Assembly: GCA_002722055.1 (NCBI GenBank)
Contig: PBKD01000014.1
Location: forward strand, 419,230-483,229
DNA length: 64,000 bases
Source of the DNA: Rhodospirillaceae bacterium
GTDB lineage: Bacteria > Pseudomonadota > Alphaproteobacteria > SHVP01
Reading direction: 5' to 3'
Shown: positions 1 through 64,000 of the stretch, one piece after another
Layout: every line of letters begins with the position of its first letter
How positions within the stretch are numbered: position 1 is the first letter of the stretch
Made by a program: the position numbers and the translations under genes
The notes under the pieces: generated by a model
The model's input: the letters and a program-made list of their open reading frames with translations, nothing else
The model's database searches: none
What the model was told of the DNA's origin: nothing

Positions 1-198
1 TGCTTTTTTCTTTTGCGATCGTAATATTGTTTATTTGGTTTTCAGCAATAAATTTTTCACCAGTTAACATTAGCTTATCTCCTTTTCCATGGAAAATTAC
101 TATACCGGTATACCTCTTAGTTTTAATATGTATTTTTTTTGGATTCTTTTCTGGAATAATTTTAACTATATTAAATAAAGGTTTAAAAAAAAAGAAGT
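1..198 (+). CDS. C-terminal part of a small inner-membrane protein, LapA/YciS-like (DUF1049), 5' partial
   Basis: Frame 3 is open from the window edge to the TAG at 196-198. The translation (…FIWFSAINFSPVNISLSPFPWKITIPVYLLVLICIFFGFFSGIIL…KKKK) has the two-TM LapA pattern, and it sits immediately upstream of pyrF as lapA does in other proteobacteria. Confidence 0.4.
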
Positions 199-225
199 AG
201 TATTTTTTTTTGAATATCTAATATT

Positions 226-930
226 ATGAATAAAAGAGCTCAAATATATTTAAGTTTAGATAATGCAAATATCGAAGTAGCAATTAGTATTTCAAAAAAT
301 CTTTGTAATACTATTGATGGAATAAAGATAGGAAAAGAGTTTTTTTCAAGTAATGGCCCTGATGGTATAAAAAAAATTAGTGACTTAGGTATTCCAATTT
401 TTATTGACTTAAAATTTCATGACATACCAAATACAGTGTATGGAGCTATCAAATCAATTATTAAACTAGAACCAAGAATAATTAATGTCCATACTCTTGG
501 GGGGCCAAAGATGTTAGAGAGCGCAGTGAAATCTGTAAATGATAATTTTATTGAAAAAAAACCATTAATCATTGGCGTTACACTTTTAACTAGCCTTAAT
601 CAAAAAAGTGTTGATTTAATTGGTTTTAAAGGGAATTTAGATGAGATTGTAGTAAATTTAGCATTATTGGCAAAAAACTCTGGTCTTGATGGTGTGGTTT
701 GCTCTCCTAGAGAAATAAAACTTATAAGAAAATATTGTGGTGAAGATTTTATAATTATTACTCCAGGCATTAGATTTGAACAATCTATTAAAGATGACCA
801 GATAAGAACATTATCACCATTTGAGGCTCAAGCTCGAGGTGCTAATATACTTGTAATAGGAAGACCTATCACTAAGTCTAAAGACCCTTTGGCAACTACT
901 AAAGAAATAATAAAAAGCTTAAAAAAATAA
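226..930 (+). CDS. pyrF: orotidine 5'-phosphate decarboxylase
   Basis: 234 aa with the KIGKEFF motif, DLKFHDIPNTV active-site region and the GVVCS / PGIR motifs typical of PyrF. Confidence 0.9.
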   Translation: MNKRAQIYLSLDNANIEVAISISKNLCNTIDGIKIGKEFFSSNGPDGIKKISDLGIPIFIDLKFHDIPNTVYGAIKSIIKLEPRIINVHTLGGPKMLESAVKSVNDNFIEKKPLIIGVTLLTSLNQKSVDLIGFKGNLDEIVVNLALLAKNSGLDGVVCSPREIKLIRKYCGEDFIIITPGIRFEQSIKDDQIRTLSPFEAQARGANILVIGRPITKSKDPLATTKEIIKSLKK

Positions 931-934
931 CTCA

Positions 935-1585
935 ATGAATAAAAAAATAAAAATTTGTGGATTAACAAAAAAAAGAGAATTCGACTTAGCTATTTCTCTA
1001 AGCCTAGATTTTGTAGGAATAGTATTTCATAAACCTTCAATTAGATATATTAAGCCTGAAAAAATTTCGGTAATCTTAAATCAATTAGAAATCAAATTAA
1101 AACTTATAGCAGTGGTTGTTAACCCTTCAGATAAAGATCTAGAAAATATATTAAATAATATTCCTTTATTCGGTATTCAAATGCATGGTAATGAAACAGT
1201 AGAGAGAATCAAAGAGGTCAAAAAAAGGACAAATTTACAAATTATAAAAGCTATACCTATAGGAGATAAAAGAGATATCAATTTTGCTAAAAAATTTGAA
1301 GATGTTTCTGATATGCTCTTATTTGATAGTAAACCAGGGATAAATAGCAAGTCACCAGGAGGAAACGCTAAAGCTTTTGATTGGAATTTGTTAATTGAAC
1401 AGGAATGGGAAAAACCATGGTTTTTATCTGGAGGATTGGATATAAATAATATAAATAATGCACTGAATATTACAAAAGCAGATTATTGTGATGTTTCATC
1501 CGGAGTTGAGGTTGTCAAAGGGAAAAAAGACCTAAATTTGATGAAAATTTTCACAAAAAAAGTAAGAGAGTTTAACAATGTCTGA
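935..1585 (+). CDS. trpF: N-(5'-phosphoribosyl)anthranilate isomerase
   Basis: 216 aa starting [10 protein letters not shown], a TIM-barrel TrpF pattern; directly upstream of and overlapping trpB. Confidence 0.85.
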
Positions 1586-2801
1586 TCTTAAAAAACCAAA
1601 TTCATTTAAGAATTTTCCCGATGAGCATGGTAATTTTGGTAAATATGGTGGAAGGTTTGTAGCTGAAACCCTGATGCCATTATTAATTGAGGTTAACAGA
1701 GCTTGGGAAAGTGCACAAAAAAGTAAAAAATTTAAACATGAGTTAAATTATTTTTTAGATCACTTCGTAGGACGTCCAAGCCCTCTTTATTTAGCTGAAA
1801 GAATGACAGAATATTTGAATGGCGCAAAGATATATTTTAAAAGGGATGAGCTAAACCACACAGGTGCACATAAAATAAATAATTGTATAGGGCAAATTCT
1901 TCTTGCAAAAGAAATGGGCAAGACAAGAATCATAGCAGAGACCGGTGCTGGTCAACACGGCGTAGCAACAGCCACTGTTGCTGCAAGGTTTGGAATGGAT
2001 TGTATAATTTATATGGGCCATACAGATATAGATAGGCAAAAATCAAATGTGTTTAGAATGGAGCTTTTAGGAGCTAAAATTATTCCTGTATATTCGGGAA
2101 CCGGCACTCTTAAGGATGCTATGAATGAAGCGCTTCGTGATTGGGTTTCTAATGTTGATGATACATTTTATATAATTGGGACAGCTGCTGGACCCCATCC
2201 TTATCCTGAAATGGTAAGAGAATTTCAATCAGTAATTGGAAAAGAGACAAGAGAGCAAATTTTAAATTTAGAAAATAAGCTACCAGATACTCTTATTGCC
2301 TGCGTAGGGGGTGGAAGTAATGCTATTGGACTTTTTCATCCCTTTTTAGATGATGAAAATGTAGATCTTATAGGTGTTGAAGCTGGAGGAAAAGGACTAA
2401 AAACTAAATACCATGCATCATCGCTTAATGGAGGAAGACCCGGCATTCTTCACGGAAATAGAACTTATCTACTTCAAGATGATGATGGTCAGATATCAGA
2501 TGCCCATTCAATTTCAGCTGGTTTAGATTATCCGGGTATTGGTCCTGAACATTCATGGCTTCATGATATAGGAAGAGTCAAATATGTATCAATAAATGAT
2601 AATGAAGCTCTAGATGCTTTTCAAATGTGTAGCAGAATAGAAGGTATTATCCCTGCTCTCGAGCCTTCTCATGCTCTAGCATATCTATCTAAACTAGCGC
2701 CAAAACTAAATAAAGATCATATAATTATTATGAATATGTGTGGAAGAGGAGATAAAGATATATTTACTGTAGCTGAAAAAATTAAGGAAAAAAATTCATG
2801 A
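1578..2801 (+). CDS. trpB: tryptophan synthase beta chain
   Basis: 407 aa with the [12 protein letters not shown]-lysine motif, GAGQHG and GGGSNAIG motifs; overlaps trpF by 8 nt. Confidence 0.95.
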
Positions 2802-3625
2802 ACTCAAGAATTTTTGAGACTTTCCTGAAATTAAAAAAAAATAATAGAAAAGGCTTTATACCATTTATTACTGCGGGTGATCCAACGATAGGAATGTCGC
2901 TAGATATAATTAAATCACTTCCTAAAGTTGGTGCAGATCTTATTGAAATTGGAATGCCTTTTTCTGACCCAATGGCAGATGGTAAAATAATACAAGCCTC
3001 GAGTTTAAGGGCCTTAAAAGAGGGAATTACAATAGAAAAAATTCTTGAAATGATTTCTAAATTTAGACAAGAAAATGCAACTACACCTATTGTTTTGATG
3101 GGTTATTTTAATCCTATATATAATTTTGGAATAGATAAATTTTTATCTTATTGCAAAGAAAGTGGCGTTGATGGACTAATTATAGTTGATTTGCCTTATG
3201 AACATGATTCTGAACTTTGTATTCCGGCGAGAAAAAGTGGTCTTGATTTTATTAGACTTATTGCACCAACTACAACAGATGAAAGAATGCCCTTGTTATT
3301 AAATCAATCGTCTGGTTTTGTTTATTGCATTTCATTAAGTGGAATTACTGGATCTAAAGAGGCCCAAATAAAAGTTGTAAATGATACTATTCATAGAATT
3401 AGGAAATCTTCTGATCTTCCAATTGCAGTTGGGTTTGGTATAAAAACTCCGCAGCAAGCTAGTGAAATGTTATTAAGCGCAGACGCAACTGTCATTGGCT
3501 CAATAATAGTGGAAAAAATAAATGAGATTTATTCATCCGATAAAGAAGATAATAAAAAATTAAAATTAATAAATGACTTTATAAATACATTTTCTAATGA
3601 AATACATAAACAAGTAAGAAACTGA
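2798..3625 (+). CDS. trpA: tryptophan synthase alpha chain
   Basis: 275 aa with the [14 protein letters not shown] and GFGI motifs; ATGA overlap with trpB. Confidence 0.9.
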
Positions 3626-3631
3626 GTAAAT

Positions 3632-4501
3632 ATGAATTGGTTAACAAATTTTGTAAAACCCAAGATTAGAGCAATAGTTGGTAAAAAAGATGTGCCTGAG
3701 AACTTATGGTCTAAGTGTAATGGGTGTGGCGAAATGTTATTTCATAGAGACCTAAAGGATAACCTAGGTGTATGTAACCAATGCAATCAACATCATAAAA
3801 TTTCACCTGTAGAACGCTTCGACTCACTGTTTGATAATAGCGAATATGAGTTAATTGAAACACCAAAAGTAATATCTGACCCACTAAAGTTTAGAGATAC
3901 AAAAAAATATACTGATAGACTTAAAGAGAATAGATCTAAAACAGGATCTACTGAGTCAATAATATTAGCCCATGGGAAAGTAAATAAAATAAAAACTGTA
4001 ATTGCATCACAGAACTTTTCATTCATGGGTGGCTCATTAGGCATGGGAACGGGTGAAAGTATTATTAATGCAGCAAATTATTGTGTGAAAAATAATTGTG
4101 TATTAATTATAATTGCTGCTGCAGGAGGAGCTAGAATGCAAGAAGGGATACTCTCTCTCATGCAACTTCCGAGAACAATTATTGCAATTGACTCATTAAA
4201 ACAAAAAAAAATACCCTATATTTCGATTTTAACTGACCCAACTACTGGAGGGGTTACAGCATCCTATGCTATGTTAGGTGATATTTCAATTGCAGAACCT
4301 GGTGCATTAATTGGTTTTGCAGGACCTAGAGTTATAGAAAACACAATAAGAGAGAAATTGCCTGAAAACTTTCAACAATCTGAAAAATTACTGCAGAATG
4401 GTATGCTTGATATGGTTATTGATAGGAGAGAATTAAAAGAAACTCTAGGAAAAATAATTAAATTAATTACTATAAATAACAAGAATTTTGATCATACTTA
4501 A
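3632..4501 (+). CDS. accD: acetyl-CoA carboxylase carboxyltransferase beta subunit
   Basis: 289 aa with the N-terminal Zn-ribbon CNGCGEMLFH…CNQCNQHH and a crotonase-like carboxyltransferase domain; conserved position before folC. Confidence 0.9.
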   Translation: MNWLTNFVKPKIRAIVGKKDVPENLWSKCNGCGEMLFHRDLKDNLGVCNQCNQHHKISPVERFDSLFDNSEYELIETPKVISDPLKFRDTKKYTDRLKENRSKTGSTESIILAHGKVNKIKTVIASQNFSFMGGSLGMGTGESIINAANYCVKNNCVLIIIAAAGGARMQEGILSLMQLPRTIIAIDSLKQKKIPYISILTDPTTGGVTASYAMLGDISIAEPGALIGFAGPRVIENTIREKLPENFQQSEKLLQNGMLDMVIDRRELKETLGKIIKLITINNKNFDHT

Positions 4502-4516
4502 TGAGTAGCAAAAAAC

Positions 4517-5824
4517 TTGACTATTGATTATTTTTTACAAAAATTTTCTAAACTTTACCCTAAGTCAATTGATCTTTCACTAGATAGAATCAAAATACTA
4601 TTAGATAAGTTAGGTAATCCTGAAAAAAAATTGCCACCAATAATACATGTTGCTGGAACAAATGGAAAAGGATCTACGATTGCTTTTTTAAAAAGTATTT
4701 TTGAAAGTGCAAATTATAAAGTTCAAGCATATACCTCGCCACATTTAATAAATTTTAATGAAAGAATTAGATTACCTAACGGTTTCATAAAAGATGATTT
4801 TTTAATTGATATTTTCAAGGAATGTAACTTTTATAATAAAAATGAACCTATTTCATTTTTTGAAATCACTACAGCAGCTGCATTTTTAGCTTTTTCCAAA
4901 AGTAAAGGTGATATCTTACTTTTAGAAGTGGGTTTGGGAGGAAGGTTAGATACAACTAATGTAATTGAAAAGTCAATCCTATCAACTATAACTCCTGTCT
5001 CTCTTGATCATACTGAATTTCTTGGACAAAATATTGATTCAATAGCTTTTGAAAAAGCAGGAATAATTAAAGATAACGGTAGAGTTTTAATTGGCCCTCA
5101 AACCCCTCGAGTTACTGAAATAATCAAAAAAATAGCAAATGAGAGAAATAATAATTCATTTATTTATGGTAGAGACTGGTTTTTTAATTCAAATTCAGAT
5201 AATTCAATAAAATTGAATTTCAAAGAAAACTCATTATTTTTACCTAAACCTAGGCTTAATGGTTTTCATCAAATCTCAAATGCAGCTCAAGCAGCAGCTT
5301 GCACAATGGCTCAAGATATTTTTAAAATTACAGAGAGTAATTTAGAAATAGGAATTCTAAACGCTTATTGGCCTGGTAGGTTGCAAAAAATTAATGTGAA
5401 TTTACCAGAAAAAAAAATTACGAACCTTCAGGTATGGTTAGATGGAGGGCATAATGCTAGTGCAGGAACTTATTTATCCAAATCAATTAAATCACTAGGC
5501 ATTGAAAAAACTAGTAAAATAGTTTTAATTTTAGGTATGCTTGATAATAAAGACTTTGTTAGCTACCTAGAACAATTCAAAAAAATCATTGACCTAATGA
5601 TTTTTATTCCAGTACCTAATAGTAATAATTATCATTCACCTGATAAATTGAAAAATTTTTCAGAAATGAATCTTAGGGTAAAAGCTAAGACTGCCAAAGA
5701 TTTTTTTGATGCGCTAAATATTATAGACACAATGGTACCACTTAAAAATACAAAAATAATTACTTGTGGTTCACTTTATTTGGTTGGGGAAGTGCTAAAA
5801 ATAAATGGTTATAATTTTAAATAA
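4517..5824 (+). CDS. folC: bifunctional folylpolyglutamate synthase / dihydrofolate synthase
   Basis: 435 aa with the HVAGTNGKGST P-loop and Mur-ligase-family architecture. The start appears to be TTG at 4517, because the in-frame ATG at 4501 runs into a stop. Confidence 0.8.
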   Translation: MTIDYFLQKFSKLYPKSIDLSLDRIKILLDKLGNPEKKLPPIIHVAGTNGKGSTIAFLKSIFESANYKVQAYTSPHLINFNERIRLPNGFIKDDFLIDIFKECNFYNKNEPISFFEITTAAAFLAFSKSKGDILLLEVGLGGRLDTTNVIEKSILSTITPVSLDHTEFLGQNIDSIAFEKAGIIKDNGRVLIGPQTPRVTEIIKKIANERNNNSFIYGRDWFFNSNSDNSIKLNFKENSLFLPKPRLNGFHQISNAAQAAACTMAQDIFKITESNLEIGILNAYWPGRLQKINVNLPEKKITNLQVWLDGGHNASAGTYLSKSIKSLGIEKTSKIVLILGMLDNKDFVSYLEQFKKIIDLMIFIPVPNSNNYHSPDKLKNFSEMNLRVKAKTAKDFFDALNIIDTMVPLKNTKIITCGSLYLVGEVLKINGYNFK

Positions 5825-6137
5825 CTGATTCAATCCACTCAACTATCTTACTCTTAGGCAAAGCGCCTACTTTTGTAGAAACAATTTCACCATTATTAAA
5901 CAACATAAGTGTAGGAATACCTTTAACACCATACTTGCTGGGGGTTTGAGGATTTTCATCTATATTTAATTTTGAAATGGTTACCTTTTCACTCATTTCA
6001 TTAGATATTTCCTCAAGAGCAGGACCAATTTGCTTGCACGGTCCACACCATTCTGCCCAATAATCAACTAGTACTGGTTTTGATGAATTTAAAACATCTT
6101 GCTCAAATGATAGGTCAGTAATATTATTTGTAGCCAT
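5817..6137 (-). CDS. trxA: thioredoxin
   Basis: 106 aa with the WAEWCGPCK active site. Confidence 0.9.
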   Translation of the reverse strand: MATNNITDLSFEQDVLNSSKPVLVDYWAEWCGPCKQIGPALEEISNEMSEKVTISKLNIDENPQTPSKYGVKGIPTLMLFNNGEIVSTKVGALPKSKIVEWIESVI

Positions 6138-6245
6138 CTTAAGTCTAAACCTTTATATAAAAAATAATTAACATTAAAAAACCTATACTATTTGGTCAAC
6201 AAAATTCTTATAAAAATTCTTGATATTTACATTAGAGTATAAGAT

Positions 6246-8963
6246 TTATTCTATACGCTTTATATTCAATTCCCTATCTCCTAAGACTTTCTTAATATAA
6301 CAACATCCTTTCATTTTCTCAAAATTACTTTCCGCTAAGTCATACCAACTTCCTTTATCTATATTTCTTGTTTGACTGTAACCGCAAATATAAAGTCTAT
6401 CCCTAGCTCTTGTCATTGCAACATAAAATAATCGTAGATATTCTTTATATTCTTTATCTTTATTGAGTGAATTTATTTTATAATATTTTGAATTCTTATT
6501 TTCTGGTAGTGATGAAGGGAACATAATAAAAGCCAAATCATTCTCCTTAACAACATAAGGGTTTTTTTTATTTACTGGGACAGATGTTGTATCAGGTAAA
6601 AATACTATTGGAGCCTCCAGGCCTTTGGCACTATGAACAGTTAAAACACGCACCTTATTTCTAACACTACCTAAGTCGATTTGATAACTTATAGATGAAT
6701 TTTCAAACCAATGAATAAAACCTTGAAAAGATACTATATTATTTTCTTCATAATCTATAATTTGATTAAGAAACTCATCTATAATTTCATTATTTTGTTT
6801 GCCTAAATAACTTAAAATTTTTCTTCTACCTCCAGAATCTAATATATCGGAGTAAAATTTAAACGGACTATAAAAAGATTTTCTTTTTAATAAATCTATC
6901 AATGCATTATATATTTTTTTATACTTTGTATTTTTTTTAGAATAAATTAATAGTGAATCCCATAAAGATTTAGACCCTCGGTTAATTGATAACTCAAATA
7001 AATCATCTTCTTTAATATTAAATAATGGACCTTTAAGAACATTAGCTAATACAAAATCATCATTTGGTAATAATACAAATTCCATTAATTTAATTAAATC
7101 TTTAACTACCAAATAATCCTTTAATTTAATTTTTTCAGATGACACTACTGGAATATTATTTTTTTTAAGCTCGTTGATTATTCTTTGAAATAATAATCCT
7201 CTTTTACGAACTAAAATCATTATATCTCCCGCCTCTATAAATCTATTCTCTGAAACTAATATTTCCTTAGATGCCAACCATTCTTTTATTTGAATTGTAA
7301 TCAACCTTGCTAATTCAGATTCAGATGAAATATTATCAAATTGATTTACTGGAAGTTCCCAAATATCTCTCTGATTAATAGGCCTCTCAATAAGTGGCCA
7401 TATTTCAATTAAACCTCCACCATCTTTTCTAAATGAGTGATGATTTTTCCATTTTTTCATTTTTGATATTATTTGAGTTTCATTTTCATCAGCAAATATT
7501 TGGTCAACAAACTTTAGAATTATATCAATACTTCTATAAGATTTACTAAGACTGCTTATTTCAAAATTAATATTTATATTTTTGAAATAATCTATAAAAC
7601 TATTTTTAATATTTTCTAAATTTTCTGGATTAGCACCTTGAAAACTAAAAATAGACTGTTTTTCATCACCAACTACAAAAATACTTCTCTCATTTTTATT
7701 TATTGAATTTGTAGTAAAAATTTCAGTTATTAGAGTATGTAACAAATCCCACTGCTCAGAACTTGTATCCTGCGCCTCGTCTATCAAGAAGTGTTTAATT
7801 TGCTGATCAAATTTAAATAAAACCCATGGAGCAATATCAATCTTCTTAAAAAGATTTAAGCTAAAGTAAATTAAATCATCATAATCAAGTAAATTAAAAT
7901 TAAGTTTTATGTTCTGATATTCAATCATTATATATTTAAAAACCGTAAGAGAAGAAATAATCTTACTTGAGATATTAATAAATGATATCTTTTCTTCAGT
8001 TTCAAAAATTTTTTTTGCCTCAGAATTAATATCAATTACTAGTTCAGGGTACTTTTCTGATATTTTTTTGGAAACGATATTTTTTGCTATTGAATTTTTT
8101 TTAGTTAAAAATACTGACTTATAATCTTTCCAATCACTTTCTCTTTCTGAACTATTAATCCATTTATTAATAGCTCTACTATTTAAATTATCTTTTTTAC
8201 TACCCTCTGCTAGTTTATCTATAATATTTATTAATTTTTGCATTCTATATGAATTTATTTCGCAAGCTTTATCAACTAAAGAGGATGGGGTGTCTGATAT
8301 GTCTAAATCAAAGAGTTTATAAATATGATTTATAACTTTCTCAAGCTCATCGGATTGAGACCATATTTTACTTAAACTTATTTTTTTTGACACTAGTTCT
8401 GAGAATAATTCATTAAATCGTTTTTCGTCATTTTTGACGACTAAATTTTTAAGTGATTTATCAAATCTTCGATTATTCTTATATTTTTTAAATGCTAAGT
8501 TTCTAGCCTCTAAAATGTAATTAGCCGTTTCGTTTGCGGATAGAACTGAAAAATTTGGTAAAACTCCTGCTTCAATAGGGAATTTTTTTAAAATATTTTC
8601 ACAAAAGCTATGTATTGTTTGAATGTTTATTGATGAATGATCTTCCAGTAATCTCAAAGCTAAAGATCGTAATCTATTTGTATCTATATTTTTTGAAATT
8701 TTATATTTTTTTAAAATATTTTTAAGTTGATAATCTTCTAAATTTATCCAGTGAAATAATTTCTGATTAATTCTTTCATGCATTTCAATAGAAGCTGCTT
8801 TAGTGAATGTAAGACATAGTATTTGTGATGGGGGAACGTCTTTGATAAGTAATTCAATTATTCTCTCTACTAGTAAACTTGTTTTACCGGAACCAGCTGA
8901 TGCTGTTATCCATATACTCGAAAAACTCTCATAAATATTTTTTTTATATTCACTATTTTCCAT
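6246..8963 (-). CDS. addA: AddA-type (UvrD/Rep superfamily 1) helicase of the AddAB double-strand-break resection complex; apparently without a C-terminal nuclease domain
   Basis: 905 aa. Walker A (ASAGSGKTSLL), motif II (FLIDEAQDTS), motif III (VVGDEKQSIF), motif IV (LSKSYRS), motif V/VI (VLTVHSAKGLEAPIVFL…VAMTRARDRLYI). The protein ends about 45 aa after motif VI with no PD-(D/E)xK motifs. It lies immediately downstream of addB. Confidence 0.8.
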   Translation of the reverse strand: MENSEYKKNIYESFSSIWITASAGSGKTSLLVERIIELLIKDVPPSQILCLTFTKAASIEMHERINQKLFHWINLEDYQLKNILKKYKISKNIDTNRLRSLALRLLEDHSSINIQTIHSFCENILKKFPIEAGVLPNFSVLSANETANYILEARNLAFKKYKNNRRFDKSLKNLVVKNDEKRFNELFSELVSKKISLSKIWSQSDELEKVINHIYKLFDLDISDTPSSLVDKACEINSYRMQKLINIIDKLAEGSKKDNLNSRAINKWINSSERESDWKDYKSVFLTKKNSIAKNIVSKKISEKYPELVIDINSEAKKIFETEEKISFINISSKIISSLTVFKYIMIEYQNIKLNFNLLDYDDLIYFSLNLFKKIDIAPWVLFKFDQQIKHFLIDEAQDTSSEQWDLLHTLITEIFTTNSINKNERSIFVVGDEKQSIFSFQGANPENLENIKNSFIDYFKNININFEISSLSKSYRSIDIILKFVDQIFADENETQIISKMKKWKNHHSFRKDGGGLIEIWPLIERPINQRDIWELPVNQFDNISSESELARLITIQIKEWLASKEILVSENRFIEAGDIMILVRKRGLLFQRIINELKKNNIPVVSSEKIKLKDYLVVKDLIKLMEFVLLPNDDFVLANVLKGPLFNIKEDDLFELSINRGSKSLWDSLLIYSKKNTKYKKIYNALIDLLKRKSFYSPFKFYSDILDSGGRRKILSYLGKQNNEIIDEFLNQIIDYEENNIVSFQGFIHWFENSSISYQIDLGSVRNKVRVLTVHSAKGLEAPIVFLPDTTSVPVNKKNPYVVKENDLAFIMFPSSLPENKNSKYYKINSLNKDKEYKEYLRLFYVAMTRARDRLYICGYSQTRNIDKGSWYDLAESNFEKMKGCCYIKKVLGDRELNIKRIE

Positions 8964-8974
8964 ATATTTACTGT

Positions 8975-11944
8975 TTATATTTTATCCATCCATAAATCGT
9001 ACCTTGCTAGTTGGTGATAATCTTTATAACTATTGGTATTACGCCATGGATTAAACAAGTATGGTGTATTAGGGTTTTCAAATACATCAATAAGTTTCTT
9101 TAGGCCTTTCTCGGCATCATTAATTAAATTATTAACATTATTCAAATTATTCAAGCCTCTATCACTAGAGTTAGCAAGCTTTAAATATCTGAGATAATTT
9201 ACTTTCTTAAAATTAACTTTCTCAAACTCACCTAATTCAGCTATTAAACCTAACAATTGGAGCTGAGGTTTGATACCTTTTTCGACTTCAGATCTATTTG
9301 GCATAGAAGCTGTTTTATAATCAACAATCCCACAATGTCCCTCATCTAAAATTTCTATTCTATCTGCTTTTCCTTTTAACTTAAACTCTCCAATCTTAGT
9401 TTGAAATATATAGGATCCTCTCTCTTCAGTGATTAAATCTCCTTCAAAAATATTTCTTTGATTATTAATGCACCATGAAGCTATCTCCTCGAACCTAGGC
9501 CACCAAAAGCTACTAATAACTGGATCACTTATCTTAGTTCCAAGCAAGTTTATTCCTACATTAAGAAGGTTTTTTATACTTGGTTCAATTCCAATTTTAG
9601 AAACTTCTTTTGCAAAGGTATCTAATGCTTTATGAATGAACTGACCTTGCTTGCTAACATCTGGATCAAAAATAATAGAGTTTAGAGGCTGAATTTTTAA
9701 TATCTTTTTCATGTATACGGCATACGGATTATTGATTAATAAATCAATATCTGAAATTGATAAAGTTCTGGGTCTATATAATAAAGGGGGACAAACTACT
9801 GGAGCATGAGTCTCTATATAATTATCTGGCGTATAGAAAGAGTTTGCTAAATATTTAATTTCTGATTCTCTTTTTTTCTCTTCTTCACCTGGCAATCCAA
9901 TTAAATTATTAATACGAGTAAGCCACCTCGATGGAGAAGTTTGCTTTCCATTTTTTATCATAGACCTCGTTAAATATACTTCTGAAGAACAAAGATTCTG
10001 GACAAAATCGTGTGCTAAAAGACTTATCTTTTTTTGATCAATATTTATACCCAGTTTTTTACTAATATTGAGAGAAAGCCATGGACTTATCTCTTTTAAT
10101 GATGGCCATGAATCTTCGTTTAGATCTGATAATATCACAACATCAGCTTTATGCAACCTAGACTCAAAGGGTGTCCAAATATTAACTCTATATTCATTTT
10201 GAAAATTTTTTTCTTCTGTAATTGTATTAAATATTTTAAAAAGAAATTCCGTATAGTTTTTTTTATTTATTAGTTCTGCATCTGATATTTTACTAAGCAC
10301 TATATTAAGTTTTATGATATTTTCTTCTAGCTTAGAGTTTATTGAGATGGTATTACTACTTAAACAAAAAAAATCGCTATTTAAATTTAACCAATTGACT
10401 AGATCAATATTATATTTAAATAATTTTTTTATATTATTCTCAGAGTTATTAAATTTTTTCCTGAAATCTAAAAGTATATTTAAATTATCTTTCATCCAAA
10501 AACAAAATTCACTATGATATGGAATTGATTCATATTCAGAGTCACTAATTTTTTCTTCATTAATTAAGCTGATTATTTGCTCTATACTATTTATTGGAAA
10601 TGGTTTCCTTAGATATTTCTTTTCAAAATATTCAATACTAGAAATATGTATCTCTTTATCATTTGGGAATGAAAGTTTGTGTTTAAGCATTGATAATAGA
10701 TTTAGTATAGAAAAATTTTCTGACAAAAATTTAGCAGTAATTAATATAAAATTTCCTTCCAAAGTATTGGTGAGATTATCATTAGGCAAATTAATTTCTT
10801 TTATTTTTCTTTTTTTTAATTCAAGAACAACTCTCCTAACTAGATTTTTATTTGATGTGACTAATGCAATACTTTTTTTTGTTTTTTTAAAAGTTTTGTC
10901 GATAATTGCAGAAATTATTCTTGACTCCTCATTCTCTGAGTTACAAGAAATTCTAAAAAATCTATTTAAGTTATAATTTGAGATATTATATTTACGCCAA
11001 TTTTCAATTTTTTCTAATGGAATCATAATTTGACTAACCAATAAATCTCTATCAATATTGATAAGATTACTATCTTTATTCCATTTAATAATATTATCTC
11101 TATTTACATTGATATTTGATAATAATGACTTGATATTATATTGAGGGTGTGTTTCGTCTACGTATTTCCAACCATCTGAGTCTAAACATTTATCAAGCCC
11201 TGGGATAATTACAAAACCATTAGGGAGATTTGATACAAATTGAATGAGATTTCTTGTAACAGGCACACTTCCAGTTGAACCAGCAATAATAATGTTATCT
11301 GAAGGAGGATTTTCTTTCCATACTTTAATTAAGTTTTCAATTGTATAGTAGTAGTTATCAGATTTACTAACAATATTATTTTCTTTTGCTATTTTTGGCC
11401 AAGATTGGATAATTATATTTAAAAAGCTTCCAACTTCTCTCCAATGAAAGGCTAAGTCATTTGGTATTATTTTGGTTAAATTATTTTCATTAAATTGATT
11501 TATATCAGTTTCATCAAGCAACCTTCCTAATTGCTTTGAAAGATCTAATAAATTTTTAATATCATCATCCTTCCTGCCCTGATGTAATTTCCATTGATAA
11601 ATTAACTTTGAAAGTAAAACAGATCTATTTATCTCGGAAATTAAATTAGCTATTTTCTGTCTTTCCTTTTTTTCAAATTCTATATTTAAATTATTTTTTA
11701 ATAAGAAATCATTATTTTCTTCTGAAGAAAATTCACCTAAAGAAATGATATCAGGTAGGTTTTTGTTATCTATTTTTAGTTTTTCTACCAAGACTCTTTT
11801 AAAACTTATTTTAGACTTTTCAGTGGGTAAAAAGACTTTAGTTTTACTATATCCATCAGTATTGTTAACACGTTCTTTTAAACCAAAAGCTAGTGCTTCA
11901 ATAAAACTCTGACCTGATTGAATATAAAAAACCTTATTTTCCAT
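8975..11944 (-). CDS. addB: AddB-type helicase-nuclease subunit (inactivated helicase-like N-terminus, RecB-family nuclease C-terminus)
   Basis: 989 aa with a C-terminal nuclease motif (GKADRIEILDEGHCGIVDYKTA). Its size and its position upstream of addA match alphaproteobacterial addB-addA operons. Confidence 0.7.
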   Translation of the reverse strand: MENKVFYIQSGQSFIEALAFGLKERVNNTDGYSKTKVFLPTEKSKISFKRVLVEKLKIDNKNLPDIISLGEFSSEENNDFLLKNNLNIEFEKKERQKIANLISEINRSVLLSKLIYQWKLHQGRKDDDIKNLLDLSKQLGRLLDETDINQFNENNLTKIIPNDLAFHWREVGSFLNIIIQSWPKIAKENNIVSKSDNYYYTIENLIKVWKENPPSDNIIIAGSTGSVPVTRNLIQFVSNLPNGFVIIPGLDKCLDSDGWKYVDETHPQYNIKSLLSNINVNRDNIIKWNKDSNLINIDRDLLVSQIMIPLEKIENWRKYNISNYNLNRFFRISCNSENEESRIISAIIDKTFKKTKKSIALVTSNKNLVRRVVLELKKRKIKEINLPNDNLTNTLEGNFILITAKFLSENFSILNLLSMLKHKLSFPNDKEIHISSIEYFEKKYLRKPFPINSIEQIISLINEEKISDSEYESIPYHSEFCFWMKDNLNILLDFRKKFNNSENNIKKLFKYNIDLVNWLNLNSDFFCLSSNTISINSKLEENIIKLNIVLSKISDAELINKKNYTEFLFKIFNTITEEKNFQNEYRVNIWTPFESRLHKADVVILSDLNEDSWPSLKEISPWLSLNISKKLGINIDQKKISLLAHDFVQNLCSSEVYLTRSMIKNGKQTSPSRWLTRINNLIGLPGEEEKKRESEIKYLANSFYTPDNYIETHAPVVCPPLLYRPRTLSISDIDLLINNPYAVYMKKILKIQPLNSIIFDPDVSKQGQFIHKALDTFAKEVSKIGIEPSIKNLLNVGINLLGTKISDPVISSFWWPRFEEIASWCINNQRNIFEGDLITEERGSYIFQTKIGEFKLKGKADRIEILDEGHCGIVDYKTASMPNRSEVEKGIKPQLQLLGLIAELGEFEKVNFKKVNYLRYLKLANSSDRGLNNLNNVNNLINDAEKGLKKLIDVFENPNTPYLFNPWRNTNSYKDYHQLARYDLWMDKI

Positions 11945-11953
11945 TTAAATACT

Positions 11954-12685
11954 TCATATTTTTTTTAACTGTCTTTCTGCATTTATTACCTCTTCTGGAG
12001 TGCCTACATGCAACCAATTACCTGAATAAATTATACCATAAAGCTTATTTTTTTTAATAGACTCATCCCAAATTTTATTAATTGAAAAAGCGTTAGCTGG
12101 TAAATTAAAAAATTTAGAAGTGTTTGCAAGACATAGTCCAGTATATATGTAACGTTCTGAGTTATTACCTCTAACCCTGGTTATATTATTATATTTATTT
12201 ATATTAAAATCACCTGAACCTTTATAATATTTTGCCTTTTCTAATGGGAATAATAATAATAAAAAATCCATTTTTTCTGGATTCCATAGGCTTATCATCT
12301 TATTCATTATGTTGATTTCTTTATCTACTCTAATCGTATCAGAATTTAGTATAAAAAAGGGATTTGAAGATATTAAATTTATTCCATTTACAATACCACC
12401 TCCAGTATCAAGAAGCTTATCAGACTCAATAGAAAATTTTATTTTTAATTTTTTTGAAATCTTTGACTTCTTATTGAGGTAAGATTCTAGCTTCTGTGAT
12501 TTGTAATGAAGATTTATGACTACATTATTAATTCCAAAATTTATTAAGTTTTCAAGTGAATACTCAATCAACGGTTTATTATTGACCTTAACTAATGGTT
12601 TTGGAATATCATGGGTTAAATGTTTCATTCTTTTCCCTAGACCTGCAGCTAGAATAAAAGCATCAATGTTAATTTTTTTATCCAT
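11954..12685 (-). CDS. sugar-phosphate nucleotidyltransferase, MurU-like (N-acetylmuramate-1-phosphate uridylyltransferase family)
   Basis: 243 aa with the N-terminal ILAAGLGKRM…PKPL nucleotidyltransferase motif; sits in the conserved position between the APH-like kinase and addB. Confidence 0.6.
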   Translation of the reverse strand: MDKKINIDAFILAAGLGKRMKHLTHDIPKPLVKVNNKPLIEYSLENLINFGINNVVINLHYKSQKLESYLNKKSKISKKLKIKFSIESDKLLDTGGGIVNGINLISSNPFFILNSDTIRVDKEINIMNKMISLWNPEKMDFLLLLFPLEKAKYYKGSGDFNINKYNNITRVRGNNSERYIYTGLCLANTSKFFNLPANAFSINKIWDESIKKNKLYGIIYSGNWLHVGTPEEVINAERQLKKI

Positions 12686-13694
12686 TTAATTTAGATATTT
12701 CTTCAGGTATAAAATATTTATAGGAATCAGCTAAATCTTTAAGTTCTGGGTTTTTTAAATTATTTTTTAAATTTTTCCATACTCTATTCATATGTTTTTG
12801 ATAACTTAATTTATTATCTCTTAATTTTAATCTTGCAAAAACGCCCAGAATTCTTGTATTTCGTTGAGCGCCAACACAATCATATATTAAATTAAACTCA
12901 TCTAACGTCCCTTTAAAAAATTGTAGGTAACGTTTCTTTAATTTATTTTGTAATTTTTCACTTACAGTAATTCTGGCATCCTGAAGTAAAGAAACAAGAT
13001 CATATACTGCTGGACCTATTAAAGCATCTTGAAAATCTAAAACACCAACCCTTTTAAAACTTGAACGGTCGTTTAACCAAACTAAGTTATCTATGTGATA
13101 GTCAAAGTGAGTAATTACATTAGATGCAGAGTGGATTTTTTTTGCTATTATTGACCAGCTATCTATGAAGTCTTTTTTTAATTTTTGATTTTTAGTTTCA
13201 CCAAAGTAATACGGTAGAGTCCAATCTAAAAATATTTGGACCTCATCCAAAATTCTTTTCTCAGAAAAAACCTCTAAGTTTGACGGCAAATCTGCATCCT
13301 GTAAAATTTTTAAAACATCAATAGCACTCTCATACAATAAGTCATATTTAGAATTATTTTGTATAAAATTATTAAATGTTTCTCTACCAAAATCTTCCAA
13401 TAATACAAAGCCTTTATCATGATCTACTTTAAATATCTCAGGAACACTTAAATTTATTTCCTTTAAAATATTTGCTACATTTAAAAATCTTTCTAAATTA
13501 ATAAATTCTTGATCATCCATTAATATCATACTCACTTCTTGATTATATAACCTGTGATATCTTCTATGAGAAGCATCACTCTTCATCAATACTAATTGAT
13601 CTGAACTGATATTATTTTTTGTCAGGAAATCTTCAATAAGATGTAATTTTTTTTTAATTACCATAACCAATTTTTCTATTTTTCCATTTCCCAA
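12678..13694 (-). CDS. aminoglycoside-phosphotransferase-fold kinase, AmgK-like (anomeric MurNAc/GlcNAc kinase family)
   Basis: 338 aa with the catalytic loop HFDYHIDNLVW (HxDxxxxN) and the VLDFQDA metal-binding motif; conserved partner of the downstream nucleotidyltransferase. Confidence 0.6.
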   Translation of the reverse strand: MGNGKIEKLVMVIKKKLHLIEDFLTKNNISSDQLVLMKSDASHRRYHRLYNQEVSMILMDDQEFINLERFLNVANILKEINLSVPEIFKVDHDKGFVLLEDFGRETFNNFIQNNSKYDLLYESAIDVLKILQDADLPSNLEVFSEKRILDEVQIFLDWTLPYYFGETKNQKLKKDFIDSWSIIAKKIHSASNVITHFDYHIDNLVWLNDRSSFKRVGVLDFQDALIGPAVYDLVSLLQDARITVSEKLQNKLKKRYLQFFKGTLDEFNLIYDCVGAQRNTRILGVFARLKLRDNKLSYQKHMNRVWKNLKNNLKNPELKDLADSYKYFIPEEISKLNG

Positions 13695-14079
13695 AACTAT
13701 TTAATGTCACAGATCTTACATTTGTATTTTCAGCTAAAATCTTTAGTTGAATCTCTAGCCTATCTCTTGGAAAATGATTCTTAATTAATTCTGGCCATTC
13801 TACTAATAATATTCCTTTTTCTAACGCATCCTCAATCCCCAGCTCCCAAACCTCACTAGATGTTTTCAATCTATATAAATCAAAATGCCAAATAGTGTTA
13901 AAGTTATTTTTATATGTAAACACAAAATTGTAGGTCGGACTTGGAACTCTGGTTTCTTTCGAACAAAAAAATTGGACAAAATATTTAGCAAAAGTAGTTT
14001 TACCTGAACCAACCCCGCCCTTTAAGGCGATAAATTCATTCTTCTGACATAAAGAAGCAACTTTATTAGCTAGTTTCAT
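13654..14079 (-). CDS. tsaE: tRNA threonylcarbamoyladenosine biosynthesis ATPase TsaE (YjeE)
   Basis: 141 aa with the P-loop GGVGSGKTT, SPTYNF, HFDLYRL and VEWPE motifs. Confidence 0.8.
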   Translation of the reverse strand: MKLANKVASLCQKNEFIALKGGVGSGKTTFAKYFVQFFCSKETRVPSPTYNFVFTYKNNFNTIWHFDLYRLKTSSEVWELGIEDALEKGILLVEWPELIKNHFPRDRLEIQLKILAENTNVRSVTLNSFGKWKNRKIGYGN

Positions 14080-14248
14080 AATTTGATTTTCATCAAATAT
14101 CTCTATTTTCTTTAAACTTATATCTCTACTCCATTAAAAATATTATTTTAAATAGATACTTTACTATAGCCGACAAGGCGACTTGTTATCTAAACTTTTG
14201 AATGTTAAACTGCTTTTGCTATTTTAAGATATAAACATAATTTTTTCT

Positions 14249-14956
14249 ATGAATAAAGCAATTGCTCTTGTTGATGATGATAGAAATATATTAACCTCTG
14301 TATCGATTGCTCTCGAAACTGAAGGCTTTAGAGTTCATACTTATACAGATGGATTAGAAGCTATCGAGGGACTAAAAAAACAACCTGTAGAGTTAATTAT
14401 TCTCGATCTAAAAATGCCAGTGATGGATGGTATGGAAATGCTTTCTCAATTGAGAAAAAATAGCAAAATTCCTGTTATAATTTTGACCTCAAAAGATGAT
14501 GAAATAGATGAAGTCCTCGGCTTAAAAATGGGAGCAGATGACTATATTAAGAAACCCTTTTCCCAAAGATTGCTAAATGAAAGAGTGAGAACAATTTTTA
14601 GAAGAATCTCTAATGAAAAAAAGAATATCCAGAAAGAAAATTTGGCCGGAGAAAAAGAAAAAATTTTAAGAGGTCAACTTGAACTGGATCTCCTCCAACA
14701 TAAGTGTACATGGAAAGATAAGGAGATCCAATTAACTGTTACAGAATTTATAATATTAAAAGACTTAGCTCTGAGACCTGGTCATGTTAAAAGTAGAGAA
14801 CAATTAATGGATATAGCATATAGTGATAATTCATACGTTGACGACAGGACTATTGACAGTCACATTAAGAGACTTAGAAAGAAATTTAGGAATATTGATA
14901 AATCTTTTGATTATATAGAAACTTTATATGGATTAGGTTACAAATTCCGTGAGTAA
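14249..14956 (+). CDS. OmpR-family response regulator (ChvI-like)
   Basis: 235 aa with a receiver domain (DDD…ILDLKMP…KDD) and a C-terminal winged-helix domain ([12 protein letters not shown]…YGLGYKF). Divergent from tsaE and followed by a cognate kinase and ahcY, as in the chvI-chvG loci of other alphaproteobacteria. Confidence 0.8.
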
Positions 14957-16565
14957 AATTGAAAATAAATATACAATTAGCCAAGATAAAAAAAGAAAAA
15001 AATGGAAAACAATAACTGTAAGAATTCTTACCATAAATATTTTTGGTTTATTGATTTTGATGGGAGGCATGCTCTACCTCAATCAGTTTAGGGAAGGTTT
15101 GATTAATACAAAAATAACCTCATTAACCAATGAAGGATCTGTGATTGCTGGAGCACTAAGTCAAAGCGCTTTAGATTTAGATAAAAATTATGATTATTTC
15201 TTAAATAGGTCAAAAACTAATTCTCTTCTTAGAAGAATGGTAAATACTACGTCAAAAAGAGCGAGGGTATTTAACTCCAAAGGTGTTCTTATATCAGATA
15301 GCAGGATTATTCTAGAAGCAGGAAGAAACGTGCAAGCTGAGGACCTACCTAACGATTTTTTTGAAAGTTTATTATATAAAATTTATACTCAAATCAAATC
15401 AATAATTCCATGGTCTAACTCCTATAATAATAAATTACCGAAGTACTCAGAGAATATTCCTCAGTTAGCTAGTGACTATAATGAAGTAAGTTCGGCACTT
15501 TTAGGTGAAACCCATTATGCTTTAAGAGCGTCTAAACAAAATCTTATTATTTCAGTTGCAGTACCTATTCAATCTTTTAAAACGGTTCAAGGCGCCTTAC
15601 TTTTATCTACAAATACCACAGATATTGACGATAGAGTATCTCAATTTCAAATGAATATAATTAAGGTTTCAGGCCTATCTTTAGTAATTACAATTTTACT
15701 ATCTTTATATTTATCAAATGTTCTAACAAGACCAGTTAAACAACTAGCAAGAGCTGCAAATAGAGTTAGAAATATAAATTATAGGCAAATTGAAATTCCA
15801 GACTTCACCTCTCGCGAAGATGAAATTGGTGACCTTTCCTATGCAATAAGAGACATGACTCAGGAATTATATAATCGTATTGATGCTATTGAATCATTTG
15901 CAGCTGATGTATCTCATGAAATCAAAAATCCTCTTACAAGCTTAGGCAGTGCAATAGATGCCTTCAACAAAGTATCAGATAAAAGTAAGCAGGAAAAACT
16001 AGTTAGCATAATGAAGCTCGACCTTAAAAGGATTGATAGATTAATAACAGATATCTCAAATGCATCAAGGCTAGATGCTGAGCTTTCAAGAAGTAAAATG
16101 AGACCAATAAATATAATAAAACTTTTAGAAACTATTTTAATTGTTTACAAAACAAAGGGGTGGAAGAATAAAATAATTCTTGAGTCAGACTTCAAAGAAC
16201 TTTGGATAACTGGTATAGAGGATAGTATTGGACAGATAATTAAAAATTTAGTTGATAATGCCATAAGTTTCTCTCCAAAATCAGAGTCTATAAAACTTAA
16301 AGCCTGGCAAATAAAAAATTATATTTTTATATCTTGTGAAGATGAAGGCCCTGGTTTCAAATTTAATGATATGGACAAAATTTTTGATAGATTTTACACA
16401 AAAAGGACCTCAGAAGAATCATTCGGAAAACATTCAGGTCTTGGACTATATATTTCAAAAAAAATCGCTAAAGTTCATGGTGGGAAAATTTCAGCTAAAA
16501 ATAAAAAAGATGCAATGGGAAACATAATTGGAGCAATATTTATTTTGGAGATTCCAGTTAAATAA
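14949..16565 (+). CDS. sensor histidine kinase (ChvG/ExoS-like)
   Basis: 538 aa with two TM segments flanking a periplasmic domain, then HAMP, an H-box [11 protein letters not shown] and an ATPase G-box DEGPGF…GLGL. The start is GTG, overlapping the regulator's stop. Confidence 0.85.
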
Positions 16566-16660
16566 ATAAATGATAATGAATTGATAAATTAATGTTGCAG
16601 CATTACATTTACACTGATAAACCATAACTAATATTGAAATAATGACTTAAAGAGTATCAA

Positions 16661-18067
16661 ATGACAAAACTTAATGACAAAGACTACGTAGTTCAGGATA
16701 TATCTTTGGCTAGGTGGGGAAAAGATGAAATATCTATTGCTGAAACTGAAATGCCTGGACTTATGAAACTTCGTGAAGAATTTCAAAATAAACACCCTCT
16801 TAAAGGCTCCAAAATAGCCGGTTGCCTACATATGACAATACAAACTGCTGTACTAATTGAAACTCTTAAGGATCTTGGCGCAGAACTTAGATGGTCATCC
16901 TGCAATATATTTTCAACACAGGACCATGCAGCAGCAGCAATAGCGGACCAGGGAATTCCTGTCTATGCAAAAAAAGGAGAGACCCTTGAAGAATACTGGG
17001 AATATGTTCACAAAATATTTGAATGGCACGATGGTGGAACTCCTAATATGATTCTTGATGATGGAGGGGATGCGACTGTTCTGATTCATTTAGGCATGAA
17101 AGCAGAAAAAAACCTTTCTATCTTAGACAATCCCCAGAACGAAGAAGAAGAAGTATTGTTTCAATCTATAAAGGACAAAATTAAAACTGATAAAGGGTGG
17201 TATAGTAGAATAGGTCAATCAATTAAAGGTGTTACAGAAGAAACTACAACAGGAGTTCTTAGGTTGTATGAAATGGAAAAAAAGAACGAACTTTTATTCC
17301 CTGCTATAAATGTTAACGATTCTGTTACTAAATCTAAATTTGATAATTTATATGGTTGTAGAGAGAGTCTAGTTGATGGAATCAGAAGAGGTACTGATGT
17401 AATGATGGCTGGAAAAATCGCTACAATTGCTGGCTATGGAGATGTTGGAAAAGGCTCAGCTCAATCATTAAGAAACGCTGGATGTAGAGTTATGGTTACA
17501 GAAATTGATCCGATTTGTGCTCTTCAAGCCGCTATGGAAGGTTTTGAGGTTGTCACAATGGAGGAAGCTGCAAAGAAGTCAGATATATTTGTAACTGCAA
17601 CAGGAAACAAGGATGTAATAACTATAGATCATATGAGAGAGATGAAAGATAGAGCTATTGTATGTAATATAGGTCATTTTGACTCTGAAATACAAGTTGC
17701 AGGACTTAGAAATATGAACTGGCATGAAGTAAAACCCCAAGTTGATGAGATAGAGTTTCCTGACGGAAAGAAAATTATACTTCTCTCAAAAGGTAGACTG
17801 GTTAACTTAGGAAATGCGATGGGACACCCCAGTTTTGTAATGAGTGCATCTTTCTCTAATCAAGTTCTTGCGCAAATAGAACTATGGAATAACCCTCAAA
17901 AGTATGAAAAGAAAGTATATGTTTTGCCAAAAAATTTAGATGAAAAAGTAGCGGCTATCCATTTGGATAAACTTGGGGCTAAGTTAACAAAACTAACTAA
18001 AGAACAATCAGATTATATCGGTGTAGATAATACTGGTCCCTTTAAGCCTGAATATTATAGGTACTAG
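16661..18067 (+). CDS. ahcY: adenosylhomocysteinase
   Basis: 468 aa with an SAHH-typical N-terminus ([28 protein letters not shown]) and the NAD-binding GYGDVGKG motif. Confidence 0.95.
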
Positions 18068-18326
18068 AAAATATCTTTATTGCTTAATTTTTGTATCAAT
18101 TATGATAAATTACTTAAAATAAGCTAAAAATTTTAATTTTTTCTCTTTATTTAATTTAAATAAGAAGGAAATTATTATAAATTAACCATATGAGACTGCA
18201 GATTTATTGGGTAAAAGATTTTAAAAATAAAGTTTTAATTCAATCTCTCAGCTGACTTGACCAAAAATGCTATTTTTTTTATCATTAAGTACCTTGTTTG
18301 CTAATTAATTAGGAAAAATTCAACAT

Positions 18327-19151
18327 ATGTCAATTTCTACTATTTTAGGAGTGCTTTTCGGTCTAGGTCTAGTTGTTGGCTCTATTGCTATTTCAACTGA
18401 TAACCTTGCATCATTTATAAGCATACCTTCTATGCTAATTGTTGTAGGTGGGACACTGGCTGCCTCTTTTATTGGTTTTCAAGCTAGGTATGTTATTCAA
18501 GCATTAAAAGATATAGGAGCATTAGTAAAAAAAGAAACAGTTAATAGAAATATTCTTACTCAGGAAACAGGAAAAATAATTCGCTGGGGATTCTTGGTTA
18601 AAAAAAATGGAATCTTAGCACTTGAAAGAGAGGCTAAATCGGCAAAAGACCAGGATTATTATCTTAATTATGGAATAGACTTAGTGATTACAGGTTATAC
18701 TGCAGATGAAGTGAGAGATATGATGCAAGCTGCAGCTGGTGAAATGTTTGGGAGAGCAATGGTAAATGCAGATATCTTGAAAAATATGACAGCGGTTGCT
18801 CCAGCTTTTGGAATGATTGGCACACTAATTGGTCTTATCATAATGCTACAAAATATTGGGGGAGATCCCAATGGACTTGGAGCTGGCCTAGCTGTTGCGT
18901 TGCTAACTACTCTATACGGTGTTTTATTTGCACGAATGGTTTTCGCACCAGCAGCAACAAAAGCAGCTCAAAAAGCTGGTATTCAAAGATTTAGAAACCT
19001 CTTAGTTTGCGAAGGTTTAGCAATGCTTGCAGAACATAGAAGTCCTAGATATATACAAGATAGGATGAATAGTTTTCTCGATCCTGAAATCCACTACTCT
19101 ATTGATAAAAAAGGTGGCGGTGGAAAAGATAAGAAGAAGAAAGCTGCATAA
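18327..19151 (+). CDS. MotA/PomA-family proton-channel stator subunit
   Basis: 274 aa with four TM helices, a roughly 100-aa cytoplasmic loop between TM2 and TM3 (GIDLVITGYTADEVR), the conserved TM3 AVAPAFGMIGTLIGL and TM4 AVALLTTLYGV, and an unusual Gly/Lys-rich C-terminal tail. Confidence 0.75.
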   Translation: MSISTILGVLFGLGLVVGSIAISTDNLASFISIPSMLIVVGGTLAASFIGFQARYVIQALKDIGALVKKETVNRNILTQETGKIIRWGFLVKKNGILALEREAKSAKDQDYYLNYGIDLVITGYTADEVRDMMQAAAGEMFGRAMVNADILKNMTAVAPAFGMIGTLIGLIIMLQNIGGDPNGLGAGLAVALLTTLYGVLFARMVFAPAATKAAQKAGIQRFRNLLVCEGLAMLAEHRSPRYIQDRMNSFLDPEIHYSIDKKGGGGKDKKKKAA

Positions 19152-19172
19152 CATTCACTAGATAGATAAGAT

Positions 19173-19832
19173 ATGGCAAAACTCCCACCCCCACCTCCCG
19201 AAGAAGAAGAAAAAGAAGATTGGCTTTTAACTTATGCAGATGCTATTACATTATTAATGGCGTTTTTTGTTCTGCTTTATACCGTATCGGATCCAAATAC
19301 TGAAAAATTTGAAGCTGTTACCAAAGGTATGGTTGAGTCATTAAAGGGAGGAAGTGTGAAAACACCATTTACTGACTTGTCAAAAGATCTATCTCAAGTT
19401 CAGTCAGAATCTGAATCTTCTAAAGTTGGATCAACCAAAAGAGGCCTGACTTTTGAATTCAAATCGAGAAAAATGTTTGAGCCTGGTTCTGCAAATATAG
19501 TTCCTGAGGGAATAAAAGCACTTGATAGAGTTGCACAACTTGTAACGTTTAGATTAGGCAAAAAAAATTATAAAATTGAAGTAGAAGGCCATACGGATGA
19601 TACCCCAATTAGCACCCCTCAGTTCCCATCAAATTGGGAATTATCTTCAGCAAGAGCATCCGCTGTTGTCCGTTTTATGATATCAAGGGGCGTACCAGGA
19701 GATAGACTTAGAGCTGTCGGTTACGCAGATACTAAACCTAAAGAAGGTTTTCCTTTTAAAGATAATGAAGGTTCCCCTATCCCAGAGAATCGTGAAGAAG
19801 GCAGACGAGTAGTAATAAGGATAGAGAGATAA
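19173..19832 (+). CDS. MotB/PomB-family stator subunit with an OmpA-like peptidoglycan-binding domain
   Basis: 219 aa. Pro/Glu-rich N-terminus, then the MotB signature WLLTYADAITLLMAFFVLL with the channel Asp, and a C-terminal OmpA-like domain (EGHTDDTPIS…NWELSSARA…GYADTKP). Confidence 0.75.
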   Translation: MAKLPPPPPEEEEKEDWLLTYADAITLLMAFFVLLYTVSDPNTEKFEAVTKGMVESLKGGSVKTPFTDLSKDLSQVQSESESSKVGSTKRGLTFEFKSRKMFEPGSANIVPEGIKALDRVAQLVTFRLGKKNYKIEVEGHTDDTPISTPQFPSNWELSSARASAVVRFMISRGVPGDRLRAVGYADTKPKEGFPFKDNEGSPIPENREEGRRVVIRIER

Positions 19833-19930
19833 CTAACAAATTATAATTATTTTTTTATATATTTTTCATTTTATAATCTATACAATTTAAATTCTTTTTT
19901 ACTTTAGAATATCTTGGGGAGGATAGGCCT

Positions 19931-21346
19931 ATGGTGGAAAATTGGGATGTTATTATTGTTGGAGCCGGAACAGCTGGAATACCAGCAGCTATTTTTGCAG
20001 GGCAAAGGGGAGCAAAAGTTTTACTTGTTGATGCAGCTGACAAAATAGGGGGCACACTTCATTTAACTACAGGACAAATGAGTGCAGCAGGAACTTCCCT
20101 TCAAAAACAATTAGGAATAAGTGATAATTCTAATGACCACTTTGATGATGTTATGCGAATTAGTGAAAATACAGCTGATAAAGACTTGGTTAGACTTGCA
20201 GTCGATAATGCTGCCGAGACATTTGATTGGCTTATGACCAATGGCTTTACTCCTCTAGATAATCACCCTGTTCTTGGTAATGCACATGAACCTTATAGTG
20301 AAAGAAGGTATTATTGGGGTCCGTTCGGTGGTATTTCAATTCTAGACGCAATCACACCCCTTCTAGATGAACAAATAGCATCCGGGAACGTTGTAGTGAG
20401 CCTAAGAACAAAATTAAAAAATATAATTTTAAATAAAAAGGAAGTAACAGGAATCGAAATACAAGCAGAAGATGGGACTAATGCTATTATCAATGGCAAA
20501 AATATAGTTCTTTCAACTGGAGGTTATTCTTCAAACCCTACATTATTCAAGGAATTAAGTGGTCCAACATTATATTGGAAAGGGGCATACCCCTTTTCTA
20601 ATGGTGAAGGCCTTACCATAGCAAATAATATTGGAGGGATTTTAAGAGGAAAAGAAAATTATCTATGTGGATATGGAGCTATATTAAAAAACTTTGATTA
20701 CCCTTCCGAGGTAACTACCAGGGTAATATCTCACCCGCATTTAAGACTTCCTTGGGAAATTCATGTAAATGTTGATGGGGAACGTTTTTTCCAGGAAGAC
20801 TATGACTCGGTTCATGTAAGAGAAAAAAAACTGCTTGAGCAGGATAAACTTAAGGCATGGATTGTTTTTGATGATGAAATACTAAAAGAATCCCCGCCTC
20901 TTCTAAAAGACTTTTCAAAGGAAGATATGATTTCATTCTTCTCAAGCCACCCTATGTTTTATTATGCTAATGATTTACAAAGTCTAGCAAATAAATCAGG
21001 TATTAATTCAGAAGGACTTATAAAAACAATAGAAGAATATAATTTCAATATTGAAAATAATCATCCAGATTCATTTGGTAGAGTGCATAGGCCTCTTAAA
21101 ATTGAAAAACCACCTTTTTATTCTATCTGCACTCATGGAGTTTCTATAACAAGTACAGTTGGTCTTTTGGTAAATTCAGAACTAAATATTTTAAAAGAAA
21201 ATGGAGAACCAATAGGAAATTTATTTGCAGCGGGAGAAATTTTGGGTTCAGGACAAACTATGGGCAAATGCTCTGCAGGTGGTATGATGCTTACCCCTGC
21301 GCTCACTTTTGGAAGACTTCTAGGGCAAAAATTTTTGTCTTGGTAG
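19931..21346 (+). CDS. FAD-binding dehydrogenase, fumarate-reductase/succinate-dehydrogenase-flavoprotein-like family (paralog 1 of 3)
   Basis: 471 aa with an N-terminal Rossmann DVIIVGAGTAGIPAA and a C-terminal NLFAAGEILG…GG…LTPALTFGRLLG typical of FAD_binding_2 enzymes (FrdA, KstD, TcuA-like). Confidence 0.7.
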   Translation: MVENWDVIIVGAGTAGIPAAIFAGQRGAKVLLVDAADKIGGTLHLTTGQMSAAGTSLQKQLGISDNSNDHFDDVMRISENTADKDLVRLAVDNAAETFDWLMTNGFTPLDNHPVLGNAHEPYSERRYYWGPFGGISILDAITPLLDEQIASGNVVVSLRTKLKNIILNKKEVTGIEIQAEDGTNAIINGKNIVLSTGGYSSNPTLFKELSGPTLYWKGAYPFSNGEGLTIANNIGGILRGKENYLCGYGAILKNFDYPSEVTTRVISHPHLRLPWEIHVNVDGERFFQEDYDSVHVREKKLLEQDKLKAWIVFDDEILKESPPLLKDFSKEDMISFFSSHPMFYYANDLQSLANKSGINSEGLIKTIEEYNFNIENNHPDSFGRVHRPLKIEKPPFYSICTHGVSITSTVGLLVNSELNILKENGEPIGNLFAAGEILGSGQTMGKCSAGGMMLTPALTFGRLLGQKFLSW

Positions 21347-21374
21347 AATATAAATTAATTTTCTGGAGATTAAA

Positions 21375-22796
21375 ATGTCAAATCAATGGGATGTAATTAT
21401 TGTTGGAGCAGGCAGCGCTGGCATACCTTCTTCTATATTTGCAGCTAATAGAGGAGCAAAAGTTTTACAACTTGAAGCAAGTGATAAAATTGGTGGAACT
21501 TTAATGTTATCATCAGGTCAGATTTCCGCAGCCGGAACAAAAAGACAAAAAAAAATGGGAATAGAAGATAGCCCAGACGAACATTATGATGATGCACAAA
21601 GAATATCAGAAAATACTATTGATCCGGTGCTTGGAAAATTAGCTATAGATAATGCTGGTGCAACATATGACTGGCTGGAGAGTATTGGCTATGAACCAAT
21701 CAAGAGCCATCCAGTAGCTGGAGGTGCTCATGAGCCGTATCTAAAAAGAAGATACCATTGGGCTGAAAATGCAGCCATAGCAATTCTTGATGTTTTAAAA
21801 CCTATACATGAAAAACTTGCTGATGAGAAAAAAATTGATTTACGTTTAAATACTAGAATGAGAGAAATAATAAAAGATAATTCTGGTTCTGTGATAGGTG
21901 TTAAAGCAGATACGCATGACGGAGTAAAAGAGTTTTATGGTAAAAATACTGTAATTACAACTGGAGGATATGCTCATAATAAAGATTTGTGGAATGAATT
22001 AACTCCAAAAATCCCACTCAGATCTTGGACAAATGAATTTAGTTTAGGTGATGGTTTGATCGCTGCAAGAGAGATAGGCGCAGATTATGATGGATCAGAT
22101 AAATTTTTATGTACTTTTGCTGGTGTTCTTGAGAGACCAGAAGATCCATTTTCAACTTCATTAGGTATGCAATTCTCACCTCAAGTTAGAGAACCTTGGG
22201 AAATATATGTAAACAGTTATGGAAAAAGATTTGTTAGGGAGGATCACCCAAGTGTCCATATTCGAGAACATGCTTTATTAAAACAACCAAATCAAGAAAT
22301 GTTCATAATTTTTGATGAGAATATTCGCCAAAACGCTCCCTGTATAAACCCTCTGATGGAGAAAACAATTAATAATAAGTATGGCAATCATCCAAATTAT
22401 TCCAAATCTAAAACACTAACTGAGTTAGCTACAGCAATTAATGTACCTGAAAAAAATTTAATAGAAACAATTTCAAAATATAACTTTGCTGTAGAAACCG
22501 GAAATGACAAAGATTTTGGTAGAGTAAGAATGTTTGGTAAAATTGAAAAACCACCTTTTTATTCAATTCATGCTGGTGGAATAACAGTGGTAAGCCCAGC
22601 AGGATTAAAAACCAATGAGTCACTTGAGGTGATGGATACAAACGGTAAAATTATTCCTAATTTATTTGCTGCAGGAGAGGTCCTGGGTTTTACTAGGCTT
22701 TCTGGTTCAGCTTTTGTAAATGGTATGTCCTTAATGCCTGCTATTACTTTCGGGAAACTTCTTGGAGAAAAAATTCTTCATTGGAAGGAGAATTAA
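21375..22796 (+). CDS. FAD-binding dehydrogenase, same family (paralog 2 of 3)
   Basis: 473 aa, collinear with paralog 1 throughout (DVIIVGAGSAGIPSS…HEPY…REPWEIYVN…KPPFYSI…NLFAAGEVLG). Confidence 0.7.
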   Translation: MSNQWDVIIVGAGSAGIPSSIFAANRGAKVLQLEASDKIGGTLMLSSGQISAAGTKRQKKMGIEDSPDEHYDDAQRISENTIDPVLGKLAIDNAGATYDWLESIGYEPIKSHPVAGGAHEPYLKRRYHWAENAAIAILDVLKPIHEKLADEKKIDLRLNTRMREIIKDNSGSVIGVKADTHDGVKEFYGKNTVITTGGYAHNKDLWNELTPKIPLRSWTNEFSLGDGLIAAREIGADYDGSDKFLCTFAGVLERPEDPFSTSLGMQFSPQVREPWEIYVNSYGKRFVREDHPSVHIREHALLKQPNQEMFIIFDENIRQNAPCINPLMEKTINNKYGNHPNYSKSKTLTELATAINVPEKNLIETISKYNFAVETGNDKDFGRVRMFGKIEKPPFYSIHAGGITVVSPAGLKTNESLEVMDTNGKIIPNLFAAGEVLGFTRLSGSAFVNGMSLMPAITFGKLLGEKILHWKEN

Positions 22797-22801
22797 GATT
22801 T

Positions 22802-23563
22802 ATGAATAATTCTTTAATTAATAAAACAGCATTAGTAACAGGAGGTGGCGGACCGGCAATGGGTAGCTCACATTGCAATAAATTAGCAGAATTAGGAGCA
22901 CATGTTATTGTGCTTGATAAAAGAAAGGATAAGGCACAAGCAGTATCAAATAAAATCAGAGAAGATAATGGTTCTTCTGAATACATCACTTGCGATATAA
23001 CAAATATAAATGAAGTCAATGAAGCTCTTGACATAGTCACTAATAACTCCCCAATAGATATACTTGTTAATCATGCAGGAATATCTGGAATGTCATTACC
23101 ATTTGAAAAAGTTACAGAGAAAATTTACGATACAATGATGACTGTTAATTTAAAGTCTATGTTTTTTATAACACAAAAATTAGTTTCAAATATGAAGAAA
23201 AATAATTGGGGAAGAATTATCAATATTGCATCAGATTTTACAATGTATGGTAGCCCACTTGCTTCACACTATACTGCTTCAAAATCTGGAATATTAGGGC
23301 TAACTAAAAGTTGGGCTCGTGAATTAGCACCATGGAAAATATGTGTAAATGCAGTTGCACCAACATTATTAAAAAGTGAGTTAACTCTTGCCAGTGTTGG
23401 GGAAGAATTCTTGAATAAAGAGTCAAAAAGTGCCCCAATGGGATCTTTACCAAACGCTAATGATGTTTCTGAACTAGTCGCATTTCTTGCAAGTCCTTCC
23501 TCAAAAGCAATAACAGGTCAAACAATCAGTCCAAACGGTGGAAGAACTATAGTAGGAATTTAA
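22802..23563 (+). CDS. short-chain dehydrogenase/reductase (SDR)
   Basis: About 253 aa with the TALVTGGGG…G glycine-rich NAD(P)-binding loop, NHAG, and the catalytic S…YTASK. The start was chosen at ATG 22802, which is preceded by GGAAGGAG. Confidence 0.85.
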   Translation: MNNSLINKTALVTGGGGPAMGSSHCNKLAELGAHVIVLDKRKDKAQAVSNKIREDNGSSEYITCDITNINEVNEALDIVTNNSPIDILVNHAGISGMSLPFEKVTEKIYDTMMTVNLKSMFFITQKLVSNMKKNNWGRIINIASDFTMYGSPLASHYTASKSGILGLTKSWARELAPWKICVNAVAPTLLKSELTLASVGEEFLNKESKSAPMGSLPNANDVSELVAFLASPSSKAITGQTISPNGGRTIVGI

Positions 23564-23573
23564 ATTCTATAAA

Positions 23574-24971
23574 ATGGAGTTCGAACTTATAATCATTGGG
23601 GCAGGTATGGCTGGTTTGCCATGCTCAATTAGAGCAGCAGATAGAAATAAAAAAGTTTTATTAGTAAATAAAAATAAAAGTATTGGTGGTAAATTATCAA
23701 GAAGCACTGGACAAATAGCGGCAGCTGGAACAAATCTACAGAAGAGGCAAAATATTTATGATTACCCAGATCTACATTTTAAAGAAGCATGGGAAATATG
23801 TAAGTCAACAGCTGACCAAAAATTGCTCAGACTTGCAATAGACCACTTAGGTGAAACAGTAAATTGGTTAGAAAAAATTGGCGTTACTTTTCCGGATAAT
23901 CATCCTGTTATCACATATCAACATGACATTTACTCTACAAGAAGATATCAGTGGCCAGTTGGTTTCGGAAAAGAGATTTTAGATAAAATATTGCCTATAA
24001 TTGATAGATTTATTTCTTCTAAAAATATAACATTACTAAATCAAACTACTCTAGTCGATTTTATTGAAAATAATAATGTAATTGAAGGAGTTGTTTTATT
24101 AAACAATGAAGGAAAAAAATTAAAATATTATTCAAATAATATTGTATTAACTGCTGGGGGTTATACAAATAATGAAAAACTTTTTACAAAATATTCCCCA
24201 AAATCTTTCTTATATACTCCAAAATTTAATGGATCTGAGGGCTTAGTTCACAAAATAGCGGAAAGAAATAATTTTAAAATTGATGGAGGCGAACTATATA
24301 AAGGTATGATTGGAGGGGTGCTTCAAAAAAGTTCTGACAAGCATTCTGTATCAGTTTCAATAAATACGATCCCTCAAGATAGACAACCTTGGGAAATCTG
24401 GGTCAATTCTCAGGGGTATAGGTTCATGCGTGAAGATCATCCTAGTGCCGACTATAGAAGGCATAAAGTAAATGAACAAAATATGCAAAAATTTTTTATA
24501 ATTTTTGATCAAGGAATTTTTATTAATGCTCCACCCATCTCATTGACAAATGATGGCGGGTTAAAAGGTCATATTAATAATCAAGTCTCTTTAACTAGGT
24601 ATACTTCTATTAAAAAATTAGCTTATGAAATGAATATTGATTTTCAAGCACTCCTAAATACTATAAATGAATATAATAACTCAGTTAATAAAAATAATGA
24701 TACTTTTGGAAGAGAGCATTTGCCAAGAGAAATAAATAATCCACCATTTTATTGTATTGAATCTGTTGCTTTTGCATTACCCAGCCCTGCTGGTATAGCA
24801 GTTAATGAAAAGTTGCAAGTTTTAAATAATGATAATATCCCAGTAAGAAATATTTATGCTGCAGGTGAAATAATAGGAAATACTAGAATCATGGGCGAAC
24901 ATTATATTGCAGGTATGGGAGTGGGCCCTACTCTAGCTTTTGGCAAATTGCTAGGGGAAAATTTGAAATAA
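23574..24971 (+). CDS. FAD-binding dehydrogenase, same family (paralog 3 of 3)
   Basis: 465 aa, the most divergent paralog, but it keeps IIGAGMAGLPCS, TGQIAAAGT, RQPWEIWVN, NPPFYCI and NIYAAGEIIG. Confidence 0.7.
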   Translation: MEFELIIIGAGMAGLPCSIRAADRNKKVLLVNKNKSIGGKLSRSTGQIAAAGTNLQKRQNIYDYPDLHFKEAWEICKSTADQKLLRLAIDHLGETVNWLEKIGVTFPDNHPVITYQHDIYSTRRYQWPVGFGKEILDKILPIIDRFISSKNITLLNQTTLVDFIENNNVIEGVVLLNNEGKKLKYYSNNIVLTAGGYTNNEKLFTKYSPKSFLYTPKFNGSEGLVHKIAERNNFKIDGGELYKGMIGGVLQKSSDKHSVSVSINTIPQDRQPWEIWVNSQGYRFMREDHPSADYRRHKVNEQNMQKFFIIFDQGIFINAPPISLTNDGGLKGHINNQVSLTRYTSIKKLAYEMNIDFQALLNTINEYNNSVNKNNDTFGREHLPREINNPPFYCIESVAFALPSPAGIAVNEKLQVLNNDNIPVRNIYAAGEIIGNTRIMGEHYIAGMGVGPTLAFGKLLGENLK

Positions 24972-24975
24972 TTTT

Positions 24976-27684
24976 TTAGTGAGCTTCACTCCAGTTATCA
25001 CCTACTCCTATATCAACTAAAAGAGGTACTTTTAAGTTAACTACCTTCTCCATTACCTTCTTTATTTTAATTTTACTTTCCTCAACTTTACTCTCCAAAA
25101 CTTCAAAAATCAATTCATCATGCACTTGTAAAAGAAGCTTGAAATTTTGAGCAATCGTATCTTCATTATCAAATAATGCAATCATTGCTAATTTAATTAT
25201 ATCAGCAGAACCTCCTTGAAGAGGTGCATTTATTGCTTGTCTCTCTGCAAAAGATTTCTTTATATTATTTTTATCATTAATGCTAGATAAATATACCCTT
25301 CTTCCAAAAGGAGTAACAACATGACCATATTTTCTACAATAATTAACCTGAGATTTCATATAATCTTTAATACCAGGAAACTGTTTAAAGTATTTGGCTA
25401 TGTACTCTTTCGCTTCAGTATTTGATATGTTTAATTGCTTAGATAAACCAAAAGCGCTTATACCATAAATTATTCCAAAATTTATAGCTTTTGCTTTTCT
25501 TCTAAGGTCAGAAGAAACTTCTTTTTCTTTTACCCCAAAAACTTGAGAGGCAGTTGCAGAATGAATGTCTAAATTCTCTTTGAATGCTTTATTCAATTTT
25601 GGAACATCAGCCATATGAGCTAAAAGTCTAAGCTCAATCTGCGAATAATCAGCACTGACTAATTTAAAATTTTTAGGTGCAACAAATGCTTCCCTTATTT
25701 TTTTACCATCTTCAGTTCTTATAGGAATATTTTGGAGGTTTGGTTCGTTCGATGATAATCTTCCAGTATTAGTTCCTGACATTGTGTATGTTGTATGAAT
25801 TCGTTTAGTTTTTGAGTTGACTAATAAGGGTAGTTTCTCTGAGTAGGTATTTATAAGCTTTGCAAGCTGTCTCCAATCCAAAACTAACTTCGCTATTTTT
25901 ATCCCATTTTGATCAAGAAGCTCAAGAATATCTGCTCCAGTCCCCCAAGATCCAGCTTTACTTTTTTTTCCACCTTCAATTCCCATTTCATCAAAAAGTA
26001 TCTCACCAAGCTGCTTAGGAGAACCTATATTAAAATTCCTTCCAGCCTCTTTATATATATCTTTTTCTAGTACCTTTAATCTAGAATGAAAGTTTTTAGA
26101 TATTTTATTTAATATACCAGTATCAATTAAAAAACCGTTATTTTCAATTATATTTAAAATTTCTATTAGGGGTTTATCTACTTGTTGATGAACAACATAA
26201 GATTTGTTCATAACAAGTTCTATTTTTAAAATATTATGTAACTCTAAAATTGAATCAGCTATTGCACAAGTAAAATCTCTCAATTTTTTTAAGTCTATTT
26301 CATCTATATTTTTTTTGGACTTACCTGTGCCAATAATTTCCTCAGGTTTAGTTATATTATTTTTTAGAAATTTATTTATGATTTCATTTAAGTTGTGATT
26401 ATATTTGCCTGTACCAGAATTGTATGACATTAGTAAGACATCATCATATGATTTAAGTCTTATTTGATAATCATTGATAATTTTAAGAAATTGCTTAACA
26501 TCATAAAAAACTTTTAATACTGAGGGACTCTCTAAAATTGAACGTAAGGAGTCAATAATTTGTTCCAATGTAAATCCATTTTCATTAGAATCGCTGATTA
26601 TAGGCAAATAAACAGAATGTCCAAGTTCATAACATAGCGACATTCCAATAATATTTTCCTTACCAATTATTAACTGTTCATTAAAAAAAACTATTGAACA
26701 TATTCCATTCTTTTCAGATAAGTCAAAATATTTTTTAATTTGCAACAAATCCTCGCAAACATGATATTCTCTTTCTACAATATGATCAGAATTAGGTTGT
26801 TCTATATATTCGTTATCTCTAGCAATTCTATTGACTAAACTATTAAATTCCATTTCCTTTAGAAATTCTATTACCTGTTTGTAATCTGGAAGAGCGTATT
26901 TGAATTTATCTAATTGCAAATTTATTTTTATATCACTTTTTAAAGTAACTAGTTTTCTTGATAAAATTGCATTTTCCGAAAACTCAATAAGTTTTTCGCG
27001 TCTTTTTGGCTGCTTAATTTGGTTAGCTTTTTTTAAAAGAGTATCTAAATCTCCAAATTTATTTATTAATTCTGCTGCAGTTTTTATCCCAATCCCTGGT
27101 ATACCTGGAATATTATCAGAGCTATCACCTGCAAGCGACTGAACATCAATAACCTTATCTGGCCTTACACCAAATTTTTCTATTACTTCTTTTTCTTCGA
27201 TATATTTATTTTTGATTGGATCAAGCATTGAAATACCTGGAGCAACTAGCTGCATTAGATCCTTATCTGAGGATACGATCTTTACATCAAAACCATCCTT
27301 TACAGCTAATTTAGAGTATGAAGCAATAAGATCATCTGCCTCAAAACCTTCTTGCTCAACCATCAAAATATTAAAAACTTTTGTAGCATCTTTGATAAGC
27401 TTAAACTGAGGTATTAAATCTTCCGGTGTTTCACCTCTGTTAGCTTTATAATCTTTATATATATCATTCCGAAAAGTTTTACTTCCCTTATCAAATATAA
27501 TAGCTAAATGAGTTGCCGAACCATTTGTGAAATTATTTTCAATTAACTTATTTATCATATTTATAAAACCTAAAACTGCACCAGTTGGAACTCCGTCTTT
27601 TTTTCTATAAAGTGGAGGTAATGCATGATATGCCCTAAAAATATAACCGGATCCATCAACTAGATATATGCAGTTTTTTTTCAT
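24976..27684 (-). CDS. polA: DNA polymerase I
   Basis: 902 aa with a 5'-3' exonuclease N-terminus (LVDGSGYIFRAYHA), a 3'-5' exonuclease domain, and polymerase motifs (RRKAKAINFGIIYG, VHDELIFEV). Confidence 0.95.
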   Translation of the reverse strand: MKKNCIYLVDGSGYIFRAYHALPPLYRKKDGVPTGAVLGFINMINKLIENNFTNGSATHLAIIFDKGSKTFRNDIYKDYKANRGETPEDLIPQFKLIKDATKVFNILMVEQEGFEADDLIASYSKLAVKDGFDVKIVSSDKDLMQLVAPGISMLDPIKNKYIEEKEVIEKFGVRPDKVIDVQSLAGDSSDNIPGIPGIGIKTAAELINKFGDLDTLLKKANQIKQPKRREKLIEFSENAILSRKLVTLKSDIKINLQLDKFKYALPDYKQVIEFLKEMEFNSLVNRIARDNEYIEQPNSDHIVEREYHVCEDLLQIKKYFDLSEKNGICSIVFFNEQLIIGKENIIGMSLCYELGHSVYLPIISDSNENGFTLEQIIDSLRSILESPSVLKVFYDVKQFLKIINDYQIRLKSYDDVLLMSYNSGTGKYNHNLNEIINKFLKNNITKPEEIIGTGKSKKNIDEIDLKKLRDFTCAIADSILELHNILKIELVMNKSYVVHQQVDKPLIEILNIIENNGFLIDTGILNKISKNFHSRLKVLEKDIYKEAGRNFNIGSPKQLGEILFDEMGIEGGKKSKAGSWGTGADILELLDQNGIKIAKLVLDWRQLAKLINTYSEKLPLLVNSKTKRIHTTYTMSGTNTGRLSSNEPNLQNIPIRTEDGKKIREAFVAPKNFKLVSADYSQIELRLLAHMADVPKLNKAFKENLDIHSATASQVFGVKEKEVSSDLRRKAKAINFGIIYGISAFGLSKQLNISNTEAKEYIAKYFKQFPGIKDYMKSQVNYCRKYGHVVTPFGRRVYLSSINDKNNIKKSFAERQAINAPLQGGSADIIKLAMIALFDNEDTIAQNFKLLLQVHDELIFEVLESKVEESKIKIKKVMEKVVNLKVPLLVDIGVGDNWSEAH

Positions 27685-27724
27685 AATATTTTCTTTTAAT
27701 AATTTATGAATTAATTAGTCAAGA

Positions 27725-27877
27725 CTATACTTTTATGAATATCTGGCCGCAATATGGACACTCAATCTTATTTTCCTCAAATGTCAAAAAAACTCTAGGG
27801 TGTCCTAATTTTCCCCCATCACAATAAACAGTATCTGTATGAACTTCGATAATATTATTATCCTTCTTTATTTCCAT
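27725..27877 (-). CDS. small zinc-finger (zf-CHCC-type) protein, 50 aa; not in the supplied ORF track
   Basis: My own translation of the minus strand gives MEIKKDNNIIEVHTDTVYCDGGKLGHPRVFLTFEENKIECPYCGQIFIKV, a C…H…C…C pattern with GHPRV and CPYCG as in zf-CHCC mini-proteins that are conserved in alphaproteobacteria. Confidence 0.5.
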   Translation of the reverse strand: MEIKKDNNIIEVHTDTVYCDGGKLGHPRVFLTFEENKIECPYCGQIFIKV

Positions 27878-27993
27878 TTTAGCCCTCTCAATTAATTTAG
27901 TTGATAATTTATTTACATAGCGTATATATATTCACTTTCCATAATTTCAAATTATAGCTTCATATACAACTTTAAGTTTTTAGGAATTAGTAA

Positions 27994-28959
27994 ATGCATG
28001 ATGATCTTATTAGTAAACCTGCTATTGAAGTAAAAAACCTACAGAAAGTATATCTTGCTAGAGACAAGAAAAAAATACAAAAAACAGCACTAAAGGGTAT
28101 TAATTTAACAATTAATAAGGGAGAAATATTTGGGCTTCTTGGTCCAAACGGTGCTGGTAAATCTACGTTTATTAATATACTTGCTGGACTAGTAATAAAA
28201 TCTAATGGAGAAGTTAATATCAATGGGTATAACCTTGATACTAGTGTTAGGGAAGCTAGGCAATCTATAGGAGTAGTTCCTCAAGAATTAACTTTGGATC
28301 CATTCTTTAGCCCAAGGGACTCACTTGAATTACAAGCTGGTATGTATGGAGTAAGAAAGAAAGATAGAAAAACAAAAGAAATACTCTCGGCTCTAAAACT
28401 AACAGATGTTGCTAACGGATATGCTAGAAGGATGTCAGGAGGGATGAAAAGACGATTAATGGTTGGTAAAGCTATGGTTCATTCTCCTCCAATATTAGTA
28501 TTAGATGAACCTACAGCAGGTGTTGACGTAGAGCTAAGAAGACATTTATGGGAAATGGTTCAGGATCTTAATAATAAAGGAACAACAATATTACTTACTA
28601 CTCACTATATTGAAGAAGCGGAACAATTATGTGATAGAATAGGAATATTAAATGATGGCAACCTGGTGGCATGTGATACAAAAGATAAGCTTGTTAGCCT
28701 AATTGACAAAAAAGAATTGATTGTAAAACTTCAGGAAAATTTTATTTCTATTCCTGATTCCTTGAAAGATCTTAAACCAATTATTGTTGATAAAAAGACA
28801 ATAAAGTTTATTTATCAGCCAAGTAATTTAAACTTCCATAAAATTTTGAAAAAAATAAATTCTTCTAAACTTAATATTATTGACTTTGAAATTAATGAAA
28901 CTGACCTTGAAGAGGTCTTTCTATCAATTACCCAAAAAAATTCATCAATTAATCTATAG
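27994..28959 (+). CDS. ABC transporter ATP-binding protein (orphan, ABC-2-type with a C-terminal extension)
   Basis: 321 aa with Walker A GPNGAGKST, the LSGGMKRRL signature, Walker B LVLDEPTAGVD and an H-loop. No permease gene is adjacent. Confidence 0.85.
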   Translation: MHDDLISKPAIEVKNLQKVYLARDKKKIQKTALKGINLTINKGEIFGLLGPNGAGKSTFINILAGLVIKSNGEVNINGYNLDTSVREARQSIGVVPQELTLDPFFSPRDSLELQAGMYGVRKKDRKTKEILSALKLTDVANGYARRMSGGMKRRLMVGKAMVHSPPILVLDEPTAGVDVELRRHLWEMVQDLNNKGTTILLTTHYIEEAEQLCDRIGILNDGNLVACDTKDKLVSLIDKKELIVKLQENFISIPDSLKDLKPIIVDKKTIKFIYQPSNLNFHKILKKINSSKLNIIDFEINETDLEEVFLSITQKNSSINL

Positions 28960-29025
28960 CACATAATAAAAATTTCTTTTAAAGTAGCTGAAAGATTTTT
29001 TGAAACTCAATTTCAGGGACAAGGC

Positions 29026-30702
29026 ATGGAAAATAAATCAGATATTGAAATTGCAAGGGCAGCAAAGAAAGAATCAATCTTAAATATTGCAAAAAAACTA
29101 GGCATTTCAGAGAAAGATATTATCCCTTATGGTTATGATAAAGCAAAGATATCTTCAAATTTTATAAAAAGTTCTAATAATAAGAAATATGGTAAACTAA
29201 TTCTTGTAACTGCCATAAATCCAACGCCAGCCGGGGAAGGGAAAACAACAACTACCGTTGGTTTAGGTGACGGTTTAAATAAAATAGGTAAGAAAGCAAC
29301 AGTTTGTATTAGAGAAGCTTCTTTAGGACCGTGTTTTGGAATGAAGGGTGGAGCAGCAGGCGGCGGATATGCCCAAGTCATACCTATGGAAGACATGAAT
29401 CTACACTTTACTGGTGATTTTCATGCTATTACTTCAGCCCATAACTTACTTTCAGCAATGATTGATAATCATATTTATTGGGGAAATAAACAGAATATCG
29501 ATCCAAGAAGAGTTACTTGGAGAAGGGTCATAGATATGAATGATCGTGCTTTAAGAAATATAGTTACATCGTTAGGTGGCATAACAAATGGGCACCCTAG
29601 AGAATCTAGTTTTGATATAGTAGCAGCCTCAGAAGTAATGGCTATTCTATGTTTATCCACAAATTTTGAAGATTTAAAAGAGAGACTTGGTAAAATAGTC
29701 ATTGGCTATAGATATGATAAGACACCTGTTTTTAGCAAAGATATTAATGCTAATGAAGCGATGTCAGTATTACTTAAAGAAGCTATTTTACCAAACCTTG
29801 TACAAACTTTAGAGAATAACCCAGTATTTGTTCATGGAGGCCCTTTTGCAAATATAGCCCATGGCTGCAACTCAATTACAGCAACACTTATAGCCTTAAA
29901 AACTTCAGATTTTGTAGTTACCGAGGCTGGATTTGGTGCTGACCTTGGCGCAGAGAAATTTCTAAATATTAAGTGTAGAGAAGCAAATCTTCAGCCTGAT
30001 TGTATTGTTATTGTAGCTACTATAAGAGCTTTAAAAATGAATGGAGGAATTAAAAAAGATAATTTATCAAACGAAAACCTTCAAGCAGTTATTAAGGGAT
30101 GTAAAAATCTCACAAGACATATAGAAAATATTAAGTCTTTTGGCATCAAACCTGTAGTAGCAATAAACCATTTTTCAGGTGACTCAGAAAAAGAAATATC
30201 AGGAGTGATTAATTTTGTAAGTAATTTAGATACAGAGGCTATTGTGTGCAAACACTGGGCAAATGGTTCAGAAGGCACAATAAATCTTGCTAATAAAGTG
30301 GTTGAAATATGCAATGAAAGCAATCAAAAGCTCAAGTTACTTTATGAAAATAATGATGAAATAATTGAGAAAATTAGGAAGATTGTTAAAAATATTTATA
30401 GAGCTGATGATATTGTAATTGATGAGAAAATAATTGATCAATTGAATCAATTGGAAAATTCTGGTTTCGGAAATTTACCAATTTGCATGGCAAAAACACA
30501 GTATAGTTTTTCTGCTGATCCAAACCTTTTAGGAGCACCACTAGGTTTTAAAATCCCTATTAAGGAAGTCAGGCTTCTATCAGGAGCAGGATTTATAGTT
30601 GTTATATGTGGTGATATAATGACCATGCCAGGGCTTCCAAGAAAGCCCGCAGCTGAGGATATTTTTATAAACAATAATGATGAAATTGAAGGTTTATTCT
30701 AA
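29026..30702 (+). CDS. fhs: formate--tetrahydrofolate ligase
   Basis: 558 aa with the FTHFS signature [12 protein letters not shown] and the conserved GDFHAIT. Confidence 0.95.
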
Positions 30703-31337
30703 ATTTCTAAAATTTCTTTTAATTTCCACTCAAAAATATCTATTCTGTCCTGACCAAAAAATGGCTCCTTTCTTAGCACTAAAGTCGGCACACCCCAATG
30801 TCCTGACTCCTCTAATTTACCCCCATTAATACTCAGCATTTCATCGTACATATCCGAATTTTTATCTACTTCTTTTTCCATTTCTTCGTAGTTTAAACCA
30901 ATACTTTTAAACAAGGAAATTAAGAAGCTTCTATCATTCCAATTCTTATTTTTTCCGTCCCAAATTGCACGAGATAGGGCTTTAACATAATCGAAACCTT
31001 TATTATTTTTCTCGGCTAAAACCGCCATTCTTGAAACCTTATAAGCTAATGGCTGATCATAATCTGGAATTCCATTTGTAAATTTAACTGGATCAGGATC
31101 AGGCCATTTAAATGGTATATTATAGTATTTGGCTATTCTCAAGTTATCTAATTTACCATAATTTTTTCTACTCTTGGGCATGTTTATAAAATAATTTCTA
31201 TGCCTCAATGCTAGAGGTAAAACAAATTTAATATTAATTTTTACATCATATTTTTCTTTTATATCGATTATCCTATCTAAAGCTAAGTAAGAATACGAAC
31301 TTCTCATGGACCAAAATAAGTCAATGTTTTCAGTCAT
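30699..31337 (-). CDS. DsbA-like thioredoxin-fold protein of the 2-hydroxychromene-2-carboxylate isomerase family
   Basis: 212 aa. The N-terminus [15 protein letters not shown] and the overall length match the HCCA isomerase / DsbA-like family. Confidence 0.65.
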
Positions 31338-31571
31338 TTAGTATAACTCCGTCTATAAAAAATAAAATTGTTATATTTCAATAGGTTACATAAGTTTTTT
31401 AATATTAAAATTTAATTTTTTTTTTGTTTATTCTTCATTTTATTAAATTTTTTATAAATAATTTTTAAATTTTTTTATACTTGAAAAAGATTTATTCAAT
31501 TATTTCAATTACTTAAACAAATTTTATTAATTTTTATTTATAAATATATTCATAATAATATTATAAATATA

Positions 31572-31973
31572 TTAGAAACCTACATTACCTCCTTTATGCT
31601 TTCTTTGTCTTTCTTTAACATTTTCTAGAAGATTATCCAGTAACCCTTCTTCTAAATCAATTGCTATCTGTCTTAACGCTTTAACAGCTTCAACTCTATT
31701 TGGAAGTCTAATTTTTGTTTCTTTTCCATCTAAGGGTATTAATTGGTTTTTATACCTAATTGATAATAAACAAGTACCACTAGACTCTTCACTTATCCAA
31801 TCAGATTTTTTAAGTGTATAAGTTGCAGACTCTATTAAAGATAATTGTTTTCTGGCATTTCTGGCAACAATTTTAGATTTTTCTCTAATAGTAGTTCTTC
31901 CTTTTATTTTACCTAACTCAGCTTCAATTCCTTTATTTTTTAAGTGAGTTACTATACTAAATTTTTCGCCCAT
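31572..31973 (-). CDS. hypothetical basic protein, no family recognised
   Basis: 133-aa ORF with good coding look (Lys/Arg-rich; ends KHKGGNVGF), isolated between two long, extremely AT-rich spacers. Confidence 0.35.
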   Translation of the reverse strand: MGEKFSIVTHLKNKGIEAELGKIKGRTTIREKSKIVARNARKQLSLIESATYTLKKSDWISEESSGTCLLSIRYKNQLIPLDGKETKIRLPNRVEAVKALRQIAIDLEEGLLDNLLENVKERQRKHKGGNVGF

Positions 31974-32216
31974 TTTATTTCTCTTTTTAATAAAATATTA
32001 TCAATTTATAATATTTTCATTATCTATACTTTGTTCAGATATTAGCGCAAATATTAACAATTTTTTATTATACATATTTAAATGATATTTTAAAATAATA
32101 TTTTATTAATTTTTAACTATTTCTAGAAATTTAATTTTTTTTTGATTCTTATCCACTGTTCATCTAATGTTGCCTAAAATATATATTTTAAAATAATAGC
32201 CACAGGGAGGTTAACT

Positions 32217-33425
32217 ATGGCATTTAAAAGTATAAAGCTAATATCATTATTAGCCATCATTGCTACCGCATTAAGCTCTAATGCTTTTGCTGATAGTGTT
32301 AAAATTGGGTCCTTATCGGCAGTAACCGGTCCTATAGCTAAATTAGTACCACCGATTATTAACGGATCAAAATTAGCAATCAAACAAATAAACGGCCAAG
32401 GCGGAGTACTAGGTGGAAAACAACTTGAATTGATTGTTGGAGATACGGGTTGTAATGCACAAGCATCAGTTGATGCTGCAACAAAACTAGTAAATGTTGA
32501 ACAGGTAGTTGCAATAGTTGGAGCTTTATGCTCCGGAGCAACAATTGGGGCTGCAAATAATGTAGCAATTCCATCAAACGTTGTTATGGTTTCCCCAGCG
32601 TCAACTTCACCAGAAATAACTGGCTTAAATGATAATGATTTAATCTTCAGAGTGGCTCCTACTGATGCTTATCAAGGAAAAGTCTTAGCAAAATATGTTA
32701 AAGATAAAGGTATTAATTCTGTTGCTGTAACATATGTTAACAACGATTATGGTGTGGGACTTGCTGAAACTTTCACAAAAGCATACAAATCTCTTGGGGG
32801 AAAAGTCACAGGACAGCAAAAACATGAGGATAAAAAGGCCTCATACAGGGCTGAGTTAGCAACACTTGCTAAAGGCAAACCAGACGCTCTGGTTGTATTA
32901 GCTTATGCTGGTGGAAGTGGTTTAACAATAATCAGACAGAGCCTAGAAAATGGTTTTTTCTCAAAATTTGTAGGTGCAGATGGAATGCGTGATAAAGTTT
33001 TATTTAAATTAGGAGCAAACGCATTAAAAGACAAGCTTCTAATTATAAGCCCTACATCACCAAAAAATAAAGCAAGATCTGCGTTTGAAAAGGCCGCAAA
33101 AGCCGATGGGAATGATCCAAATGGCCCTTTTGTGGCTCAAGGATATGATGCAGCTATGATGATAGCTCTTGCTATTCAGAAGGCTGGCTCAACAGATAGG
33201 AAGAAAATCTCTGCGGCTCTTAGGGATATTGCAAGTGCTCCAGGCGTAGAAGTTGGCCCAGGTGATTGGAAAAAAGCAGTTGATGCTATCGCTTCAGGTA
33301 AAAGTATAAATTATACAGGAGCTTCTGGCCCTCATGACTTTGATAAAGCTGGAGACGTCGGTGGAGTTTATGCAGACTTTATCATTAAAGGTGATGATTT
33401 TGTAGAGAATAGCATATTAAATTAA
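32217..33425 (+). CDS. ABC transporter periplasmic substrate-binding protein, branched-chain amino acid (LivJ/LivK) family
   Basis: 402 aa with a signal peptide (LISLLAIIATALSSNAFA) and Peripla_BP_6-type motifs (VKIGSLSAVTGP…, VVAIVGALCS); strong RBS GGGAGG. Confidence 0.8.
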   Translation: MAFKSIKLISLLAIIATALSSNAFADSVKIGSLSAVTGPIAKLVPPIINGSKLAIKQINGQGGVLGGKQLELIVGDTGCNAQASVDAATKLVNVEQVVAIVGALCSGATIGAANNVAIPSNVVMVSPASTSPEITGLNDNDLIFRVAPTDAYQGKVLAKYVKDKGINSVAVTYVNNDYGVGLAETFTKAYKSLGGKVTGQQKHEDKKASYRAELATLAKGKPDALVVLAYAGGSGLTIIRQSLENGFFSKFVGADGMRDKVLFKLGANALKDKLLIISPTSPKNKARSAFEKAAKADGNDPNGPFVAQGYDAAMMIALAIQKAGSTDRKKISAALRDIASAPGVEVGPGDWKKAVDAIASGKSINYTGASGPHDFDKAGDVGGVYADFIIKGDDFVENSILN

Positions 33426-33444
33426 TTTAATTTTTTTAAATAAA

Positions 33445-33478
33445 TAAAAAGCCTCCTATTATATAGGAGGCTTTTTTT
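33445..33478. terminator. bidirectional Rho-independent terminator
   Basis: Perfect 9-bp GC-containing inverted repeat GCCTCCTAT-tat-ATAGGAGGC, flanked by an A-run on the left and a T-run on the right, lying between convergent genes. Confidence 0.8.
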
Positions 33479-33482
33479 CATT

Positions 33483-34424
33483 CTAATCTCTTTTTGGTGG
33501 CTTCTCTTGAAAAATACCTAAGGGAAATTTTTGCAGAATAACTTGTAATACTAGTCCTACAAGAAATATTCTTAAAAATGTTGCCTTTACTGCCCAATCT
33601 GGAGGCAATTGAGCTGTAAATATCTCCATACCTGACCATATTGTCCAAACTAAAAATGCTCCAATAATAGCACCTAAATTATTACCGCTACCTCCTATAA
33701 TTAGCATGACCCAAATTAAGAATGTTGCCATAACAGGTTCTGTTGCCTCTGGGCCTATAAATTTAAAATAATGCGCTGTTAATGCACCCCCAAGCCCCAT
33801 TAATGAACAACCAAACATAAATGCTTGAATTCTAAATTTCTCTACATTTTTTCCAATAGCTTCAGCTGCTTTGTCATTATCCCTTATAGCTCTCATTACT
33901 CTTCCCCAAGGAGAATTGTGTGCTTTTTGAGAAATTATATAAACCAAAAATAAAATAATTAACACAATAGTTAAAAATAATAACTGTGACCAAGGCTGGG
34001 CTAAATCCTCGAAAGGTCGAGGAATATTTGATATACCTCTCGGTCCATTCGTGGCCCATAGTTCATTTTTTAATATTAAACGAAAAATTTCTGCAACCCC
34101 AATAGTTGCTATAGCGAGGTAGTCAGAACGTAACCTAATGCAAAGTTTACCCACAAAGTATCCAATTACTGCAGATGATATCATTGCAAAAATAAACCCA
34201 AAGGCCACTGGCAAATCATAACCACCCAAGTGTTGTTCAGAAATAGGAGAAGTAATTAATGCGCTTGTATAAGCACCAATTGCAAAAAACCCGGCAATTC
34301 CAACATTGAATAAACCTGTAAAACCCCATTGGATATTTAACCCAACAGTAAGAATAGAGTATATTCCTCCCATGGTAAGTAATGCTATTAGATATAACAA
34401 ATACCCTAGCCATACCTCTGACAT
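33483..34424 (-). CDS. branched-chain amino acid ABC transporter permease (LivM-like)
   Basis: 313 aa, polytopic membrane protein with typical LivM motifs (NLGAIIGAFLV, GGSGN). Confidence 0.8.
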   Translation of the reverse strand: MSEVWLGYLLYLIALLTMGGIYSILTVGLNIQWGFTGLFNVGIAGFFAIGAYTSALITSPISEQHLGGYDLPVAFGFIFAMISSAVIGYFVGKLCIRLRSDYLAIATIGVAEIFRLILKNELWATNGPRGISNIPRPFEDLAQPWSQLLFLTIVLIILFLVYIISQKAHNSPWGRVMRAIRDNDKAAEAIGKNVEKFRIQAFMFGCSLMGLGGALTAHYFKFIGPEATEPVMATFLIWVMLIIGGSGNNLGAIIGAFLVWTIWSGMEIFTAQLPPDWAVKATFLRIFLVGLVLQVILQKFPLGIFQEKPPKRD

Positions 34425-35318
34425 TTAAAAGACTTTCCCTTTTAAAATACCACTAGGTCTCCAGATGAGTAATAAAACCATAATTGCAAATGCAACACCT
34501 GTCTTATAGCCTGGTGAAAGTAAAGGCAATCCATCACCAAGCCATGTATAACTTGATAACTCTTCAGCCATACCAATTATTAATCCCCCAATAATAGCAC
34601 CATAAGGACTTCCTATGCCTCCAAGGATTGCTGCAGCAAAGATAGGAAGTAGTAAATCCCAACCCATATTAGATTGAAGTTGAGTATCAATCCCAAGAAA
34701 AACACCAGCTGAGGCAGCCAAACTTCCCCCAATTACCCATGTCCAGATAATTACTTTCTCAGTGTTTATCCCAGTAATTTGAGCAAGTGAAGCATTATCA
34801 CTTACAGCTCGCATTGCTTTTCCCATTGTGGTTTTTGCAAGAAAATAATGCATAATAAGGATAATTAAGAAAGTAAATAAAACTATATAAATATGCTTTT
34901 CTGCGATGATTAATGTATCAAATATTTTTAATGGGACGCTGAAAGTACCTTCATTATAAGACTCTATTTCAACCCCCCAAATCAATTGAACTGTTGCTCT
35001 TAACATAAGAGCAATTCCAAATGATGATATTAGAAGTATCACTGTCGGACTAAACCGCAATGGCTTGTAGAAAAACCTGTCAATAAGAATACATATCACT
35101 ACTGAAAACAAAATAGCCATAGGTAATGATAATAACCCAGTAAGGCCAAAAGTAGATGTGAAAAAAAATGCAATATAAGCGCCTAGAGTTATGAGATCTC
35201 CATGGGCAAAATGAGCAAACCTTAATATCCCAAACAAGAGAGAAACACCAACCGCTCCGAGGGCATATATACAACCTAAAACTAAACCAGGTATGAAATA
35301 GTAGTTAATAAATTCCAT
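34425..35318 (-). CDS. branched-chain amino acid ABC transporter permease (LivH-like)
   Basis: 297 aa, polytopic; abuts the LivM-like gene with no spacer. Confidence 0.8.
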   Translation of the reverse strand: MEFINYYFIPGLVLGCIYALGAVGVSLLFGILRFAHFAHGDLITLGAYIAFFFTSTFGLTGLLSLPMAILFSVVICILIDRFFYKPLRFSPTVILLISSFGIALMLRATVQLIWGVEIESYNEGTFSVPLKIFDTLIIAEKHIYIVLFTFLIILIMHYFLAKTTMGKAMRAVSDNASLAQITGINTEKVIIWTWVIGGSLAASAGVFLGIDTQLQSNMGWDLLLPIFAAAILGGIGSPYGAIIGGLIIGMAEELSSYTWLGDGLPLLSPGYKTGVAFAIMVLLLIWRPSGILKGKVF

Positions 35319-35423
35319 TCTATTCTATTCTACTTAATAAAATCATTTTATATTAAATAAAGTATATTATAATTAAAGTAATAAATAAAAATTTAATTTC
35401 AGAAATCAATTATTTTTTAAAAA

Positions 35424-36284
35424 ATGAAACAAGAATATATAGGAAAAATTAAAGTCAATAAAATTGAAGAATACGTAGATAGGCTAGACCCTAATTTTGT
35501 CTTTAAAAACTTCAATAATGATATTATTGAAAAAAATAAATCATGGCTAATTCCAAACTTTATAGAAAAAGATACATTCCTTTTATACTTTAGCTTTCAT
35601 TCATATTTAATCGAAACACCAAAACACAGGATCCTCATAGATACTTGTGTAGGAAATAATAAATCAAGACCGCTGCCTAATTGGAATATGAGAAACTCAG
35701 ATTTTCTTAAAAGATTTAAACAATTTAATATAGATAGAAATATGATAGATTTTGTAATGTGTACACATTTACATGCAGACCATGTTGGTTGGAACACATT
35801 ATTAGATAATGGTAAATGGGTTCCAACATTTCCTAATGCAAAGTATATATTTTCAAAAAAAGATTATGATTTCTTCAATAATGCTAAAGAGGGAGAACAA
35901 GGTTATTTGAGTATGATCGATAGCGTACGGCCTATAGTCGAAAACTTTCAAGCCCAATTAGTTGATGATAATTTTGCTATTGATGATACTATTCATTTGG
36001 ATCCTACGCCAGGACATACACCAGGGCATATTTGCATACAACTTAACTCTGATCGTGAACGTGCGGTATTTACAGGAGATTTAATACATCACCCCATTCA
36101 AATAAATAAACCTGAATTGGAGACAAATTTTTGCTTCGATCCTAAATTGGCCGTTAAAACTAGGAAAAAATTCATTGAAAGTTACGTAGATCAAAATATT
36201 ACTATATTTCCTGCCCATTTTTCTGGCCATACAAAAGGGATAATTAAATCTAGTAATATAGGAAATATATTTAGCACAATTTAA
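35424..36284 (+). CDS. MBL-fold metallo-hydrolase
   Basis: 286 aa with the HLHADHVGWN (HxHxDH) motif and downstream conserved His/Asp ligands (TPGHTPGH, TGDLIHH). Confidence 0.75.
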   Translation: MKQEYIGKIKVNKIEEYVDRLDPNFVFKNFNNDIIEKNKSWLIPNFIEKDTFLLYFSFHSYLIETPKHRILIDTCVGNNKSRPLPNWNMRNSDFLKRFKQFNIDRNMIDFVMCTHLHADHVGWNTLLDNGKWVPTFPNAKYIFSKKDYDFFNNAKEGEQGYLSMIDSVRPIVENFQAQLVDDNFAIDDTIHLDPTPGHTPGHICIQLNSDRERAVFTGDLIHHPIQINKPELETNFCFDPKLAVKTRKKFIESYVDQNITIFPAHFSGHTKGIIKSSNIGNIFSTI

Positions 36285-36303
36285 AGCTAAGGGTATAAAA
36301 TAG

Positions 36304-36885
36304 ATGAAAAAAGTTAATGATTTGTATGAAAAGAGAGTTAAAACTCTAAAAAATATTATCAATAAAAAATTTAAACCCTCTATAAAAATAAATTACAAAA
36401 AATCATCAGACGAGGTTGTTAATCAGATAAAAAAAAATATGTTGGAAAATAATATTTTAGAAGAAAATGAGATTTATAAAAAAATACTTACAATAAAAAG
36501 AGACTTACATTATTTATTTGAAATAAATAATAGCAACGGATATTTTTTTAAATATGATAAAAAAAGATATTCCGAAATAGAGAGATTAGAAGGTCATCCA
36601 GTTTCTGGAGGAATATTTATAAATATCTTGTTTAAATCAGATGAGATATTAGTGACAGAAATCACAAGAAAAAAAGATTCAAAAGAACCTTTATATAATA
36701 ACCATGATCATAAAACTATTTCGATTTTAAAGAAGGGCAAATTACGTTTACTAATTGATGACGATACTTTTATAGCTGAGAAAGGGGATCTTTGGATCTA
36801 TAAACCAAATAATCACCATTCTATAGAAGCTTTAGAAAACAGTGTTGAATTATCAATAAAATTTCCACCAGTTAAAACTTGGTAG
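36304..36885 (+). CDS. hypothetical protein, possibly cupin-like at the C-terminus
   Basis: 193 aa. The N-terminal half is Lys-rich; the C-terminal half (GKLRLLIDDDTFIAEKGDLWIYKPNNHHSIEALENSVEL) resembles a cupin beta-barrel. Confidence 0.3.
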   Translation: MKKVNDLYEKRVKTLKNIINKKFKPSIKINYKKSSDEVVNQIKKNMLENNILEENEIYKKILTIKRDLHYLFEINNSNGYFFKYDKKRYSEIERLEGHPVSGGIFINILFKSDEILVTEITRKKDSKEPLYNNHDHKTISILKKGKLRLLIDDDTFIAEKGDLWIYKPNNHHSIEALENSVELSIKFPPVKTW

Positions 36886-36886
36886 A

Positions 36887-37855
36887 CTATCCGGTGTATA
36901 TTTTTGTATATTTTTCTATCCCTTTTTCTAAGGTATAGAAATCTTCATTGTACCCTATTTGGTATAACTTATCCATATTTGCTTGTGTAAAATATTGATA
37001 CTGTTCTCTTACATTTTCTGGAGTATCAATCCAGTTTATTTTTAAATCCACATCCATAAACTGACAAGTAGCAGTGGCTAAATCTAGAAAATTTCTCGCT
37101 TTGCCTGAACCTACGTTGTATATTCCAGTGAACTCATTTCGGTTAAGAAACCAATTAATAACACTTACGCAATCCTCTACATAAATAAAATCCCTCATCT
37201 GCTCACCATCTTTATATTCATTATTATGTGATCTAAACAATGTTATTGGCTGCCCAGATTTTATTTGTTTAATCATTTGATATGCAACACTAGACTGAGC
37301 ACCTTTATGATCCTCGTTTGGCCCATAAACATTAAAAAACTTTAAACCTGCCCAACATTTTGGGGATAGTTTTTCTTCTAATGAACTCCTTGTTACTTTG
37401 ATATCATATAAATGCTTACTCCATCCATAAGGGTTTAAGGGATAAAGCTTACTTAAATTGCTAAGCTTAAGATTGTCATCAAAGCCTAAATTACCATCTC
37501 CGTAAGTAGCAGCTGATGAAGCATAAATAAATTTTATGTTAAAACGCGAACAAAAATTCCATAATTCTAGCGAAAAATAATAATTATTTTTTAGAATTAA
37601 TTCTATATTTCTCTCAGTTGTATCAGTAATGGCACCTAAATGAATTATAGCTTTAAGATAATTTTTATTTTTTAACAAGAATTCTAATAATTTTTCTGAC
37701 TCAATAATTTTAATTTTTGAAAAAATATGATGTTTTGGCGTTACACGATTATCACAAATAATTATCTCATCCTGGTTATTTTCTAAAAGAGATAAAATTA
37801 AATTAGTACCAATAAATCCCAAACCTCCTGTTACTACAATCAATTTATTTCCCAC
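36887..37855 (-). CDS. hldD: ADP-L-glycero-D-manno-heptose 6-epimerase
   Basis: 322 aa with the Rossmann motif VTGGLGFIGTNL, FIYASSAATYG and the catalytic YGWSK. Confidence 0.8.
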   Translation of the reverse strand: MGNKLIVVTGGLGFIGTNLILSLLENNQDEIIICDNRVTPKHHIFSKIKIIESEKLLEFLLKNKNYLKAIIHLGAITDTTERNIELILKNNYYFSLELWNFCSRFNIKFIYASSAATYGDGNLGFDDNLKLSNLSKLYPLNPYGWSKHLYDIKVTRSSLEEKLSPKCWAGLKFFNVYGPNEDHKGAQSSVAYQMIKQIKSGQPITLFRSHNNEYKDGEQMRDFIYVEDCVSVINWFLNRNEFTGIYNVGSGKARNFLDLATATCQFMDVDLKINWIDTPENVREQYQYFTQANMDKLYQIGYNEDFYTLEKGIEKYTKIYTG

Positions 37856-39299
37856 TTTGAATTTTTTTAATAATTTTTGATGAACTTTTTCCTTTTATAT
37901 ACGGGGTTAAGATAACTTTTCCTCCATAACTCTCGATAAAGTTCCTACCAATTATTTCATTTAGACTATAATCCGATCCTTTAAAAATAAAATCAGGGGA
38001 AATCTTTTTTATAATCTTTAATGGATTACTTTCATCAAAAATAATGACCAGATCTACTATCTCTAGTAATGCTATAATTTTTGATCTAAAATTTTCATTG
38101 TTTATCGGACGCCCCGAACCTTTTAGAGCCTTTACTGATTTATCACTATTAAGAGCAACAATTAATTTTTCACAATTATCCTTGCAAAAACTAAGTGAGG
38201 CTATATGCCCCTCATGAAGGATATCAAAAACACCATTAGTAAAACCTAAAGATAAATTATTTTTTTTCCAATCAGAAATAATTTCTAATGCATTCTCTAT
38301 GTTATTAATTTTACTTATATAACGGCTTGTAACATTTAGTAAATCACTTTTTCTCAACACAGATGTCCCAAATTTTGCAATAACTATACCTGCTGCACAA
38401 TTTGAGACTGTAGATGCAGACTCTATATCGCCGCCAGTTCCTAAAATTATTGCTAAGGTAGCTACTACTGTATCACCAGCTCCTGAAACATCATAAACTT
38501 CTTTTGCTTCAGATTTAAGATTCATAACTCTTCCTGAAGGCTTAAATAATGACATACCTTCATCACTCCTAGTCACCAAAATATAATTTATCTTATTTTC
38601 ACTTTGAATTTTTTTTGCAGCTTTATTAATGGCTTTATCGTTATGACAATCTATATTTGAAGCTAGGGATAATTCTAATTTATTTGGAGTAATAATGTCA
38701 CAACCATAATATTTACTGTAATCATTGCCATTTGGATCAACAATCACAGATATATTTTTCTTTTTAGCATTTTTAATAATTTCTTTAGTTAGGGACTTAG
38801 TCAAAAAACCCTTACCATAATCTGATAAAATAATAATATCAAATTTACCAATAAGATTTTTAATCGAATTTTTAATTTTTTCTTCTAATTTTTTATCAAT
38901 TTCTCTTTTATCCTCCCTGTCTACCCTTAATAAATGTTGGCTACCAGAAACATACCTTTCTTTGCTTGTAGATATTCTTGTTTTATCTAGATAAAGTTTA
39001 CTTTTTGTATTTGGAAGTGAATTTACTAAATTTTTTATTACTAAACCCTCTGGATCATCTCCAATACAAGATATTACCTCTGAATAAGCGCCTAGTGATG
39101 AAATATTTGCAACAACATTTCCTACCCCTCCGAGTATATCCTTATTTTTTTGAACATTTATTATTGGTATAGGAGCCTCAGGAGAAACTCTGTCAACCTC
39201 ACCTGATATAAACCTATCCAAGATTATATCACCAATACAAAGGATTTTTACCTTATCAAAATTGCTATTTTTTATTATATATTTGTCAAACAAAACCAT
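37845..39299 (-). CDS. hldE: bifunctional D-beta-D-heptose 7-phosphate kinase / heptose 1-phosphate adenylyltransferase
   Basis: 484 aa with an N-terminal PfkB-type kinase (DVSGAGDTVVATLA) and a C-terminal cytidylyltransferase-like domain (GFTNGVFDILHEGHI). Confidence 0.85.
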   Translation of the reverse strand: MVLFDKYIIKNSNFDKVKILCIGDIILDRFISGEVDRVSPEAPIPIINVQKNKDILGGVGNVVANISSLGAYSEVISCIGDDPEGLVIKNLVNSLPNTKSKLYLDKTRISTSKERYVSGSQHLLRVDREDKREIDKKLEEKIKNSIKNLIGKFDIIILSDYGKGFLTKSLTKEIIKNAKKKNISVIVDPNGNDYSKYYGCDIITPNKLELSLASNIDCHNDKAINKAAKKIQSENKINYILVTRSDEGMSLFKPSGRVMNLKSEAKEVYDVSGAGDTVVATLAIILGTGGDIESASTVSNCAAGIVIAKFGTSVLRKSDLLNVTSRYISKINNIENALEIISDWKKNNLSLGFTNGVFDILHEGHIASLSFCKDNCEKLIVALNSDKSVKALKGSGRPINNENFRSKIIALLEIVDLVIIFDESNPLKIIKKISPDFIFKGSDYSLNEIIGRNFIESYGGKVILTPYIKGKSSSKIIKKIQSGK

Positions 39300-39398
39300 T
39301 AAAATGCCTTACTTAAGGTATATTTGCTATTCAGAAAAAATAACTTATTATACTAGTTTAAATAATATTAATATAAAAAAATACAATAAATTTAGACA

Positions 39399-39830
39399 AT
39401 GAAAAAAAATTTTTGGAAAAAAAAGAAACTTGATGAATTAACCAAAGATGAGTGGGAGGCTCTATGTGATGGTTGTGGAAAATGTTGCTTAATTAAACTT
39501 GAGGATGAAGATACAGGAAAAATAGAATTTACAAATGTTGCCTGTAAACTTTTGTCATTAAAAAATAACAAGTGTTTAAAATATGAACAACGTCATAAAA
39601 TTGTACATGATTGTGTTAAATTAAGTTATCAAAATATAGATAAAATTAAATGGATGCCAAAAACTTGTGCATATAAACTTGTTTCTAAAGGAGAAAACCT
39701 ACCTGAATGGCACCATTTAGTTTCAGGAAATATTAAATCTGTTCATCATTCAGGAAAATCTGTAAGAGGAAAAGTGATTAGAGAAAATGATTCTATTGAG
39801 CTTGAGAAATATATAGTTAACTGGATTTAA
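39399..39830 (+). CDS. YcgN-family protein (UPF0260; CxxCxxCC putative metal-chelating domain)
   Basis: 143 aa with WEALCDGCGKCC…FTNVACKLL…MPKTCAYKL, near-collinear with enterobacterial YcgN. Confidence 0.75.
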   Translation: MKKNFWKKKKLDELTKDEWEALCDGCGKCCLIKLEDEDTGKIEFTNVACKLLSLKNNKCLKYEQRHKIVHDCVKLSYQNIDKIKWMPKTCAYKLVSKGENLPEWHHLVSGNIKSVHHSGKSVRGKVIRENDSIELEKYIVNWI

Positions 39831-39841
39831 AAATTTTTTAT

Positions 39842-40540
39842 ATGGTTTCAAAATGTAAATATATAAAATTGCAAAATAGATCTTATCAAATTAATATAAA
39901 GAAGGATAAGAGAGCTAAAAGAATAATTCTTAAAGTCTCGAATATTGATGGGAATATATCAATAACTCTACCTAAGTATGAGAGTGAAAAAGAAGGTCTT
40001 AAATTTTTACTTAAAAATCAAGAATGGGTATTAAAACAATTAAATTCTTTTCCAAAAAAGGTTCCATTTAAAAATCTCTCAGAAATACCGTATATGGGCA
40101 AAATGCACAAAATTATCCACCTTAGTAAAAGTGGGAACTTAATTTATATTTATAAAAACCAGATAGTTTTTTTTGGAAAGAAGGAAAACTTATCGAAAAA
40201 TATTAAATCCTGGTTATATGGTAAAGCAAAAAATGAGATTATAAAACTAGCAAATTCAAATGTATCATATCTTGGAAAAAAATATAATAAGATATATATA
40301 AAAGATCTTAAATCAAGCTGGGGAATATGTGGACCTAGTGGTAATATTTCCTTTTCATGGAGACTTATACTTGCACCTAAACACGTAATGGAGTACATAG
40401 TAGTACATGAACTTTGCCACCTAGTAGAATTTAATCATGGTAAAGAATTTTGGCAATTAGTCACTGCTATCTTTCCGCAAAGAGACCTTTCTCAAAATTG
40501 GCTAAAAATAAATGGAGTGAAACTCCATATGATAGGTTAA
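39842..40540 (+). CDS. YgjP-like metal-dependent hydrolase (DUF45 / M48-related HExxH)
   Basis: 232 aa with SWGICGPSGNISFSWRLILAP…VVHELCHL…NHGKEFW. Confidence 0.7.
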   Translation: MVSKCKYIKLQNRSYQINIKKDKRAKRIILKVSNIDGNISITLPKYESEKEGLKFLLKNQEWVLKQLNSFPKKVPFKNLSEIPYMGKMHKIIHLSKSGNLIYIYKNQIVFFGKKENLSKNIKSWLYGKAKNEIIKLANSNVSYLGKKYNKIYIKDLKSSWGICGPSGNISFSWRLILAPKHVMEYIVVHELCHLVEFNHGKEFWQLVTAIFPQRDLSQNWLKINGVKLHMIG

Positions 40541-40555
40541 ACACAGAGTAACTCT

Positions 40556-41725
40556 ATGAAATCTAGTGTCTTAGGAATAATTTTTTTTTCAAGCCTTTTA
40601 ATGGCTATAAGTCCTTTTGCTACTGATACATTCGTTCCATCACTTCCAACAGTCAGTAAAACACTTGGATCACCTGCTTCAGTAGTGCAAATGACTCTAA
40701 GTGTATATCTTTTTGCTTTTGCTTTGGGTCAACTATTTTGGGGGCCATTAGCAGATAATATTGGGAGAAAAAAAACAATAATAACTGGGATTTTAATTTT
40801 CTTAATTGGTTCAGGAGGATGTTTTATTGCTGAAAATATAGATACCATAATTTTTTTTAGAGGTGTTCAAGGTTTTGGAGCATCTTTCGGTCAGATATTA
40901 GCTAGAGCAATAATTAGAGATCTTCATTCTCCTGAGGAGGGCACAAGAATTACAGCGTTCAGCACAATGGCTATGGGTAGCGCAAGTATCATTGGGCCAA
41001 ATGTTGGAGCTCTTCTTACATCATATTATTCTTGGAAATTTATTTTTTTGGTAGTGTTTTTTTATGGTCTAATAATATTATTGTATACATCTTTAAAATT
41101 TAAAGAAACACATTCAGATAAAAATAAAGTGTCTATTAAACCAAAAGAAATTTTAAAGAATTTCTCAATTTTAATTAAAGATATAAACTTCTGCAGGTAT
41201 ACTATTTCATTAACTCTAGTTTTTGGTTGTATTTTTGCATTTATTTCAAGTGGGCCATTTATTGCTTCAGAGGTTTACAACATAGATACAGCGCAATTAG
41301 GATTAGTTTTTACTCCTTTGGCATTAGCATTCATCATATTTTCTGCAATAATTAGTAAGTTATTAAAAAGGCAAAAAGCATCAGAATTATTCTTAAAAGG
41401 TTTATTTATAGCTACAATTGGTGGAGTTACAATCTTCTTAGGAACTTTGATTAGTCCTAATATTATAACCTTACTTTTAGGAGCAATGATCATAGCTGCT
41501 AGTATGGGTATAGTTGTTCCAATTGGATTTACTTTAGCTATTGCAAATCATCCTAGAATAGCTGGAACTGCTTCGACGTTTTTAGGTTTTATTCAAGCCT
41601 CTTTCTCAGCATTATTCGGCTATATAACAGTAATACTTTATAATGATAGTGCTATTCCTATGGCAACAGTAATGCTTATATTAACAAGCCTATCCCTCAT
41701 TTCATTCATTGTAATAAAAAAATAG
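40556..41725 (+). CDS. MFS transporter (Bcr/CflA drug-efflux-like subfamily)
   Basis: 389 aa with 12 predicted TM segments and the MFS loop motif GPLADNIGRKK. Confidence 0.8.
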   Translation: MKSSVLGIIFFSSLLMAISPFATDTFVPSLPTVSKTLGSPASVVQMTLSVYLFAFALGQLFWGPLADNIGRKKTIITGILIFLIGSGGCFIAENIDTIIFFRGVQGFGASFGQILARAIIRDLHSPEEGTRITAFSTMAMGSASIIGPNVGALLTSYYSWKFIFLVVFFYGLIILLYTSLKFKETHSDKNKVSIKPKEILKNFSILIKDINFCRYTISLTLVFGCIFAFISSGPFIASEVYNIDTAQLGLVFTPLALAFIIFSAIISKLLKRQKASELFLKGLFIATIGGVTIFLGTLISPNIITLLLGAMIIAASMGIVVPIGFTLAIANHPRIAGTASTFLGFIQASFSALFGYITVILYNDSAIPMATVMLILTSLSLISFIVIKK

Positions 41726-41778
41726 ATTTTAAATATTTTATTTTAAATTATTAAATACAAATGAAATAATATAAAAAT

Positions 41779-44205
<2,427 letters not shown>

Positions 44206-44219
44206 CTATAATATTATTA

Positions 44220-45392
44220 TCATACAATATGAAGCTCGCTATCTGCAACTTTGATAAGATGAAAATTGCCTATCATTGACTTTAAAATTTCTGGATCTGT
44301 AGCCGTTATCCAAAGTTGAGAATTTATATCGAAAAACTCTGAAAATAAACATTCTAGATGAAAATGGTCTAAATGAGCAATTATGTCGTCTAAAAGTAAT
44401 ATAGGGGGGTTTCCATCTTTATCTATCAATAACTTTGACTGACCTATAATTAGTGATATCAATAAAGCCTTTTGCTCACCAGTTGAACACTTCTCTGCAA
44501 ACATATTTTTTTTTATATGTAATACTTTAAAATCACTTCTATGAGGTCCCAATTTAGATCTACCAGTAATCGAGTCAATAGACCTACATTTTTTTACTTC
44601 CTCTAAAAATTTTATTTCAGCTTCTGAAGGTGTCATTGATTGCAACCAACTCTCTACAGTACCTTCTAAAAAAATCTTTGATACTGGAAAAGGATCAGAA
44701 ACAGAAGATAACTTTTGATTCAAAAAACTGATGCAATCCACCCTATTTTTAGATATTTTAACCCCAGATTGTACCAACGTTTGTTCGACTAGATCTAACC
44801 ATTTTTCATTATTAATTCTGTCCTTAAGAATTTTAGCTCTCTCTCTTAGTGCCTTTTCGTAGATATTTAATTCTTTGATATGACTTGAGACATTATTAAA
44901 AATTAATCTATCAAAAAACCTTCTTCTTTTAGATGTTTCGCCCAAAAATATCCCATCCATTTGTGGCGTAATCCATAAAATTGATAGAAGTTCGGATAAA
45001 TATGTAATTGGTTTAAACTCTTTATCAACTTTAAGAATTCTCCCACTTTTATTTTTTTTTGTTTTGGGTGGAACACCAGTACCTATGACAAATTTCAGAT
45101 TTTTTTTTATATCACATATATTTGCATTTACAGACCAGCCTAAATCATTATCATCGTGTGTTACATCATTATAATTAATACTTCGTATTCCTCGGCCAGG
45201 AGCTAAAAAGGATATTGCCTCCAGTAAGTTTGTTTTACCCGAACCATTCTCTCCAAAAATTATTACTGGGGAATTATTAATACTTAATTTTATATCTTTA
45301 TAATTTCTGAAATTATTAATTGAAAGGTTACTAATTTTCAAATTTGGTAAAGAATCAATGTTATTACTATTAATTTGGCTGTGTTGACTCAA
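44220..45392 (-). CDS. recF: DNA replication and repair protein RecF
   Basis: 390 aa with Walker A GENGSGKTNLLEAI and a C-terminal LLLDD; positioned between dnaN and gyrB. Confidence 0.9.
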   Translation of the reverse strand: MSQHSQINSNNIDSLPNLKISNLSINNFRNYKDIKLSINNSPVIIFGENGSGKTNLLEAISFLAPGRGIRSINYNDVTHDDNDLGWSVNANICDIKKNLKFVIGTGVPPKTKKNKSGRILKVDKEFKPITYLSELLSILWITPQMDGIFLGETSKRRRFFDRLIFNNVSSHIKELNIYEKALRERAKILKDRINNEKWLDLVEQTLVQSGVKISKNRVDCISFLNQKLSSVSDPFPVSKIFLEGTVESWLQSMTPSEAEIKFLEEVKKCRSIDSITGRSKLGPHRSDFKVLHIKKNMFAEKCSTGEQKALLISLIIGQSKLLIDKDGNPPILLLDDIIAHLDHFHLECLFSEFFDINSQLWITATDPEILKSMIGNFHLIKVADSELHIV

Positions 45393-45396
45393 ACAC

Positions 45397-46515
45397 TTAT
45401 ACTCTCATAGGCATTAAAACAAAAAGTGATTCAGAATCAGTGTCATCTGAAATTATAGCCGGGGAAACTGAGTCCGATAATGAAAAATTTATAATTTCTC
45501 CCTCTATATGATGTGTAATATCCAACAAGTATTTAGAATTAAAACCAATCTCAATCAGTTCAGATTCATACTCAATTGAAAGCTCTTCATATGCACTTGC
45601 TGAATCAGCACTACTAGCTGAAATTTTCATCATATTCGGCTCTATAGATAATTTAATAGCTCTAGATTTTTCAGTAGATATTGTAGAAACTCTATCGACA
45701 GCAGCAACAAAATCAGATCTATTTACTTTCATCAATTTATTATTTTGTTCAGGAATTACTCTTTGATAATCAGGGAAAGTACCATCTATTAATTTAGTTG
45801 TAATAGTAGTGCTATCAACATTGAACCTAATTTGAGATTCTGAGAGAGATACATTAATATCATCATCTGTATTATCGAGAAGCCTCCTTAACTCCCCTAC
45901 TGCTTTTCTTGGAACAATTATACTTGGAAAGTTAGATACTTCTTCAGGCATTGAGGACTCTGTATAAGCTAATCGATGCCCATCAGTAGCCACACTTCTC
46001 AACATGGAAGGGCTAATATTATCAGGTTTGTGAAAATAAACCCCATTTAAATAATATCTAGTTTCCTCTGTAGATATTGCAAATCTAGTTTTATCTAATA
46101 ATTTTTTCAGCATCTTTGAAGAAATTGAAAAGTTATGTGGCAAAGTATCATTTGAAACTACTGGAAATTCTTCCTTGGAAAGACATGGCAAAGAAAACTT
46201 TGACCTAGCTGATTTAATATTAATTTGTGATTTCTCTTGATCTGTAGAAAATTCAATTTGGGCACCTTCTGGAAGTTTTCTAACTATCTCATACAACAAA
46301 TGAGCTGGAGTAGTAGTAGCGCCATCGGAAATAATTTCTGCAGAAACTACTTCAACCATAGATAGATCCAGATCGGTAGCTGTCAAATACAAATTGGCTT
46401 TTTCACAAGATATCAAAATATTTGATAAAATTGGGATAGTATTTTTCTTTTCTACAGCATTCTGAATGTGAGAAAGAGCTGCGAATAAATGGGTTCTTTC
46501 AATTTTAAAATTCAT
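45397..46515 (-). CDS. dnaN: DNA polymerase III beta sliding clamp
   Basis: 372 aa; three-domain clamp profile, positioned immediately after dnaA. Confidence 0.9.
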   Translation of the reverse strand: MNFKIERTHLFAALSHIQNAVEKKNTIPILSNILISCEKANLYLTATDLDLSMVEVVSAEIISDGATTTPAHLLYEIVRKLPEGAQIEFSTDQEKSQINIKSARSKFSLPCLSKEEFPVVSNDTLPHNFSISSKMLKKLLDKTRFAISTEETRYYLNGVYFHKPDNISPSMLRSVATDGHRLAYTESSMPEEVSNFPSIIVPRKAVGELRRLLDNTDDDINVSLSESQIRFNVDSTTITTKLIDGTFPDYQRVIPEQNNKLMKVNRSDFVAAVDRVSTISTEKSRAIKLSIEPNMMKISASSADSASAYEELSIEYESELIEIGFNSKYLLDITHHIEGEIINFSLSDSVSPAIISDDTDSESLFVLMPMRV

Positions 46516-46626
46516 TATTCTTGACCTTTAAATCTTAAGTCATAAAACCTGACTAAAATATAACATTAACATTAGTTAAATGGCAAAAAAAAACAGAAAA
46601 GCATAAGAATTAAAAAAAAACGTTAA

Positions 46627-48054
46627 TTATGTTTCTAACATTCTTTTTAATAAATCAACATCTTCACCTAAATTTGTATCAGTATGCCTCAGTTCATCTA
46701 TACGTTTAACTGCATGCATCACAGTGGTGTGATCTCTTCCACCAAATTGCTTACCTATTTCAGGAAGAGATCTAGCAGTAAGTTGCTTAGCTAGGTACAT
46801 TGCAACTTGCCGTGGTCTAGCAACAGATCTAGCTCTTCTGGCAGAATGCATCTCACCAATTCTGATATTATAATGTTCAGCCACTCTTTTTTGGATGTCT
46901 TCTATGGTTATCCTTCTATCATTTGCCCTTAGAAGATCACGCAGTACTTCCTGAGTAGTTTCAAGTGTTATCGGTCTACCTACTAAATTAGAATAGGCTA
47001 GCACCCTAGTTAACGCTCCTTCAAGTTCCCTTACATTTGAGGTTATCCTATGAGCCAAAAACTCTATAACTTGGTCAGGAACATTGCTAGCCGATAGTTG
47101 TTGAAGCTTAGATTGGAGAATACCCACTCTTAATTCATAATCTGTTTGATGAATATCAGCAACAAGGCCATGTCCCAATCTTGACCTCATTCTCTCTTCC
47201 ATACCATCCAAATTCGAGGGAGATCTATCTCCAGAAATTATAACTTGCCTATTTTGATCTACTAATGCGTTAAATGTATGAAAAAATTCTTCTTGAGTTG
47301 ATTCTTTTCCACTTATAAATTGAACGTCATCTATCATTAAAACATCTACCGACCTAAAAAGTTGCTTGAATGACATTACATCTTTGTACCTCAGTGCTCT
47401 AATAAATTGATACATAAACTTTTCAGCAGATAAATATATAACTTTTCTTTTAGGATCGCTCTCTCTGATATGCCATGCTATTGCATGCATCAGATGAGTT
47501 TTACCTAAACCCACACCACCATAAAGATACAATGGATTAAAGGGAACTTTCTTTGCCTCCGCAACTCTATATGCTGCGGCATATGCCAATTCATTAGGTT
47601 TTCCAACAACAAACTCTTTAAATGTAAATCTAGGATCCAAAGAAGCACTCACATCAACTATTCCAAAGTCTTGGGCTGGAGACGAACTAATTACATTACT
47701 AATCTTTTTATTCTCTTTATTTGAAGATGCTAAATTTTCTAAACCAGCTTTATCATTTTTCTGAGAAGAAACTATTATTTCCACATACTGATTAGAATTT
47801 ACTTCTTTCTTCCATATATCTTGAATTCTCTCATTATAATGGGAAATAATCCAATCTCTCATAAATCTCGAAGGCACAGATACAGTAAATTTTTCAGTTG
47901 ACTCTATGCATGGCTGCATTTGATGTAGCCAACTATTATAAACAGCTTCACCGAAATTTATTCTTAGTAAACCGCAGACCCTCTTCCAGTCGCTTATGAT
48001 TTTTTCTGATAGAATATTATTATTTGACATATCTAAACCTATGATTGAACCCAT
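46627..48054 (-). CDS. dnaA: chromosomal replication initiator protein DnaA
   Basis: 475 aa with the AAA+ motifs GGVGLGKTHLMHAIA and LMIDDVQF, and a C-terminal DNA-binding domain (GGRDHTTVMHA). Confidence 0.95.
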   Translation of the reverse strand: MGSIIGLDMSNNNILSEKIISDWKRVCGLLRINFGEAVYNSWLHQMQPCIESTEKFTVSVPSRFMRDWIISHYNERIQDIWKKEVNSNQYVEIIVSSQKNDKAGLENLASSNKENKKISNVISSSPAQDFGIVDVSASLDPRFTFKEFVVGKPNELAYAAAYRVAEAKKVPFNPLYLYGGVGLGKTHLMHAIAWHIRESDPKRKVIYLSAEKFMYQFIRALRYKDVMSFKQLFRSVDVLMIDDVQFISGKESTQEEFFHTFNALVDQNRQVIISGDRSPSNLDGMEERMRSRLGHGLVADIHQTDYELRVGILQSKLQQLSASNVPDQVIEFLAHRITSNVRELEGALTRVLAYSNLVGRPITLETTQEVLRDLLRANDRRITIEDIQKRVAEHYNIRIGEMHSARRARSVARPRQVAMYLAKQLTARSLPEIGKQFGGRDHTTVMHAVKRIDELRHTDTNLGEDVDLLKRMLET

Positions 48055-48452
48055 GGTAGGCCGTTAAATTTCCACCCATCAACTGTATTTCTCTGCCTAG
48101 ACTCATTCATTCTACCTTCAAATCCATCGGAAATATTAAAACAAAAACTAAACCCCTCTTTATACATTAGGGATGCTGCTGACCTTGACCTTGATCCAGA
48201 TCTACAGAGAAAATATAAGTTATTTTGAAAATTAACATAGTTTCTAAGCTCTTGTCCAAATGTAATGTTTATCTCATTGTCAGGAAATGTAAGCCATTGC
48301 AAACATATCAAATCTTTACCGATTGAACTTAAGTCAGGTACCCCTACAAAACTCCATTCTGAGTTTGTTCTTACATCAATCAAGAATGCGTTTTCATCGT
48401 TATTTAAAGCTTCCCATGCTGATAAGGAAGTTATATCACTTGTATATTCCAA
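48039..48452 (-). CDS. rhodanese-domain sulfurtransferase (single domain)
   Basis: 137 aa with LIDVR…EW and the active-site loop CRSGSRS. The start appears to be TTG. Its 3' end overlaps the dnaA start by 16 nt. Confidence 0.7.
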   Translation of the reverse strand: MEYTSDITSLSAWEALNNDENAFLIDVRTNSEWSFVGVPDLSSIGKDLICLQWLTFPDNEINITFGQELRNYVNFQNNLYFLCRSGSRSRSAASLMYKEGFSFCFNISDGFEGRMNESRQRNTVDGWKFNGLPWVQS

Positions 48453-48814
48453 TACAATTCCACCCTGTACCCAATTTGCAAATATTATTTAAAAGGAAAG
48501 TTTTAAATCTAACAAGTATGTATGAAAAAAATAAATAGAAATTATTTATTATAATAAATATTTTTCTTTATTAAGTAACATAAATTCAGATAATCAGCTC
48601 TCCCAGAAAATAAAGAAAATATTTAATTGCAAAAGTTTTTATTATTTGTTAGGGAGCAACTTTTGATCGCAAACCCGATTTAAGACATTAATACTCATCG
48701 ATTAAGCTTGCAAGATAGATATTCAAATAAGTTAAAAAGATTTTTTTAAATGCACAAAGGCAACACTACTAGATGTTGAGAATATTTTGAGTTTTCCACA
48801 AGGAGTTTAAATTA

Positions 48815-49093
48815 CTAAAGGGAAAGTGCCTTAATTCTATTTGACAATCTAGAAATTTTTCTGGATGCAGTATTTTTTTTCATTACACCCTTACTGACAC
48901 CCTTCATTATTTGGGACTCTGCAGATTTAAAGGCTTCTATCGCAGCTGTCTGGTCTTTATTTTCAATTGCTGTTTCTACATTCTTAATTGAGGTCCTCAA
49001 AAAGGTTACTCTTGAACCTCTGACAAGAGTTTTCTTTTTATTCGACCTAATTCTCTTTAAAGCAGATTTATGATTTGCCAAATTGATCCCCAT
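48815..49093 (-). CDS. rpsT: 30S ribosomal protein S20
   Basis: 92 aa, basic, with ANHKSALKRIR… at the N-terminus. Confidence 0.9.
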   Translation of the reverse strand: MGINLANHKSALKRIRSNKKKTLVRGSRVTFLRTSIKNVETAIENKDQTAAIEAFKSAESQIMKGVSKGVMKKNTASRKISRLSNRIKALSL

Positions 49094-49178
49094 AAATAAA
49101 ATACGTGGATATTTATATTGAAAAATAATTAAACGTCAAGCATTCAGAATAAAAAAACTAGGTTTTAATTCCAATATT

Positions 49179-49952
49179 TTATTGATTCTTAAAATTTGGC
49201 TTTCTCTTTTCTATAAAAGCCTTCATACCCTCTTTCTGGTCATTTAAACTGAAAGTTGAATGAAATAACTTTCTTTCGTATTCTATTCCCTGACTGAGTG
49301 ATGAATTATAAGCATAGTTAACTGACTCTTTAGCCAAAAATAATGAAGGCAACGACAAATTAGCTATTTCTTCAGCCGTTTTAATTGCTTCAGAAATAAG
49401 GTCCTCATCCCTAATTACCCTACTGACGAGTCCACATCTTTCAGCTTCATCAGAATCCATCATCCTTCCCGTTAAAATCATTTCCATTGCTTTAGATTTA
49501 CCAACAAATCTTGAAAGTCTCTGAGTTCCACCAGCACCTGGAATTATTCCAAGTTTTATTTCCGGTTGTCCAAATTTAGCGCTTTTAGCTGCTAAAATAA
49601 AATCGCACATCATAGCCAACTCACAACCTCCACCAAGGGCATACCCTGCTACGGCTGCTATAATGGGCTTTCTACATAAAGTAATAGCCTCCCATCTACT
49701 TATAAAATTTTCCATATAGGCGGAAGCAAATGTTTTGTCTTTCATTTCTTTAATATCAGCTCCTGCTGCAAAGGCTTTGTCATTTCCAGTAATAATTATA
49801 GCAGATATATTTTCATCACTTTCAGCACCCTTAAGGCCATCACCTAACTCATCTATCAACCTAGCATTTAGAGCATTTAACTGCTCAGGTCTATTAAGTT
49901 TGAAAAGCATAACCTTCCCTTGTCTCTCAGTATTTATAGTTTCATAATTCAT
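49179..49952 (-). CDS. enoyl-CoA hydratase (crotonase family)
   Basis: 257 aa with the oxyanion-hole and catalytic motifs (AAVAGYALGGGCELAMMCD, GQPEIKLGIIPGAGGTQRL). Confidence 0.85.
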   Translation of the reverse strand: MNYETINTERQGKVMLFKLNRPEQLNALNARLIDELGDGLKGAESDENISAIIITGNDKAFAAGADIKEMKDKTFASAYMENFISRWEAITLCRKPIIAAVAGYALGGGCELAMMCDFILAAKSAKFGQPEIKLGIIPGAGGTQRLSRFVGKSKAMEMILTGRMMDSDEAERCGLVSRVIRDEDLISEAIKTAEEIANLSLPSLFLAKESVNYAYNSSLSQGIEYERKLFHSTFSLNDQKEGMKAFIEKRKPNFKNQ

Positions 49953-49987
49953 TTCTTATCCCTAGTAATATTAAATTAGTGTACTAA

Positions 49988-50815
49988 TTATGTTTGTTTT
50001 TTTGAACAAAAGAAAGTAGATCTCCCACTTTGTTTTATCTTTTTTATTGACGAATTACATATACACAATGTGCATTTCTTGCCATATTTTCCATAAACAT
50101 TAAGTTCTTGCTGAAAGTAACCGATTTCTCCTGATGCCTGAACATAGTCTTTTATAGAACAACCACCTAATTCTATAGCTTTATTCAAAACTTGCTTAAT
50201 AGCCAGAGCTAATTTTTTTGATCTATTTCTACTAATTGAATTAGCAATTCGATTTGGAGAGACTCCTGCTAAATAGAGAGCCTCACAAGCGTAGATATTT
50301 CCTATTCCAGCTACAAACTTTTGATTTAGTAATACATTTTTAATTGGAGACTTAGATTTAGACAGATAAGTTGTAATATAGTTATCAGAGAAAAGACTGC
50401 CTAAAGGCTCTGGACCAAGAAACTTAATCCATTTATGATTTCTATAATCAATTTTGTCTATATAGTCCACCATCCCAAACCTTCTACTATCGTTAAATAC
50501 GATTTCCTGATTACTATTTAATTTAATAATAATATGATCATGCTTAACTTTTTTAGTATTAATTGGGCGAATTTTAATCCTACCTGTCATGCCTAAATGA
50601 AGCAGAATAGTTTGTTTATCCTCATTATTTATAATTATATATTTTCCTCTCCTGACTATATCAATGATTTTTTTACCATTTAATGATTTGTTCAGTGACT
50701 TTGGTATAGGAAATCTTAGATCTTTACGTTGTAAATCTATAGAATTAATTGTAAAACCAATTAAATGATTGCGCAAACCTCTAACAATTGTTTCTACTTC
50801 AGGTAACTCAGGCAT
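49988..50815 (-). CDS. mutM: formamidopyrimidine-DNA glycosylase
   Basis: 275 aa with the N-terminal MPELPEVE and a C-terminal zinc finger (C…C…C…C). Confidence 0.9.
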   Translation of the reverse strand: MPELPEVETIVRGLRNHLIGFTINSIDLQRKDLRFPIPKSLNKSLNGKKIIDIVRRGKYIIINNEDKQTILLHLGMTGRIKIRPINTKKVKHDHIIIKLNSNQEIVFNDSRRFGMVDYIDKIDYRNHKWIKFLGPEPLGSLFSDNYITTYLSKSKSPIKNVLLNQKFVAGIGNIYACEALYLAGVSPNRIANSISRNRSKKLALAIKQVLNKAIELGGCSIKDYVQASGEIGYFQQELNVYGKYGKKCTLCICNSSIKKIKQSGRSTFFCSKKQT

Positions 50816-50890
50816 AGATTTATCCAGATTGTTTATTAAATTTATATAATAAGAATTTATAGTTCAGTAAATTGCAAGAATCAAAAAAAT

Positions 50891-51667
50891 ATGAAAAATA
50901 CTGATAAAAAAAATGAAAAAAATGATCTTACACACTTTGGATATAGGTCTGTACCTGCTTCAATAAAAACTGACCTGGTCAAGGGAGTATTCGAGTCGGT
51001 GGCAAGGAATTATGATTTAATGAACGATTTAATGAGTGTCGGACTTCATCGCAAATGGAAGGATTCATTAGTTAGAAAAATATATTTTAGGAAAAACCTC
51101 AAAATACTTGATGCCGCAAGCGGAACAGGAGACGTAATAAACAGAATTGCTAAAATAGCATCTATAAAAAAAATTAATATAGAACTATTTTCATTAGACT
51201 TGACTCATTCAATGATAAAAATTGGGCGTGATAGAAGTATCAATAATGGCCTCATTAATCATATTAATTGGATTAATGCTGATGGAACTGCTTTGCCTTT
51301 TAAAGACCAGTCAATGGATATATATTTAATTGCATTTGGAATAAGAAATATTACTAATCATAAGGTCGCATTAGATGAAGCTTTTAGAATACTTAAGCCA
51401 GGTGGACAATTTTTATGTTTAGAGTTTAGTAAGGTACATCCAACCTTCAAAAAAATTTACGATATTTATTCCCATAAAGTTATTCCTAATTTAGGGAAGT
51501 TGATTTCAAATGATAGAAGTTCTTATCAATATTTGGTTGAAAGTATTAGAAAGTTTCCTGATCAAAAAGAATTTTCTCAATTATTAAGCAACACTGGATT
51601 CAGTAAAGTAAACTATAAAAACCTTAACTTAGGAGTTGCCGCTATATACTCCTGCTGGAAGTTATGA
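50891..51667 (+). CDS. ubiE: ubiquinone/menaquinone biosynthesis C-methyltransferase
   Basis: 258 aa with HFGYRSV, VARNYDLMNDLMS and the SAM-binding LDAASGTGD. Confidence 0.9.
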   Translation: MKNTDKKNEKNDLTHFGYRSVPASIKTDLVKGVFESVARNYDLMNDLMSVGLHRKWKDSLVRKIYFRKNLKILDAASGTGDVINRIAKIASIKKINIELFSLDLTHSMIKIGRDRSINNGLINHINWINADGTALPFKDQSMDIYLIAFGIRNITNHKVALDEAFRILKPGGQFLCLEFSKVHPTFKKIYDIYSHKVIPNLGKLISNDRSSYQYLVESIRKFPDQKEFSQLLSNTGFSKVNYKNLNLGVAAIYSCWKL

Positions 51668-53235
51668 AACTTTATAAAATGATATTTAAAAATTTAAAAT
51701 TAATTTTACGACTTATCAAAATAACTACAATAATGGCAAAATATGATTGCCTTTTTCTATTGGATCACCTTGGGGTAGGGTTTTTACCAAAGCTTGTTGC
51801 AAGGTTTGTGTTACCAAAACCGTTAAAATCAGTCAAGGGACTTAGAGTAGGTCAGCGTCTCTCTAAAGCACTTCAAGAACTAGGGCCTAGTTTTATTAAA
51901 TTTGGCCAAACTTGGTCAACTAGACCAGACTTGATAGGTAATAGTTTTGCTGATGATTTAGCTGAACTAAGAGACAGGCTTCCTCCTTTTGAAATAGAAA
52001 ATGTTCGACAAATAATTAAAGAGAGTTTTGAAAAAGATATTGAGGAAATTTTTTTGAATTTTGATACTAGGCCAGTGGCAGCTGCAAGTATTGCTCAGGT
52101 CCACTTTGCTAAAACAATTTCTGGACAAGAAGTTGCAGTTAAAGTTCTAAGACCAGGAATTGAAAAAGCATTTAAACAAGATATAGATCTTTTCAAATGG
52201 TTGGCAAGTATAATTAATAGAACACAAAGCTATGCTGAGAGATTGAAGCCTCTAGAAATTATAAAAAAATTTGAAGAAACTTCTCTTTTAGAAATGGACT
52301 TAAGTATAGAAGCTGCAGCAGCTTCAGAACTAAATGAAAACTTCGATGACTGTGATTTTTATTACGTTCCAAAAGTATATTGGGGGCTAACCTCCAGAAG
52401 AGTTCTAACTACTGAAAGAGTGAACGGTTACTCTATTGGAGATAAAAATAAATTAATAGAAGAAGGTGTAGAATTAGAAACTGTTGTAGAAAACCTTTTA
52501 AAAAGCTTTCTTATTCAGGTATTTAGAGATGGTTTCTTTCATGCTGATCTACATCCAGGAAATCTTTTTGCTGATCAAAAAGGGAGGATAATCCCAGTTG
52601 ATTTTGGGATTATGGGAAGAATGGATGTAAAAAACAGGAAATACTTGGCAGAATTAATGTTTGCTTTCTTAACAAAAGATTATGAGAAAGTTGCAAATAT
52701 ACATTTTGATGCTGGGTATGTTCCTTCTACACAATCAAAGCAATCATTTGCTCTTGCTTGCAGGGCTATAGGCGAATCTGTTTTAGGTAAACCAGCACAT
52801 GAAGTATCAATCGGTAATTTATTATATAGGTTACTTAGAACCACAGAATATTTTAAAATGGAAACACAGCCTCAATTACTGCTTTTACAAAAAACATTAG
52901 TTGTAGCAGAGGGTGTTGCAAGGAATATAGATCCAAATCTAATTTTATGGGAAAAGGCACAAAATATCATTGAAAACTGGTTAAGAGAGAATATTAATTT
53001 TAAAATGAAAACTGAAGAGACTATAAAGATGAGTCTTGAAAGAATTAACAAAGTCCCTAGAATAATTGACAATTTAGACTCTATTTTAAAGCAATTTTCT
53101 GAAGAAAAAGAAAAGCAAGCAAGCAATTTATCAATTATGAAAGAAATAAACAGTAAATCTAGCTTTAAACTTAATCATTGGCTAATCCATATTTTATTGT
53201 TTATAATTATACTGTTTGTGTTGTTTAATAAATAA
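51664..53235 (+). CDS. ubiB: ubiquinone biosynthesis regulatory kinase-like protein UbiB (ABC1/ADCK family)
   Basis: 523 aa with AAASIAQVH, the HADLHPGNLF catalytic loop and a C-terminal TM segment; ATGA overlap with ubiE. Confidence 0.9.
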   Translation: MKLYKMIFKNLKLILRLIKITTIMAKYDCLFLLDHLGVGFLPKLVARFVLPKPLKSVKGLRVGQRLSKALQELGPSFIKFGQTWSTRPDLIGNSFADDLAELRDRLPPFEIENVRQIIKESFEKDIEEIFLNFDTRPVAAASIAQVHFAKTISGQEVAVKVLRPGIEKAFKQDIDLFKWLASIINRTQSYAERLKPLEIIKKFEETSLLEMDLSIEAAAASELNENFDDCDFYYVPKVYWGLTSRRVLTTERVNGYSIGDKNKLIEEGVELETVVENLLKSFLIQVFRDGFFHADLHPGNLFADQKGRIIPVDFGIMGRMDVKNRKYLAELMFAFLTKDYEKVANIHFDAGYVPSTQSKQSFALACRAIGESVLGKPAHEVSIGNLLYRLLRTTEYFKMETQPQLLLLQKTLVVAEGVARNIDPNLILWEKAQNIIENWLRENINFKMKTEETIKMSLERINKVPRIIDNLDSILKQFSEEKEKQASNLSIMKEINSKSSFKLNHWLIHILLFIIILFVLFNK

Positions 53236-53261
53236 TTTTTAATTTTTAAGGCAAAATTTAA

Positions 53262-53708
53262 TTGACTATAAAAATTGAAATAGAATGGTTAACTGGTAAT
53301 GACGACATAAAGTCACTTGCAAGAGCAACGCCTCACAGTGCTGGCTTTGACCTGCCTGCAGCAATTAAAAAATCAGTTGAAATACCTCCCTCATCTTTTA
53401 GTCTAATACCCCTAGGTTTTAAATTAGCTATTCCAAATGGCCTGGAGGGTCAAATAAGACCTAGATCAGGACTTGCAATTGACTCAGGTATTTCTGTTCT
53501 CAATAGCCCTGGAACTATTGATTCCGATTATAGAGGGGAATTGAAGGCAATCTTAATAAATTTAGGACAAAATACATTTACTATAAAAAGGGGTGATAGA
53601 ATAGCTCAACTTGTTATATCGAGACTCCCTAATATAACATTTATTGAGAGCAAAATCTTATCAGATACAACACGATCATCTAGTGGATTTGGTTCAACTG
53701 GAAGTTAA
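53262..53708 (+). CDS. dut: dUTP diphosphatase
   Basis: 148 aa with RSGLA, GTIDSDYRGEL and RIAQL motifs; start apparently TTG. Confidence 0.9.
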   Translation: MTIKIEIEWLTGNDDIKSLARATPHSAGFDLPAAIKKSVEIPPSSFSLIPLGFKLAIPNGLEGQIRPRSGLAIDSGISVLNSPGTIDSDYRGELKAILINLGQNTFTIKRGDRIAQLVISRLPNITFIESKILSDTTRSSSGFGSTGS

Positions 53709-53712
53709 AATT

Positions 53713-54492
53713 ATGGTTGATCGAAATTTAGAACTTAATGAGAGCCAAATACATAGATATTCAAGAAATATTTTACTAAATGATATTGGAGGAATTGGCC
53801 AAAAAAAATTACTTTCAGCAAAAGTTTTGGTTGTAGGGGCAGGTGGACTTGGATCACCAGTTTTATATTATTTAGCTGCATCTGGTATTGGGAATATAGG
53901 CATAATTGACCACGATCAAGTTGATATATCAAATCTTCAAAGACAAATACTTTATTCTACGAATGATATTAAAAGGAAAAAAGCCACAAGGGCTAAAGAA
54001 AAATTAATCTCTTTAAACCCAGATATAAATGTTAAAGTTTATACAGATAAACTTAATGTGAATAATATAAATAATGTAATTAAGGATTATGATTTTATTG
54101 CTGATGGATCTGATAATTTTGAAACGAGGTTTATTTTAAATGATAATTGTTTCTCACAGAAAAAAGTACTTATATCAGGAGCAGTACAAGGGTTTGAAGG
54201 TTATATTTCTACATTCAATTTTAATGATAAAATTTCCTCTCCATGTTATAGATGTATTTTTCCCGAACCTCCTCCAGATGATATAGTAGAAAACTGCTCA
54301 ACTGCAGGAATACTTGGATCAGTAGCAGGGGTAGTAGGATCAATTCAAGCAACAGAGATTGTAAAAGAAATTTTAGAAATAGGTGATAGTTTAACTGGAT
54401 GGTTAATAATATTTGATGGAATAAACAGTGAGTTTAGAAAAATAAAAGTACGCAAAGACCCTAAATGTTCTACCTGCAACATATTTACTTAA
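53713..54492 (+). CDS. ThiF/MoeB-family E1-like adenylyltransferase (sulfur-carrier-protein activating enzyme)
   Basis: About 260 aa with the GxGxxG nucleotide loop VGAGGLGSP, LQRQ and a C-terminal CxxC…CxxC (CYRC…CSTC). The start was chosen at ATG 53713 rather than the dut-overlapping upstream start in the ORF track. Confidence 0.8.
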   Translation: MVDRNLELNESQIHRYSRNILLNDIGGIGQKKLLSAKVLVVGAGGLGSPVLYYLAASGIGNIGIIDHDQVDISNLQRQILYSTNDIKRKKATRAKEKLISLNPDINVKVYTDKLNVNNINNVIKDYDFIADGSDNFETRFILNDNCFSQKKVLISGAVQGFEGYISTFNFNDKISSPCYRCIFPEPPPDDIVENCSTAGILGSVAGVVGSIQATEIVKEILEIGDSLTGWLIIFDGINSEFRKIKVRKDPKCSTCNIFT

Positions 54493-54915
54493 ATGAAAGA
54501 AGATAATTTAAAAATAATTCTCCATACCGAATTTATAGATAAAATTCATTATGGTCTAACTCTAGCATCAGCAAGCAGAGCTCTCGATAATAAAGTAACA
54601 TTATTTTTTGCTATGAAATCAATATACGCATTAGTAGAAAAGAATAAAAAATTAGGATGGACAGAATTAAAAACTGAAAACGGATCATCAGCAAAAATGT
54701 TCAATGAAAGTTTAATAGGAAAAAATATACCAAATTTCGAAGAATTAATTAAAATTTGTATAGATTTAGAAATAAATTTTATGATTTGCGAAATGGGAAT
54801 GAAGTTTTTAAACTTAAATTACTCTCAACTAAGAAAAGATATAAATTTTTTAGATGGTGGGCTTGTGACTCTACTTGAAAAACCATGTGACAATAGCTCA
54901 TTATTATTTATTTAG
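54493..54915 (+). CDS. small DsrE/DsrF(YchN)-like sulfur-relay-fold protein (tentative)
   Basis: 140 aa. The N-terminal strand-helix pattern KIILHTEFIDKIHYGLTLASASRALDNKVTLFF resembles the DsrE/YchN family. Its ATG directly abuts the ThiF/MoeB stop. Confidence 0.35.
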   Translation: MKEDNLKIILHTEFIDKIHYGLTLASASRALDNKVTLFFAMKSIYALVEKNKKLGWTELKTENGSSAKMFNESLIGKNIPNFEELIKICIDLEINFMICEMGMKFLNLNYSQLRKDINFLDGGLVTLLEKPCDNSSLLFI

Positions 54916-54917
54916 GA

Positions 54918-55907
54918 TTAAATTGTTGTTCCACTTATTACTCGATCTGGAGGCCGGTGACCATCCACCATAGTTCTAATATTAATTATAACACGTTCAC
55001 CCATTTCTACTCTTCCTTCTAAAGTTGCTGAACTCATATGAGGTAAAAGAAAAACATTTTTTAAATTTAGCAACCTTTCATCAATTAAGGGCTCTTTCTC
55101 AAATACATCAAGACCAGCACCCATGATTTTTTTTTCCTGAAGTAACTCTATCAACGTATCTTGATGTAGCACCTCTCCCCTTGATGTATTAACGATATAA
55201 GCATCTCTTTTTATTAATTTAAGTCTACGAGGAGATAATAAATGATATGTAGCTGGAGTATGTGGACAGTTCAAAGATATAATATCCATGCTTGATAGCA
55301 TTTGATCCAAGCTTGCCCAATAAGTTGCATTTAGCTCTTTTTCTATAGATTCTGCTACCCTATTTCTATTATGGTAATTTATATTCAAACCAAAACTTTT
55401 TGCCCTTCTAGCTACAGCAGAACCAATTCTTCCCATTCCTACTATCCCTAGTTTTTTTCCGTATATTCTTCTCCCAAGCATAAAATTAGGGGACCAACCA
55501 CTCCAATTTTTTTCTCTAATTTTTTTCTCTCCCTCGAATAACCTCCGTGGTACCGCTAAAATAAGTGCCATAGCAATGTCAGCGGTATCTTCTGACAATA
55601 CTCCCGGTGTATTTGTTACAAAAATACCTTTTTTATTAGCACTATCTATATCTATATGATCTACACCGTTACCAAAATTTGCTATTAATTTAAGATTTTG
55701 ACCTGAAGATTTGATAATTTCAGTATTTATTTTATCGGTGACTGTTGGAACAACAACATCAAATTCATTAAAAACTTTTTTTAAATCGTCACCATTAAGC
55801 TGCTTATCAGAGTTATTTACTTCAAGGTTAAATAATTCACTCATCCTATTTAAGATTATTTCTGGAAGCAACCTTGTTACATAAACATGGGGATTTTTTT
55901 TGAGCAT
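54918..55907 (-). CDS. D-isomer-specific 2-hydroxyacid dehydrogenase (glyoxylate/hydroxypyruvate reductase-like)
   Basis: 329 aa with the NAD loop GIVGMGRIGSAVARRA and the catalytic R…E…H arrangement. Confidence 0.85.
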   Translation of the reverse strand: MLKKNPHVYVTRLLPEIILNRMSELFNLEVNNSDKQLNGDDLKKVFNEFDVVVPTVTDKINTEIIKSSGQNLKLIANFGNGVDHIDIDSANKKGIFVTNTPGVLSEDTADIAMALILAVPRRLFEGEKKIREKNWSGWSPNFMLGRRIYGKKLGIVGMGRIGSAVARRAKSFGLNINYHNRNRVAESIEKELNATYWASLDQMLSSMDIISLNCPHTPATYHLLSPRRLKLIKRDAYIVNTSRGEVLHQDTLIELLQEKKIMGAGLDVFEKEPLIDERLLNLKNVFLLPHMSSATLEGRVEMGERVIINIRTMVDGHRPPDRVISGTTI

Positions 55908-56016
55908 ACCTAATTCTTTCTTTACTAAATATCTTTACCCATTTATTACTACTACAAAGTAAAATTAATAACTTATAGATAATAACGAGTTTATTAATAG
56001 GATAATTTTATAAAAA

Positions 56017-56526
56017 ATGCCCCCAAACATAAAAAAGTTAGTTTTTTTATTTCAAAATTTATTATTAATATCGGTTTTTATAGTTTTATTTTCACCTAAT
56101 ATTTTAGCTGACAAGCAAATTATATCACCATATTTTGGAAGTATAAAGTGGAATAAGGTAAATGTTCGAACTGGTCCGGGACAGCAGTATCCCATAGAAT
56201 GGGAATTTCATAGAAAAAACCTACCTATTGAAATAATAAGTAAATACGAAAATTGGTTAAAGATAAGATACTTAGATCAAGACACCGGTTGGGTTCATCA
56301 AAGACTTGTGTCTAAGTCACGCTATGTAATGATAAGTGGATCTACTCAAATACTTAGAAGTAACCCAGACAATAGCTCAAAGGCTATTTTAATCGTAGAA
56401 GATAAAGTGCTTGCAAAACTTTTAAGCTGCAATCAAAAGTGGTGTAAGGTTAGTATAAAGCAAAAAAATGGCTGGATACTTAAAAACTATCTTTGGGGAG
56501 TTTATCCAGATGAAATTCTAGAGTAA
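56017..56526 (+). CDS. secreted bacterial SH3-domain protein
   Basis: 169 aa with a signal peptide and two SH3b-like repeats (NVRTGPGQQYPI…; ILRSNPDNSSKAI…). Confidence 0.6.
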   Translation: MPPNIKKLVFLFQNLLLISVFIVLFSPNILADKQIISPYFGSIKWNKVNVRTGPGQQYPIEWEFHRKNLPIEIISKYENWLKIRYLDQDTGWVHQRLVSKSRYVMISGSTQILRSNPDNSSKAILIVEDKVLAKLLSCNQKWCKVSIKQKNGWILKNYLWGVYPDEILE

Positions 56527-56539
56527 AAAATATACAATT

Positions 56540-57139
56540 TTAATCTAGGTCTGAGATAAGAGAGTTCCTTAAATTATCATTAATTTTTTCTGAATAAAAA
56601 TACTCTGTATGATCAAAAGAAATTATAAATGGTTGACTAAAGTCCTTAATTAATTCTTTCTGTTTATTTGATAAAGGAAAATGCAAAAAGTGAACAGCGG
56701 AAGTTTTGCCATCTGATCTTGTTCTCTCAACATCATGTTCAGAATTAGCTAAAACTGAGTCTTCTCCAATAATCAATTTTATGCAATTCTCTATCCCTGA
56801 TACTTTTCTTAGAAAAATTTCTCTCTTTTCCTTAACATCTAATTCAAACATTAGAGTTGCCACTATTTCTGAACCACTAGGAACAAGCGATCTATAAGCT
56901 TCAATTTCTTCTTGAGCTTGTTGGAACCCACCTTTTTCAATATAAATCATTTCGTGTATTTGGTGCCAAATAGTTTCATAATTTTCAAAGAAGAAAGTTG
57001 CGTAGGGGCCAACGGACAATCTCCTGTTTCTTTTGGTTTCTACTATTTTTGTCTTTTTCTCTTTTCTAACTTTTTTATAACTCTCAGGATGGAGAATATC
57101 ATCTATTTTTATAGTTTTTTTTATATTATTCATTTGCAT
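56540..57139 (-). CDS. DUF3501-family protein
   Basis: 199 aa, the last gene of a rubrerythrin / Fe-S protein / DUF3501 operon; a family call by pattern memory, not by computation. Confidence 0.5.
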   Translation of the reverse strand: MQMNNIKKTIKIDDILHPESYKKVRKEKKTKIVETKRNRRLSVGPYATFFFENYETIWHQIHEMIYIEKGGFQQAQEEIEAYRSLVPSGSEIVATLMFELDVKEKREIFLRKVSGIENCIKLIIGEDSVLANSEHDVERTRSDGKTSAVHFLHFPLSNKQKELIKDFSQPFIISFDHTEYFYSEKINDNLRNSLISDLD

Positions 57140-58472
57140 AACTTTCCGCTAATATCTCAATTGGGTGATAGGTGCTTATTTTATATTTATTATTATTTGT
57201 TTCATTGGCTATTTCACAAAGATGTTGAGCCGCTAGAGGACATTCTGACACTATAACTGTATCTTCAGAGGAAAAGATTTTTTTTGATGCCATTCTTCCA
57301 TATTTCTTTGCCATGGGATATGTATTTTTTTTGACACCAAATGAACCCCCGTGCCCAGAACATTTATCTATTATTTTTATGTTTAAATCTGGAATGTTTT
57401 TCAGCATATCAACAGATTTAATGCCTATGTTTTGAGCTTTAGTATGACAAGCTATATGAAGAGATATATTGTTTTTCTTAATATTTTTTCCAAAAATAAA
57501 ATCTTCTTCTTTGGATATGTCTGATACATACTCACAAATATCTTTAGTAGCAGAACTAATCTTTTTTAACATATCATTTTCAGGGTCTAATAGTTGCCAT
57601 TCTGATTTAAGCATTAGACTACATGAGGGTGTAAGTGTTAAAATTGTGTAGCCTTTATTAACCCATGGTAGTAAATTGTTTGATATTCTTTTGGCTTTAC
57701 CAAGAACTGATGGAAGATCTCCAGCTTCTAATTTAGGCATACCACAGCACTCTGGATAAACAAACTCTACAATTATATTATTTTTCCTTAAAACTTTAAG
57801 TGCGGCTGAAGCAACTCGCGGCAAATTATAATTTACAAAGCATGTTGTATAAACCACAACCTTTCTTCTTTCTAATCCTGGCATACCATGATTTGTATAT
57901 TTTATCCTCTTTAGAAATTTATCAAATGTCTCCCGATTAAACTTTGGCAACTTAGCATCTTTATGAATGCCTGCAAAAAATTGTATTAATTTTCTAGATA
58001 TAATATTTTTTTTTGAAAAAAACCAATTTAAAATTGGGGCGAAATATGATCCAATTTTTCCAGTTAAATCTGTATTAAGTATAAATTTATTTATCAGTGA
58101 TAACCCGCTTTTTTTGATTTTTTTTGCATATCTATATCTTAACATTAAGTGTGGAAAATCAATGTTAAATTCATGAGGTGGCACATATGGACACTTTGAT
58201 AAAAAACACAAATCACATAAAGTACATGCCTCTACTACTGAATTAAAACTAGAACTATTGACAGAATCTAATTCACCCGTTTCAGATTCATCAATTAAAT
58301 CAAAGAGTCTCGGGAAAGAATCACACAGATTAAAGCACCTCCTACAACTATGACACACATCAAATACTCTACGCATTTCTGCATCTAGTTGTGATAAATC
58401 ACTAAAGCTAGCTTCCTTCCAGTTTAACGGATGCCTTGTAGGCGCACCTAAGCCTCCTTCTTTGGATGACAA
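57126..58472 (-). CDS. heterodisulfide-reductase-related (HdrD/GlcF/GlpC-like) Fe-S protein with two 4Fe-4S motifs and two CCG cysteine-rich domains
   Basis: 448 aa with CHSCRRCFNLCDSFP and CTLCDLCFLSKCPY ferredoxin motifs, then CCG-type repeats (…TTCFVNY…PECCGMP…; …ACHTKAQ…KCSGHGG…ECP). The start is probably TTG. Confidence 0.8.
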   Translation of the reverse strand: MSSKEGGLGAPTRHPLNWKEASFSDLSQLDAEMRRVFDVCHSCRRCFNLCDSFPRLFDLIDESETGELDSVNSSSFNSVVEACTLCDLCFLSKCPYVPPHEFNIDFPHLMLRYRYAKKIKKSGLSLINKFILNTDLTGKIGSYFAPILNWFFSKKNIISRKLIQFFAGIHKDAKLPKFNRETFDKFLKRIKYTNHGMPGLERRKVVVYTTCFVNYNLPRVASAALKVLRKNNIIVEFVYPECCGMPKLEAGDLPSVLGKAKRISNNLLPWVNKGYTILTLTPSCSLMLKSEWQLLDPENDMLKKISSATKDICEYVSDISKEEDFIFGKNIKKNNISLHIACHTKAQNIGIKSVDMLKNIPDLNIKIIDKCSGHGGSFGVKKNTYPMAKKYGRMASKKIFSSEDTVIVSECPLAAQHLCEIANETNNNKYKISTYHPIEILAESYANE

Positions 58473-58491
58473 AACTTACCTCTAAAGATTG

Positions 58492-58527
58492 AAGGAGAAT
58501 ATCTAACTGAAAATAAATATTCTCCTT
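58492..58527 (-). other. intercistronic stem-loop (11-bp stem) between the rubrerythrin and Fe-S protein genes
   Basis: AAGGAGAATAT…(14-nt loop)…ATATTCTCCTT perfect inverted repeat in the 67-bp spacer; a possible partial terminator or mRNA-stability element. Confidence 0.4.
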
Positions 58528-58539
58528 AGATTAAATTTT

Positions 58540-58962
58540 TTATTTATCTAAATTATCAAGTGCTTTTTGAAAACGTCCAGCATGAGATTTTTCTGCTTTT
58601 GCTAGAGTTTCAAACCAATCTGCTATTTCATCAAAGCCTTCATCTCTTGCAGTACGTGCCATTCCAGGATACATATCAGTATATTCATGAGTCTCTCCTG
58701 CTATAGCTGCTTTTAGGTTTGAAGCGGTGTCTCCTATAGGCTCCCCTGTTGCAGGATCTCCTACCTCTTCTAAAAACTCAAGATGCCCATGTGCATGGCC
58801 AGTTTCACCTTCTGCAGTTGACCTAAATACTGTTGAGACGTCATTAAAGCCTTCAACATCAGCTTTTTGTGCAAAGTATAGATAACGCCTGTTAGCTTGG
58901 GATTCCCCTGCGAAAGCATCTTTCAAGTTTTGCTCAGTCTTTGAATCTTTTAGTGAAGACAT
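58540..58962 (-). CDS. rubrerythrin (di-iron ferritin-like domain only, no rubredoxin domain)
   Basis: About 140 aa with [27 protein letters not shown] and the two ExxH di-iron motifs ([21 protein letters not shown]). The start was chosen at the ATG with an AAAGGA RBS rather than the upstream TTG in the track. Confidence 0.85.
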
Positions 58963-59046
58963 GAAATATCCTTTCAAAAAAATGTCTAGAATTTAAGAAT
59001 AATTTACAAGTAAAACATTTAGTCATTATGTAAGAATAAGTCAATA

Positions 59047-59063
59047 TTTAGAATGATTCTAAT
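59047..59063. promoter_or_regulatory. Irr-box / iron control element (ICE)-like palindrome TTTAGAA-TGA-TTCTAAT
   Basis: Matches the rhizobial ICE consensus TTTAGAA-N3-TTCTAAA at 16/17 positions. It lies in the 115-bp spacer about 85 bp upstream of the rubrerythrin ATG, immediately downstream of irr. Confidence 0.45.
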
Positions 59064-59092
59064 TAAACTTTTAAATTATTGGAATATAGTTT

Positions 59093-59545
59093 TTATTCAG
59101 AATGATTTTCAATATTAATTACAATATTTATTTGTTGGATTTTCTTCCCTTTAGGTAAGTCGGGTAGATTACTTATTTTTACCGAACCATCTGGAATATC
59201 ACTTAATTGTCCCGTAGATTTGTCATAAATATGATGATGTGGCTTTGTTATTGTATCGAAAAAAGATTTATTTTGATCTACGTATATCTCTTTAATAATT
59301 TCAAGTTCTACAAATTTATTTATTGTATTATAAACACTTGCTAATGCAACTTTTTTATTTTTTCTAATAAGTTCTTTGAAGATACACTGAACAGTAAAAT
59401 GTTTGGGATTTTTAGAAAATATCTCATTAGCAATAATCAATCTTTGTTTGGTAAATCGAAACCCTGACCTATTTAAAATTTTATCAATATCATTTAATAC
59501 AATTTTAATGTCCTTTTTGTTAATCACCAGTAACAATCCTATCAA
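59093..59545 (-). CDS. irr: Fur-family transcriptional regulator, iron response regulator Irr-like
   Basis: About 145-150 aa. It aligns by eye with Bradyrhizobium Irr: FTKQRLIIANEIF, VALASVYNTINKF (Irr: VSLATVYNTLNQL), SFFDTITKPHHHIY (Irr: TYFDTNVTTHHHYY) and the PDLPKGKKIQQINIVI tail. It has the HHH motif and no C-terminal Cys Zn-site. The true start may be an internal GTG, which would reduce the overlap with the upstream gene. Confidence 0.75.
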   Translation of the reverse strand: MIGLLLVINKKDIKIVLNDIDKILNRSGFRFTKQRLIIANEIFSKNPKHFTVQCIFKELIRKNKKVALASVYNTINKFVELEIIKEIYVDQNKSFFDTITKPHHHIYDKSTGQLSDIPDGSVKISNLPDLPKGKKIQQINIVINIENHSE

Positions 59546-60917
59546 CTAACTGCTTAACTGAGGGAATAAAACCATTCGAGTAATAAGGATCTTCAGAAAA
59601 TCTGTATGCTGAATGACCTGCAAACATCAAATCATTCTCTGTCTCATTTGTATGAATAACAGACTGTAATGTTTTTTGAATACAAAAAGATCTTGGATCA
59701 GGTTTTTTACCTGTTGTAAATGGTTTTTCCTGAGACCAATTAGAAAAAGAGCAATGGCTTAAACAACCCATACAATTAACTTGATCTTCTCTAATTTGCT
59801 TCATTTCTTTTTCAGTAACAAATAAAACTGAGTTATCAGGTGTTTTAAAAATTTTATCATAGCCCTGATTTTTCCAATCTAATATTTTTTGGTTATCACC
59901 GGAAGAGATAAAAATTGATTTTTTCCTTGCCCCTAATGATAGCTCTAAATCTTTTTTTTCATTTTTTTCTGTTGAATAACCTACTTGTCTCTCACTTCTT
60001 TCAATTAAATTTTGAATAAATGAGTTATTTACTGCTGAAGACCACATACCAGTAGGGCTAAATTTATTCAATTTAACATCACCTGAACTTAATCTTAATA
60101 ATTTCTGTTTCCACGAATCTGATATCGGGCTTTCTAAAGTTAGTAGGGGGCGAGTTCCAAATTGAAAAACTATCTGCCCAAGTTCAGAATTATCGATCCA
60201 GTCTTGCCATTCTCTCAAAAACCAAACACCTCCAGCCATAATTATGGGTACATTTTCAAGCCCAAACTCCCTCATACGCTGTCTTAACTCAAATACCCTT
60301 GGAAAGGGATCTTCAGGTTTATCAGGATCCTCACTATTAGAAAGACCATTATGCCCACCTGCTCTCCAAGGATCTTCGTAAACGACTCCACCTAACCAAT
60401 CTGAAAATTTATGATAAGCTCTTTTCCATAAAGCTCTGAATGCTCTCGCAGAGGACACTATTGGATAGTAGTAAACATCAAATTGTGAAGCTATCTCAGC
60501 AACCTTGTAAGGCATTCCTGCACCGCAAGTTATACCGTTTATTAATCCTCTAGCACCTTCAAGAACGTTATTCAATATTCTTTCTGCCGCTGCCATTTCC
60601 CAAAGTACATTCATATGCACCGGACCATGACCGCTAGCTTTTTCATAAGCTATTTGGGCCTGTTCTATCGCACCTTTAATTGCAAAATCAACTAATTCTT
60701 CATGCCTCTCTATCCTAGTTCTTCCAGAATATATTTGAGGTATAATATTCCCATTAGAGTCATAAGAATCGGCGTTGACTCCTGAAAAAGTACCAACTGC
60801 TCCAGCTGCTGCCCATGCTCCAGCACTATGACCATTTGTCACAGCAACACCTTTACCACCCTCTATTAATGGCAGTGCATCAAAACCAGATATTGAGACA
60901 CTATTTAAATTTTTCAC
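59520..60917 (-). CDS. nitronate monooxygenase (NMO / 2-nitropropane dioxygenase-like) family FMN oxidoreductase with a Cys-containing C-terminal extension
   Basis: 465 aa with the N-terminal NMO signature PLIEGGKGVAVTNGHSAGAWAAAGAVGTFSG and the TIM-barrel IIMAGGV. An extra roughly 120-aa C-terminus contains CMGCLSHC. Confidence 0.65.
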   Translation of the reverse strand: MKNLNSVSISGFDALPLIEGGKGVAVTNGHSAGAWAAAGAVGTFSGVNADSYDSNGNIIPQIYSGRTRIERHEELVDFAIKGAIEQAQIAYEKASGHGPVHMNVLWEMAAAERILNNVLEGARGLINGITCGAGMPYKVAEIASQFDVYYYPIVSSARAFRALWKRAYHKFSDWLGGVVYEDPWRAGGHNGLSNSEDPDKPEDPFPRVFELRQRMREFGLENVPIIMAGGVWFLREWQDWIDNSELGQIVFQFGTRPLLTLESPISDSWKQKLLRLSSGDVKLNKFSPTGMWSSAVNNSFIQNLIERSERQVGYSTEKNEKKDLELSLGARKKSIFISSGDNQKILDWKNQGYDKIFKTPDNSVLFVTEKEMKQIREDQVNCMGCLSHCSFSNWSQEKPFTTGKKPDPRSFCIQKTLQSVIHTNETENDLMFAGHSAYRFSEDPYYSNGFIPSVKQLVDRIVTGD

Positions 60918-60965
60918 GACTTAACTAAAAATAATAAACCTGAAAAATGTAGGTATTTTTTTATT

Positions 60966-63083
60966 CTAAGAATCATTTTCTTCCTCAATCTCATTACCAG
61001 AACTTTGGTCAATTGACTTAATAGAAAGGCGTATTTTACCCCTATCATCTAACGCAAGCACTTTAACCCATACCTGATCACCTTCGTTTACTACATCAGT
61101 AACTTTAGCTACTCGTTTTTGAGATAATTCACTTATATGAAGAAGACCATCTCTATTTCCTATAAAATTAACAAATGCGCCAAAATCAACTACTTTAACT
61201 ACTTTACCTTGGTATATTACGCCTACTTCTGGTTCAGCCACAATATCCTTTATCCAATTTACGGCAGCTTCACTTGATGAGCTATCAGGGCTAGCAACTT
61301 TTATAATGCCTTCATCGTCAATATCTATTTTAGCTCCAGTTGTTTCTGTAATCTCACGAATTACTTTACCACCAGATCCTATAACATCTCTTATTTTATC
61401 CTTTGGAATATTTAAGGTAGTTATCCTAGGGGCAAAGTCATTTACAGTATCTCGAGCCTCAGAAATTACCTCAGACATTTTACCTAAAATATGCATTCTT
61501 CCTTCATTAGCTTGATTTAAGGCAGTATCCATTATCTCTTTTGTTATGCCAGTAATTTTAATATCCATCTGAAGAGCAGTTACGCCATCTTTGGTTCCAG
61601 CGACTTTGAAATCCATATCTCCTAAGTGATCCTCATCACCCAAAATATCTGATAAAACAGCATGACCATCTTCTTCAAGAATTAAACCCATTGCAATGCC
61701 TGCACAAGGACTTTTCATTGGCACCCCAGCGCTCATTAGAGATAGAGAAGAAGCACAGACAGTGGCCATTGAAGATGAACCATTTGACTCTGTTATCTCA
61801 GAAACAACTCTAATCGTATAAGGAAAATCATCTTTGGATGGAAGTAATGGGTTTAGAGATCTCCATGCTAACTTTCCATGACCTATTTCTCTGCGACCAG
61901 GAGACATCATAAACTTTACTTCCCCTGTTGAATAAGGAGGAAAATTATAATGAAGCATAAATCTCTCTCTATATTCGCCTTCAAGAGCATCAAAAATTTG
62001 TTCATCTTGGGAGGTTCCTAAAGTTGTGACTGAAAGTGATTGAGTTTCTCCCCTTGTAAATACAGCAGAACCATGCACTCTAGGTATAATATCTGTTTCA
62101 GATATAATTGGCCTAACATCTCTTAAACCTCTACCATCTATTCTCTTACCTGTTTTTAAGACTTTAGTTCTTACGATATTTTTTTCTATAGACTTTACTA
62201 TATCACCAATAACCTCAGCACTAATTGATTCATCATTTAGATACTCTTCTTGAGCTCTGCTTTTAATTTCTGAGAGTTTTTCTGATCGTTGTTGTTTAGA
62301 AGTTTCTTTATAGGCTTGCTCAAGATCAGAATTAATAAGATTTTGAATATCTTTGTAAAGTGATGAATTTTCATCCGTCTCTGGAATATCCCAGGGTTCT
62401 TTTGCTGAATGCTCAGCTAAATCTATAATCGCTTTAATAGAATCTTGCATTTTTTCATGACCAAACATTACAGCGCCAAGCATTACTTCCTCTGATAATT
62501 CTTTTGCTTCAGATTCAACCATTAAAACTGCGTCCTTAGTACCTGCAACTACCAAATCTAAATCAGAATTAATCATTTCATCTGCAGTAGGGTTTAGTAC
62601 ATATTTTTTATCAATATAACCAACCCTTGCAGCTCCTAATGGTCCAAGAAAGGGCATACCAGAAATTGTAAGTGCTGCAGATGCTCCAACTAAAGATGGT
62701 ATATCAGGATTATTTTCTAAATCATGAGATAATACTGTACAAATAACTTGAGTTTCATTTTTGAATTTTGAATGAAAGAGAGGTCTAATTGGTCTATCAA
62801 TCAACCTTGATGTTAAGGTTTCTTTTTCTCCCGGCCTTCCTTCTCGCTTGAAAAAACCTCCTGGTATCTTTCCAGCAGCATAGCTTTTTTCTTGATAATT
62901 TACAGTAAGAGGAAAAAAATCTATGCCTGGCTTGGCAACTTTTTGAGCGACAGCTGTACATAAAACTGTCGTACCTCCATATGAAACCAACACAGCTCCA
63001 TCCGCTTGTCGGGCAAGCCTTCCTGTCTCAAGTTTAAGTTTCTTTCCTGCCCAATCAATTTCTTTATACTTCACATCAAACAT
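60966..63083 (-). CDS. pnp: polyribonucleotide nucleotidyltransferase (PNPase)
   Basis: 705 aa with two RNase PH domains plus KH and S1 domains ([19 protein letters not shown]). Confidence 0.97.
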
Positions 63084-63152
63084 TCTATCCTCTTATAGTT
63101 TTTTCTAAGGCTTGTCCTACACAAAAACCTTCCGCATTGAGTAAAATAAGAA

Positions 63153-63176
63153 GGAATCAATAATTTATTTGATTCC
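63153..63176 (-). terminator. rpsO terminator / pnp leader hairpin
   Basis: 8-bp inverted repeat GGAATCAA-(8-nt loop)-TTGATTCC, followed on the minus strand by a T-rich tract, in the rpsO-pnp spacer. Confidence 0.45.
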
Positions 63177-63198
63177 AGACTTGTTTACTAATTTAAGT

Positions 63199-63468
63199 TT
63201 ATTTTCGAATACCTAATCTTTTGATAACATTCTCATAGCGCTCAAAATCATTTTTCCTTAAGTAATTAAGCATTCTTCTTCGTTTATTAACTAACATTAA
63301 AAGGCCTCGTCTTGAATGTACATCCTTTTTGTGCTCTTTAAAATGTTCAGTTAGGTTTGAGATTCTTTCAGTTAAAATTGCAACTTGTACCTCTGGTGAA
63401 CCTGTATCACCTTTTTTAGTTGCGAATTCGTTTATAATCTCCGTCTTCTTTTCAGACGTGATCGACAT
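63199..63468 (-). CDS. rpsO: 30S ribosomal protein S15
   Basis: 89 aa, [12 protein letters not shown]…[25 protein letters not shown]. The start was chosen at an internal ATG preceded by AGGAG, not the 118-aa track ORF. Confidence 0.9.
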
Positions 63469-63481
63469 CATTTTTCTCCTA

Positions 63482-64000
63482 TTAAATATTAAAAACTTTT
63501 TTTGGAGTAATAAAACCGTTAACAACTTGCGCAATTGCAACAGGTTCATTACCACAAACTACTAAAACTTTTTTTTCATTCTGAGACAGGGTTATTGCTA
63601 CTTTCTGTCCAAAACGAAGCTTTTTCGCAACTTTGTCATCTACGTCTAAAGCCAGGATGTCGTCCAGTCCCTTTTGTAATGGCAATATTGCATCATCTAT
63701 TCGACCACTATGACTTAAGTCTCTTAGAGAATCCAGAGAAAACGAGTGAATTTCGTTAAAAGGTCCTGCAAATACTCTATAAAGCCAGCCTACATGTGCA
63801 TATGTATTAAGTAATTTAGCTAATTCAACAGCTAAAGATCGAATATATGTCCCTTTACTACAAATCACTTTAAGTCTTGAAGATTTAGAATTATGATTAA
63901 TAAGGTTAAAACTTTCTATAAATATTTCCCGTGGTTGTAATTGAACTTTTTTTCCTAATCTTGCAAGCTTATAAGCTGGCTGTCCATTAACTTTTATTGC
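63482..64000 (-). CDS. truB: tRNA pseudouridine(55) synthase, 5' end beyond the window
   Basis: …[19 protein letters not shown]…[10 protein letters not shown]… The frame stays open upstream of the track's internal Met to the window edge. Confidence 0.85.

Follow-up and report, generated by a model that had tools for sequence, protein, structure and literature searches.

AddAB is the one-motor, two-nuclease counterpart of RecBCD. In the stretch of DNA analysed here (64,000 nucleotides, hereafter the window) both of its genes are found on the reverse strand: addB (8975..11944) encodes a full-length AddB of the alphaproteobacterial type with 989 aa, as recognised by TIGR02786, and 11 nt downstream of it addA (6246..8963) encodes a 905-aa SF1A helicase of the AddA type which carries no nuclease domain according to the ORF call, TIGR02784, Pfam, AlphaFold2 (AF2) and Foldseek. 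On the same strand, the conserved downstream neighbour trxA (thioredoxin, 5817..6137), assigned from its ORF and by synteny, is a fixed point that locates where addA ends. The addA-trxA spacer (6138..6245, reverse strand) is 108 bp long and contains a promoter-like element upstream of trxA, where spacer alignment shows the block TTGTTGACCAAATAGTATAGGTTTTTTAATG of the window to be conserved for the most part in both other lineages with a short AddA; tblastn detected no coding remnant in it. Hence, as the first-pass annotation had reasoned from the spacer length, there is no separate nuclease ORF between addA and trxA. On the upstream side, synteny identifies tsaE, an APH-family kinase and an NTP-transferase as conserved neighbours (11954..14079, reverse strand), in an order common to L001, L005, L010, L019 and L020. 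The region has a GC content of 26-31% and is thus AT-rich. The 64-kb window also contains recF; scanning the window with Rfam and for tRNAs gave no matches, and a scan for DnaA boxes near dnaA gave counts at chance level.

The helicase motifs of AddA were examined in an alignment of 61 AddA sequences. The Walker A or motif I (ASAGSGKTS, residues 21-29, 8877..8903, reverse strand) pairs with AAAGSGKT of B. subtilis and is invariant at A21, A23, G24, G26, K27 and T28, and motif II (DEAQD, residues 395-399, 7767..7781, reverse strand) is invariant at D395, E396, A397, Q398 and D399. In motif VI (VAMTRARDRL, residues 848-857, 6393..6422, reverse strand) V848 and R852 are invariant, and conservation reaches 90% or more at A849, T851, A853, D855 and L857. 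The ORF ends about 45 residues past this motif. Pfam matches are limited to UvrD-helicase (PF00580), UvrD_C (PF13361) and AAA_19, and the PF12705 search suggested for both proteins was positive for AddB and negative for AddA, even at E<=1. Against the TIGR02784 profile (addA_alphas) AddA aligns over positions 11-893 of 1138 only and scores 790.4 bits, so that its match is not full-length and lies below the curated equivalog, or trusted, cut-off of 860.75 bits. Similarly, the phmmer alignment with B. subtilis AddA (3u44_A, 1232 aa) covers only residues 23-895 of the latter. In the MAFFT alignment with full-length AddA, the protein stops in the linker between helicase and nuclease, and none of the RecB-family PD-(D/E)XK motifs (GxLIHxLLE, AEVP, GxIDRL, DYKT, QMxxY) is present in AddA.

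The C-terminal tail (residues 861-905, 6249..6383, reverse strand), described by MAFFT alignment, AF2 and dN/dS, corresponds by homology to the first part of the linker that joins helicase and nuclease in full-length AddA. The AF2 model of AddA (pLDDT 85) consists of the helicase only, its last 45 residues forming one helix (873-881) and a β-hairpin (strands 888-894 and 897-904) with a pLDDT of 83-93, and the best Foldseek matches of the model are the helicase parts of AddA (4cej_A, E=8e-32) and RecB. A degenerate nuclease fold hidden in the last 45-60 residues, which would have overturned the initial reading, was therefore ruled out: the tail is linker-like and is modelled as helix plus hairpin. 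A tblastn search with five AddA nuclease domains, covering the window and related loci, revealed no nuclease remnant; its sole match was AddB's own nuclease at 9287-9394. Weak tblastn matches at about 38961-39209 were considered as a candidate stand-alone nuclease and rejected as noise, being located inside an ORF (37845-39299) whose translation resembles a sugar kinase/nucleotidyltransferase and whose product, judged by eye, looks hldE-like. Together, Pfam, TIGR02784, the B. subtilis alignment, tblastn and AF2 confirm that the 905-aa AddA has lost its C-terminal RecB-type nuclease domain, as first proposed from the letters of the DNA.

AddB, in contrast to its partner, matches its own family profile over the entire length (TIGR02786, addB_alphas, positions 2-1023 of 1024) with 568.4 bits, above the curated cut-off of 486.5 bits. 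Its PD-(D/E)XK nuclease domain (residues 727-923, 9176..9766, reverse strand) is recognised by PF12705 with E=1.5e-11 and contains, as the first-pass annotation had noted, the catalytic motif GKADRIEILDEGHCGIVDYKTA (residues 858-879, 9308..9373, reverse strand), seen in the ORF translation and in alignments. H771, E840, D861, D875, K877 and Q894 are invariant in six AddB of the alphaproteobacterial type, hence the catalytic residues are all kept. In Bacillus-type AddB, four conserved cysteines flank the nuclease and bind a 4Fe-4S cluster (PMC3378879). The absence of such a Cys cluster after the motif, also remarked upon at the outset, holds for the window AddB, where no conserved Cys follows the nuclease motif, but it is not specific to this locus. 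Indeed, no Cys column is invariant in the alignment of six alphaproteobacterial-type AddB, among them those of Emcibacter, Magnetospirillum and Sneathiella, whose addB genes all adjoin a full-length addA; lack of the iron-staple cysteines is thus a feature of the whole sampled alpha-type family. This comparison was made by conservation within alpha-type AddB because the protein has no sequence match to Bacillus AddB, and neither phmmer nor a profile search found PDB relatives. AddB measures 986-989 aa in the short-AddA clade versus 983-1007 aa beside full-length AddA partners, and shows no insertion or extra domain in the clade relative to the latter. By Pfam and tblastn, the AddB nuclease is the only one encoded at the locus, from which a single-nuclease AddAB logically follows.

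The first-pass annotation had raised the concern of a frameshift or a contig break at the addA 3' end. The assemblies of ENA, NCBI, Logan and Tara together contain 17 contigs of up to 1.19 Mb, obtained independently from different samples and with different assemblers, on which the 905-aa AddA is identical and the gene order unchanged; the short ORF is therefore not an assembly error. Moreover, orthologues stop at the same alignment position, and tblastn shows nuclease-coding sequence to be absent downstream in every frame. Given these three results, and with nothing encountered in its favour, a frameshift or contig break was ruled out, and we consider an assembly or sequencing artefact to be extremely improbable.

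Two more species-level relatives encode an AddA of 907 aa with 75% and 59% identity, and both share the gene order tsaE-APH-NTPtransferase-addB-addA-trxA-folC-accD-trpA-trpB-trpF-pyrF. The record of the identical protein is a MAG named 'Rhodospirillaceae bacterium', while those of the two relatives are named 'Alphaproteobacteria bacterium MarineAlpha2_Bin1' and 'Rhodospirillaceae bacterium NAT392'. The initial framing in terms of Pelagibacterales finds no support in these record names, which read Rhodospirillaceae or MarineAlpha2. The short-AddA sequences come from marine plankton metagenomes, and they belong to a small set of marine bacteria whose genomes are compact. Neighbour-joining places the three short AddA in one clade inside the AddA family, sister to the full-length AddA of P0005 (1117 aa), which has GRIDRL...DYKT intact and the order addB-addA-trxA-folC...pyrF. 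Emcibacter (AddA of 1142 aa) has the same order, of which addB-addA-trxA is shared by Sneathiella (1131 aa) and addB-addA by Magnetospirillum (1147 aa). Since the sister and the outgroups have an AddA of 1117-1147 aa with an intact nuclease, the domain was deleted once, in the ancestor of the clade. Rather than the possible one-off or artefact of the initial reading, this is a clean single deletion, stable since and conserved as a clade trait, for which a precedent has been published in Wolbachia (PMC4224334). In a second truncated lineage, P0076/P0134, addA is not adjacent to addB.

The three lineages have diverged down to 59% identity in AddA and 53% in AddB, with both reading frames intact. 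Among them dN/dS is 0.155-0.165 for addA, 0.19-0.22 for addB and 0.19 for folC; by segment it ranges from 0.11 to 0.32 wherever dS is estimable, with 0.19-0.28 for the AddA tail and the strongest constraint, 0.12-0.14, on the AddB nuclease, all of these values being approximate because dS between the lineages is high (0.9-1.8). The short addA and addB are under purifying selection.

With the domain loss conserved, both genes under purifying selection and the catalytic residues of AddB intact, the locus probably encodes a working AddAB break-processing enzyme reduced to one motor and one nuclease. The last 210-240 addA codons, comprising the linker and the RecB-type nuclease, were cleanly deleted in the ancestor of the clade, leaving the helicase, AddB and trxA untouched. 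From the 11-nt spacing and adjacency of the genes and their co-conservation, we infer that AddA(905) and AddB would still form a complex and bind a double-strand end. The SF1A motor of AddA would then track 3'->5' along the 3'-ended strand and unwind the duplex, while the displaced 5'-ended strand would thread the AddB nuclease and be cut. Since AddB would cut the 5' strand only, the 3' single-stranded tail for RecA would survive without Chi: it would form from the very end of the break, with no Chi switch-off of a 3'-strand nuclease, and the ability to destroy duplex DNA would be expected to be lost. RecA may be loaded via RecFOR, through contact with the helicase part of AddA, or both.

With such an enzyme, nature would seem to have arrived at a mutant made so far in the laboratory only. 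A C-terminal deletion of B. subtilis AddA reportedly abolished the exonuclease and left helicase and repair largely intact. In the AddAB structure, the 3' channel leads from the AddA motor through the inactive helicase of AddB to the AddA nuclease, and the 5' channel contains the AddB nuclease only (PMC3321194). Furthermore, AddAB deficient in nuclease can still bind ends, act as a helicase and recognise Chi (PMC3064778). In mycobacterial AdnAB, recombination stays at the wild-type level when the nuclease of AdnB, the AddA homologue, is dead and is reduced when that of AdnA, the AddB homologue, is dead (PMC5314763). In Caulobacter, whose AddAB is of the alpha type, the interaction of RecA with AddA involves the N-terminal helicase part of the latter (PMC5443536). 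Nevertheless, the AddA nuclease cannot be lost without cost in every organism, given that ciprofloxacin resistance of Helicobacter pylori requires both AddAB nucleases, as summarised in PMC5314763.

The missing activity could in principle be supplied in trans by a separate ORF docking onto AddA, which would keep the complex dual-nuclease. Indeed, the sequence examined amounts to 64 kb compared to a largest contig of 1.19 Mb for the genome, and a HMMER search of 1.84 billion representatives returned many proteins of 150-400 aa made of the AddA nuclease domain alone. However, most of the short matches inspected start inside AddA sequence, like contig-edge fragments, and the best AT-rich candidate, P0289, was rejected as such a fragment, being open to the contig edge and starting inside the AddA segment that follows motif VI. 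The best match to the nuclease domain of the sister lineage is a full-length AddA with only 41% identity. Thus, in that HMMER search, made with the P0005 nuclease domain, no stand-alone AddA nuclease could be convincingly attributed to the clade, and tblastn found neither remnant nor stand-alone copy in the window or in the 6-8 kb flanks of related loci. A word-index homologue search with the same domain gave zero matches and also missed P0005 itself, so that it carries no weight. In light of the other results we regard a split gene as unlikely. The same judgement applies to an AddB which would cut both strands, as RecB does in RecBCD, with duplex degradation and Chi control persisting. RecBCD is indeed a precedent for one nuclease serving two strands, and the strands exit the B. 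subtilis complex close together (PMC3321194), but the 5' channel of AddAB is a short one, distinct from the 3' channel (PMC3321194), the second strand of RecBCD has to be fed by a second motor (PMC3064778), and AddB of the short-AddA clade has gained neither insertion nor extra domain at 986-989 versus 983-1007 aa.

It is somewhat harder to credit that the truncated AddA acts alone as a repurposed, UvrD/PcrA-like helicase. Its domain content equals that of UvrD/PcrA, NCBI names it 'hypothetical protein' and 'ATP-dependent DNA helicase PcrA', and the P0076/P0134 truncated lineage does not have it beside addB. However, the protein scores 790 bits with addA_alphas compared to 172 with PcrA and 103 with UvrD, far below the equivalog cut-offs of the latter two (911 and 1144 bits, respectively), falls inside the AddA family in the tree, and is encoded 11 nt downstream of a conserved and constrained addB in all three lineages. 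Ongoing decay, in which AddAB would be lost by genome streamlining and the truncation would be a first step of pseudogenisation, a course which has been suggested for endosymbionts, is very unlikely. The AT-rich region, the 1.19 Mb of the largest contig with this ORF and the premature stop in addA of isopod Wolbachia (PMC4224334) fit such a process, but the addA and addB frames have stayed intact in three lineages at 59% and 53% identity, dN/dS of 0.16-0.22 equals that of folC, a housekeeping neighbour, no catalytic residue has been lost, and the deletion has left no debris while the new C-terminal tail of AddA is itself conserved.

The one-motor, one-nuclease AddAB thus remains our preferred reading. 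Which AddAB activities are needed in vivo is debated, since both nucleases are needed in H. pylori and neither in mycobacterial AdnAB, and a clade which has lived for long with the 5'-strand nuclease only amounts to an experiment made by nature. Its existence speaks for the view that cells can dispense with the 3'-strand nuclease and with Chi-gated degradation, but not with the motor or the 5'-strand nuclease. The short-AddA AddAB could also serve directly as the enzyme on which to test Chi-independent resection. An annotation gap has to be mentioned as well: the short AddA falls below the cut-off of the AddA model and has been deposited as 'hypothetical protein' or 'PcrA'. Only tentatively do we propose the whole of the following: a natural, Chi-independent AddAB that has discarded its 3'-strand nuclease, resects the 5' strand only and spares linear duplex, with the same loss having occurred at least twice more in alphaproteobacteria (P0076/P0134 and isopod Wolbachia). 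If true, 5'-only resection from the break onward would resemble the eukaryotic and archaeal resection machines, and would suggest that the AddA nuclease, Chi-regulated degradation and a role against foreign DNA are dispensable and repeatedly shed in reduced genomes.

Among the closest known systems, alphaproteobacterial AddAB (TIGR02784/TIGR02786; Caulobacter crescentus, Rhizobium etli) has orthologous genes in the same conserved neighbourhood, with the helicase motifs and a Cys-free AddB nuclease domain in common; the window AddA differs by the absence of profile positions 894-1138, that is, the linker and the RecB-type nuclease. In Bacillus subtilis AddAB (PDB 3U44/3U4Q/4CEJ) the helicase fold of AddA matches as well, whereas the window AddB is too diverged for a sequence-detectable PDB relative and is devoid of the 4Fe-4S staple cysteines. 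Functionally, the window enzyme should resemble the engineered nuclease-dead mutant AddA-D1172A of B. subtilis, although the latter carries a point mutation while in the window the domain is physically gone. In E. coli RecBC(D-), RecB-nuclease mutants and eukaryotic Sgs1/BLM-Dna2, the 3' strand is spared from the start without Chi control. The subunit composition of these systems is unrelated to that of AddAB and the likeness is one of outcome only. In mycobacterial AdnAB, the wild-type-level recombination with nuclease-dead AdnB matches the tolerance implied for the window clade (PMC5314763), but in AdnAB both motors are active and no Chi is known, and the AdnB mutant is engineered, not natural. 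Finally, in Wolbachia of supergroup B from isopod hosts, a premature addA stop removes the whole nuclease domain and the helicase part is under purifying selection (Badawi et al. 2014, PMC4224334). As in the window clade, an alphaproteobacterium has lost the complete nuclease domain of AddA in nature, but there the stop is recent, a downstream coding remnant is present and the bearer is an obligate endosymbiont, whereas the window clade, from marine plankton metagenomes, shows a clean deletion with no remnant in lineages diverged to 59% identity.

The addB-addA-trxA locus is encoded on the minus strand, with addB (8975-11944, 989 aa) followed 11 nt downstream by addA (6246-8963, 905 aa) and, after a 108-bp spacer (6138-6245), by trxA (5817-6137). 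The first-pass annotation had proposed that AddA lacks its C-terminal nuclease and that AddB keeps its own. Indeed, in Pfam searches AddA matched UvrD-type helicase domains and, with the threshold relaxed to E ≤ 1, still no PD-(D/E)XK domain, while the nuclease family PF12705 was found at AddB residues 727-923. Against NCBIfam, AddA covers only positions 11-893 of the 1138 of TIGR02784, the alphaproteobacterial AddA model, with a score (790 bits) below the curated cut-off of 860.75, and AddB covers TIGR02786, the corresponding AddB model, end to end with a score above cut-off. Aligned to solved structures, AddA extends over residues 23-895 only of the 1232-residue B. subtilis AddA. An AlphaFold2 model built from a 61-sequence alignment (mean pLDDT 85, pTM 0.76) has B. 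subtilis AddA and E. coli RecB as closest structural matches, over the helicase part only, and contains past motif VI a single helix (873-881) and a beta-hairpin (888-904), leaving no nuclease fold hidden at the C-terminus. Since profiles, structure alignment and model all show the helicase part only, the absence of the nuclease domain from AddA is confirmed by sequence, profile and fold. Pipelines miss the truncated protein because its score falls below the TIGR02784 cut-off: its public record, MBL42865.1, is named 'hypothetical protein' and that of a 75% identical relative, PPR80040.1, 'ATP-dependent DNA helicase PcrA'.

A frameshift or contig break at the addA 3' end is contradicted by the recurrence of the identical 905-aa AddA in independent assemblies (ENA, NCBI, Logan and Tara; 17 contigs, the largest 1.19 Mb), all of which place the gene between addB and trxA. 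Hence, the short addA is neither an artefact nor a one-off. Orthologues of 907 aa in MarineAlpha2_Bin1 (75% identity) and in Rhodospirillaceae bacterium NAT392 and several Tara samples (59%) represent two further species-level lineages, both with the gene order of the window: tsaE, APH-family kinase, NTP-transferase, addB, addA, trxA, folC, accD, trpA, trpB, trpF and pyrF. The earlier framing within Pelagibacterales is not backed by the public records, whose names are Rhodospirillaceae bacterium or, as unclassified Alphaproteobacteria, MarineAlpha2.

The nearest full-length relative is P0005, a 1117-aa AddA of a sister lineage with 38-40% identity. Its locus shares the addB-addA-trxA-folC...pyrF order with Emcibacter (AddA of 1142 aa), and both proteins keep the nuclease motifs GxLIHxLLE, AEVP, GRIDRL, DYKT and QMxxY. 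Full-length AddA with PF12705 is also found in Sneathiella, where the addB-addA-trxA order is kept, and in Magnetospirillum, where addB-addA is. Neighbour joining on the helicase part groups the three short AddA in one clade, sister to P0005. Most simply, the ancestor of this clade lost the last 210-240 addA codons in one clean deletion; tblastn with five AddA nuclease domains revealed no remnant in either the window or the regions flanking related loci. The addA-trxA spacer contains the block TTGTTGACCAAATAGTATAGGTTTTTTAATG, largely conserved across the three lineages, whose resemblance to a -35/-10 promoter suggests that trxA has its own promoter directly behind the addA stop codon.

The substitution data contradict pseudogenisation of the locus. 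Nei-Gojobori dN/dS between the short-AddA lineages, approximate because dS is high (0.9-1.8), amounts to 0.155-0.165 in addA and 0.19-0.22 in addB, compared to 0.19 for folC and 0.09 for trxA. By segment, both genes range from 0.11 to 0.32 throughout wherever dS was estimable (all but one addA segment), with 0.19-0.28 in the new AddA C-terminal tail and 0.12-0.14 in the AddB nuclease domain, the most constrained segment. Approximate as they are, these ratios clearly rule out neutral decay of addA and addB. Furthermore, AddA conserves the helicase residues of motifs I, II and VI, with key catalytic positions invariant in the 61-sequence alignment, and the AddB nuclease residues H771, E840, D861, D875, K877 and Q894 are invariant among six alpha-type AddB. 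An AddA-type nuclease encoded elsewhere may act in trans, given that the DNA covered is 64 kb of the genome; however, HMMER with the sister lineage's nuclease domain against 1.84 billion representatives returned no stand-alone copy attributable to the clade, and most short matches inspected start within AddA sequence. The best AT-rich stand-alone candidate turned out to be a contig-edge fragment. As minor alternatives, AddB might act as a RecBCD-like single nuclease cutting both strands, or the short AddA might have been repurposed as a stand-alone helicase.

The lack of a Cys cluster in AddB, noted in the first-pass annotation, is genuine and yet not peculiar to this locus, as no Cys column is invariant across the six alpha-type AddB, three of which are partnered with full-length AddA. 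Neither phmmer nor a 6-sequence profile detected a PDB relative of alpha-type AddB (E ≤ 1) beyond borderline matches (E about 0.4-0.7) to the AdnA nuclease motif and a generic PD-(D/E)XK protein, because this type is very distant from Bacillus AddB; it seems that no solved structure exists for it.

Elsewhere in the window, a dnaA-dnaN-recF-gyrB cluster (41779-48054, minus strand; recF at 44220-45392) with rpsT beside it (48815-49093) indicates that the replication origin is probably close, and consensus DnaA boxes (TTATCCACA, ≤ 1 mismatch) are not enriched (25 observed, 22.8 expected). Three paralogous FAD_binding_2 oxidoreductase genes of ~470 aa each (19931-21346, 21375-22796 and 23574-24971), consecutive except for one intervening 260-aa ORF, represent a redundancy unusual in so compact a genome. 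The 902-aa product of polA (24976-27684) shows strong 5'-3' exonuclease and polymerase domains and a weak, partial match to the 3'-5' exonuclease-like middle domain (E=3.6e-07). Neither tRNA genes nor Rfam families at gathering threshold were found across positions 1-64000.

In B. subtilis AddAB the 3' strand passes from the AddA motor through the inactive AddB helicase domain, which scans for Chi, to the AddA nuclease, and the AddB nuclease stands alone in the path of the 5' strand (PMC3321194). Given these paths, removal of the AddA nuclease would let the 3' strand leave uncut while the 5' strand is still cleaved; a 3' tail would be made from the break onward with no need for silencing by Chi, and degradation of duplex DNA would be lost. 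Cutting of the 5' strand only, with an intact 3' tail, is most likely the working mode of the short-AddA enzyme. Published mutants make it plausible: nuclease-deficient AddAB still binds ends, unwinds DNA and recognises Chi (PMC3064778), and in Caulobacter it is the N-terminal helicase part of AddA rather than its nuclease domain that RecA contacts (PMC5443536). The requirement for both AddAB nucleases in H. pylori (as summarised in PMC5314763) counts against easy generalisation.

Two other truncated AddA proteins, P0076 (L006:4039-6765, 908 aa) and P0134 (L012:3096-5756, 886 aa), 47% identical and each present on two contigs, share the upstream neighbours hemC-peptidase S66-prfA. They do not adjoin addB, no nuclease remnant lies downstream of them, and they cluster in the tree as a second lineage unrelated to the window clade, which suggests that the AddA nuclease domain has been lost repeatedly.

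Searches of the literature gave no such case for marine bacteria or for this clade. The locus most likely encodes a naturally single-nuclease AddAB, stably maintained, and offers a natural system to test the dispensability of Chi-gated degradation; the domain loss itself is already known from Wolbachia. The closest precedent is supergroup B of isopod hosts, where a premature stop takes off the whole AddA nuclease domain and the helicase part is still under purifying selection (PMC4224334). The arrangement fits expectations from engineered mutants and does not overturn them: in mycobacterial AdnAB, nuclease-dead AdnB (the AddA homologue) supports wild-type recombination, whereas a defect appears when the nuclease of AdnA (the AddB homologue) is dead (PMC5314763). 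This asymmetry parallels which nuclease the short-AddA clade has retained, and it too makes cutting of the 5' strand only plausible.

Follow-up and report, generated by a model that had tools for sequence, protein, structure and literature searches.

The closest described systems belong to a superfamily of two-domain (FAD and clamp) flavoproteins that includes flavocytochrome c3, urocanate reductase, TcuA and KstD. In the urocanate reductase UrdA (PDB 6T85-6T88), the carboxylate contacts made by Arg560 and His520 have been described as essential, family-wide (PMC7921117). In KstD, Tyr487 and Gly491 have a role in polarising the keto group (PMC5348764). TcuA (NF006130), which has TcuB as a partner, works as a dehydrogenase. 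The gut-bacterial cinnamate reductases CirA, CirC and CrdD, respiratory enzymes that are secreted and carry additional domains, belong to clades in which ene-reduction is kept with Tyr or Trp replacing the salt-bridge Arg (bioRxiv 10.1101/2022.12.26.521950). Three members of this superfamily and a short-chain dehydrogenase (SDR) can be found side by side in a 64,000-nucleotide stretch of Rhodospirillaceae DNA, hereafter the window.

Organization of the locus

The cluster FAD1-FAD2-SDR-FAD3 was found exactly where an earlier note on this DNA had placed it, with the SDR between the second and third flavoproteins (Table 1).

Table 1. Coordinates of the cluster and of its upstream neighbors in the window.
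Feature	Position	Strand	Description
MotA/PomA-like gene	18327-19151	+	NCBIfam MotP/PomA match below cutoff
MotB-like gene	19173-19832	+	NCBIfam MotD/MotS match below cutoff
Spacer 5' of FAD1	19833..19930	+	98 bp, AT-rich; ribosome-binding site GGGGAGGA
FAD1	19931..21346	+	471 aa ORF; FAD_binding_2 3.4e-41 (Pfam)
FAD2	21375..22796	+	473 aa ORF; FAD_binding_2 1.3e-41 (Pfam)
SDR	22802..23563	+	253 aa; adh_short 7.8e-47 (Pfam)
FAD3	23574..24971	+	465 aa ORF; FAD_binding_2 1.3e-41 (Pfam)

The intergenic gaps are 28, 5, and 10 bp, so the range of 10 to 28 bp given previously holds for the first and last only; the 5 bp gap follows from an SDR start at the ATG at 22802, which agrees with orthologue N-termini and an AAGGAG ribosome-binding site. 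From the spacers of 5-28 bp alone, we infer that the four genes would be co-transcribed as an operon. The operon promoter could lie in the spacer upstream of FAD1; a scan for promoter-like sequences gave no match of 9/12 or better there, and as a whole it did no better than on shuffled sequence. In high-GC relatives, a conserved ORF of 69-83 aa occupies the place of this spacer, an ORF which the window does not have. The window (31 % GC) is compact, being 93 % coding with a median spacer of 15 bp.

Placement of the flavoproteins in the superfamily

The Pfam matches (E about 1e-41 each) confirm the superfamily to which the flavoproteins had been assigned. Regarding NCBIfam, the best model for FAD1 is flavo_cyto_c (190 bits, cutoff 285), with TcuA close behind (173 bits, cutoff 369), while FAD2 reaches 227.5 bits against flavo_cyto_c (cutoff 285) and matches Fcc3 at 4e-47 and UrdA at 8e-43. 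Taking the three proteins together, Shewanella Fcc3/Ifc3 (PDB 1QJD, 1QO8; TIGR01813) provide the best sequence match (E 1e-31 to 1e-47, 23-30 % identity) and UrdA is matched at E 1e-20 to 1e-43. UrdA is also the top Foldseek match of the AF2 model of FAD2 (pLDDT 95.1), with TM 0.78/0.81 at 25 % identity. KstD and cyclohexanone dehydrogenase share the fold (TM about 0.75-0.78), but identity is only 19-23 %, scores against the NCBIfam KstD/ChcC models do not exceed about 139 bits (cutoffs 675-1000), and the window flavoproteins are 40-130 residues shorter. TcuA resembles them in length, single-domain architecture and cytoplasmic location; however, they score 116-173 bits against its model and are 21-27 % identical to it. 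The nearest relatives in sequence and fold are thus Shewanella flavocytochrome c3 and urocanate reductase. The KstD- or TcuA-like affinity suggested in the earlier note stands at the level of the superfamily, but these two are closer than KstD, and for FAD2 and FAD3 also closer than TcuA.

As every NCBIfam match lies below its cutoff, none of the flavoproteins can be placed in a characterised orthologue group, as had been anticipated, and in the reference phylogeny then called for, the FAD1-, FAD2- and FAD3-type clades are together monophyletic with 100 % bootstrap against Fcc3, Ifc3, TcuA and KstD. They form one uncharacterised clade of the superfamily. That they simply belong, as ordinary if highly divergent proteins, to one of the known families of soluble fumarate reductase, TcuA, KstD, or NadB/SdhA is hardly credible: relatives are indeed automatically annotated as "fumarate reductase flavoprotein subunit" and the alignments to the TIGR01813 and TcuA models span the full protein length, but against this stand the scores, the monophyly apart from the references, the lack of a haem or Succ_DH_flav_C domain, and the defining substrate ligands, which are missing across about 270 homologues. 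TcuB is missing as well, since a single protein in the window has a CCG domain, and this one is GlpC-like and encoded 32 kb from the cluster.

Relations among the three copies and their active sites

Pairwise identities are 43.3 % (FAD1-FAD2), 36.6 % (FAD1-FAD3) and 37.9 % (FAD2-FAD3), well beyond chance similarity yet nowhere near identity, which excludes both an artefact and a recent duplication. None of the three genes is disrupted, and each has all 49 columns that are invariant in the family. Of the shared motifs listed in the earlier note, the block given as (R/Q)PWEI is in fact R-x-P-W-E-I-x-V-N, and FAD3 deviates at several others (QHDIY vs AHEPY, NPPFYCI vs KPPFYSI, NIYAAGE vs NLFAAGE). 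A family-specific inserted loop, H-E-P-Y-x-x-R-R-Y-x-W, in which Arg126, Tyr127, and Trp129 are invariant, is an addition relative to Fcc3/Ifc3, from which the flavoproteins also differ in having neither a tetrahaem domain nor a signal peptide. By alignment, the FAD-binding scaffold is intact and of the non-covalent Fcc3 type.

The active site was compared over 277 aligned sequences, divided into FAD1-, FAD2- and FAD3-type. The column of His365 holds F/S/Y, F, and L/I in the respective types, that of His504 holds I/T/V, V, and M/L, and that of Arg544(545) holds F/A/S, F/Y, and Y. Judging from these columns, the fumarate/urocanate carboxylate ligands, including the Arg560/His520 contacts of UrdA, have been lost to hydrophobic or aromatic residues; the fumarate reductase His and Arg whose conservation the earlier note proposed to check are not conserved. 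The Glu378 column is Pro in 99-100 % of sequences, whereas Arg381 is retained in 100 % (as Arg272). The Arg402 column is not Arg, but a conserved Arg297 follows three residues later (100, 86, and 100 % in FAD1-, FAD2- and FAD3-type), and we infer from this three-residue shift in the alignment that it may correspond to catalytic Arg402. The flavoproteins are not fumarate reductases. Nor do they reproduce the other described sites. TcuA has His at the His365 position and no Arg381 equivalent; its Tyr at the Arg544 position is shared with FAD3. This position is equivalent to Tyr487 of KstD and is followed by the Gly491 equivalent, so that FAD3 has the Tyr-x-x-Gly of KstD; unlike KstD, FAD1 and FAD2 do not have this Tyr, and the position of the catalytic Tyr318 is an invariant Ser throughout the family. 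At the Arg544 position, Tyr is always present in FAD3-type and Phe or Tyr in FAD2-type proteins, where CirA, CirC and CrdD are described as having Tyr or Trp.

Position 442 is Gln in FAD1-type and Arg in FAD2- and FAD3-type proteins, and in the FAD3 clade Asn264, Pro403 and Tyr444 are invariant (100 %). As the alignment indicates, each of the three clades has a consistently different set of pocket residues, and the copies are old and non-redundant. It is very improbable that they are redundant isozymes or that a copy, FAD3 above all, is degenerating. FAD3 is the fastest-evolving copy (48 % identity to its orthologue at locus L088, vs 55 % for FAD1 and 66 % for FAD2) and the L093 and L094 lineages can dispense with it, their clusters holding the two-flavoprotein core without FAD3. 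However, beyond the intact reading frames and the conserved FAD3 pocket, this copy has been kept in a genome with 93 % coding sequence and is present on both sides of the shift in GC content.

Orthologues and genomic context

Regarding their distribution, FAD1 (93 % identical to a MarineAlpha2_Bin1 protein; clade bootstrap 92 %) and FAD2, the most conserved of the three, with orthologues at 52-58 % identity in many genomes, belong to two distinct orthologue groups, both of them widespread. The FAD3 clade, by contrast, is narrow and evolves fast (bootstrap 100 %; FAD2+FAD3 grouping 74 %): a word-indexed search found only about 11 proteins at least 42 % identical to it, and among 1.84 billion there is just one other full-length representative at 48 %, the next being at 37 %. 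FAD3 is a later addition to the FAD1-FAD2-SDR core, probably derived from a FAD2-like gene. Since the FAD1 and FAD2 groups and their pairing with the SDR predate FAD3, the tandem triplication proposed in the earlier note has to be abandoned.

The order motA-motB-FAD1-FAD2-SDR beside polA is an old syntenic core that is retained in relatives of 62-66 % GC. In every cluster-bearing locus the motA/motB pair lies immediately 5' of FAD1, even though the gene upstream of the pair changes from ahcY to PEPCK; this pair is the constant syntenic neighbor of the cluster, any functional link being putative. The flanking genes are all housekeeping, dnaA-dnaN-recF-gyrB lying about 17-23 kb away, and no substrate-specific transporter, dedicated regulator or electron acceptor is encoded near the cluster. 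A biosynthetic or housekeeping role, in which a lipid, a cofactor, or a cell-envelope or flagellar component would be modified, could explain the fixed core-genome position beside stator-like motA/motB, and is in line with this setting, with the retention of the order from 31 % to 66 % GC, and with an SDR most like FabG and (3R)-hydroxyacyl-CoA dehydrogenase. It is nevertheless quite improbable: polA is equally syntenic yet plainly unrelated in function, so that the order may merely reflect vertical inheritance, and single-copy FAD1- and FAD2-type homologues elsewhere are found in catabolic-looking neighborhoods, beside MFS transporters, TonB-dependent receptors, solute-binding proteins, aldehyde dehydrogenases, and hydrolase-like partners. 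As for the earlier suggestion of three substrates within one catabolic theme, the non-redundancy of the copies is borne out by clade-specific pockets and deep retention, whereas the osmolyte or organic-acid theme finds no support in a cluster lying among housekeeping genes with neither transporter nor dedicated regulator.

The SDR carries the YTASK and TGGGG motifs reported for it. Its NCBIfam matches are FabG-like, all below cutoff, and its best PDB matches are (3R)-hydroxyacyl-CoA dehydrogenase and FabG. Orthologues (51-60 % identity) occupy the same cluster position in L088, L089, L093 and L094 and conserve TGGGGPAMG, YTASK, and the Asp closing strand beta-2; the SDR is of the classical type and probably NAD-dependent.

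Proposed function

Most likely, from the sequence features above, the flavoproteins act in the cytoplasm on non-fumarate substrates, in FAD-dependent C-C desaturation or ene-reduction coupled to an NAD-type alcohol/ketone SDR. The best explanation, which we hold at about an even chance, is a cytoplasmic operon in which three non-redundant flavoenzymes and an NAD-type SDR desaturate or dehydrogenate such substrates. The production of a ketone by an SDR followed by flavoprotein desaturation, as for KstD and delta-4 KstD, cyclohexanone dehydrogenase and ChcC1/ChcC2, fits the gene content. Counting against this explanation are the generic, FabG-like character of the SDR and the housekeeping flanks, which include no substrate-specific transporter, regulator or electron acceptor.

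Conversely, the flavoproteins might act as soluble ene-reductases of alpha,beta-unsaturated acids or ketones (acrylate-, cinnamate- or itaconate-like), for detoxification or as an electron sink, as do yeast Osm1 and gut Cir/Crd. This rather unlikely reading draws on the reductase nature of Fcc3 and UrdA, on the Fcc3-type FAD site, on the clades that remain enoate reductases without the canonical arginines (bioRxiv 10.1101/2022.12.26.521950), and on the many FAD1-type relatives that, like respiratory reductases, have N-terminal extensions (more than 25 residues in 75 of the 129 clade members, twin-arginine where inspected). However, the window proteins lack such an extension, a signal peptide, and any haem, FMN_bind or OYE/NADH domain for electron input, MarineAlpha2-type organisms have been reported from normally oxygenated water (PMC8879329), and an NAD-type SDR better suits an oxidative sequence. 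Judged by domain content, the oxidative (dehydrogenase) direction is the more likely, because the proteins are cytoplasmic and lack haem, FMN_bind and NADH-input domains.

In the preferred explanation, a hydride would pass in each flavoenzyme between FAD N5 and the beta-carbon of a C-C/C=C bond beside a carbonyl or carboxyl, while the alpha-proton would be handled by a clamp-domain residue, either Arg297 or, in FAD2 and FAD3, His291. The activating group may be bound by the H-E-P-Y-x-x-R-R-Y-x-W loop together with Arg442 (FAD2, FAD3) or Tyr444-x-x-Gly447 (FAD3), a pair arranged as in KstD and TcuA. The SDR would interconvert hydroxyl and keto groups, creating or removing the activation for the flavoenzymes, so that within the module alcohol oxidation and desaturation would follow one another on a single scaffold or a few related molecules, other than fumarate, urocanate, tricarballylate or steroids. 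FAD1, FAD2 and the SDR are its ancient core. The commonest partner in the wider family, an atypical alpha/beta-fold protein, is absent from this cluster, and the marine cluster may thus work differently from its relatives.

Organization of the cluster and its surroundings

The cluster comprises three flavoprotein paralogues, FAD1, FAD2 and FAD3, together with a fourth gene, the SDR, found between FAD2 and FAD3. A plausible ribosome-binding site precedes each of the four starts, that of the SDR being most likely the ATG at 22802. The intergenic gaps in the order FAD1-FAD2-SDR-FAD3 are 28, 5 and 10 bp, so that two of the spacers described in the earlier note as being of 10 to 28 bp stand and the third falls short of that range. 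With GC contents of 0.31-0.36 the four genes fall inside the range of their neighbours, and the coding fraction of the window is 93 %. On the minus strand, polA is convergent with the cluster and ends 4 bp past FAD3. Regarding regulatory signals, a promoter scan returned 35 candidates, which is no excess over the 30.9 ± 4.9 expected from shuffled sequence, and gave no site in the spacer 5' of FAD1; a terminator scan gave no terminator at the operon end, and an Rfam search of the window gave no matches. The immediate neighbours of the cluster include neither a transporter nor a dedicated regulator nor an electron-transfer partner.

The flanking genes are housekeeping genes, namely pyrF, trpFBA, accD, folC, addAB, murU/amgK-like genes, tsaE, chvI/chvG, ahcY and a MotA/MotB-like pair upstream, and polA, an ABC ATPase gene, fhs, a LIV-type transporter, heptose-biosynthesis genes, then gyrB, recF, dnaN and dnaA downstream. 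Given the position of these last four genes, the replication origin probably lies in the window or next to it, which would place the flavoprotein cluster close to the origin. The NTP-transferase and APH-family kinase encoded next to each other at 11954-13694 presumably resemble the MurU/AmgK pair of peptidoglycan recycling.

Features of the window and of related loci (L-numbers designate loci from other genomes or contigs)
Feature	Location	Strand	Description
NTP-transferase + APH-family kinase	11954-13694	-	side by side; Pfam domains
MotA/MotB-like stator pair	18327-19832		directly 5' of FAD1; MotP/PomA-like + MotD/MotS-like
FAD1	19931-21346	+	ORF, 471 aa; Pfam FAD_binding_2 ~1e-41
FAD2	21375-22796	+	ORF, 473 aa; Pfam FAD_binding_2 ~1e-41
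SDR	ORF 22781-23563, ATG 22802	+	253 aa from ATG; Pfam adh_short 8e-47
FAD3	23574-24971	+	ORF, 465 aa; Pfam FAD_binding_2 ~1e-41
ORF, 133 aa	31572-31973	-	no Pfam hit, no NCBIfam hit
ORF, 193 aa	36304-36885	+	no Pfam hit
gyrB, recF, dnaN, dnaA	41779-48054	-	
DUF3501, GlpC-like CCG-domain Fe-S protein, rubrerythrin	56540-58977	-	three-gene set
Small ORF between motB and FAD1	L088:5927-6136, L089:5902-6126, L093:8145-8396		69-83 aa; conserved in high-GC relatives
Alpha/beta-fold protein, examples	L010:10498-11313, L119:2963-3769, L126:6662-7630, L132:8844-9713, L004:11605-13290		

Divergence and family placement of the three flavoproteins

The three copies share pairwise identities of 43.3 % (FAD1-FAD2), 36.6 % (FAD1-FAD3) and 37.9 % (FAD2-FAD3), which rules out the recent duplication or assembly artefact that near-identical copies would have implied. 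Database entries 100 % identical to FAD2 and FAD3 can be found in a marine "Rhodospirillaceae bacterium" MAG (an exact-sequence lookup of FAD2 returned no record), and a protein of MarineAlpha2_Bin1, which belongs to the uncultured GTDB order GCA-2701885, is 93 % identical to FAD1. GCA-2701885/MarineAlpha2 bacteria are reported from sea water with normal oxygen levels (PMC8879329).

Well over a hundred homologues each, at 44-58 % identity, can be assigned to the FAD1-type and FAD2-type clades, named after the window copies, in diverse Proteobacteria and some Actinobacteria. The FAD3-type is rare: an indexed search gave ~11 proteins at least 42 % identical, and an exhaustive comparison of FAD3 with 1.84 billion cluster representatives gave one other full-length protein at 48 %, the next being at 37 %; the 149 representative clusters at E<=1e-30 to FAD3 count the family together with its nearest outliers. 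In a plasmid collection no relative exceeded 31 % identity, so that it provided no annotated operon. Among the members of the database clusters, Microbispora entries are annotated only as "FAD-dependent oxidoreductase", no other studied organism is represented, and no characterized member of the FAD1/FAD2/FAD3 clade was found in the literature.

In a neighbour-joining tree (200 bootstraps) with four references only, namely the Shewanella flavocytochrome c3 fumarate reductases Fcc3 and Ifc3, the tricarballylate dehydrogenase TcuA and the 3-ketosteroid dehydrogenase KstD, the family is set apart from all four with a bootstrap of 100 %, and none of the copies falls within KstD, TcuA or Fcc3/Ifc3. 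Inside the family, FAD1 is supported at 92 %, FAD3 at 100 %, FAD2+FAD3 at 74 % and FAD2 alone at 56 %, a pattern that fits a putative origin of FAD3 from a FAD2-like ancestor followed by faster divergence. Identity to the orthologue in the related locus L088 is 48 % for FAD3, 55 % for FAD1, 60 % for the SDR and 66 % for FAD2.

The best curated models are flavocytochrome c, TcuA and vinyl phenol reductase. For FAD1, FAD2 and FAD3, respectively, TIGR01813 (flavocytochrome c) gives 190.1, 227.5 and 176.0 bits (cutoff 285.45), and the TcuA models NF006130 and TIGR02485 give 173.5, 132.2 and 116.1 bits (cutoff 369) and 81, 59 and 61 bits (cutoff 372.55). The KstD, ChcC, NadB and SdhA/FrdA models rank lower still: KstD models reach at most 133 bits, in two separate stretches, against cutoffs of 788-793, and SdhA/FrdA/NadB models (cutoffs 450-570 bits) match only the N-terminal ~200 residues with 43-45 bits. 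All curated models thus score below cutoff, which bears out the earlier view that no family member matches closely enough to name a substrate, and a hidden membership of a known family is highly unlikely. Pfam detects only FAD-binding families, the Rossmann motif beginning at residues 4-6, with no C-terminal Succ_DH_flav_C domain; neither an N-terminal multihaem, an FMN_bind domain nor an export signal can be found in the window flavoproteins.

Regarding structures, the nearest solved ones are Fcc3/Ifc3 (1e-31 to 1e-47) and the urocanate reductase UrdA (1e-20 to 1e-43), the KstD and Osm1 matches being much weaker. AlphaFold2, given 37 aligned sequences, yields a confident model of FAD2 (pLDDT 95.1, pTM 0.92), for which Foldseek ranks UrdA first (TM 0.78/0.81, 25 % identity) and Fcc3 second; KstD and cyclohexanone dehydrogenase reach TM ~0.75-0.78 at just 19-20 % identity, and the E-value is ~1e-21 for SdhA/FrdA as against 1e-45 for UrdA. 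No TcuB gene is present in the operon. The sole CCG-domain protein of the window (57129-58472) was considered as a TcuB candidate and rejected, being GlpC-like (194 bits, cutoff 278) and scoring 34-36 bits to TcuB models with cutoffs of 247 and 524.

Active-site residues

Flavin-domain sequences of Fcc3 and Ifc3 were rebuilt from HMMER output, the positions of His365, Glu378, Arg381, Arg402 and His504 being confirmed, and were aligned with 272 family members (277 aligned sequences in the column counts); a second alignment adds PGAP-annotated TcuA and KstD from plasmids.

Residues of the three homologue clades at active-site columns of Fcc3
Fcc3 column	FAD1-type	FAD2-type	FAD3-type
His365	F/S/Y	F	L/I
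Glu378	Pro 99 %	Pro 100 %	Pro 100 %
Arg381	Arg 100 %	Arg 100 %	Arg 100 %
Arg402	V/F	I/V	A
His504	I/T/V	V	M/L
Arg544	F/A/S	F/Y	Y

Of the Fcc3 proton relay Arg381-Glu378-Arg402, the family keeps Arg381, has Pro for Glu378 and shows V/I/A in the Arg402 column. The carboxylate-binding residues, whose conservation the earlier note had proposed to check, are all lost: in the window proteins His365 is replaced by Y/F/I, His504 by I/V/L and Arg544, which we take to be 545 in the literature numbering, by S/F/Y. Across the 277 aligned sequences, the fumarate ligand columns are hydrophobic or aromatic. According to the UrdA structure paper (PMC7921117), contacts of the His365/His504/Arg544 type, and likewise the proton-donor Arg, are essential and shared by all fumarate reductases. 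The UrdA residues Arg560 and His520, whose contacts with the substrate carboxylate are stated to be important (PMC7921117), occupy the Arg544 and His504 columns, and both are absent in the family.

The family has its own invariant features, namely an inserted loop H119-E-P-Y122-x-x-R-R126-Y127-x-W129 and a Trp275-Glu276 pair immediately past the Arg381-equivalent. Three residues past the Arg402 column, as placed by the alignment, Arg297 is conserved at 100, 86 and 100 % in the FAD1, FAD2 and FAD3 types, within a hallmark motif E-D-x-P-S-x-D-x-R-E whose first x is His in the FAD2 and FAD3 types. Residue 442, in the loop past AAGE, separates the FAD1 types, which have Gln, from the FAD2 and FAD3 types, both with Arg.

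At the Arg544 position, KstD has its Tyr487-equivalent followed by its Gly491-equivalent, and TcuA also has Tyr; in KstD, Tyr487 and Gly491 polarize the 3-keto group (PMC5348764). In this alignment of ~20 % identity, the corresponding columns of FAD3 types read Tyr-x-x-Gly (Tyr444-x-x-Gly447 in FAD3), with Phe447 in FAD2 and Ser448 in FAD1 at the tyrosine position and the glycine invariant. The tyrosine of the KstD GPYSD motif, taken as the equivalent of Tyr318 (the catalytic base, with Tyr119), aligns with an invariant Ser293 in the family.

As the carboxylate ligands are lost, the canonical substrates are excluded, and C-C/C=C hydride transfer next to a carbonyl or carboxyl group is still the most economical interpretation. 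Enoate reductase activity persists in superfamily clades that lack the two arginines and carry Tyr at that site (Little et al., bioRxiv 10.1101/2022.12.26.521950). A reductive role of the flavoenzymes is a possibility that we consider rather unlikely. Since the pocket residues are clade-specific, the three copies would act on different substrates or at different steps; that one of them is redundant or decaying seems very unlikely.

The SDR

The SDR scores 159.7 bits with adh_short and is a classical SDR, the cofactor motif (TGGGGPAMG), the NxAG motif (NHAG) and the Ser-Tyr-Lys residues (Ser in NIASD, YTASK) all being present. All orthologues have an Asp where strand beta-2 ends, and by established SDR coenzyme rules the predicted cofactor is NAD(H). 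The protein resembles FabG (best model 192 bits, cutoff 222) and (3R)-hydroxyacyl-CoA dehydrogenase but scores below all cutoffs, those of the FabG equivalogs and subfamilies being 222-333 bits, so that it gives no indication of the substrate.

Conservation and history of the locus

The full order chvG ... ahcY, motA, motB, small ORF, FAD1, FAD2, SDR, FAD3 ... polA is shared by L088, L089/L090 and a JGI contig, whose GC content is 62-66 % as against ~31 % in the window. The more distant loci L093 and L094 display PEPCK, motA, motB, FAD1, FAD2, SDR ... polA without FAD3, and L113 and L117 carry pieces of this arrangement. (A Rossmann-type pattern scan of reference genomes gave largely irrelevant loci, the useful ones being L008-L018 alone.) FAD1-FAD2-SDR is therefore an old unit that has passed down vertically within a deep alphaproteobacterial clade and to which the third paralogue was added later, and the "tandem triplication" by which the cluster had first been described is the wrong picture.

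The stator pair scores under every NCBIfam cutoff, and no other flagellar genes were seen in the 64 kb. It always adjoins the 5' side of FAD1 in cluster-bearing lineages, the preceding gene varying between ahcY and PEPCK. This invariant core-genome position beside motA/motB would favour a housekeeping or biosynthetic role of the cluster, to which we give little probability. The small ORF found between motB and FAD1 (motif HADLVARFG..APTFKQxLNRV; no Pfam hit on record) is replaced in the window by a 98-bp AT-rich spacer (19833-19930). Its candidacy as a Tat "hitch-hiker" subunit was dropped because it has no twin-arginine motif.

Two further differences in gene order were observed. At 14249-18067 of the window, chvI and chvG are followed directly by ahcY. 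In the high-GC relatives chvG and ahcY are separated by hprK, rapZ, EIIA-Man and HPr, a PTS-Ntr regulatory block whose apparent loss from the low-GC lineage fits genome streamlining. On L116:1-3126, a metagenome contig of 31 % GC, a tandem copy of an atypical alpha/beta-fold protein takes the place of motB ahead of a FAD1 homologue with 75 % identity to window FAD1, and close low-GC relatives thus have either a second, differently organized FAD1-type locus or a rearranged one.

Extensions and partners in the wider family

Of 129 FAD1-type proteins, 75 are extended at the N-terminus by more than 25 residues (e.g., the homologues P0265, P0230 and P0213 and L095:10001-11548). The six longest extensions inspected all have a twin-arginine motif (...RRQxLIGASSAA...), implying Tat export of these predicted proteins; the window proteins and the FAD1 copies of other clusters have no extension.

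In a neighbour survey of ~90 loci, where high-GC ORFs were called with a third-codon-position GC filter, the commonest neighbour of the FAD genes is the alpha/beta-fold protein. It is no more than three genes away in 27 loci and immediately next to the FAD gene in 25 cases, of which 16 have both genes on one strand; gaps are often of -3 to +8 bp, and it is often translationally coupled to the FAD1-type or FAD2-type gene. A first comparison of eight such proteins had given only generic similarity, whereas the larger survey revealed real adjacency in relatives. They belong to the haloalkane-dehalogenase/epoxide-hydrolase branch, with H-Q-T-P as oxyanion motif and, at the nucleophile elbow, G-x-H-T-G, in which His replaces the Asp of haloalkane dehalogenases; tandem fusions of 495-620 aa occur, and the partner may not be a hydrolase. 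With no copy in the window, it was left out of the explanation of this locus. Other recurrent neighbours are MFS transporters, TonB-dependent receptors, SBP_bac_5, aldehyde dehydrogenases, CN-hydrolases, MDR ene-reductases and a methyltransferase-like protein, which gives the family neighbourhoods elsewhere a catabolic flavour that does not transfer directly to the marine cluster.

Functional reading and significance

We favour, at about even confidence, a cytoplasmic module in which three non-redundant FAD-dependent enzymes of an uncharacterized clade, C-C dehydrogenases (or ene-reductases), act with an NAD-type alcohol/ketone dehydrogenase on substrates other than fumarate, probably in the oxidative direction. 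Far more speculatively, the genes could be the core of an undescribed GCA-2701885/MarineAlpha2 oxidation pathway, in which the SDR and two or three flavoprotein desaturases would successively oxidize, desaturate and possibly aromatize an alicyclic or hydroxy-acid constituent of marine DOM; the active site, built on the H-E-P-Y..R-R-Y-x-W loop, would be unlike that of any characterized member of the fumarate-reductase/KstD superfamily.

Nothing known is overturned by the module that we favour, uncharacterized flavoprotein subfamilies being common and the chemistry probably conventional; the locus adds to a well-known enzyme type a member that is routinely mis-annotated as fumarate reductase. 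If our interpretation is right, a clade of its own, fairly small, is defined within the FAD_binding_2 superfamily, the members of which clade are labelled "fumarate reductase flavoprotein subunit" by public pipelines although, judging from their residues, canonical fumarate binding would be impossible; such mislabelling would introduce errors into the metabolism reconstructed for marine and soil bacteria. The three paralogues, present in one genome and each marked by a pocket signature of its own, lend themselves to the study of specificity determinants in this scaffold, and that a streamlined oceanic genome has kept them for so long suggests that their substrates matter ecologically.

Follow-up and report, generated by a model that had tools for sequence, protein, structure and literature searches.

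The locus analyzed here lies in a window of 64 kb (64,000 nt) from a Rhodospirillaceae bacterium and carries four genes on the minus strand, encoding an Irr-like regulator of the Fur family (irr), a rubrerythrin (rbr), an Fe-S protein (rfo), and a DUF3501 protein, all of which an earlier note on this DNA had described and which were found where it placed them (Table 1). The starts of irr and rbr were taken from gene calls on identical contigs. With these starts, the irr-rbr spacer is 130 nt long rather than the 115 nt previously claimed, and its GC content is 18.5%, compared with 31% for the window. The irr gene overlaps the NMO-like gene upstream of it and, unlike irr in the Pelagibacteraceae loci, is not adjacent to fabA-fabB-fabI. 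The earlier note had also regarded the last three genes as translationally coupled. However, the only overlap is that of the start of the DUF3501 gene with the end of rfo, by 14 nt (or by 8 nt from the second ATG), and rbr and rfo are 67 nt apart and separated by a strong hairpin, so that coupling does not extend to all three genes. The hairpin (−20.6 kcal/mol; z-score, −4.4; 0/200 shuffles equally stable) is followed by no U-tract, and it is kept in loci L087 and L093 and missing in L090. It may serve as an mRNA stabiliser or attenuator.

Table 1. Positions of the genes and predicted regulatory features of the irr-rbr locus in the window
Feature	Position	Strand	Description
irr	59093..59527	minus	Fur-family Irr-like regulator, 144 aa, GTG start 59527
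irr, maximal ORF	59093-59545	minus	TTG start 59545
ICE (Irr box)	59047..59063		TTTAGAATGATTCTAAT; minus-strand reading ATTAGAATCATTCTAAA
Predicted −35 hexamer of the rbr operon promoter	59039..59044	minus	TTGACT, 2 nt downstream of the ICE
Predicted extended −10	59017..59025	minus	TGaCTAAAT, spaced 16 nt from the −35 hexamer
rbr	58540..58962	minus	Aerobic-type rubredoxin-less rubrerythrin, 140 aa, ATG start 58962
rbr, ORF as first listed	58540-58977	minus	Pfam Rubrerythrin
Hairpin in the rbr-rfo spacer	58493..58526	minus	13 bp, free-energy calculation
rfo	57126..58472	minus	GlpC/HdrD-like CCG Fe-S protein, 448 aa, Pfam CCG
DUF3501 gene	56540..57139	minus	199 aa, PF12007 (3e-54)

The regulator matched the Pfam FUR profile (1e-19), and its best NCBIfam models were IrrA (2e-36, 124.9 bits, cut-off 150) and Irr (1e-34, 119.2 bits, cut-off 170), whereas the next best, the PerR models, reached 54 bits with E-values of 1e-14 or weaker. 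Among Fur-superfamily models it is thus clearly closest to Irr, yet it scores under the equivalog cut-offs. Residues H43, D91, H97, H99, and D110 are invariant among 58 relatives, and the HXH haem motif is present as HHH at positions 97 to 99 (H97 and H99 in 58/58 relatives and H98 in 52/58). Residue conservation in the same relatives revealed no Cys4 or C-terminal CxxC structural zinc site, the single Cys of the protein being non-conserved (2/58); the missing CxxC site is a noted feature of Irr proteins (PMC8638967). Nor does the sequence contain the Cys-Pro haem regulatory motif found near the N terminus of the degradation-controlled Irr of Bradyrhizobium japonicum, which excludes that subtype only. 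The Cys-Pro motif is missing from most Irr proteins. The best relative in the PDB was PerRA of Leptospira (5NL9), which likewise lacks the structural Cys4 zinc site and shares the five regulatory-site residues. The nearest named relative, from a metagenome-assembled genome labeled "Rhodospirillaceae bacterium," is 61% identical and the Irr of Pelagibacteraceae about 35% identical; the source lineage is not Pelagibacteraceae.

In the rbr product, the Pfam Rubrerythrin domain (3e-30) spans the whole protein, and the profile search found no rubredoxin domain. The protein is 83 to 92% identical to homologues in alpha- and gammaproteobacteria and matches the rubrerythrin of Burkholderia pseudomallei (4e-71) and sulerythrin (5e-51) in the PDB. 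Inspection placed its di-iron ligands at E20, E53, H56, E90/E93, E124, and H127, with the ExxH motifs present. This type of di-iron peroxidase is also present in protist mitochondria.

The rfo product had been described as an HdrD-like protein with two [4Fe-4S] motifs and two CCG domains. Fifteen Cys residues are invariant among 78 to 86 homologues, and they comprise both four-Cys motifs (C40/43/46/50 and C83/86/89/94) and seven residues of the CCG region (C211/242/243/284 and C342/371/411), which agrees with the description as far as the two [4Fe-4S] motifs and the first CCG domain are concerned. That domain consists of C211, C242-C243-G, and C284, with the final CXXC pair missing, and the second is degenerate, retaining CSG plus three conserved Cys; Pfam detected one CCG domain (1e-8). 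The best NCBIfam model was GlpC-like (3e-57). We rejected an assignment to HdrD/GlpC proper, because two complete CXnCCGXmCXXC motifs are not found and the score against the GlpC equivalog (194) is under the cut-off of 278. RFO has been described as a sister family to HdrD/GlpC (Cardenas et al. 2016, PMC5114695). A sequence search found no relative of RFO with a solved structure. With regard to the electron donor of RFO and the role of DUF3501, a fold search gave only weak matches to generic beta-sandwich folds. Of the loci that reach far enough downstream, just two lack a DUF3501 gene after rfo. Fused DUF3501-RFO proteins are known from Nitrosomonas, and co-occurrence of the trio is tight (PMC5114695).

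The gene arrangement was compared among 80 loci retrieved by similarity to the rubrerythrin. The order irr-rbr-rfo-DUF3501 is collinear, with irr directly upstream of rbr, in 54 of the 80, and the taxon labels of all 54 are alphaproteobacterial or unspecific. Within this set, the loci labeled Sphingomonadales or Phenylobacterium and those of gammaproteobacteria showed no irr directly upstream of rbr. In one gammaproteobacterial locus (L034), a gene for OxyR lies divergently upstream of rbr-rfo-DUF3501. Two Pelagibacteraceae loci (L070 and L077) have the layout irr-ICE-TTGACT-rbr-rfo-DUF3501.

The palindrome in the irr-rbr spacer matches TTTAGAA-N3-TTCTAAA at 16/17, as the earlier note had counted, and matches the published consensus of the iron-control element (ICE), TTTRGAAYNRTTCYAAA, at 16/17 as well (Rodionov et al. 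2006, PMC1698941). A single such site in a window of 31% GC is weak evidence on its own: with up to one mismatch, the window contains one site where 0.23 would be expected, and at least one turned up in 22 of 100 shuffled versions. It could then be supposed that the palindrome is there by chance, as AT-rich sequence in an AT-rich spacer, and that the adjacency of irr and rbr is passive synteny, even though the chance of the site falling in this spacer of about 130 nt is roughly 5e-4. The comparative data effectively refute this supposition and leave it a very improbable one. The ICE is kept in close relatives (alignment A1), and among the 54 distant loci with an adjacent irr it is present at the same position with up to three mismatches in 49 (0 mismatches in 6, 1 in 14, 2 in 18, and 3 in 11), including genomes of 60 to 70% GC. 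Some variants, for example TTTGGAA...TTCCAGA, are symmetric and preserve the palindrome. Loci lacking an adjacent irr mostly show 5 to 7 mismatches, and the density of the ICE is 2.7/kb upstream of rbr versus 0.018/kb elsewhere in the same loci, an enrichment of about 150-fold. Because it is conserved across related loci, enriched, and located at the same promoter position, we regard the predicted ICE as secure, and the proposal of an Irr-type regulator beside a rubrerythrin operon with an Irr box is strongly supported by both the gene order and the ICE of the 54 loci.

The ICE has a fixed position relative to the promoter. Among the five members of the window's clade in alignment A1, the predicted −35 hexamer TTGACT and the predicted −10 region GACTAAAT are invariant. 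In distant loci, TTGAC(A) lies 3 nt past the ICE in 28 of 49 and 4 to 6 nt past it in 13 more, so that the ICE typically ends 3 nt before TTGAC(A) (2 nt in the window) in AT-rich and 60 to 70% GC genomes alike, and a cATAt-like −10 follows about 17 nt after TTGACA. The putative extended −10 of the window would set the transcription start near 59010, and the ICE would lie wholly upstream of the −35, at about −55 to −39. This predicted geometry matches that of ccpA in Rhodobacter sphaeroides, in which the Irr box sits about 40 nt ahead of the mapped 5′ end, Irr binds in EMSA, and expression is about 2-fold higher in an irr mutant in low iron (PMC3413700).

Considering these features, we propose, with a probability of about 0.6, that apo-Irr bound beside the −35 represses a peroxide-reducing module and that haem, iron, or an oxidant relieves this repression. 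Together with irr, the trio rbr-rfo-DUF3501, known as the "aerobic-type rubrerythrin system," would form a self-contained peroxide-defence cassette. In this cassette, Rbr would act as a di-iron peroxidase reducing H2O2 and organic hydroperoxides; RFO, bearing a pair of [4Fe-4S] clusters and one of the CCG type, would substitute for the missing rubredoxin domain and hand electrons to Rbr; and DUF3501 would be an obligate partner, probably docked on RFO. Peroxidase activity has been demonstrated for this system only with ferriperoxin, the aerobic-type Rbr of H. thermophilus, for which NADPH with FNR was the donor (PMC3317640). In Irr proteins, it is the apo form that binds the ICE and HXH that takes up haem, and the position of the ICE sets the sign of regulation (PMC7762939). 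We infer that an Irr dimer binds the ICE, which ends 2 nt ahead of the −35, and Irr is most likely a repressor, because a Fur-family protein at this site would plausibly reach the −35. Apo-Irr, predominant in cells low in haem or iron, would keep the iron-rich operon down, and binding of haem to the conserved HHH motif, perhaps with an oxidant acting as well, would release or destroy Irr and thereby lead to de-repression. The regulon is probably this single operon, since only one or two ICEs per genome have been reported in such streamlined marine alphaproteobacteria (Rodionov et al. 2006, PMC1698941). For the same reason, enrichment of the palindrome upstream of other iron-related genes, proposed earlier as a refutation test, is unsuitable here.

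The opposite sign of regulation has also to be considered, in which Irr bound upstream of the −35 in low iron recruits RNA polymerase and raises the expression of rbr-rfo-DUF3501, countering the oxidative stress that comes with a lack of iron. A site immediately ahead of the −35 could serve an activator equally well, and direct activation by Irr, whose sign depends on ICE position, is common (PMC7762939). In P. ubique, rbr was up 1.57-fold (P = 0.025) under iron limitation, with the abundance of Irr unchanged (PMC2864753). The direction of this change is opposite to simple repression in low iron, but the change is small, and a shortage of iron itself brings oxidative stress. The predicted −35 and extended −10 are, however, close to consensus, as promoters that depend on an activator seldom are, and the ccpA promoter, the only mapped one of like geometry, is mildly repressed by Irr. 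Moreover, an iron-rich three-protein system would be uneconomical to induce under iron scarcity in a streamlined genome, and we consider activation unlikely.

In anaerobes, the Fur-family regulator PerR is encoded beside a rubrerythrin gene, so that there, as in the window, a Fur-family regulator is paired with a peroxide-defence operon. It could be argued that the regulator of the window is itself a PerR-type peroxide sensor, which represses the neighboring peroxidase operon and loses its activity through metal-catalysed oxidation or through turnover that depends on an oxidant, and that the "iron" label was inherited from rhizobial relatives. The spacing of H43, D91, H97, H99, and D110 equals that of the regulatory site of Bacillus subtilis PerR (H37, D85, H91, H93, and D104). 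The closest known structure is that of PerRA, a peroxidase operon is the only likely target, and OxyR occupies the same position in L034. Similarities between Irr and PerR, including Irr-box-like operators of PerRA, have been noted (PMC8638967). Nevertheless, the E-values of the Irr models are better than those of the PerR models by about 20 orders of magnitude, the operator has the canonical form of an ICE and not that of a PerR box, HXH has been documented as the site at which Irr binds haem (PMC7762939), and, unlike in the PerR-rubrerythrin pairs, Rbr is aerobic, rubredoxin-less, and accompanied by RFO and DUF3501. A pure peroxide sensor seems quite unlikely to us, but it overlaps with Irr repression in that both predict repression relieved by oxidants. 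The earlier note had called the module iron- and peroxide-linked. The link to peroxide is strengthened by the OxyR gene of L034 and by Magnetospirillum gryphiswaldense, in which the rubrerythrin MSR1_07950, possibly not an orthologue of that of the triad, was 2.1-fold lower under anoxic than under oxic conditions (PMC9549626), whereas the link to iron, for which there is the small change in P. ubique, is weaker.

The triad already has a published description, so that the earlier note's view of it as one without an assigned function is outdated: Cardenas et al. (2016) named aerobic-type RBR, RFO, and DUF3501 and found them together in 185 of 4461 genomes (PMC5114695), and the name of the system is that of Gray et al. 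(2020, PMC7050145). The operon of the window shares with it the three families in the same order, the rubredoxin-less Rbr, and the COG0247/GlpC-like RFO, and differs in being compacted, with the rfo/DUF3501 overlap and the clade-specific hairpin after rbr. The DUF3501 family corresponds to PDB 3FJV (PMC5114695, PMC7050145). The words "Irr" and "Pelagibacter" are absent from Cardenas et al. (2016), which hence does not treat this regulation. On the regulatory side, the prediction of Rodionov et al. (2006) for Pelagibacter was a minimal Irr regulon consisting of the rubrerythrin gene, the SAR11 protein being called an orthologue of Irr "with less sequence similarity," and for Rhodospirillum and Magnetospirillum the predicted target was a rubrerythrin gene or cytochrome c peroxidase (PMC1698941). 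The window resembles that regulon in its Irr-like regulator of lower similarity to the rhizobial proteins, its sparse ICEs, and its rubrerythrin-like target, the target in some species there being a di-haem cytochrome c peroxidase. In the main text of that survey, there is no mention of RFO and DUF3501 as partners or of a fixed ICE-to-(−35) spacing. With the Irr-repressed ICE promoters of B. japonicum (blr7895/mbfA and bfr) and R. sphaeroides (mbfA and ccpA), the window has in common the operator consensus, the regulator family, and targets that are iron-containing oxidative-stress or iron-storage proteins. However, the ICE of mbfA overlaps the transcription start, and blr7895 is an erythrin-VIT1 membrane protein, whereas Rbr is soluble.

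Since both the link between Irr and rubrerythrin and the gene trio have already been published as predictions, the finding is not new, and the window is an additional case of a known kind from an uncultured marine lineage. Its value is that it confirms and refines these predictions, through the fixed ICE-to-(−35) geometry and the wide conservation of the gene order. A more tentative reading, doubtful as a whole, is that irr-ICE-rbr-rfo-DUF3501 represents the ancestral Irr system, in which a PerR-like local repressor came first and the global iron regulator of the Rhizobiales later, that Irr-like regulators with TTTAGAC-N3-GTCTAAA boxes control the operon in Gammaproteobacteria and Nitrospira-type genomes, and that RFO and DUF3501 form a new electron-input unit with a quinol or thiol donor. 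Irr/ICE would then extend beyond the Alphaproteobacteria, the limit set in the 2006 survey (PMC1698941). If repression by Irr is correct, streamlined marine alphaproteobacteria would spend one of their few transcription factors on a single peroxide-defence operon, which would offer a very simple system for the sensing of haem, iron, or oxidant by Irr. The irr-rbr locus would also provide a genetic handle on RFO and DUF3501, the partners of aerobic rubrerythrin, which protist mitochondria possess as well.

The four minus-strand open reading frames described in the earlier note are all present in the window, and in HMM searches the FUR, Rubrerythrin, CCG and DUF3501 models all match, which bears out their assignment to these families. 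The irr product scores highest against the NCBIfam models IrrA (2e-36) and Irr (1e-34), both under their equivalog cut-offs, followed by the best PerR (1e-14) and Fur (4e-10) models. Residues 97-99 of the regulator are HHH, and all of 58 relatives share H43, D91, H97, H99 and D110; the protein of the window contains neither the Cys4 zinc site nor the Cys-Pro haem regulatory motif. Rbr matches the rubrerythrin of Burkholderia pseudomallei (4e-71) and sulerythrin (5e-51), and the DUF3501 protein has its counterpart in 3FJV (9e-30), an uncharacterised structure. A sequence search for solved structures returned no relative of RFO, the GlpC/HdrD-like Fe-S protein. Its ferredoxin-type motifs (C40/43/46/50 and C83/86/89/94) do not vary among 86 homologues, and its CCG region holds seven invariant Cys (4 + 3). 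The first of the two CCG domains claimed for RFO is detected by Pfam; the second is degenerate, with CSG in place of CCG, and is missed by Pfam.

Coordinates of the genes and sequence elements discussed
Feature	Position	Strand	Description
irr	59093-59545 (maximal ORF)	-	Fur family, Pfam FUR 1e-19
rbr	58540-58962	-	rubrerythrin without rubredoxin domain, PF02915 3e-30
rfo		-	448 aa; Pfam CCG domain; NCBIfam GlpC-like 3e-57, under cut-off
DUF3501 gene		-	last ORF of the module, PF12007 3e-54
nmo	59520-60917	-	NMO/FabK-like flavoprotein, 465 aa
irr/nmo overlap	59520-59527		irr GTG start and nmo stop codon (GTGATTAA)
SH3_4 gene	56017-56526	+	169 aa, hydrophobic N-terminal segment, two SH3_4 domains
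ICE	59047-59063		palindrome TTTAGAATGATTCTAAT
Weaker ICE-like site	59096-59112	-	TTGAAAATCATTCTGAA, end of irr coding sequence
Predicted -35 hexamer	59039-59044		TTGACT
Predicted extended -10	59017-59025		TGaCTAAAT
Rejected promoter	59112-59083		TTGAAA-18-TATATT
Rejected ICE site	13481-13497		at most 2 mismatches
rbr-rfo hairpin	58493-58526	-	perfect 13-bp stem

On identical marine contigs, which come from Tara Oceans and other ENA assemblies and include one of 672 kb, irr is called from GTG 59527, giving 144 aa, and rbr from ATG 58962, giving 140 aa; this makes the spacer between the two genes 130 nt long. Translational coupling of all three operon genes, as the earlier note had it, does not hold: the sole overlap among them is that of rfo with DUF3501, which measures 14 nt or, counted from the second ATG, 8 nt, and a gap of 67 nt lies between rbr and rfo. 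The hairpin in this gap (-20.6 kcal/mol, z = -4.4) is kept in two of three close relatives (L087 and L093, not L090) and has no U-tract after its stem; it may serve to stabilise the rbr part of the mRNA, or to keep rfo and DUF3501 expressed at a lower level than rbr. An Rfam scan of the whole window gave zero matches.

The palindrome in the irr-rbr spacer was confirmed, with 16/17 matches to TTTAGAA-N3-TTCTAAA and also to the published consensus TTTRGAAYNRTTCYAAA. Within the window, which has a GC content of 31%, one site with at most one mismatch was observed where 0.23 would be expected, and at least one turned up in 22 of 100 shuffles, so that the evidence for an ICE from the window by itself is weak. 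The only other site of the window with at most two mismatches was rejected; it is located within an ORF, and chance alone would give 3.8 sites of this quality. It is the comparison with other genomes that settles whether the ICE goes beyond chance. Among 80 genome loci retrieved by Rbr similarity, the order rbr-rfo-DUF3501 is kept in all but two of those reaching far enough downstream, and in 54 of the 80 the gene immediately upstream of rbr, in the same orientation, is an irr homologue. The taxon labels of these 54 loci are alphaproteobacterial or unspecific, and the named taxa include Rhodospirillales, Kiloniellaceae, Parvibaculales, Sneathiellales, Rhizomicrobium, Dongiaceae, Stellaceae and Pelagibacteraceae. 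When the best ICE match was scored in the 260 nt upstream of rbr, 6 of the 54 loci showed no mismatch, 14 one, 18 two, 11 three and 5 four to five, whereas most loci without an adjacent irr showed 5-7 mismatches at best. Sites with at most two mismatches occur at 2.7/kb upstream of rbr, compared with 0.018/kb in the other 398 kb of the same loci. AT-richness is no explanation, because many of the genomes carrying the ICE have 60-70% GC, and symmetric variants (TTTGGAA-N3-TTCCAGA) preserve the palindrome, as expected of a site bound by a dimer. A chance origin of the ICE, suggested by the low GC content and the shuffles, is thus effectively excluded on comparative grounds.

In L001, an alphaproteobacterial locus among the 80, nmo is followed (3586-4001) by a 415-nt gap and then by rbr; no irr is detectable in the gap, the best ICE match has four mismatches, and the locus may represent a natural joint loss of irr and operator. 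The weaker ICE-like site of the window has its centre 49 nt upstream of that of the main ICE and shows three mismatches here and two in L087 and L090. Since this site is coding, its conservation may just mirror that of the protein.

Alignment of the spacer with four sequences of its own clade (Irr about 60% identical) and one Pelagibacteraceae locus revealed two clade-conserved blocks, the first consisting of the ICE, TA and TTGACT, and the second, GACTAAAT, lying 16 nt beyond, with variable sequence in between. We read these as a putative -35 hexamer and extended -10, and transcription would then start near 59010. When 49 distant loci were anchored on the ICE, TTGAC(A) was found to start 3 nt after it in 28 and at a distance of 4-6 nt in a further 13, with a cATAt-like -10 about 17 nt beyond. 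This spacing places the ICE at roughly -55 to -39, abutting the -35 hexamer. An alternative promoter was rejected, as it lies inside the coding end of irr and has no counterpart adjoining the ICE in distant loci. In a consensus scan, promoter-like sites were not above those in shuffles, and no terminators were found.

Apo-Irr is known to bind ICE boxes, and haem at the HXH motif ends DNA binding or prompts degradation; whether Irr represses or activates is set by the position of the ICE (PMC7762939). Considering that a Fur-family dimer on the ICE would plausibly extend as far as the -35 hexamer and that the core promoter is near consensus, we favour the reading that Irr represses rbr-rfo-DUF3501. 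The only experimentally mapped promoter with the geometry predicted here is that of Rhodobacter sphaeroides ccpA, whose Irr box, located some 40 nt ahead of the 5' end, binds Irr in EMSA, and whose expression is about 2-fold higher in an irr mutant under low iron (PMC3413700). It could also be proposed that Irr acts as an activator at the rbr promoter, with which the ICE position is compatible as well, and in P. ubique rbr (SAR11_0399) is indeed up 1.57-fold (P = 0.025) under iron limitation with Irr abundance unchanged (PMC2864753), a result that speaks against repression and fits activation. However, this effect is small and oxidative stress arises from iron starvation itself, and we consider activation unlikely.

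Another possibility is that the Irr-like protein functions as a PerR-like peroxide sensor. The spacing of its five invariant site residues is the same as that of the regulatory site of Bacillus subtilis PerR. The best PDB relative is the Leptospira PerRA 5NL9, which lacks the zinc site, and similarities between Irr and PerR, together with Irr-box-like PerRA operators, are already in the literature (PMC8638967). As a distinct mechanism, however, this seems quite improbable, and it overlaps with the explanation by repression.

Under repression by Irr, the operon, whose products are iron-rich (a di-iron site together with a minimum of two or three Fe-S clusters), would be held down in iron- or haem-poor cells and released by haem or an oxidant, which would be economical. 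Several lines of observation speak for a function in peroxide defence. Ferriperoxin, an aerobic-type rubrerythrin, is a peroxidase required for aerobic growth (PMC3317640), and the rubrerythrin gene MSR1_07950 of Magnetospirillum gryphiswaldense, which may or may not be the orthologue of the triad gene, is 2.1-fold lower under anoxic than oxic conditions (PMC9549626). RFO has been proposed to stand in for the missing rubredoxin domain in electron input (PMC5114695), and it is most plausibly the electron-input module; the DUF3501-RFO fusions known in Nitrosomonas (PMC5114695) suggest that the two proteins interact. In L034, a gammaproteobacterial MAG locus labelled Alteromonadaceae, an OxyR-like LysR gene (2935-3867, minus strand; NCBIfam OxyR 1.8e-67, under cut-off) is divergent from rbr-rfo-DUF3501, with no ICE-like site in front of the operon; a different peroxide regulator appears to take the position of irr, which again speaks for peroxide defence. 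Rbr is unusually conserved, at 83-92% identity between the 31% GC genome of the window and distant alpha- and gammaproteobacteria among the 80 loci, and its partners there are far less alike (RFO 36-57%, DUF3501 30-49%). This gap points to unusually strong constraint across the whole Rbr sequence.

The overlap of irr with the NMO-like gene makes it probable that the two are co-transcribed. About 18 of the 80 loci have an NMO homologue (58-68% identity) ahead of rbr, mostly directly before irr, and the Pelagibacteraceae loci have fabA-fabB-fabI in its place, so irr tends to adjoin genes of the fatty-acid-synthesis type. The NMO-like protein has a Cys-rich C-terminal stretch, CMGCLSHC. On the other side of the module, the probably secreted SH3_4 protein is encoded convergently to DUF3501, an arrangement common to roughly 35 of the 80 loci. 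The Irr of the window is about 35% identical to that of the Pelagibacteraceae loci, and its lineage is not Pelagibacteraceae; its nearest named relative (61%) is from a 'Rhodospirillaceae bacterium' MAG. Close relatives were obtained via exact-protein look-ups, and a metagenome scan with the Irr protein yielded no confirmed relatives.

Seven loci labelled Gammaproteobacteria or Nitrospiraceae (L016, L017, L046, L054, L057, L067 and L076) have no irr directly upstream of rbr and carry a palindrome related to the ICE, TTTAGA(C/A)-N3-GTCTAAA, 32-65 nt upstream of rbr. In L067, from a Chromatiales MAG, the triad is adjoined by an Irr-like Fur-family gene (NCBIfam IrrA 1.4e-35); in three other gammaproteobacterial genomes checked, such a gene is not beside rbr and is located elsewhere in the genome. 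Irr-like proteins of this kind form more than 4000 clusters, many labelled Gammaproteobacteria. These cases suggest that Irr/ICE-type control extends outside Alphaproteobacteria.

Rodionov et al. (2006) reported a P. ubique Irr orthologue of lower similarity, no more than one or two ICE sites per genome in Pelagibacter, Rhodospirillum and Magnetospirillum, and minimal Irr regulons there comprising a di-haem cytochrome c peroxidase or a rubrerythrin-like gene, the latter in P. ubique (PMC1698941). The RBR/RFO/DUF3501 trio was described and named by Cardenas et al. (2016) (PMC5114695) and treated by Gray et al. (2020) as a functional module found in protist mitochondria too (PMC7050145). Since both the predicted link between Irr and rubrerythrin and the trio have been published, the module in the window correctly rediscovers a known prediction, now in another uncultured marine lineage. 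The interpretation in the earlier note is partly supported: its regulatory reading stands, some of its details have been corrected, and its claim of novelty falls (PMC1698941, PMC5114695). What is added here is the breadth of the four-gene synteny, the quantified enrichment of the ICE, its fixed spacing of 2-3 nt to the -35 hexamer, the correlation of its presence with an adjacent irr, and hints that Irr-like regulators, together with a related box, are present beyond Alphaproteobacteria as well.
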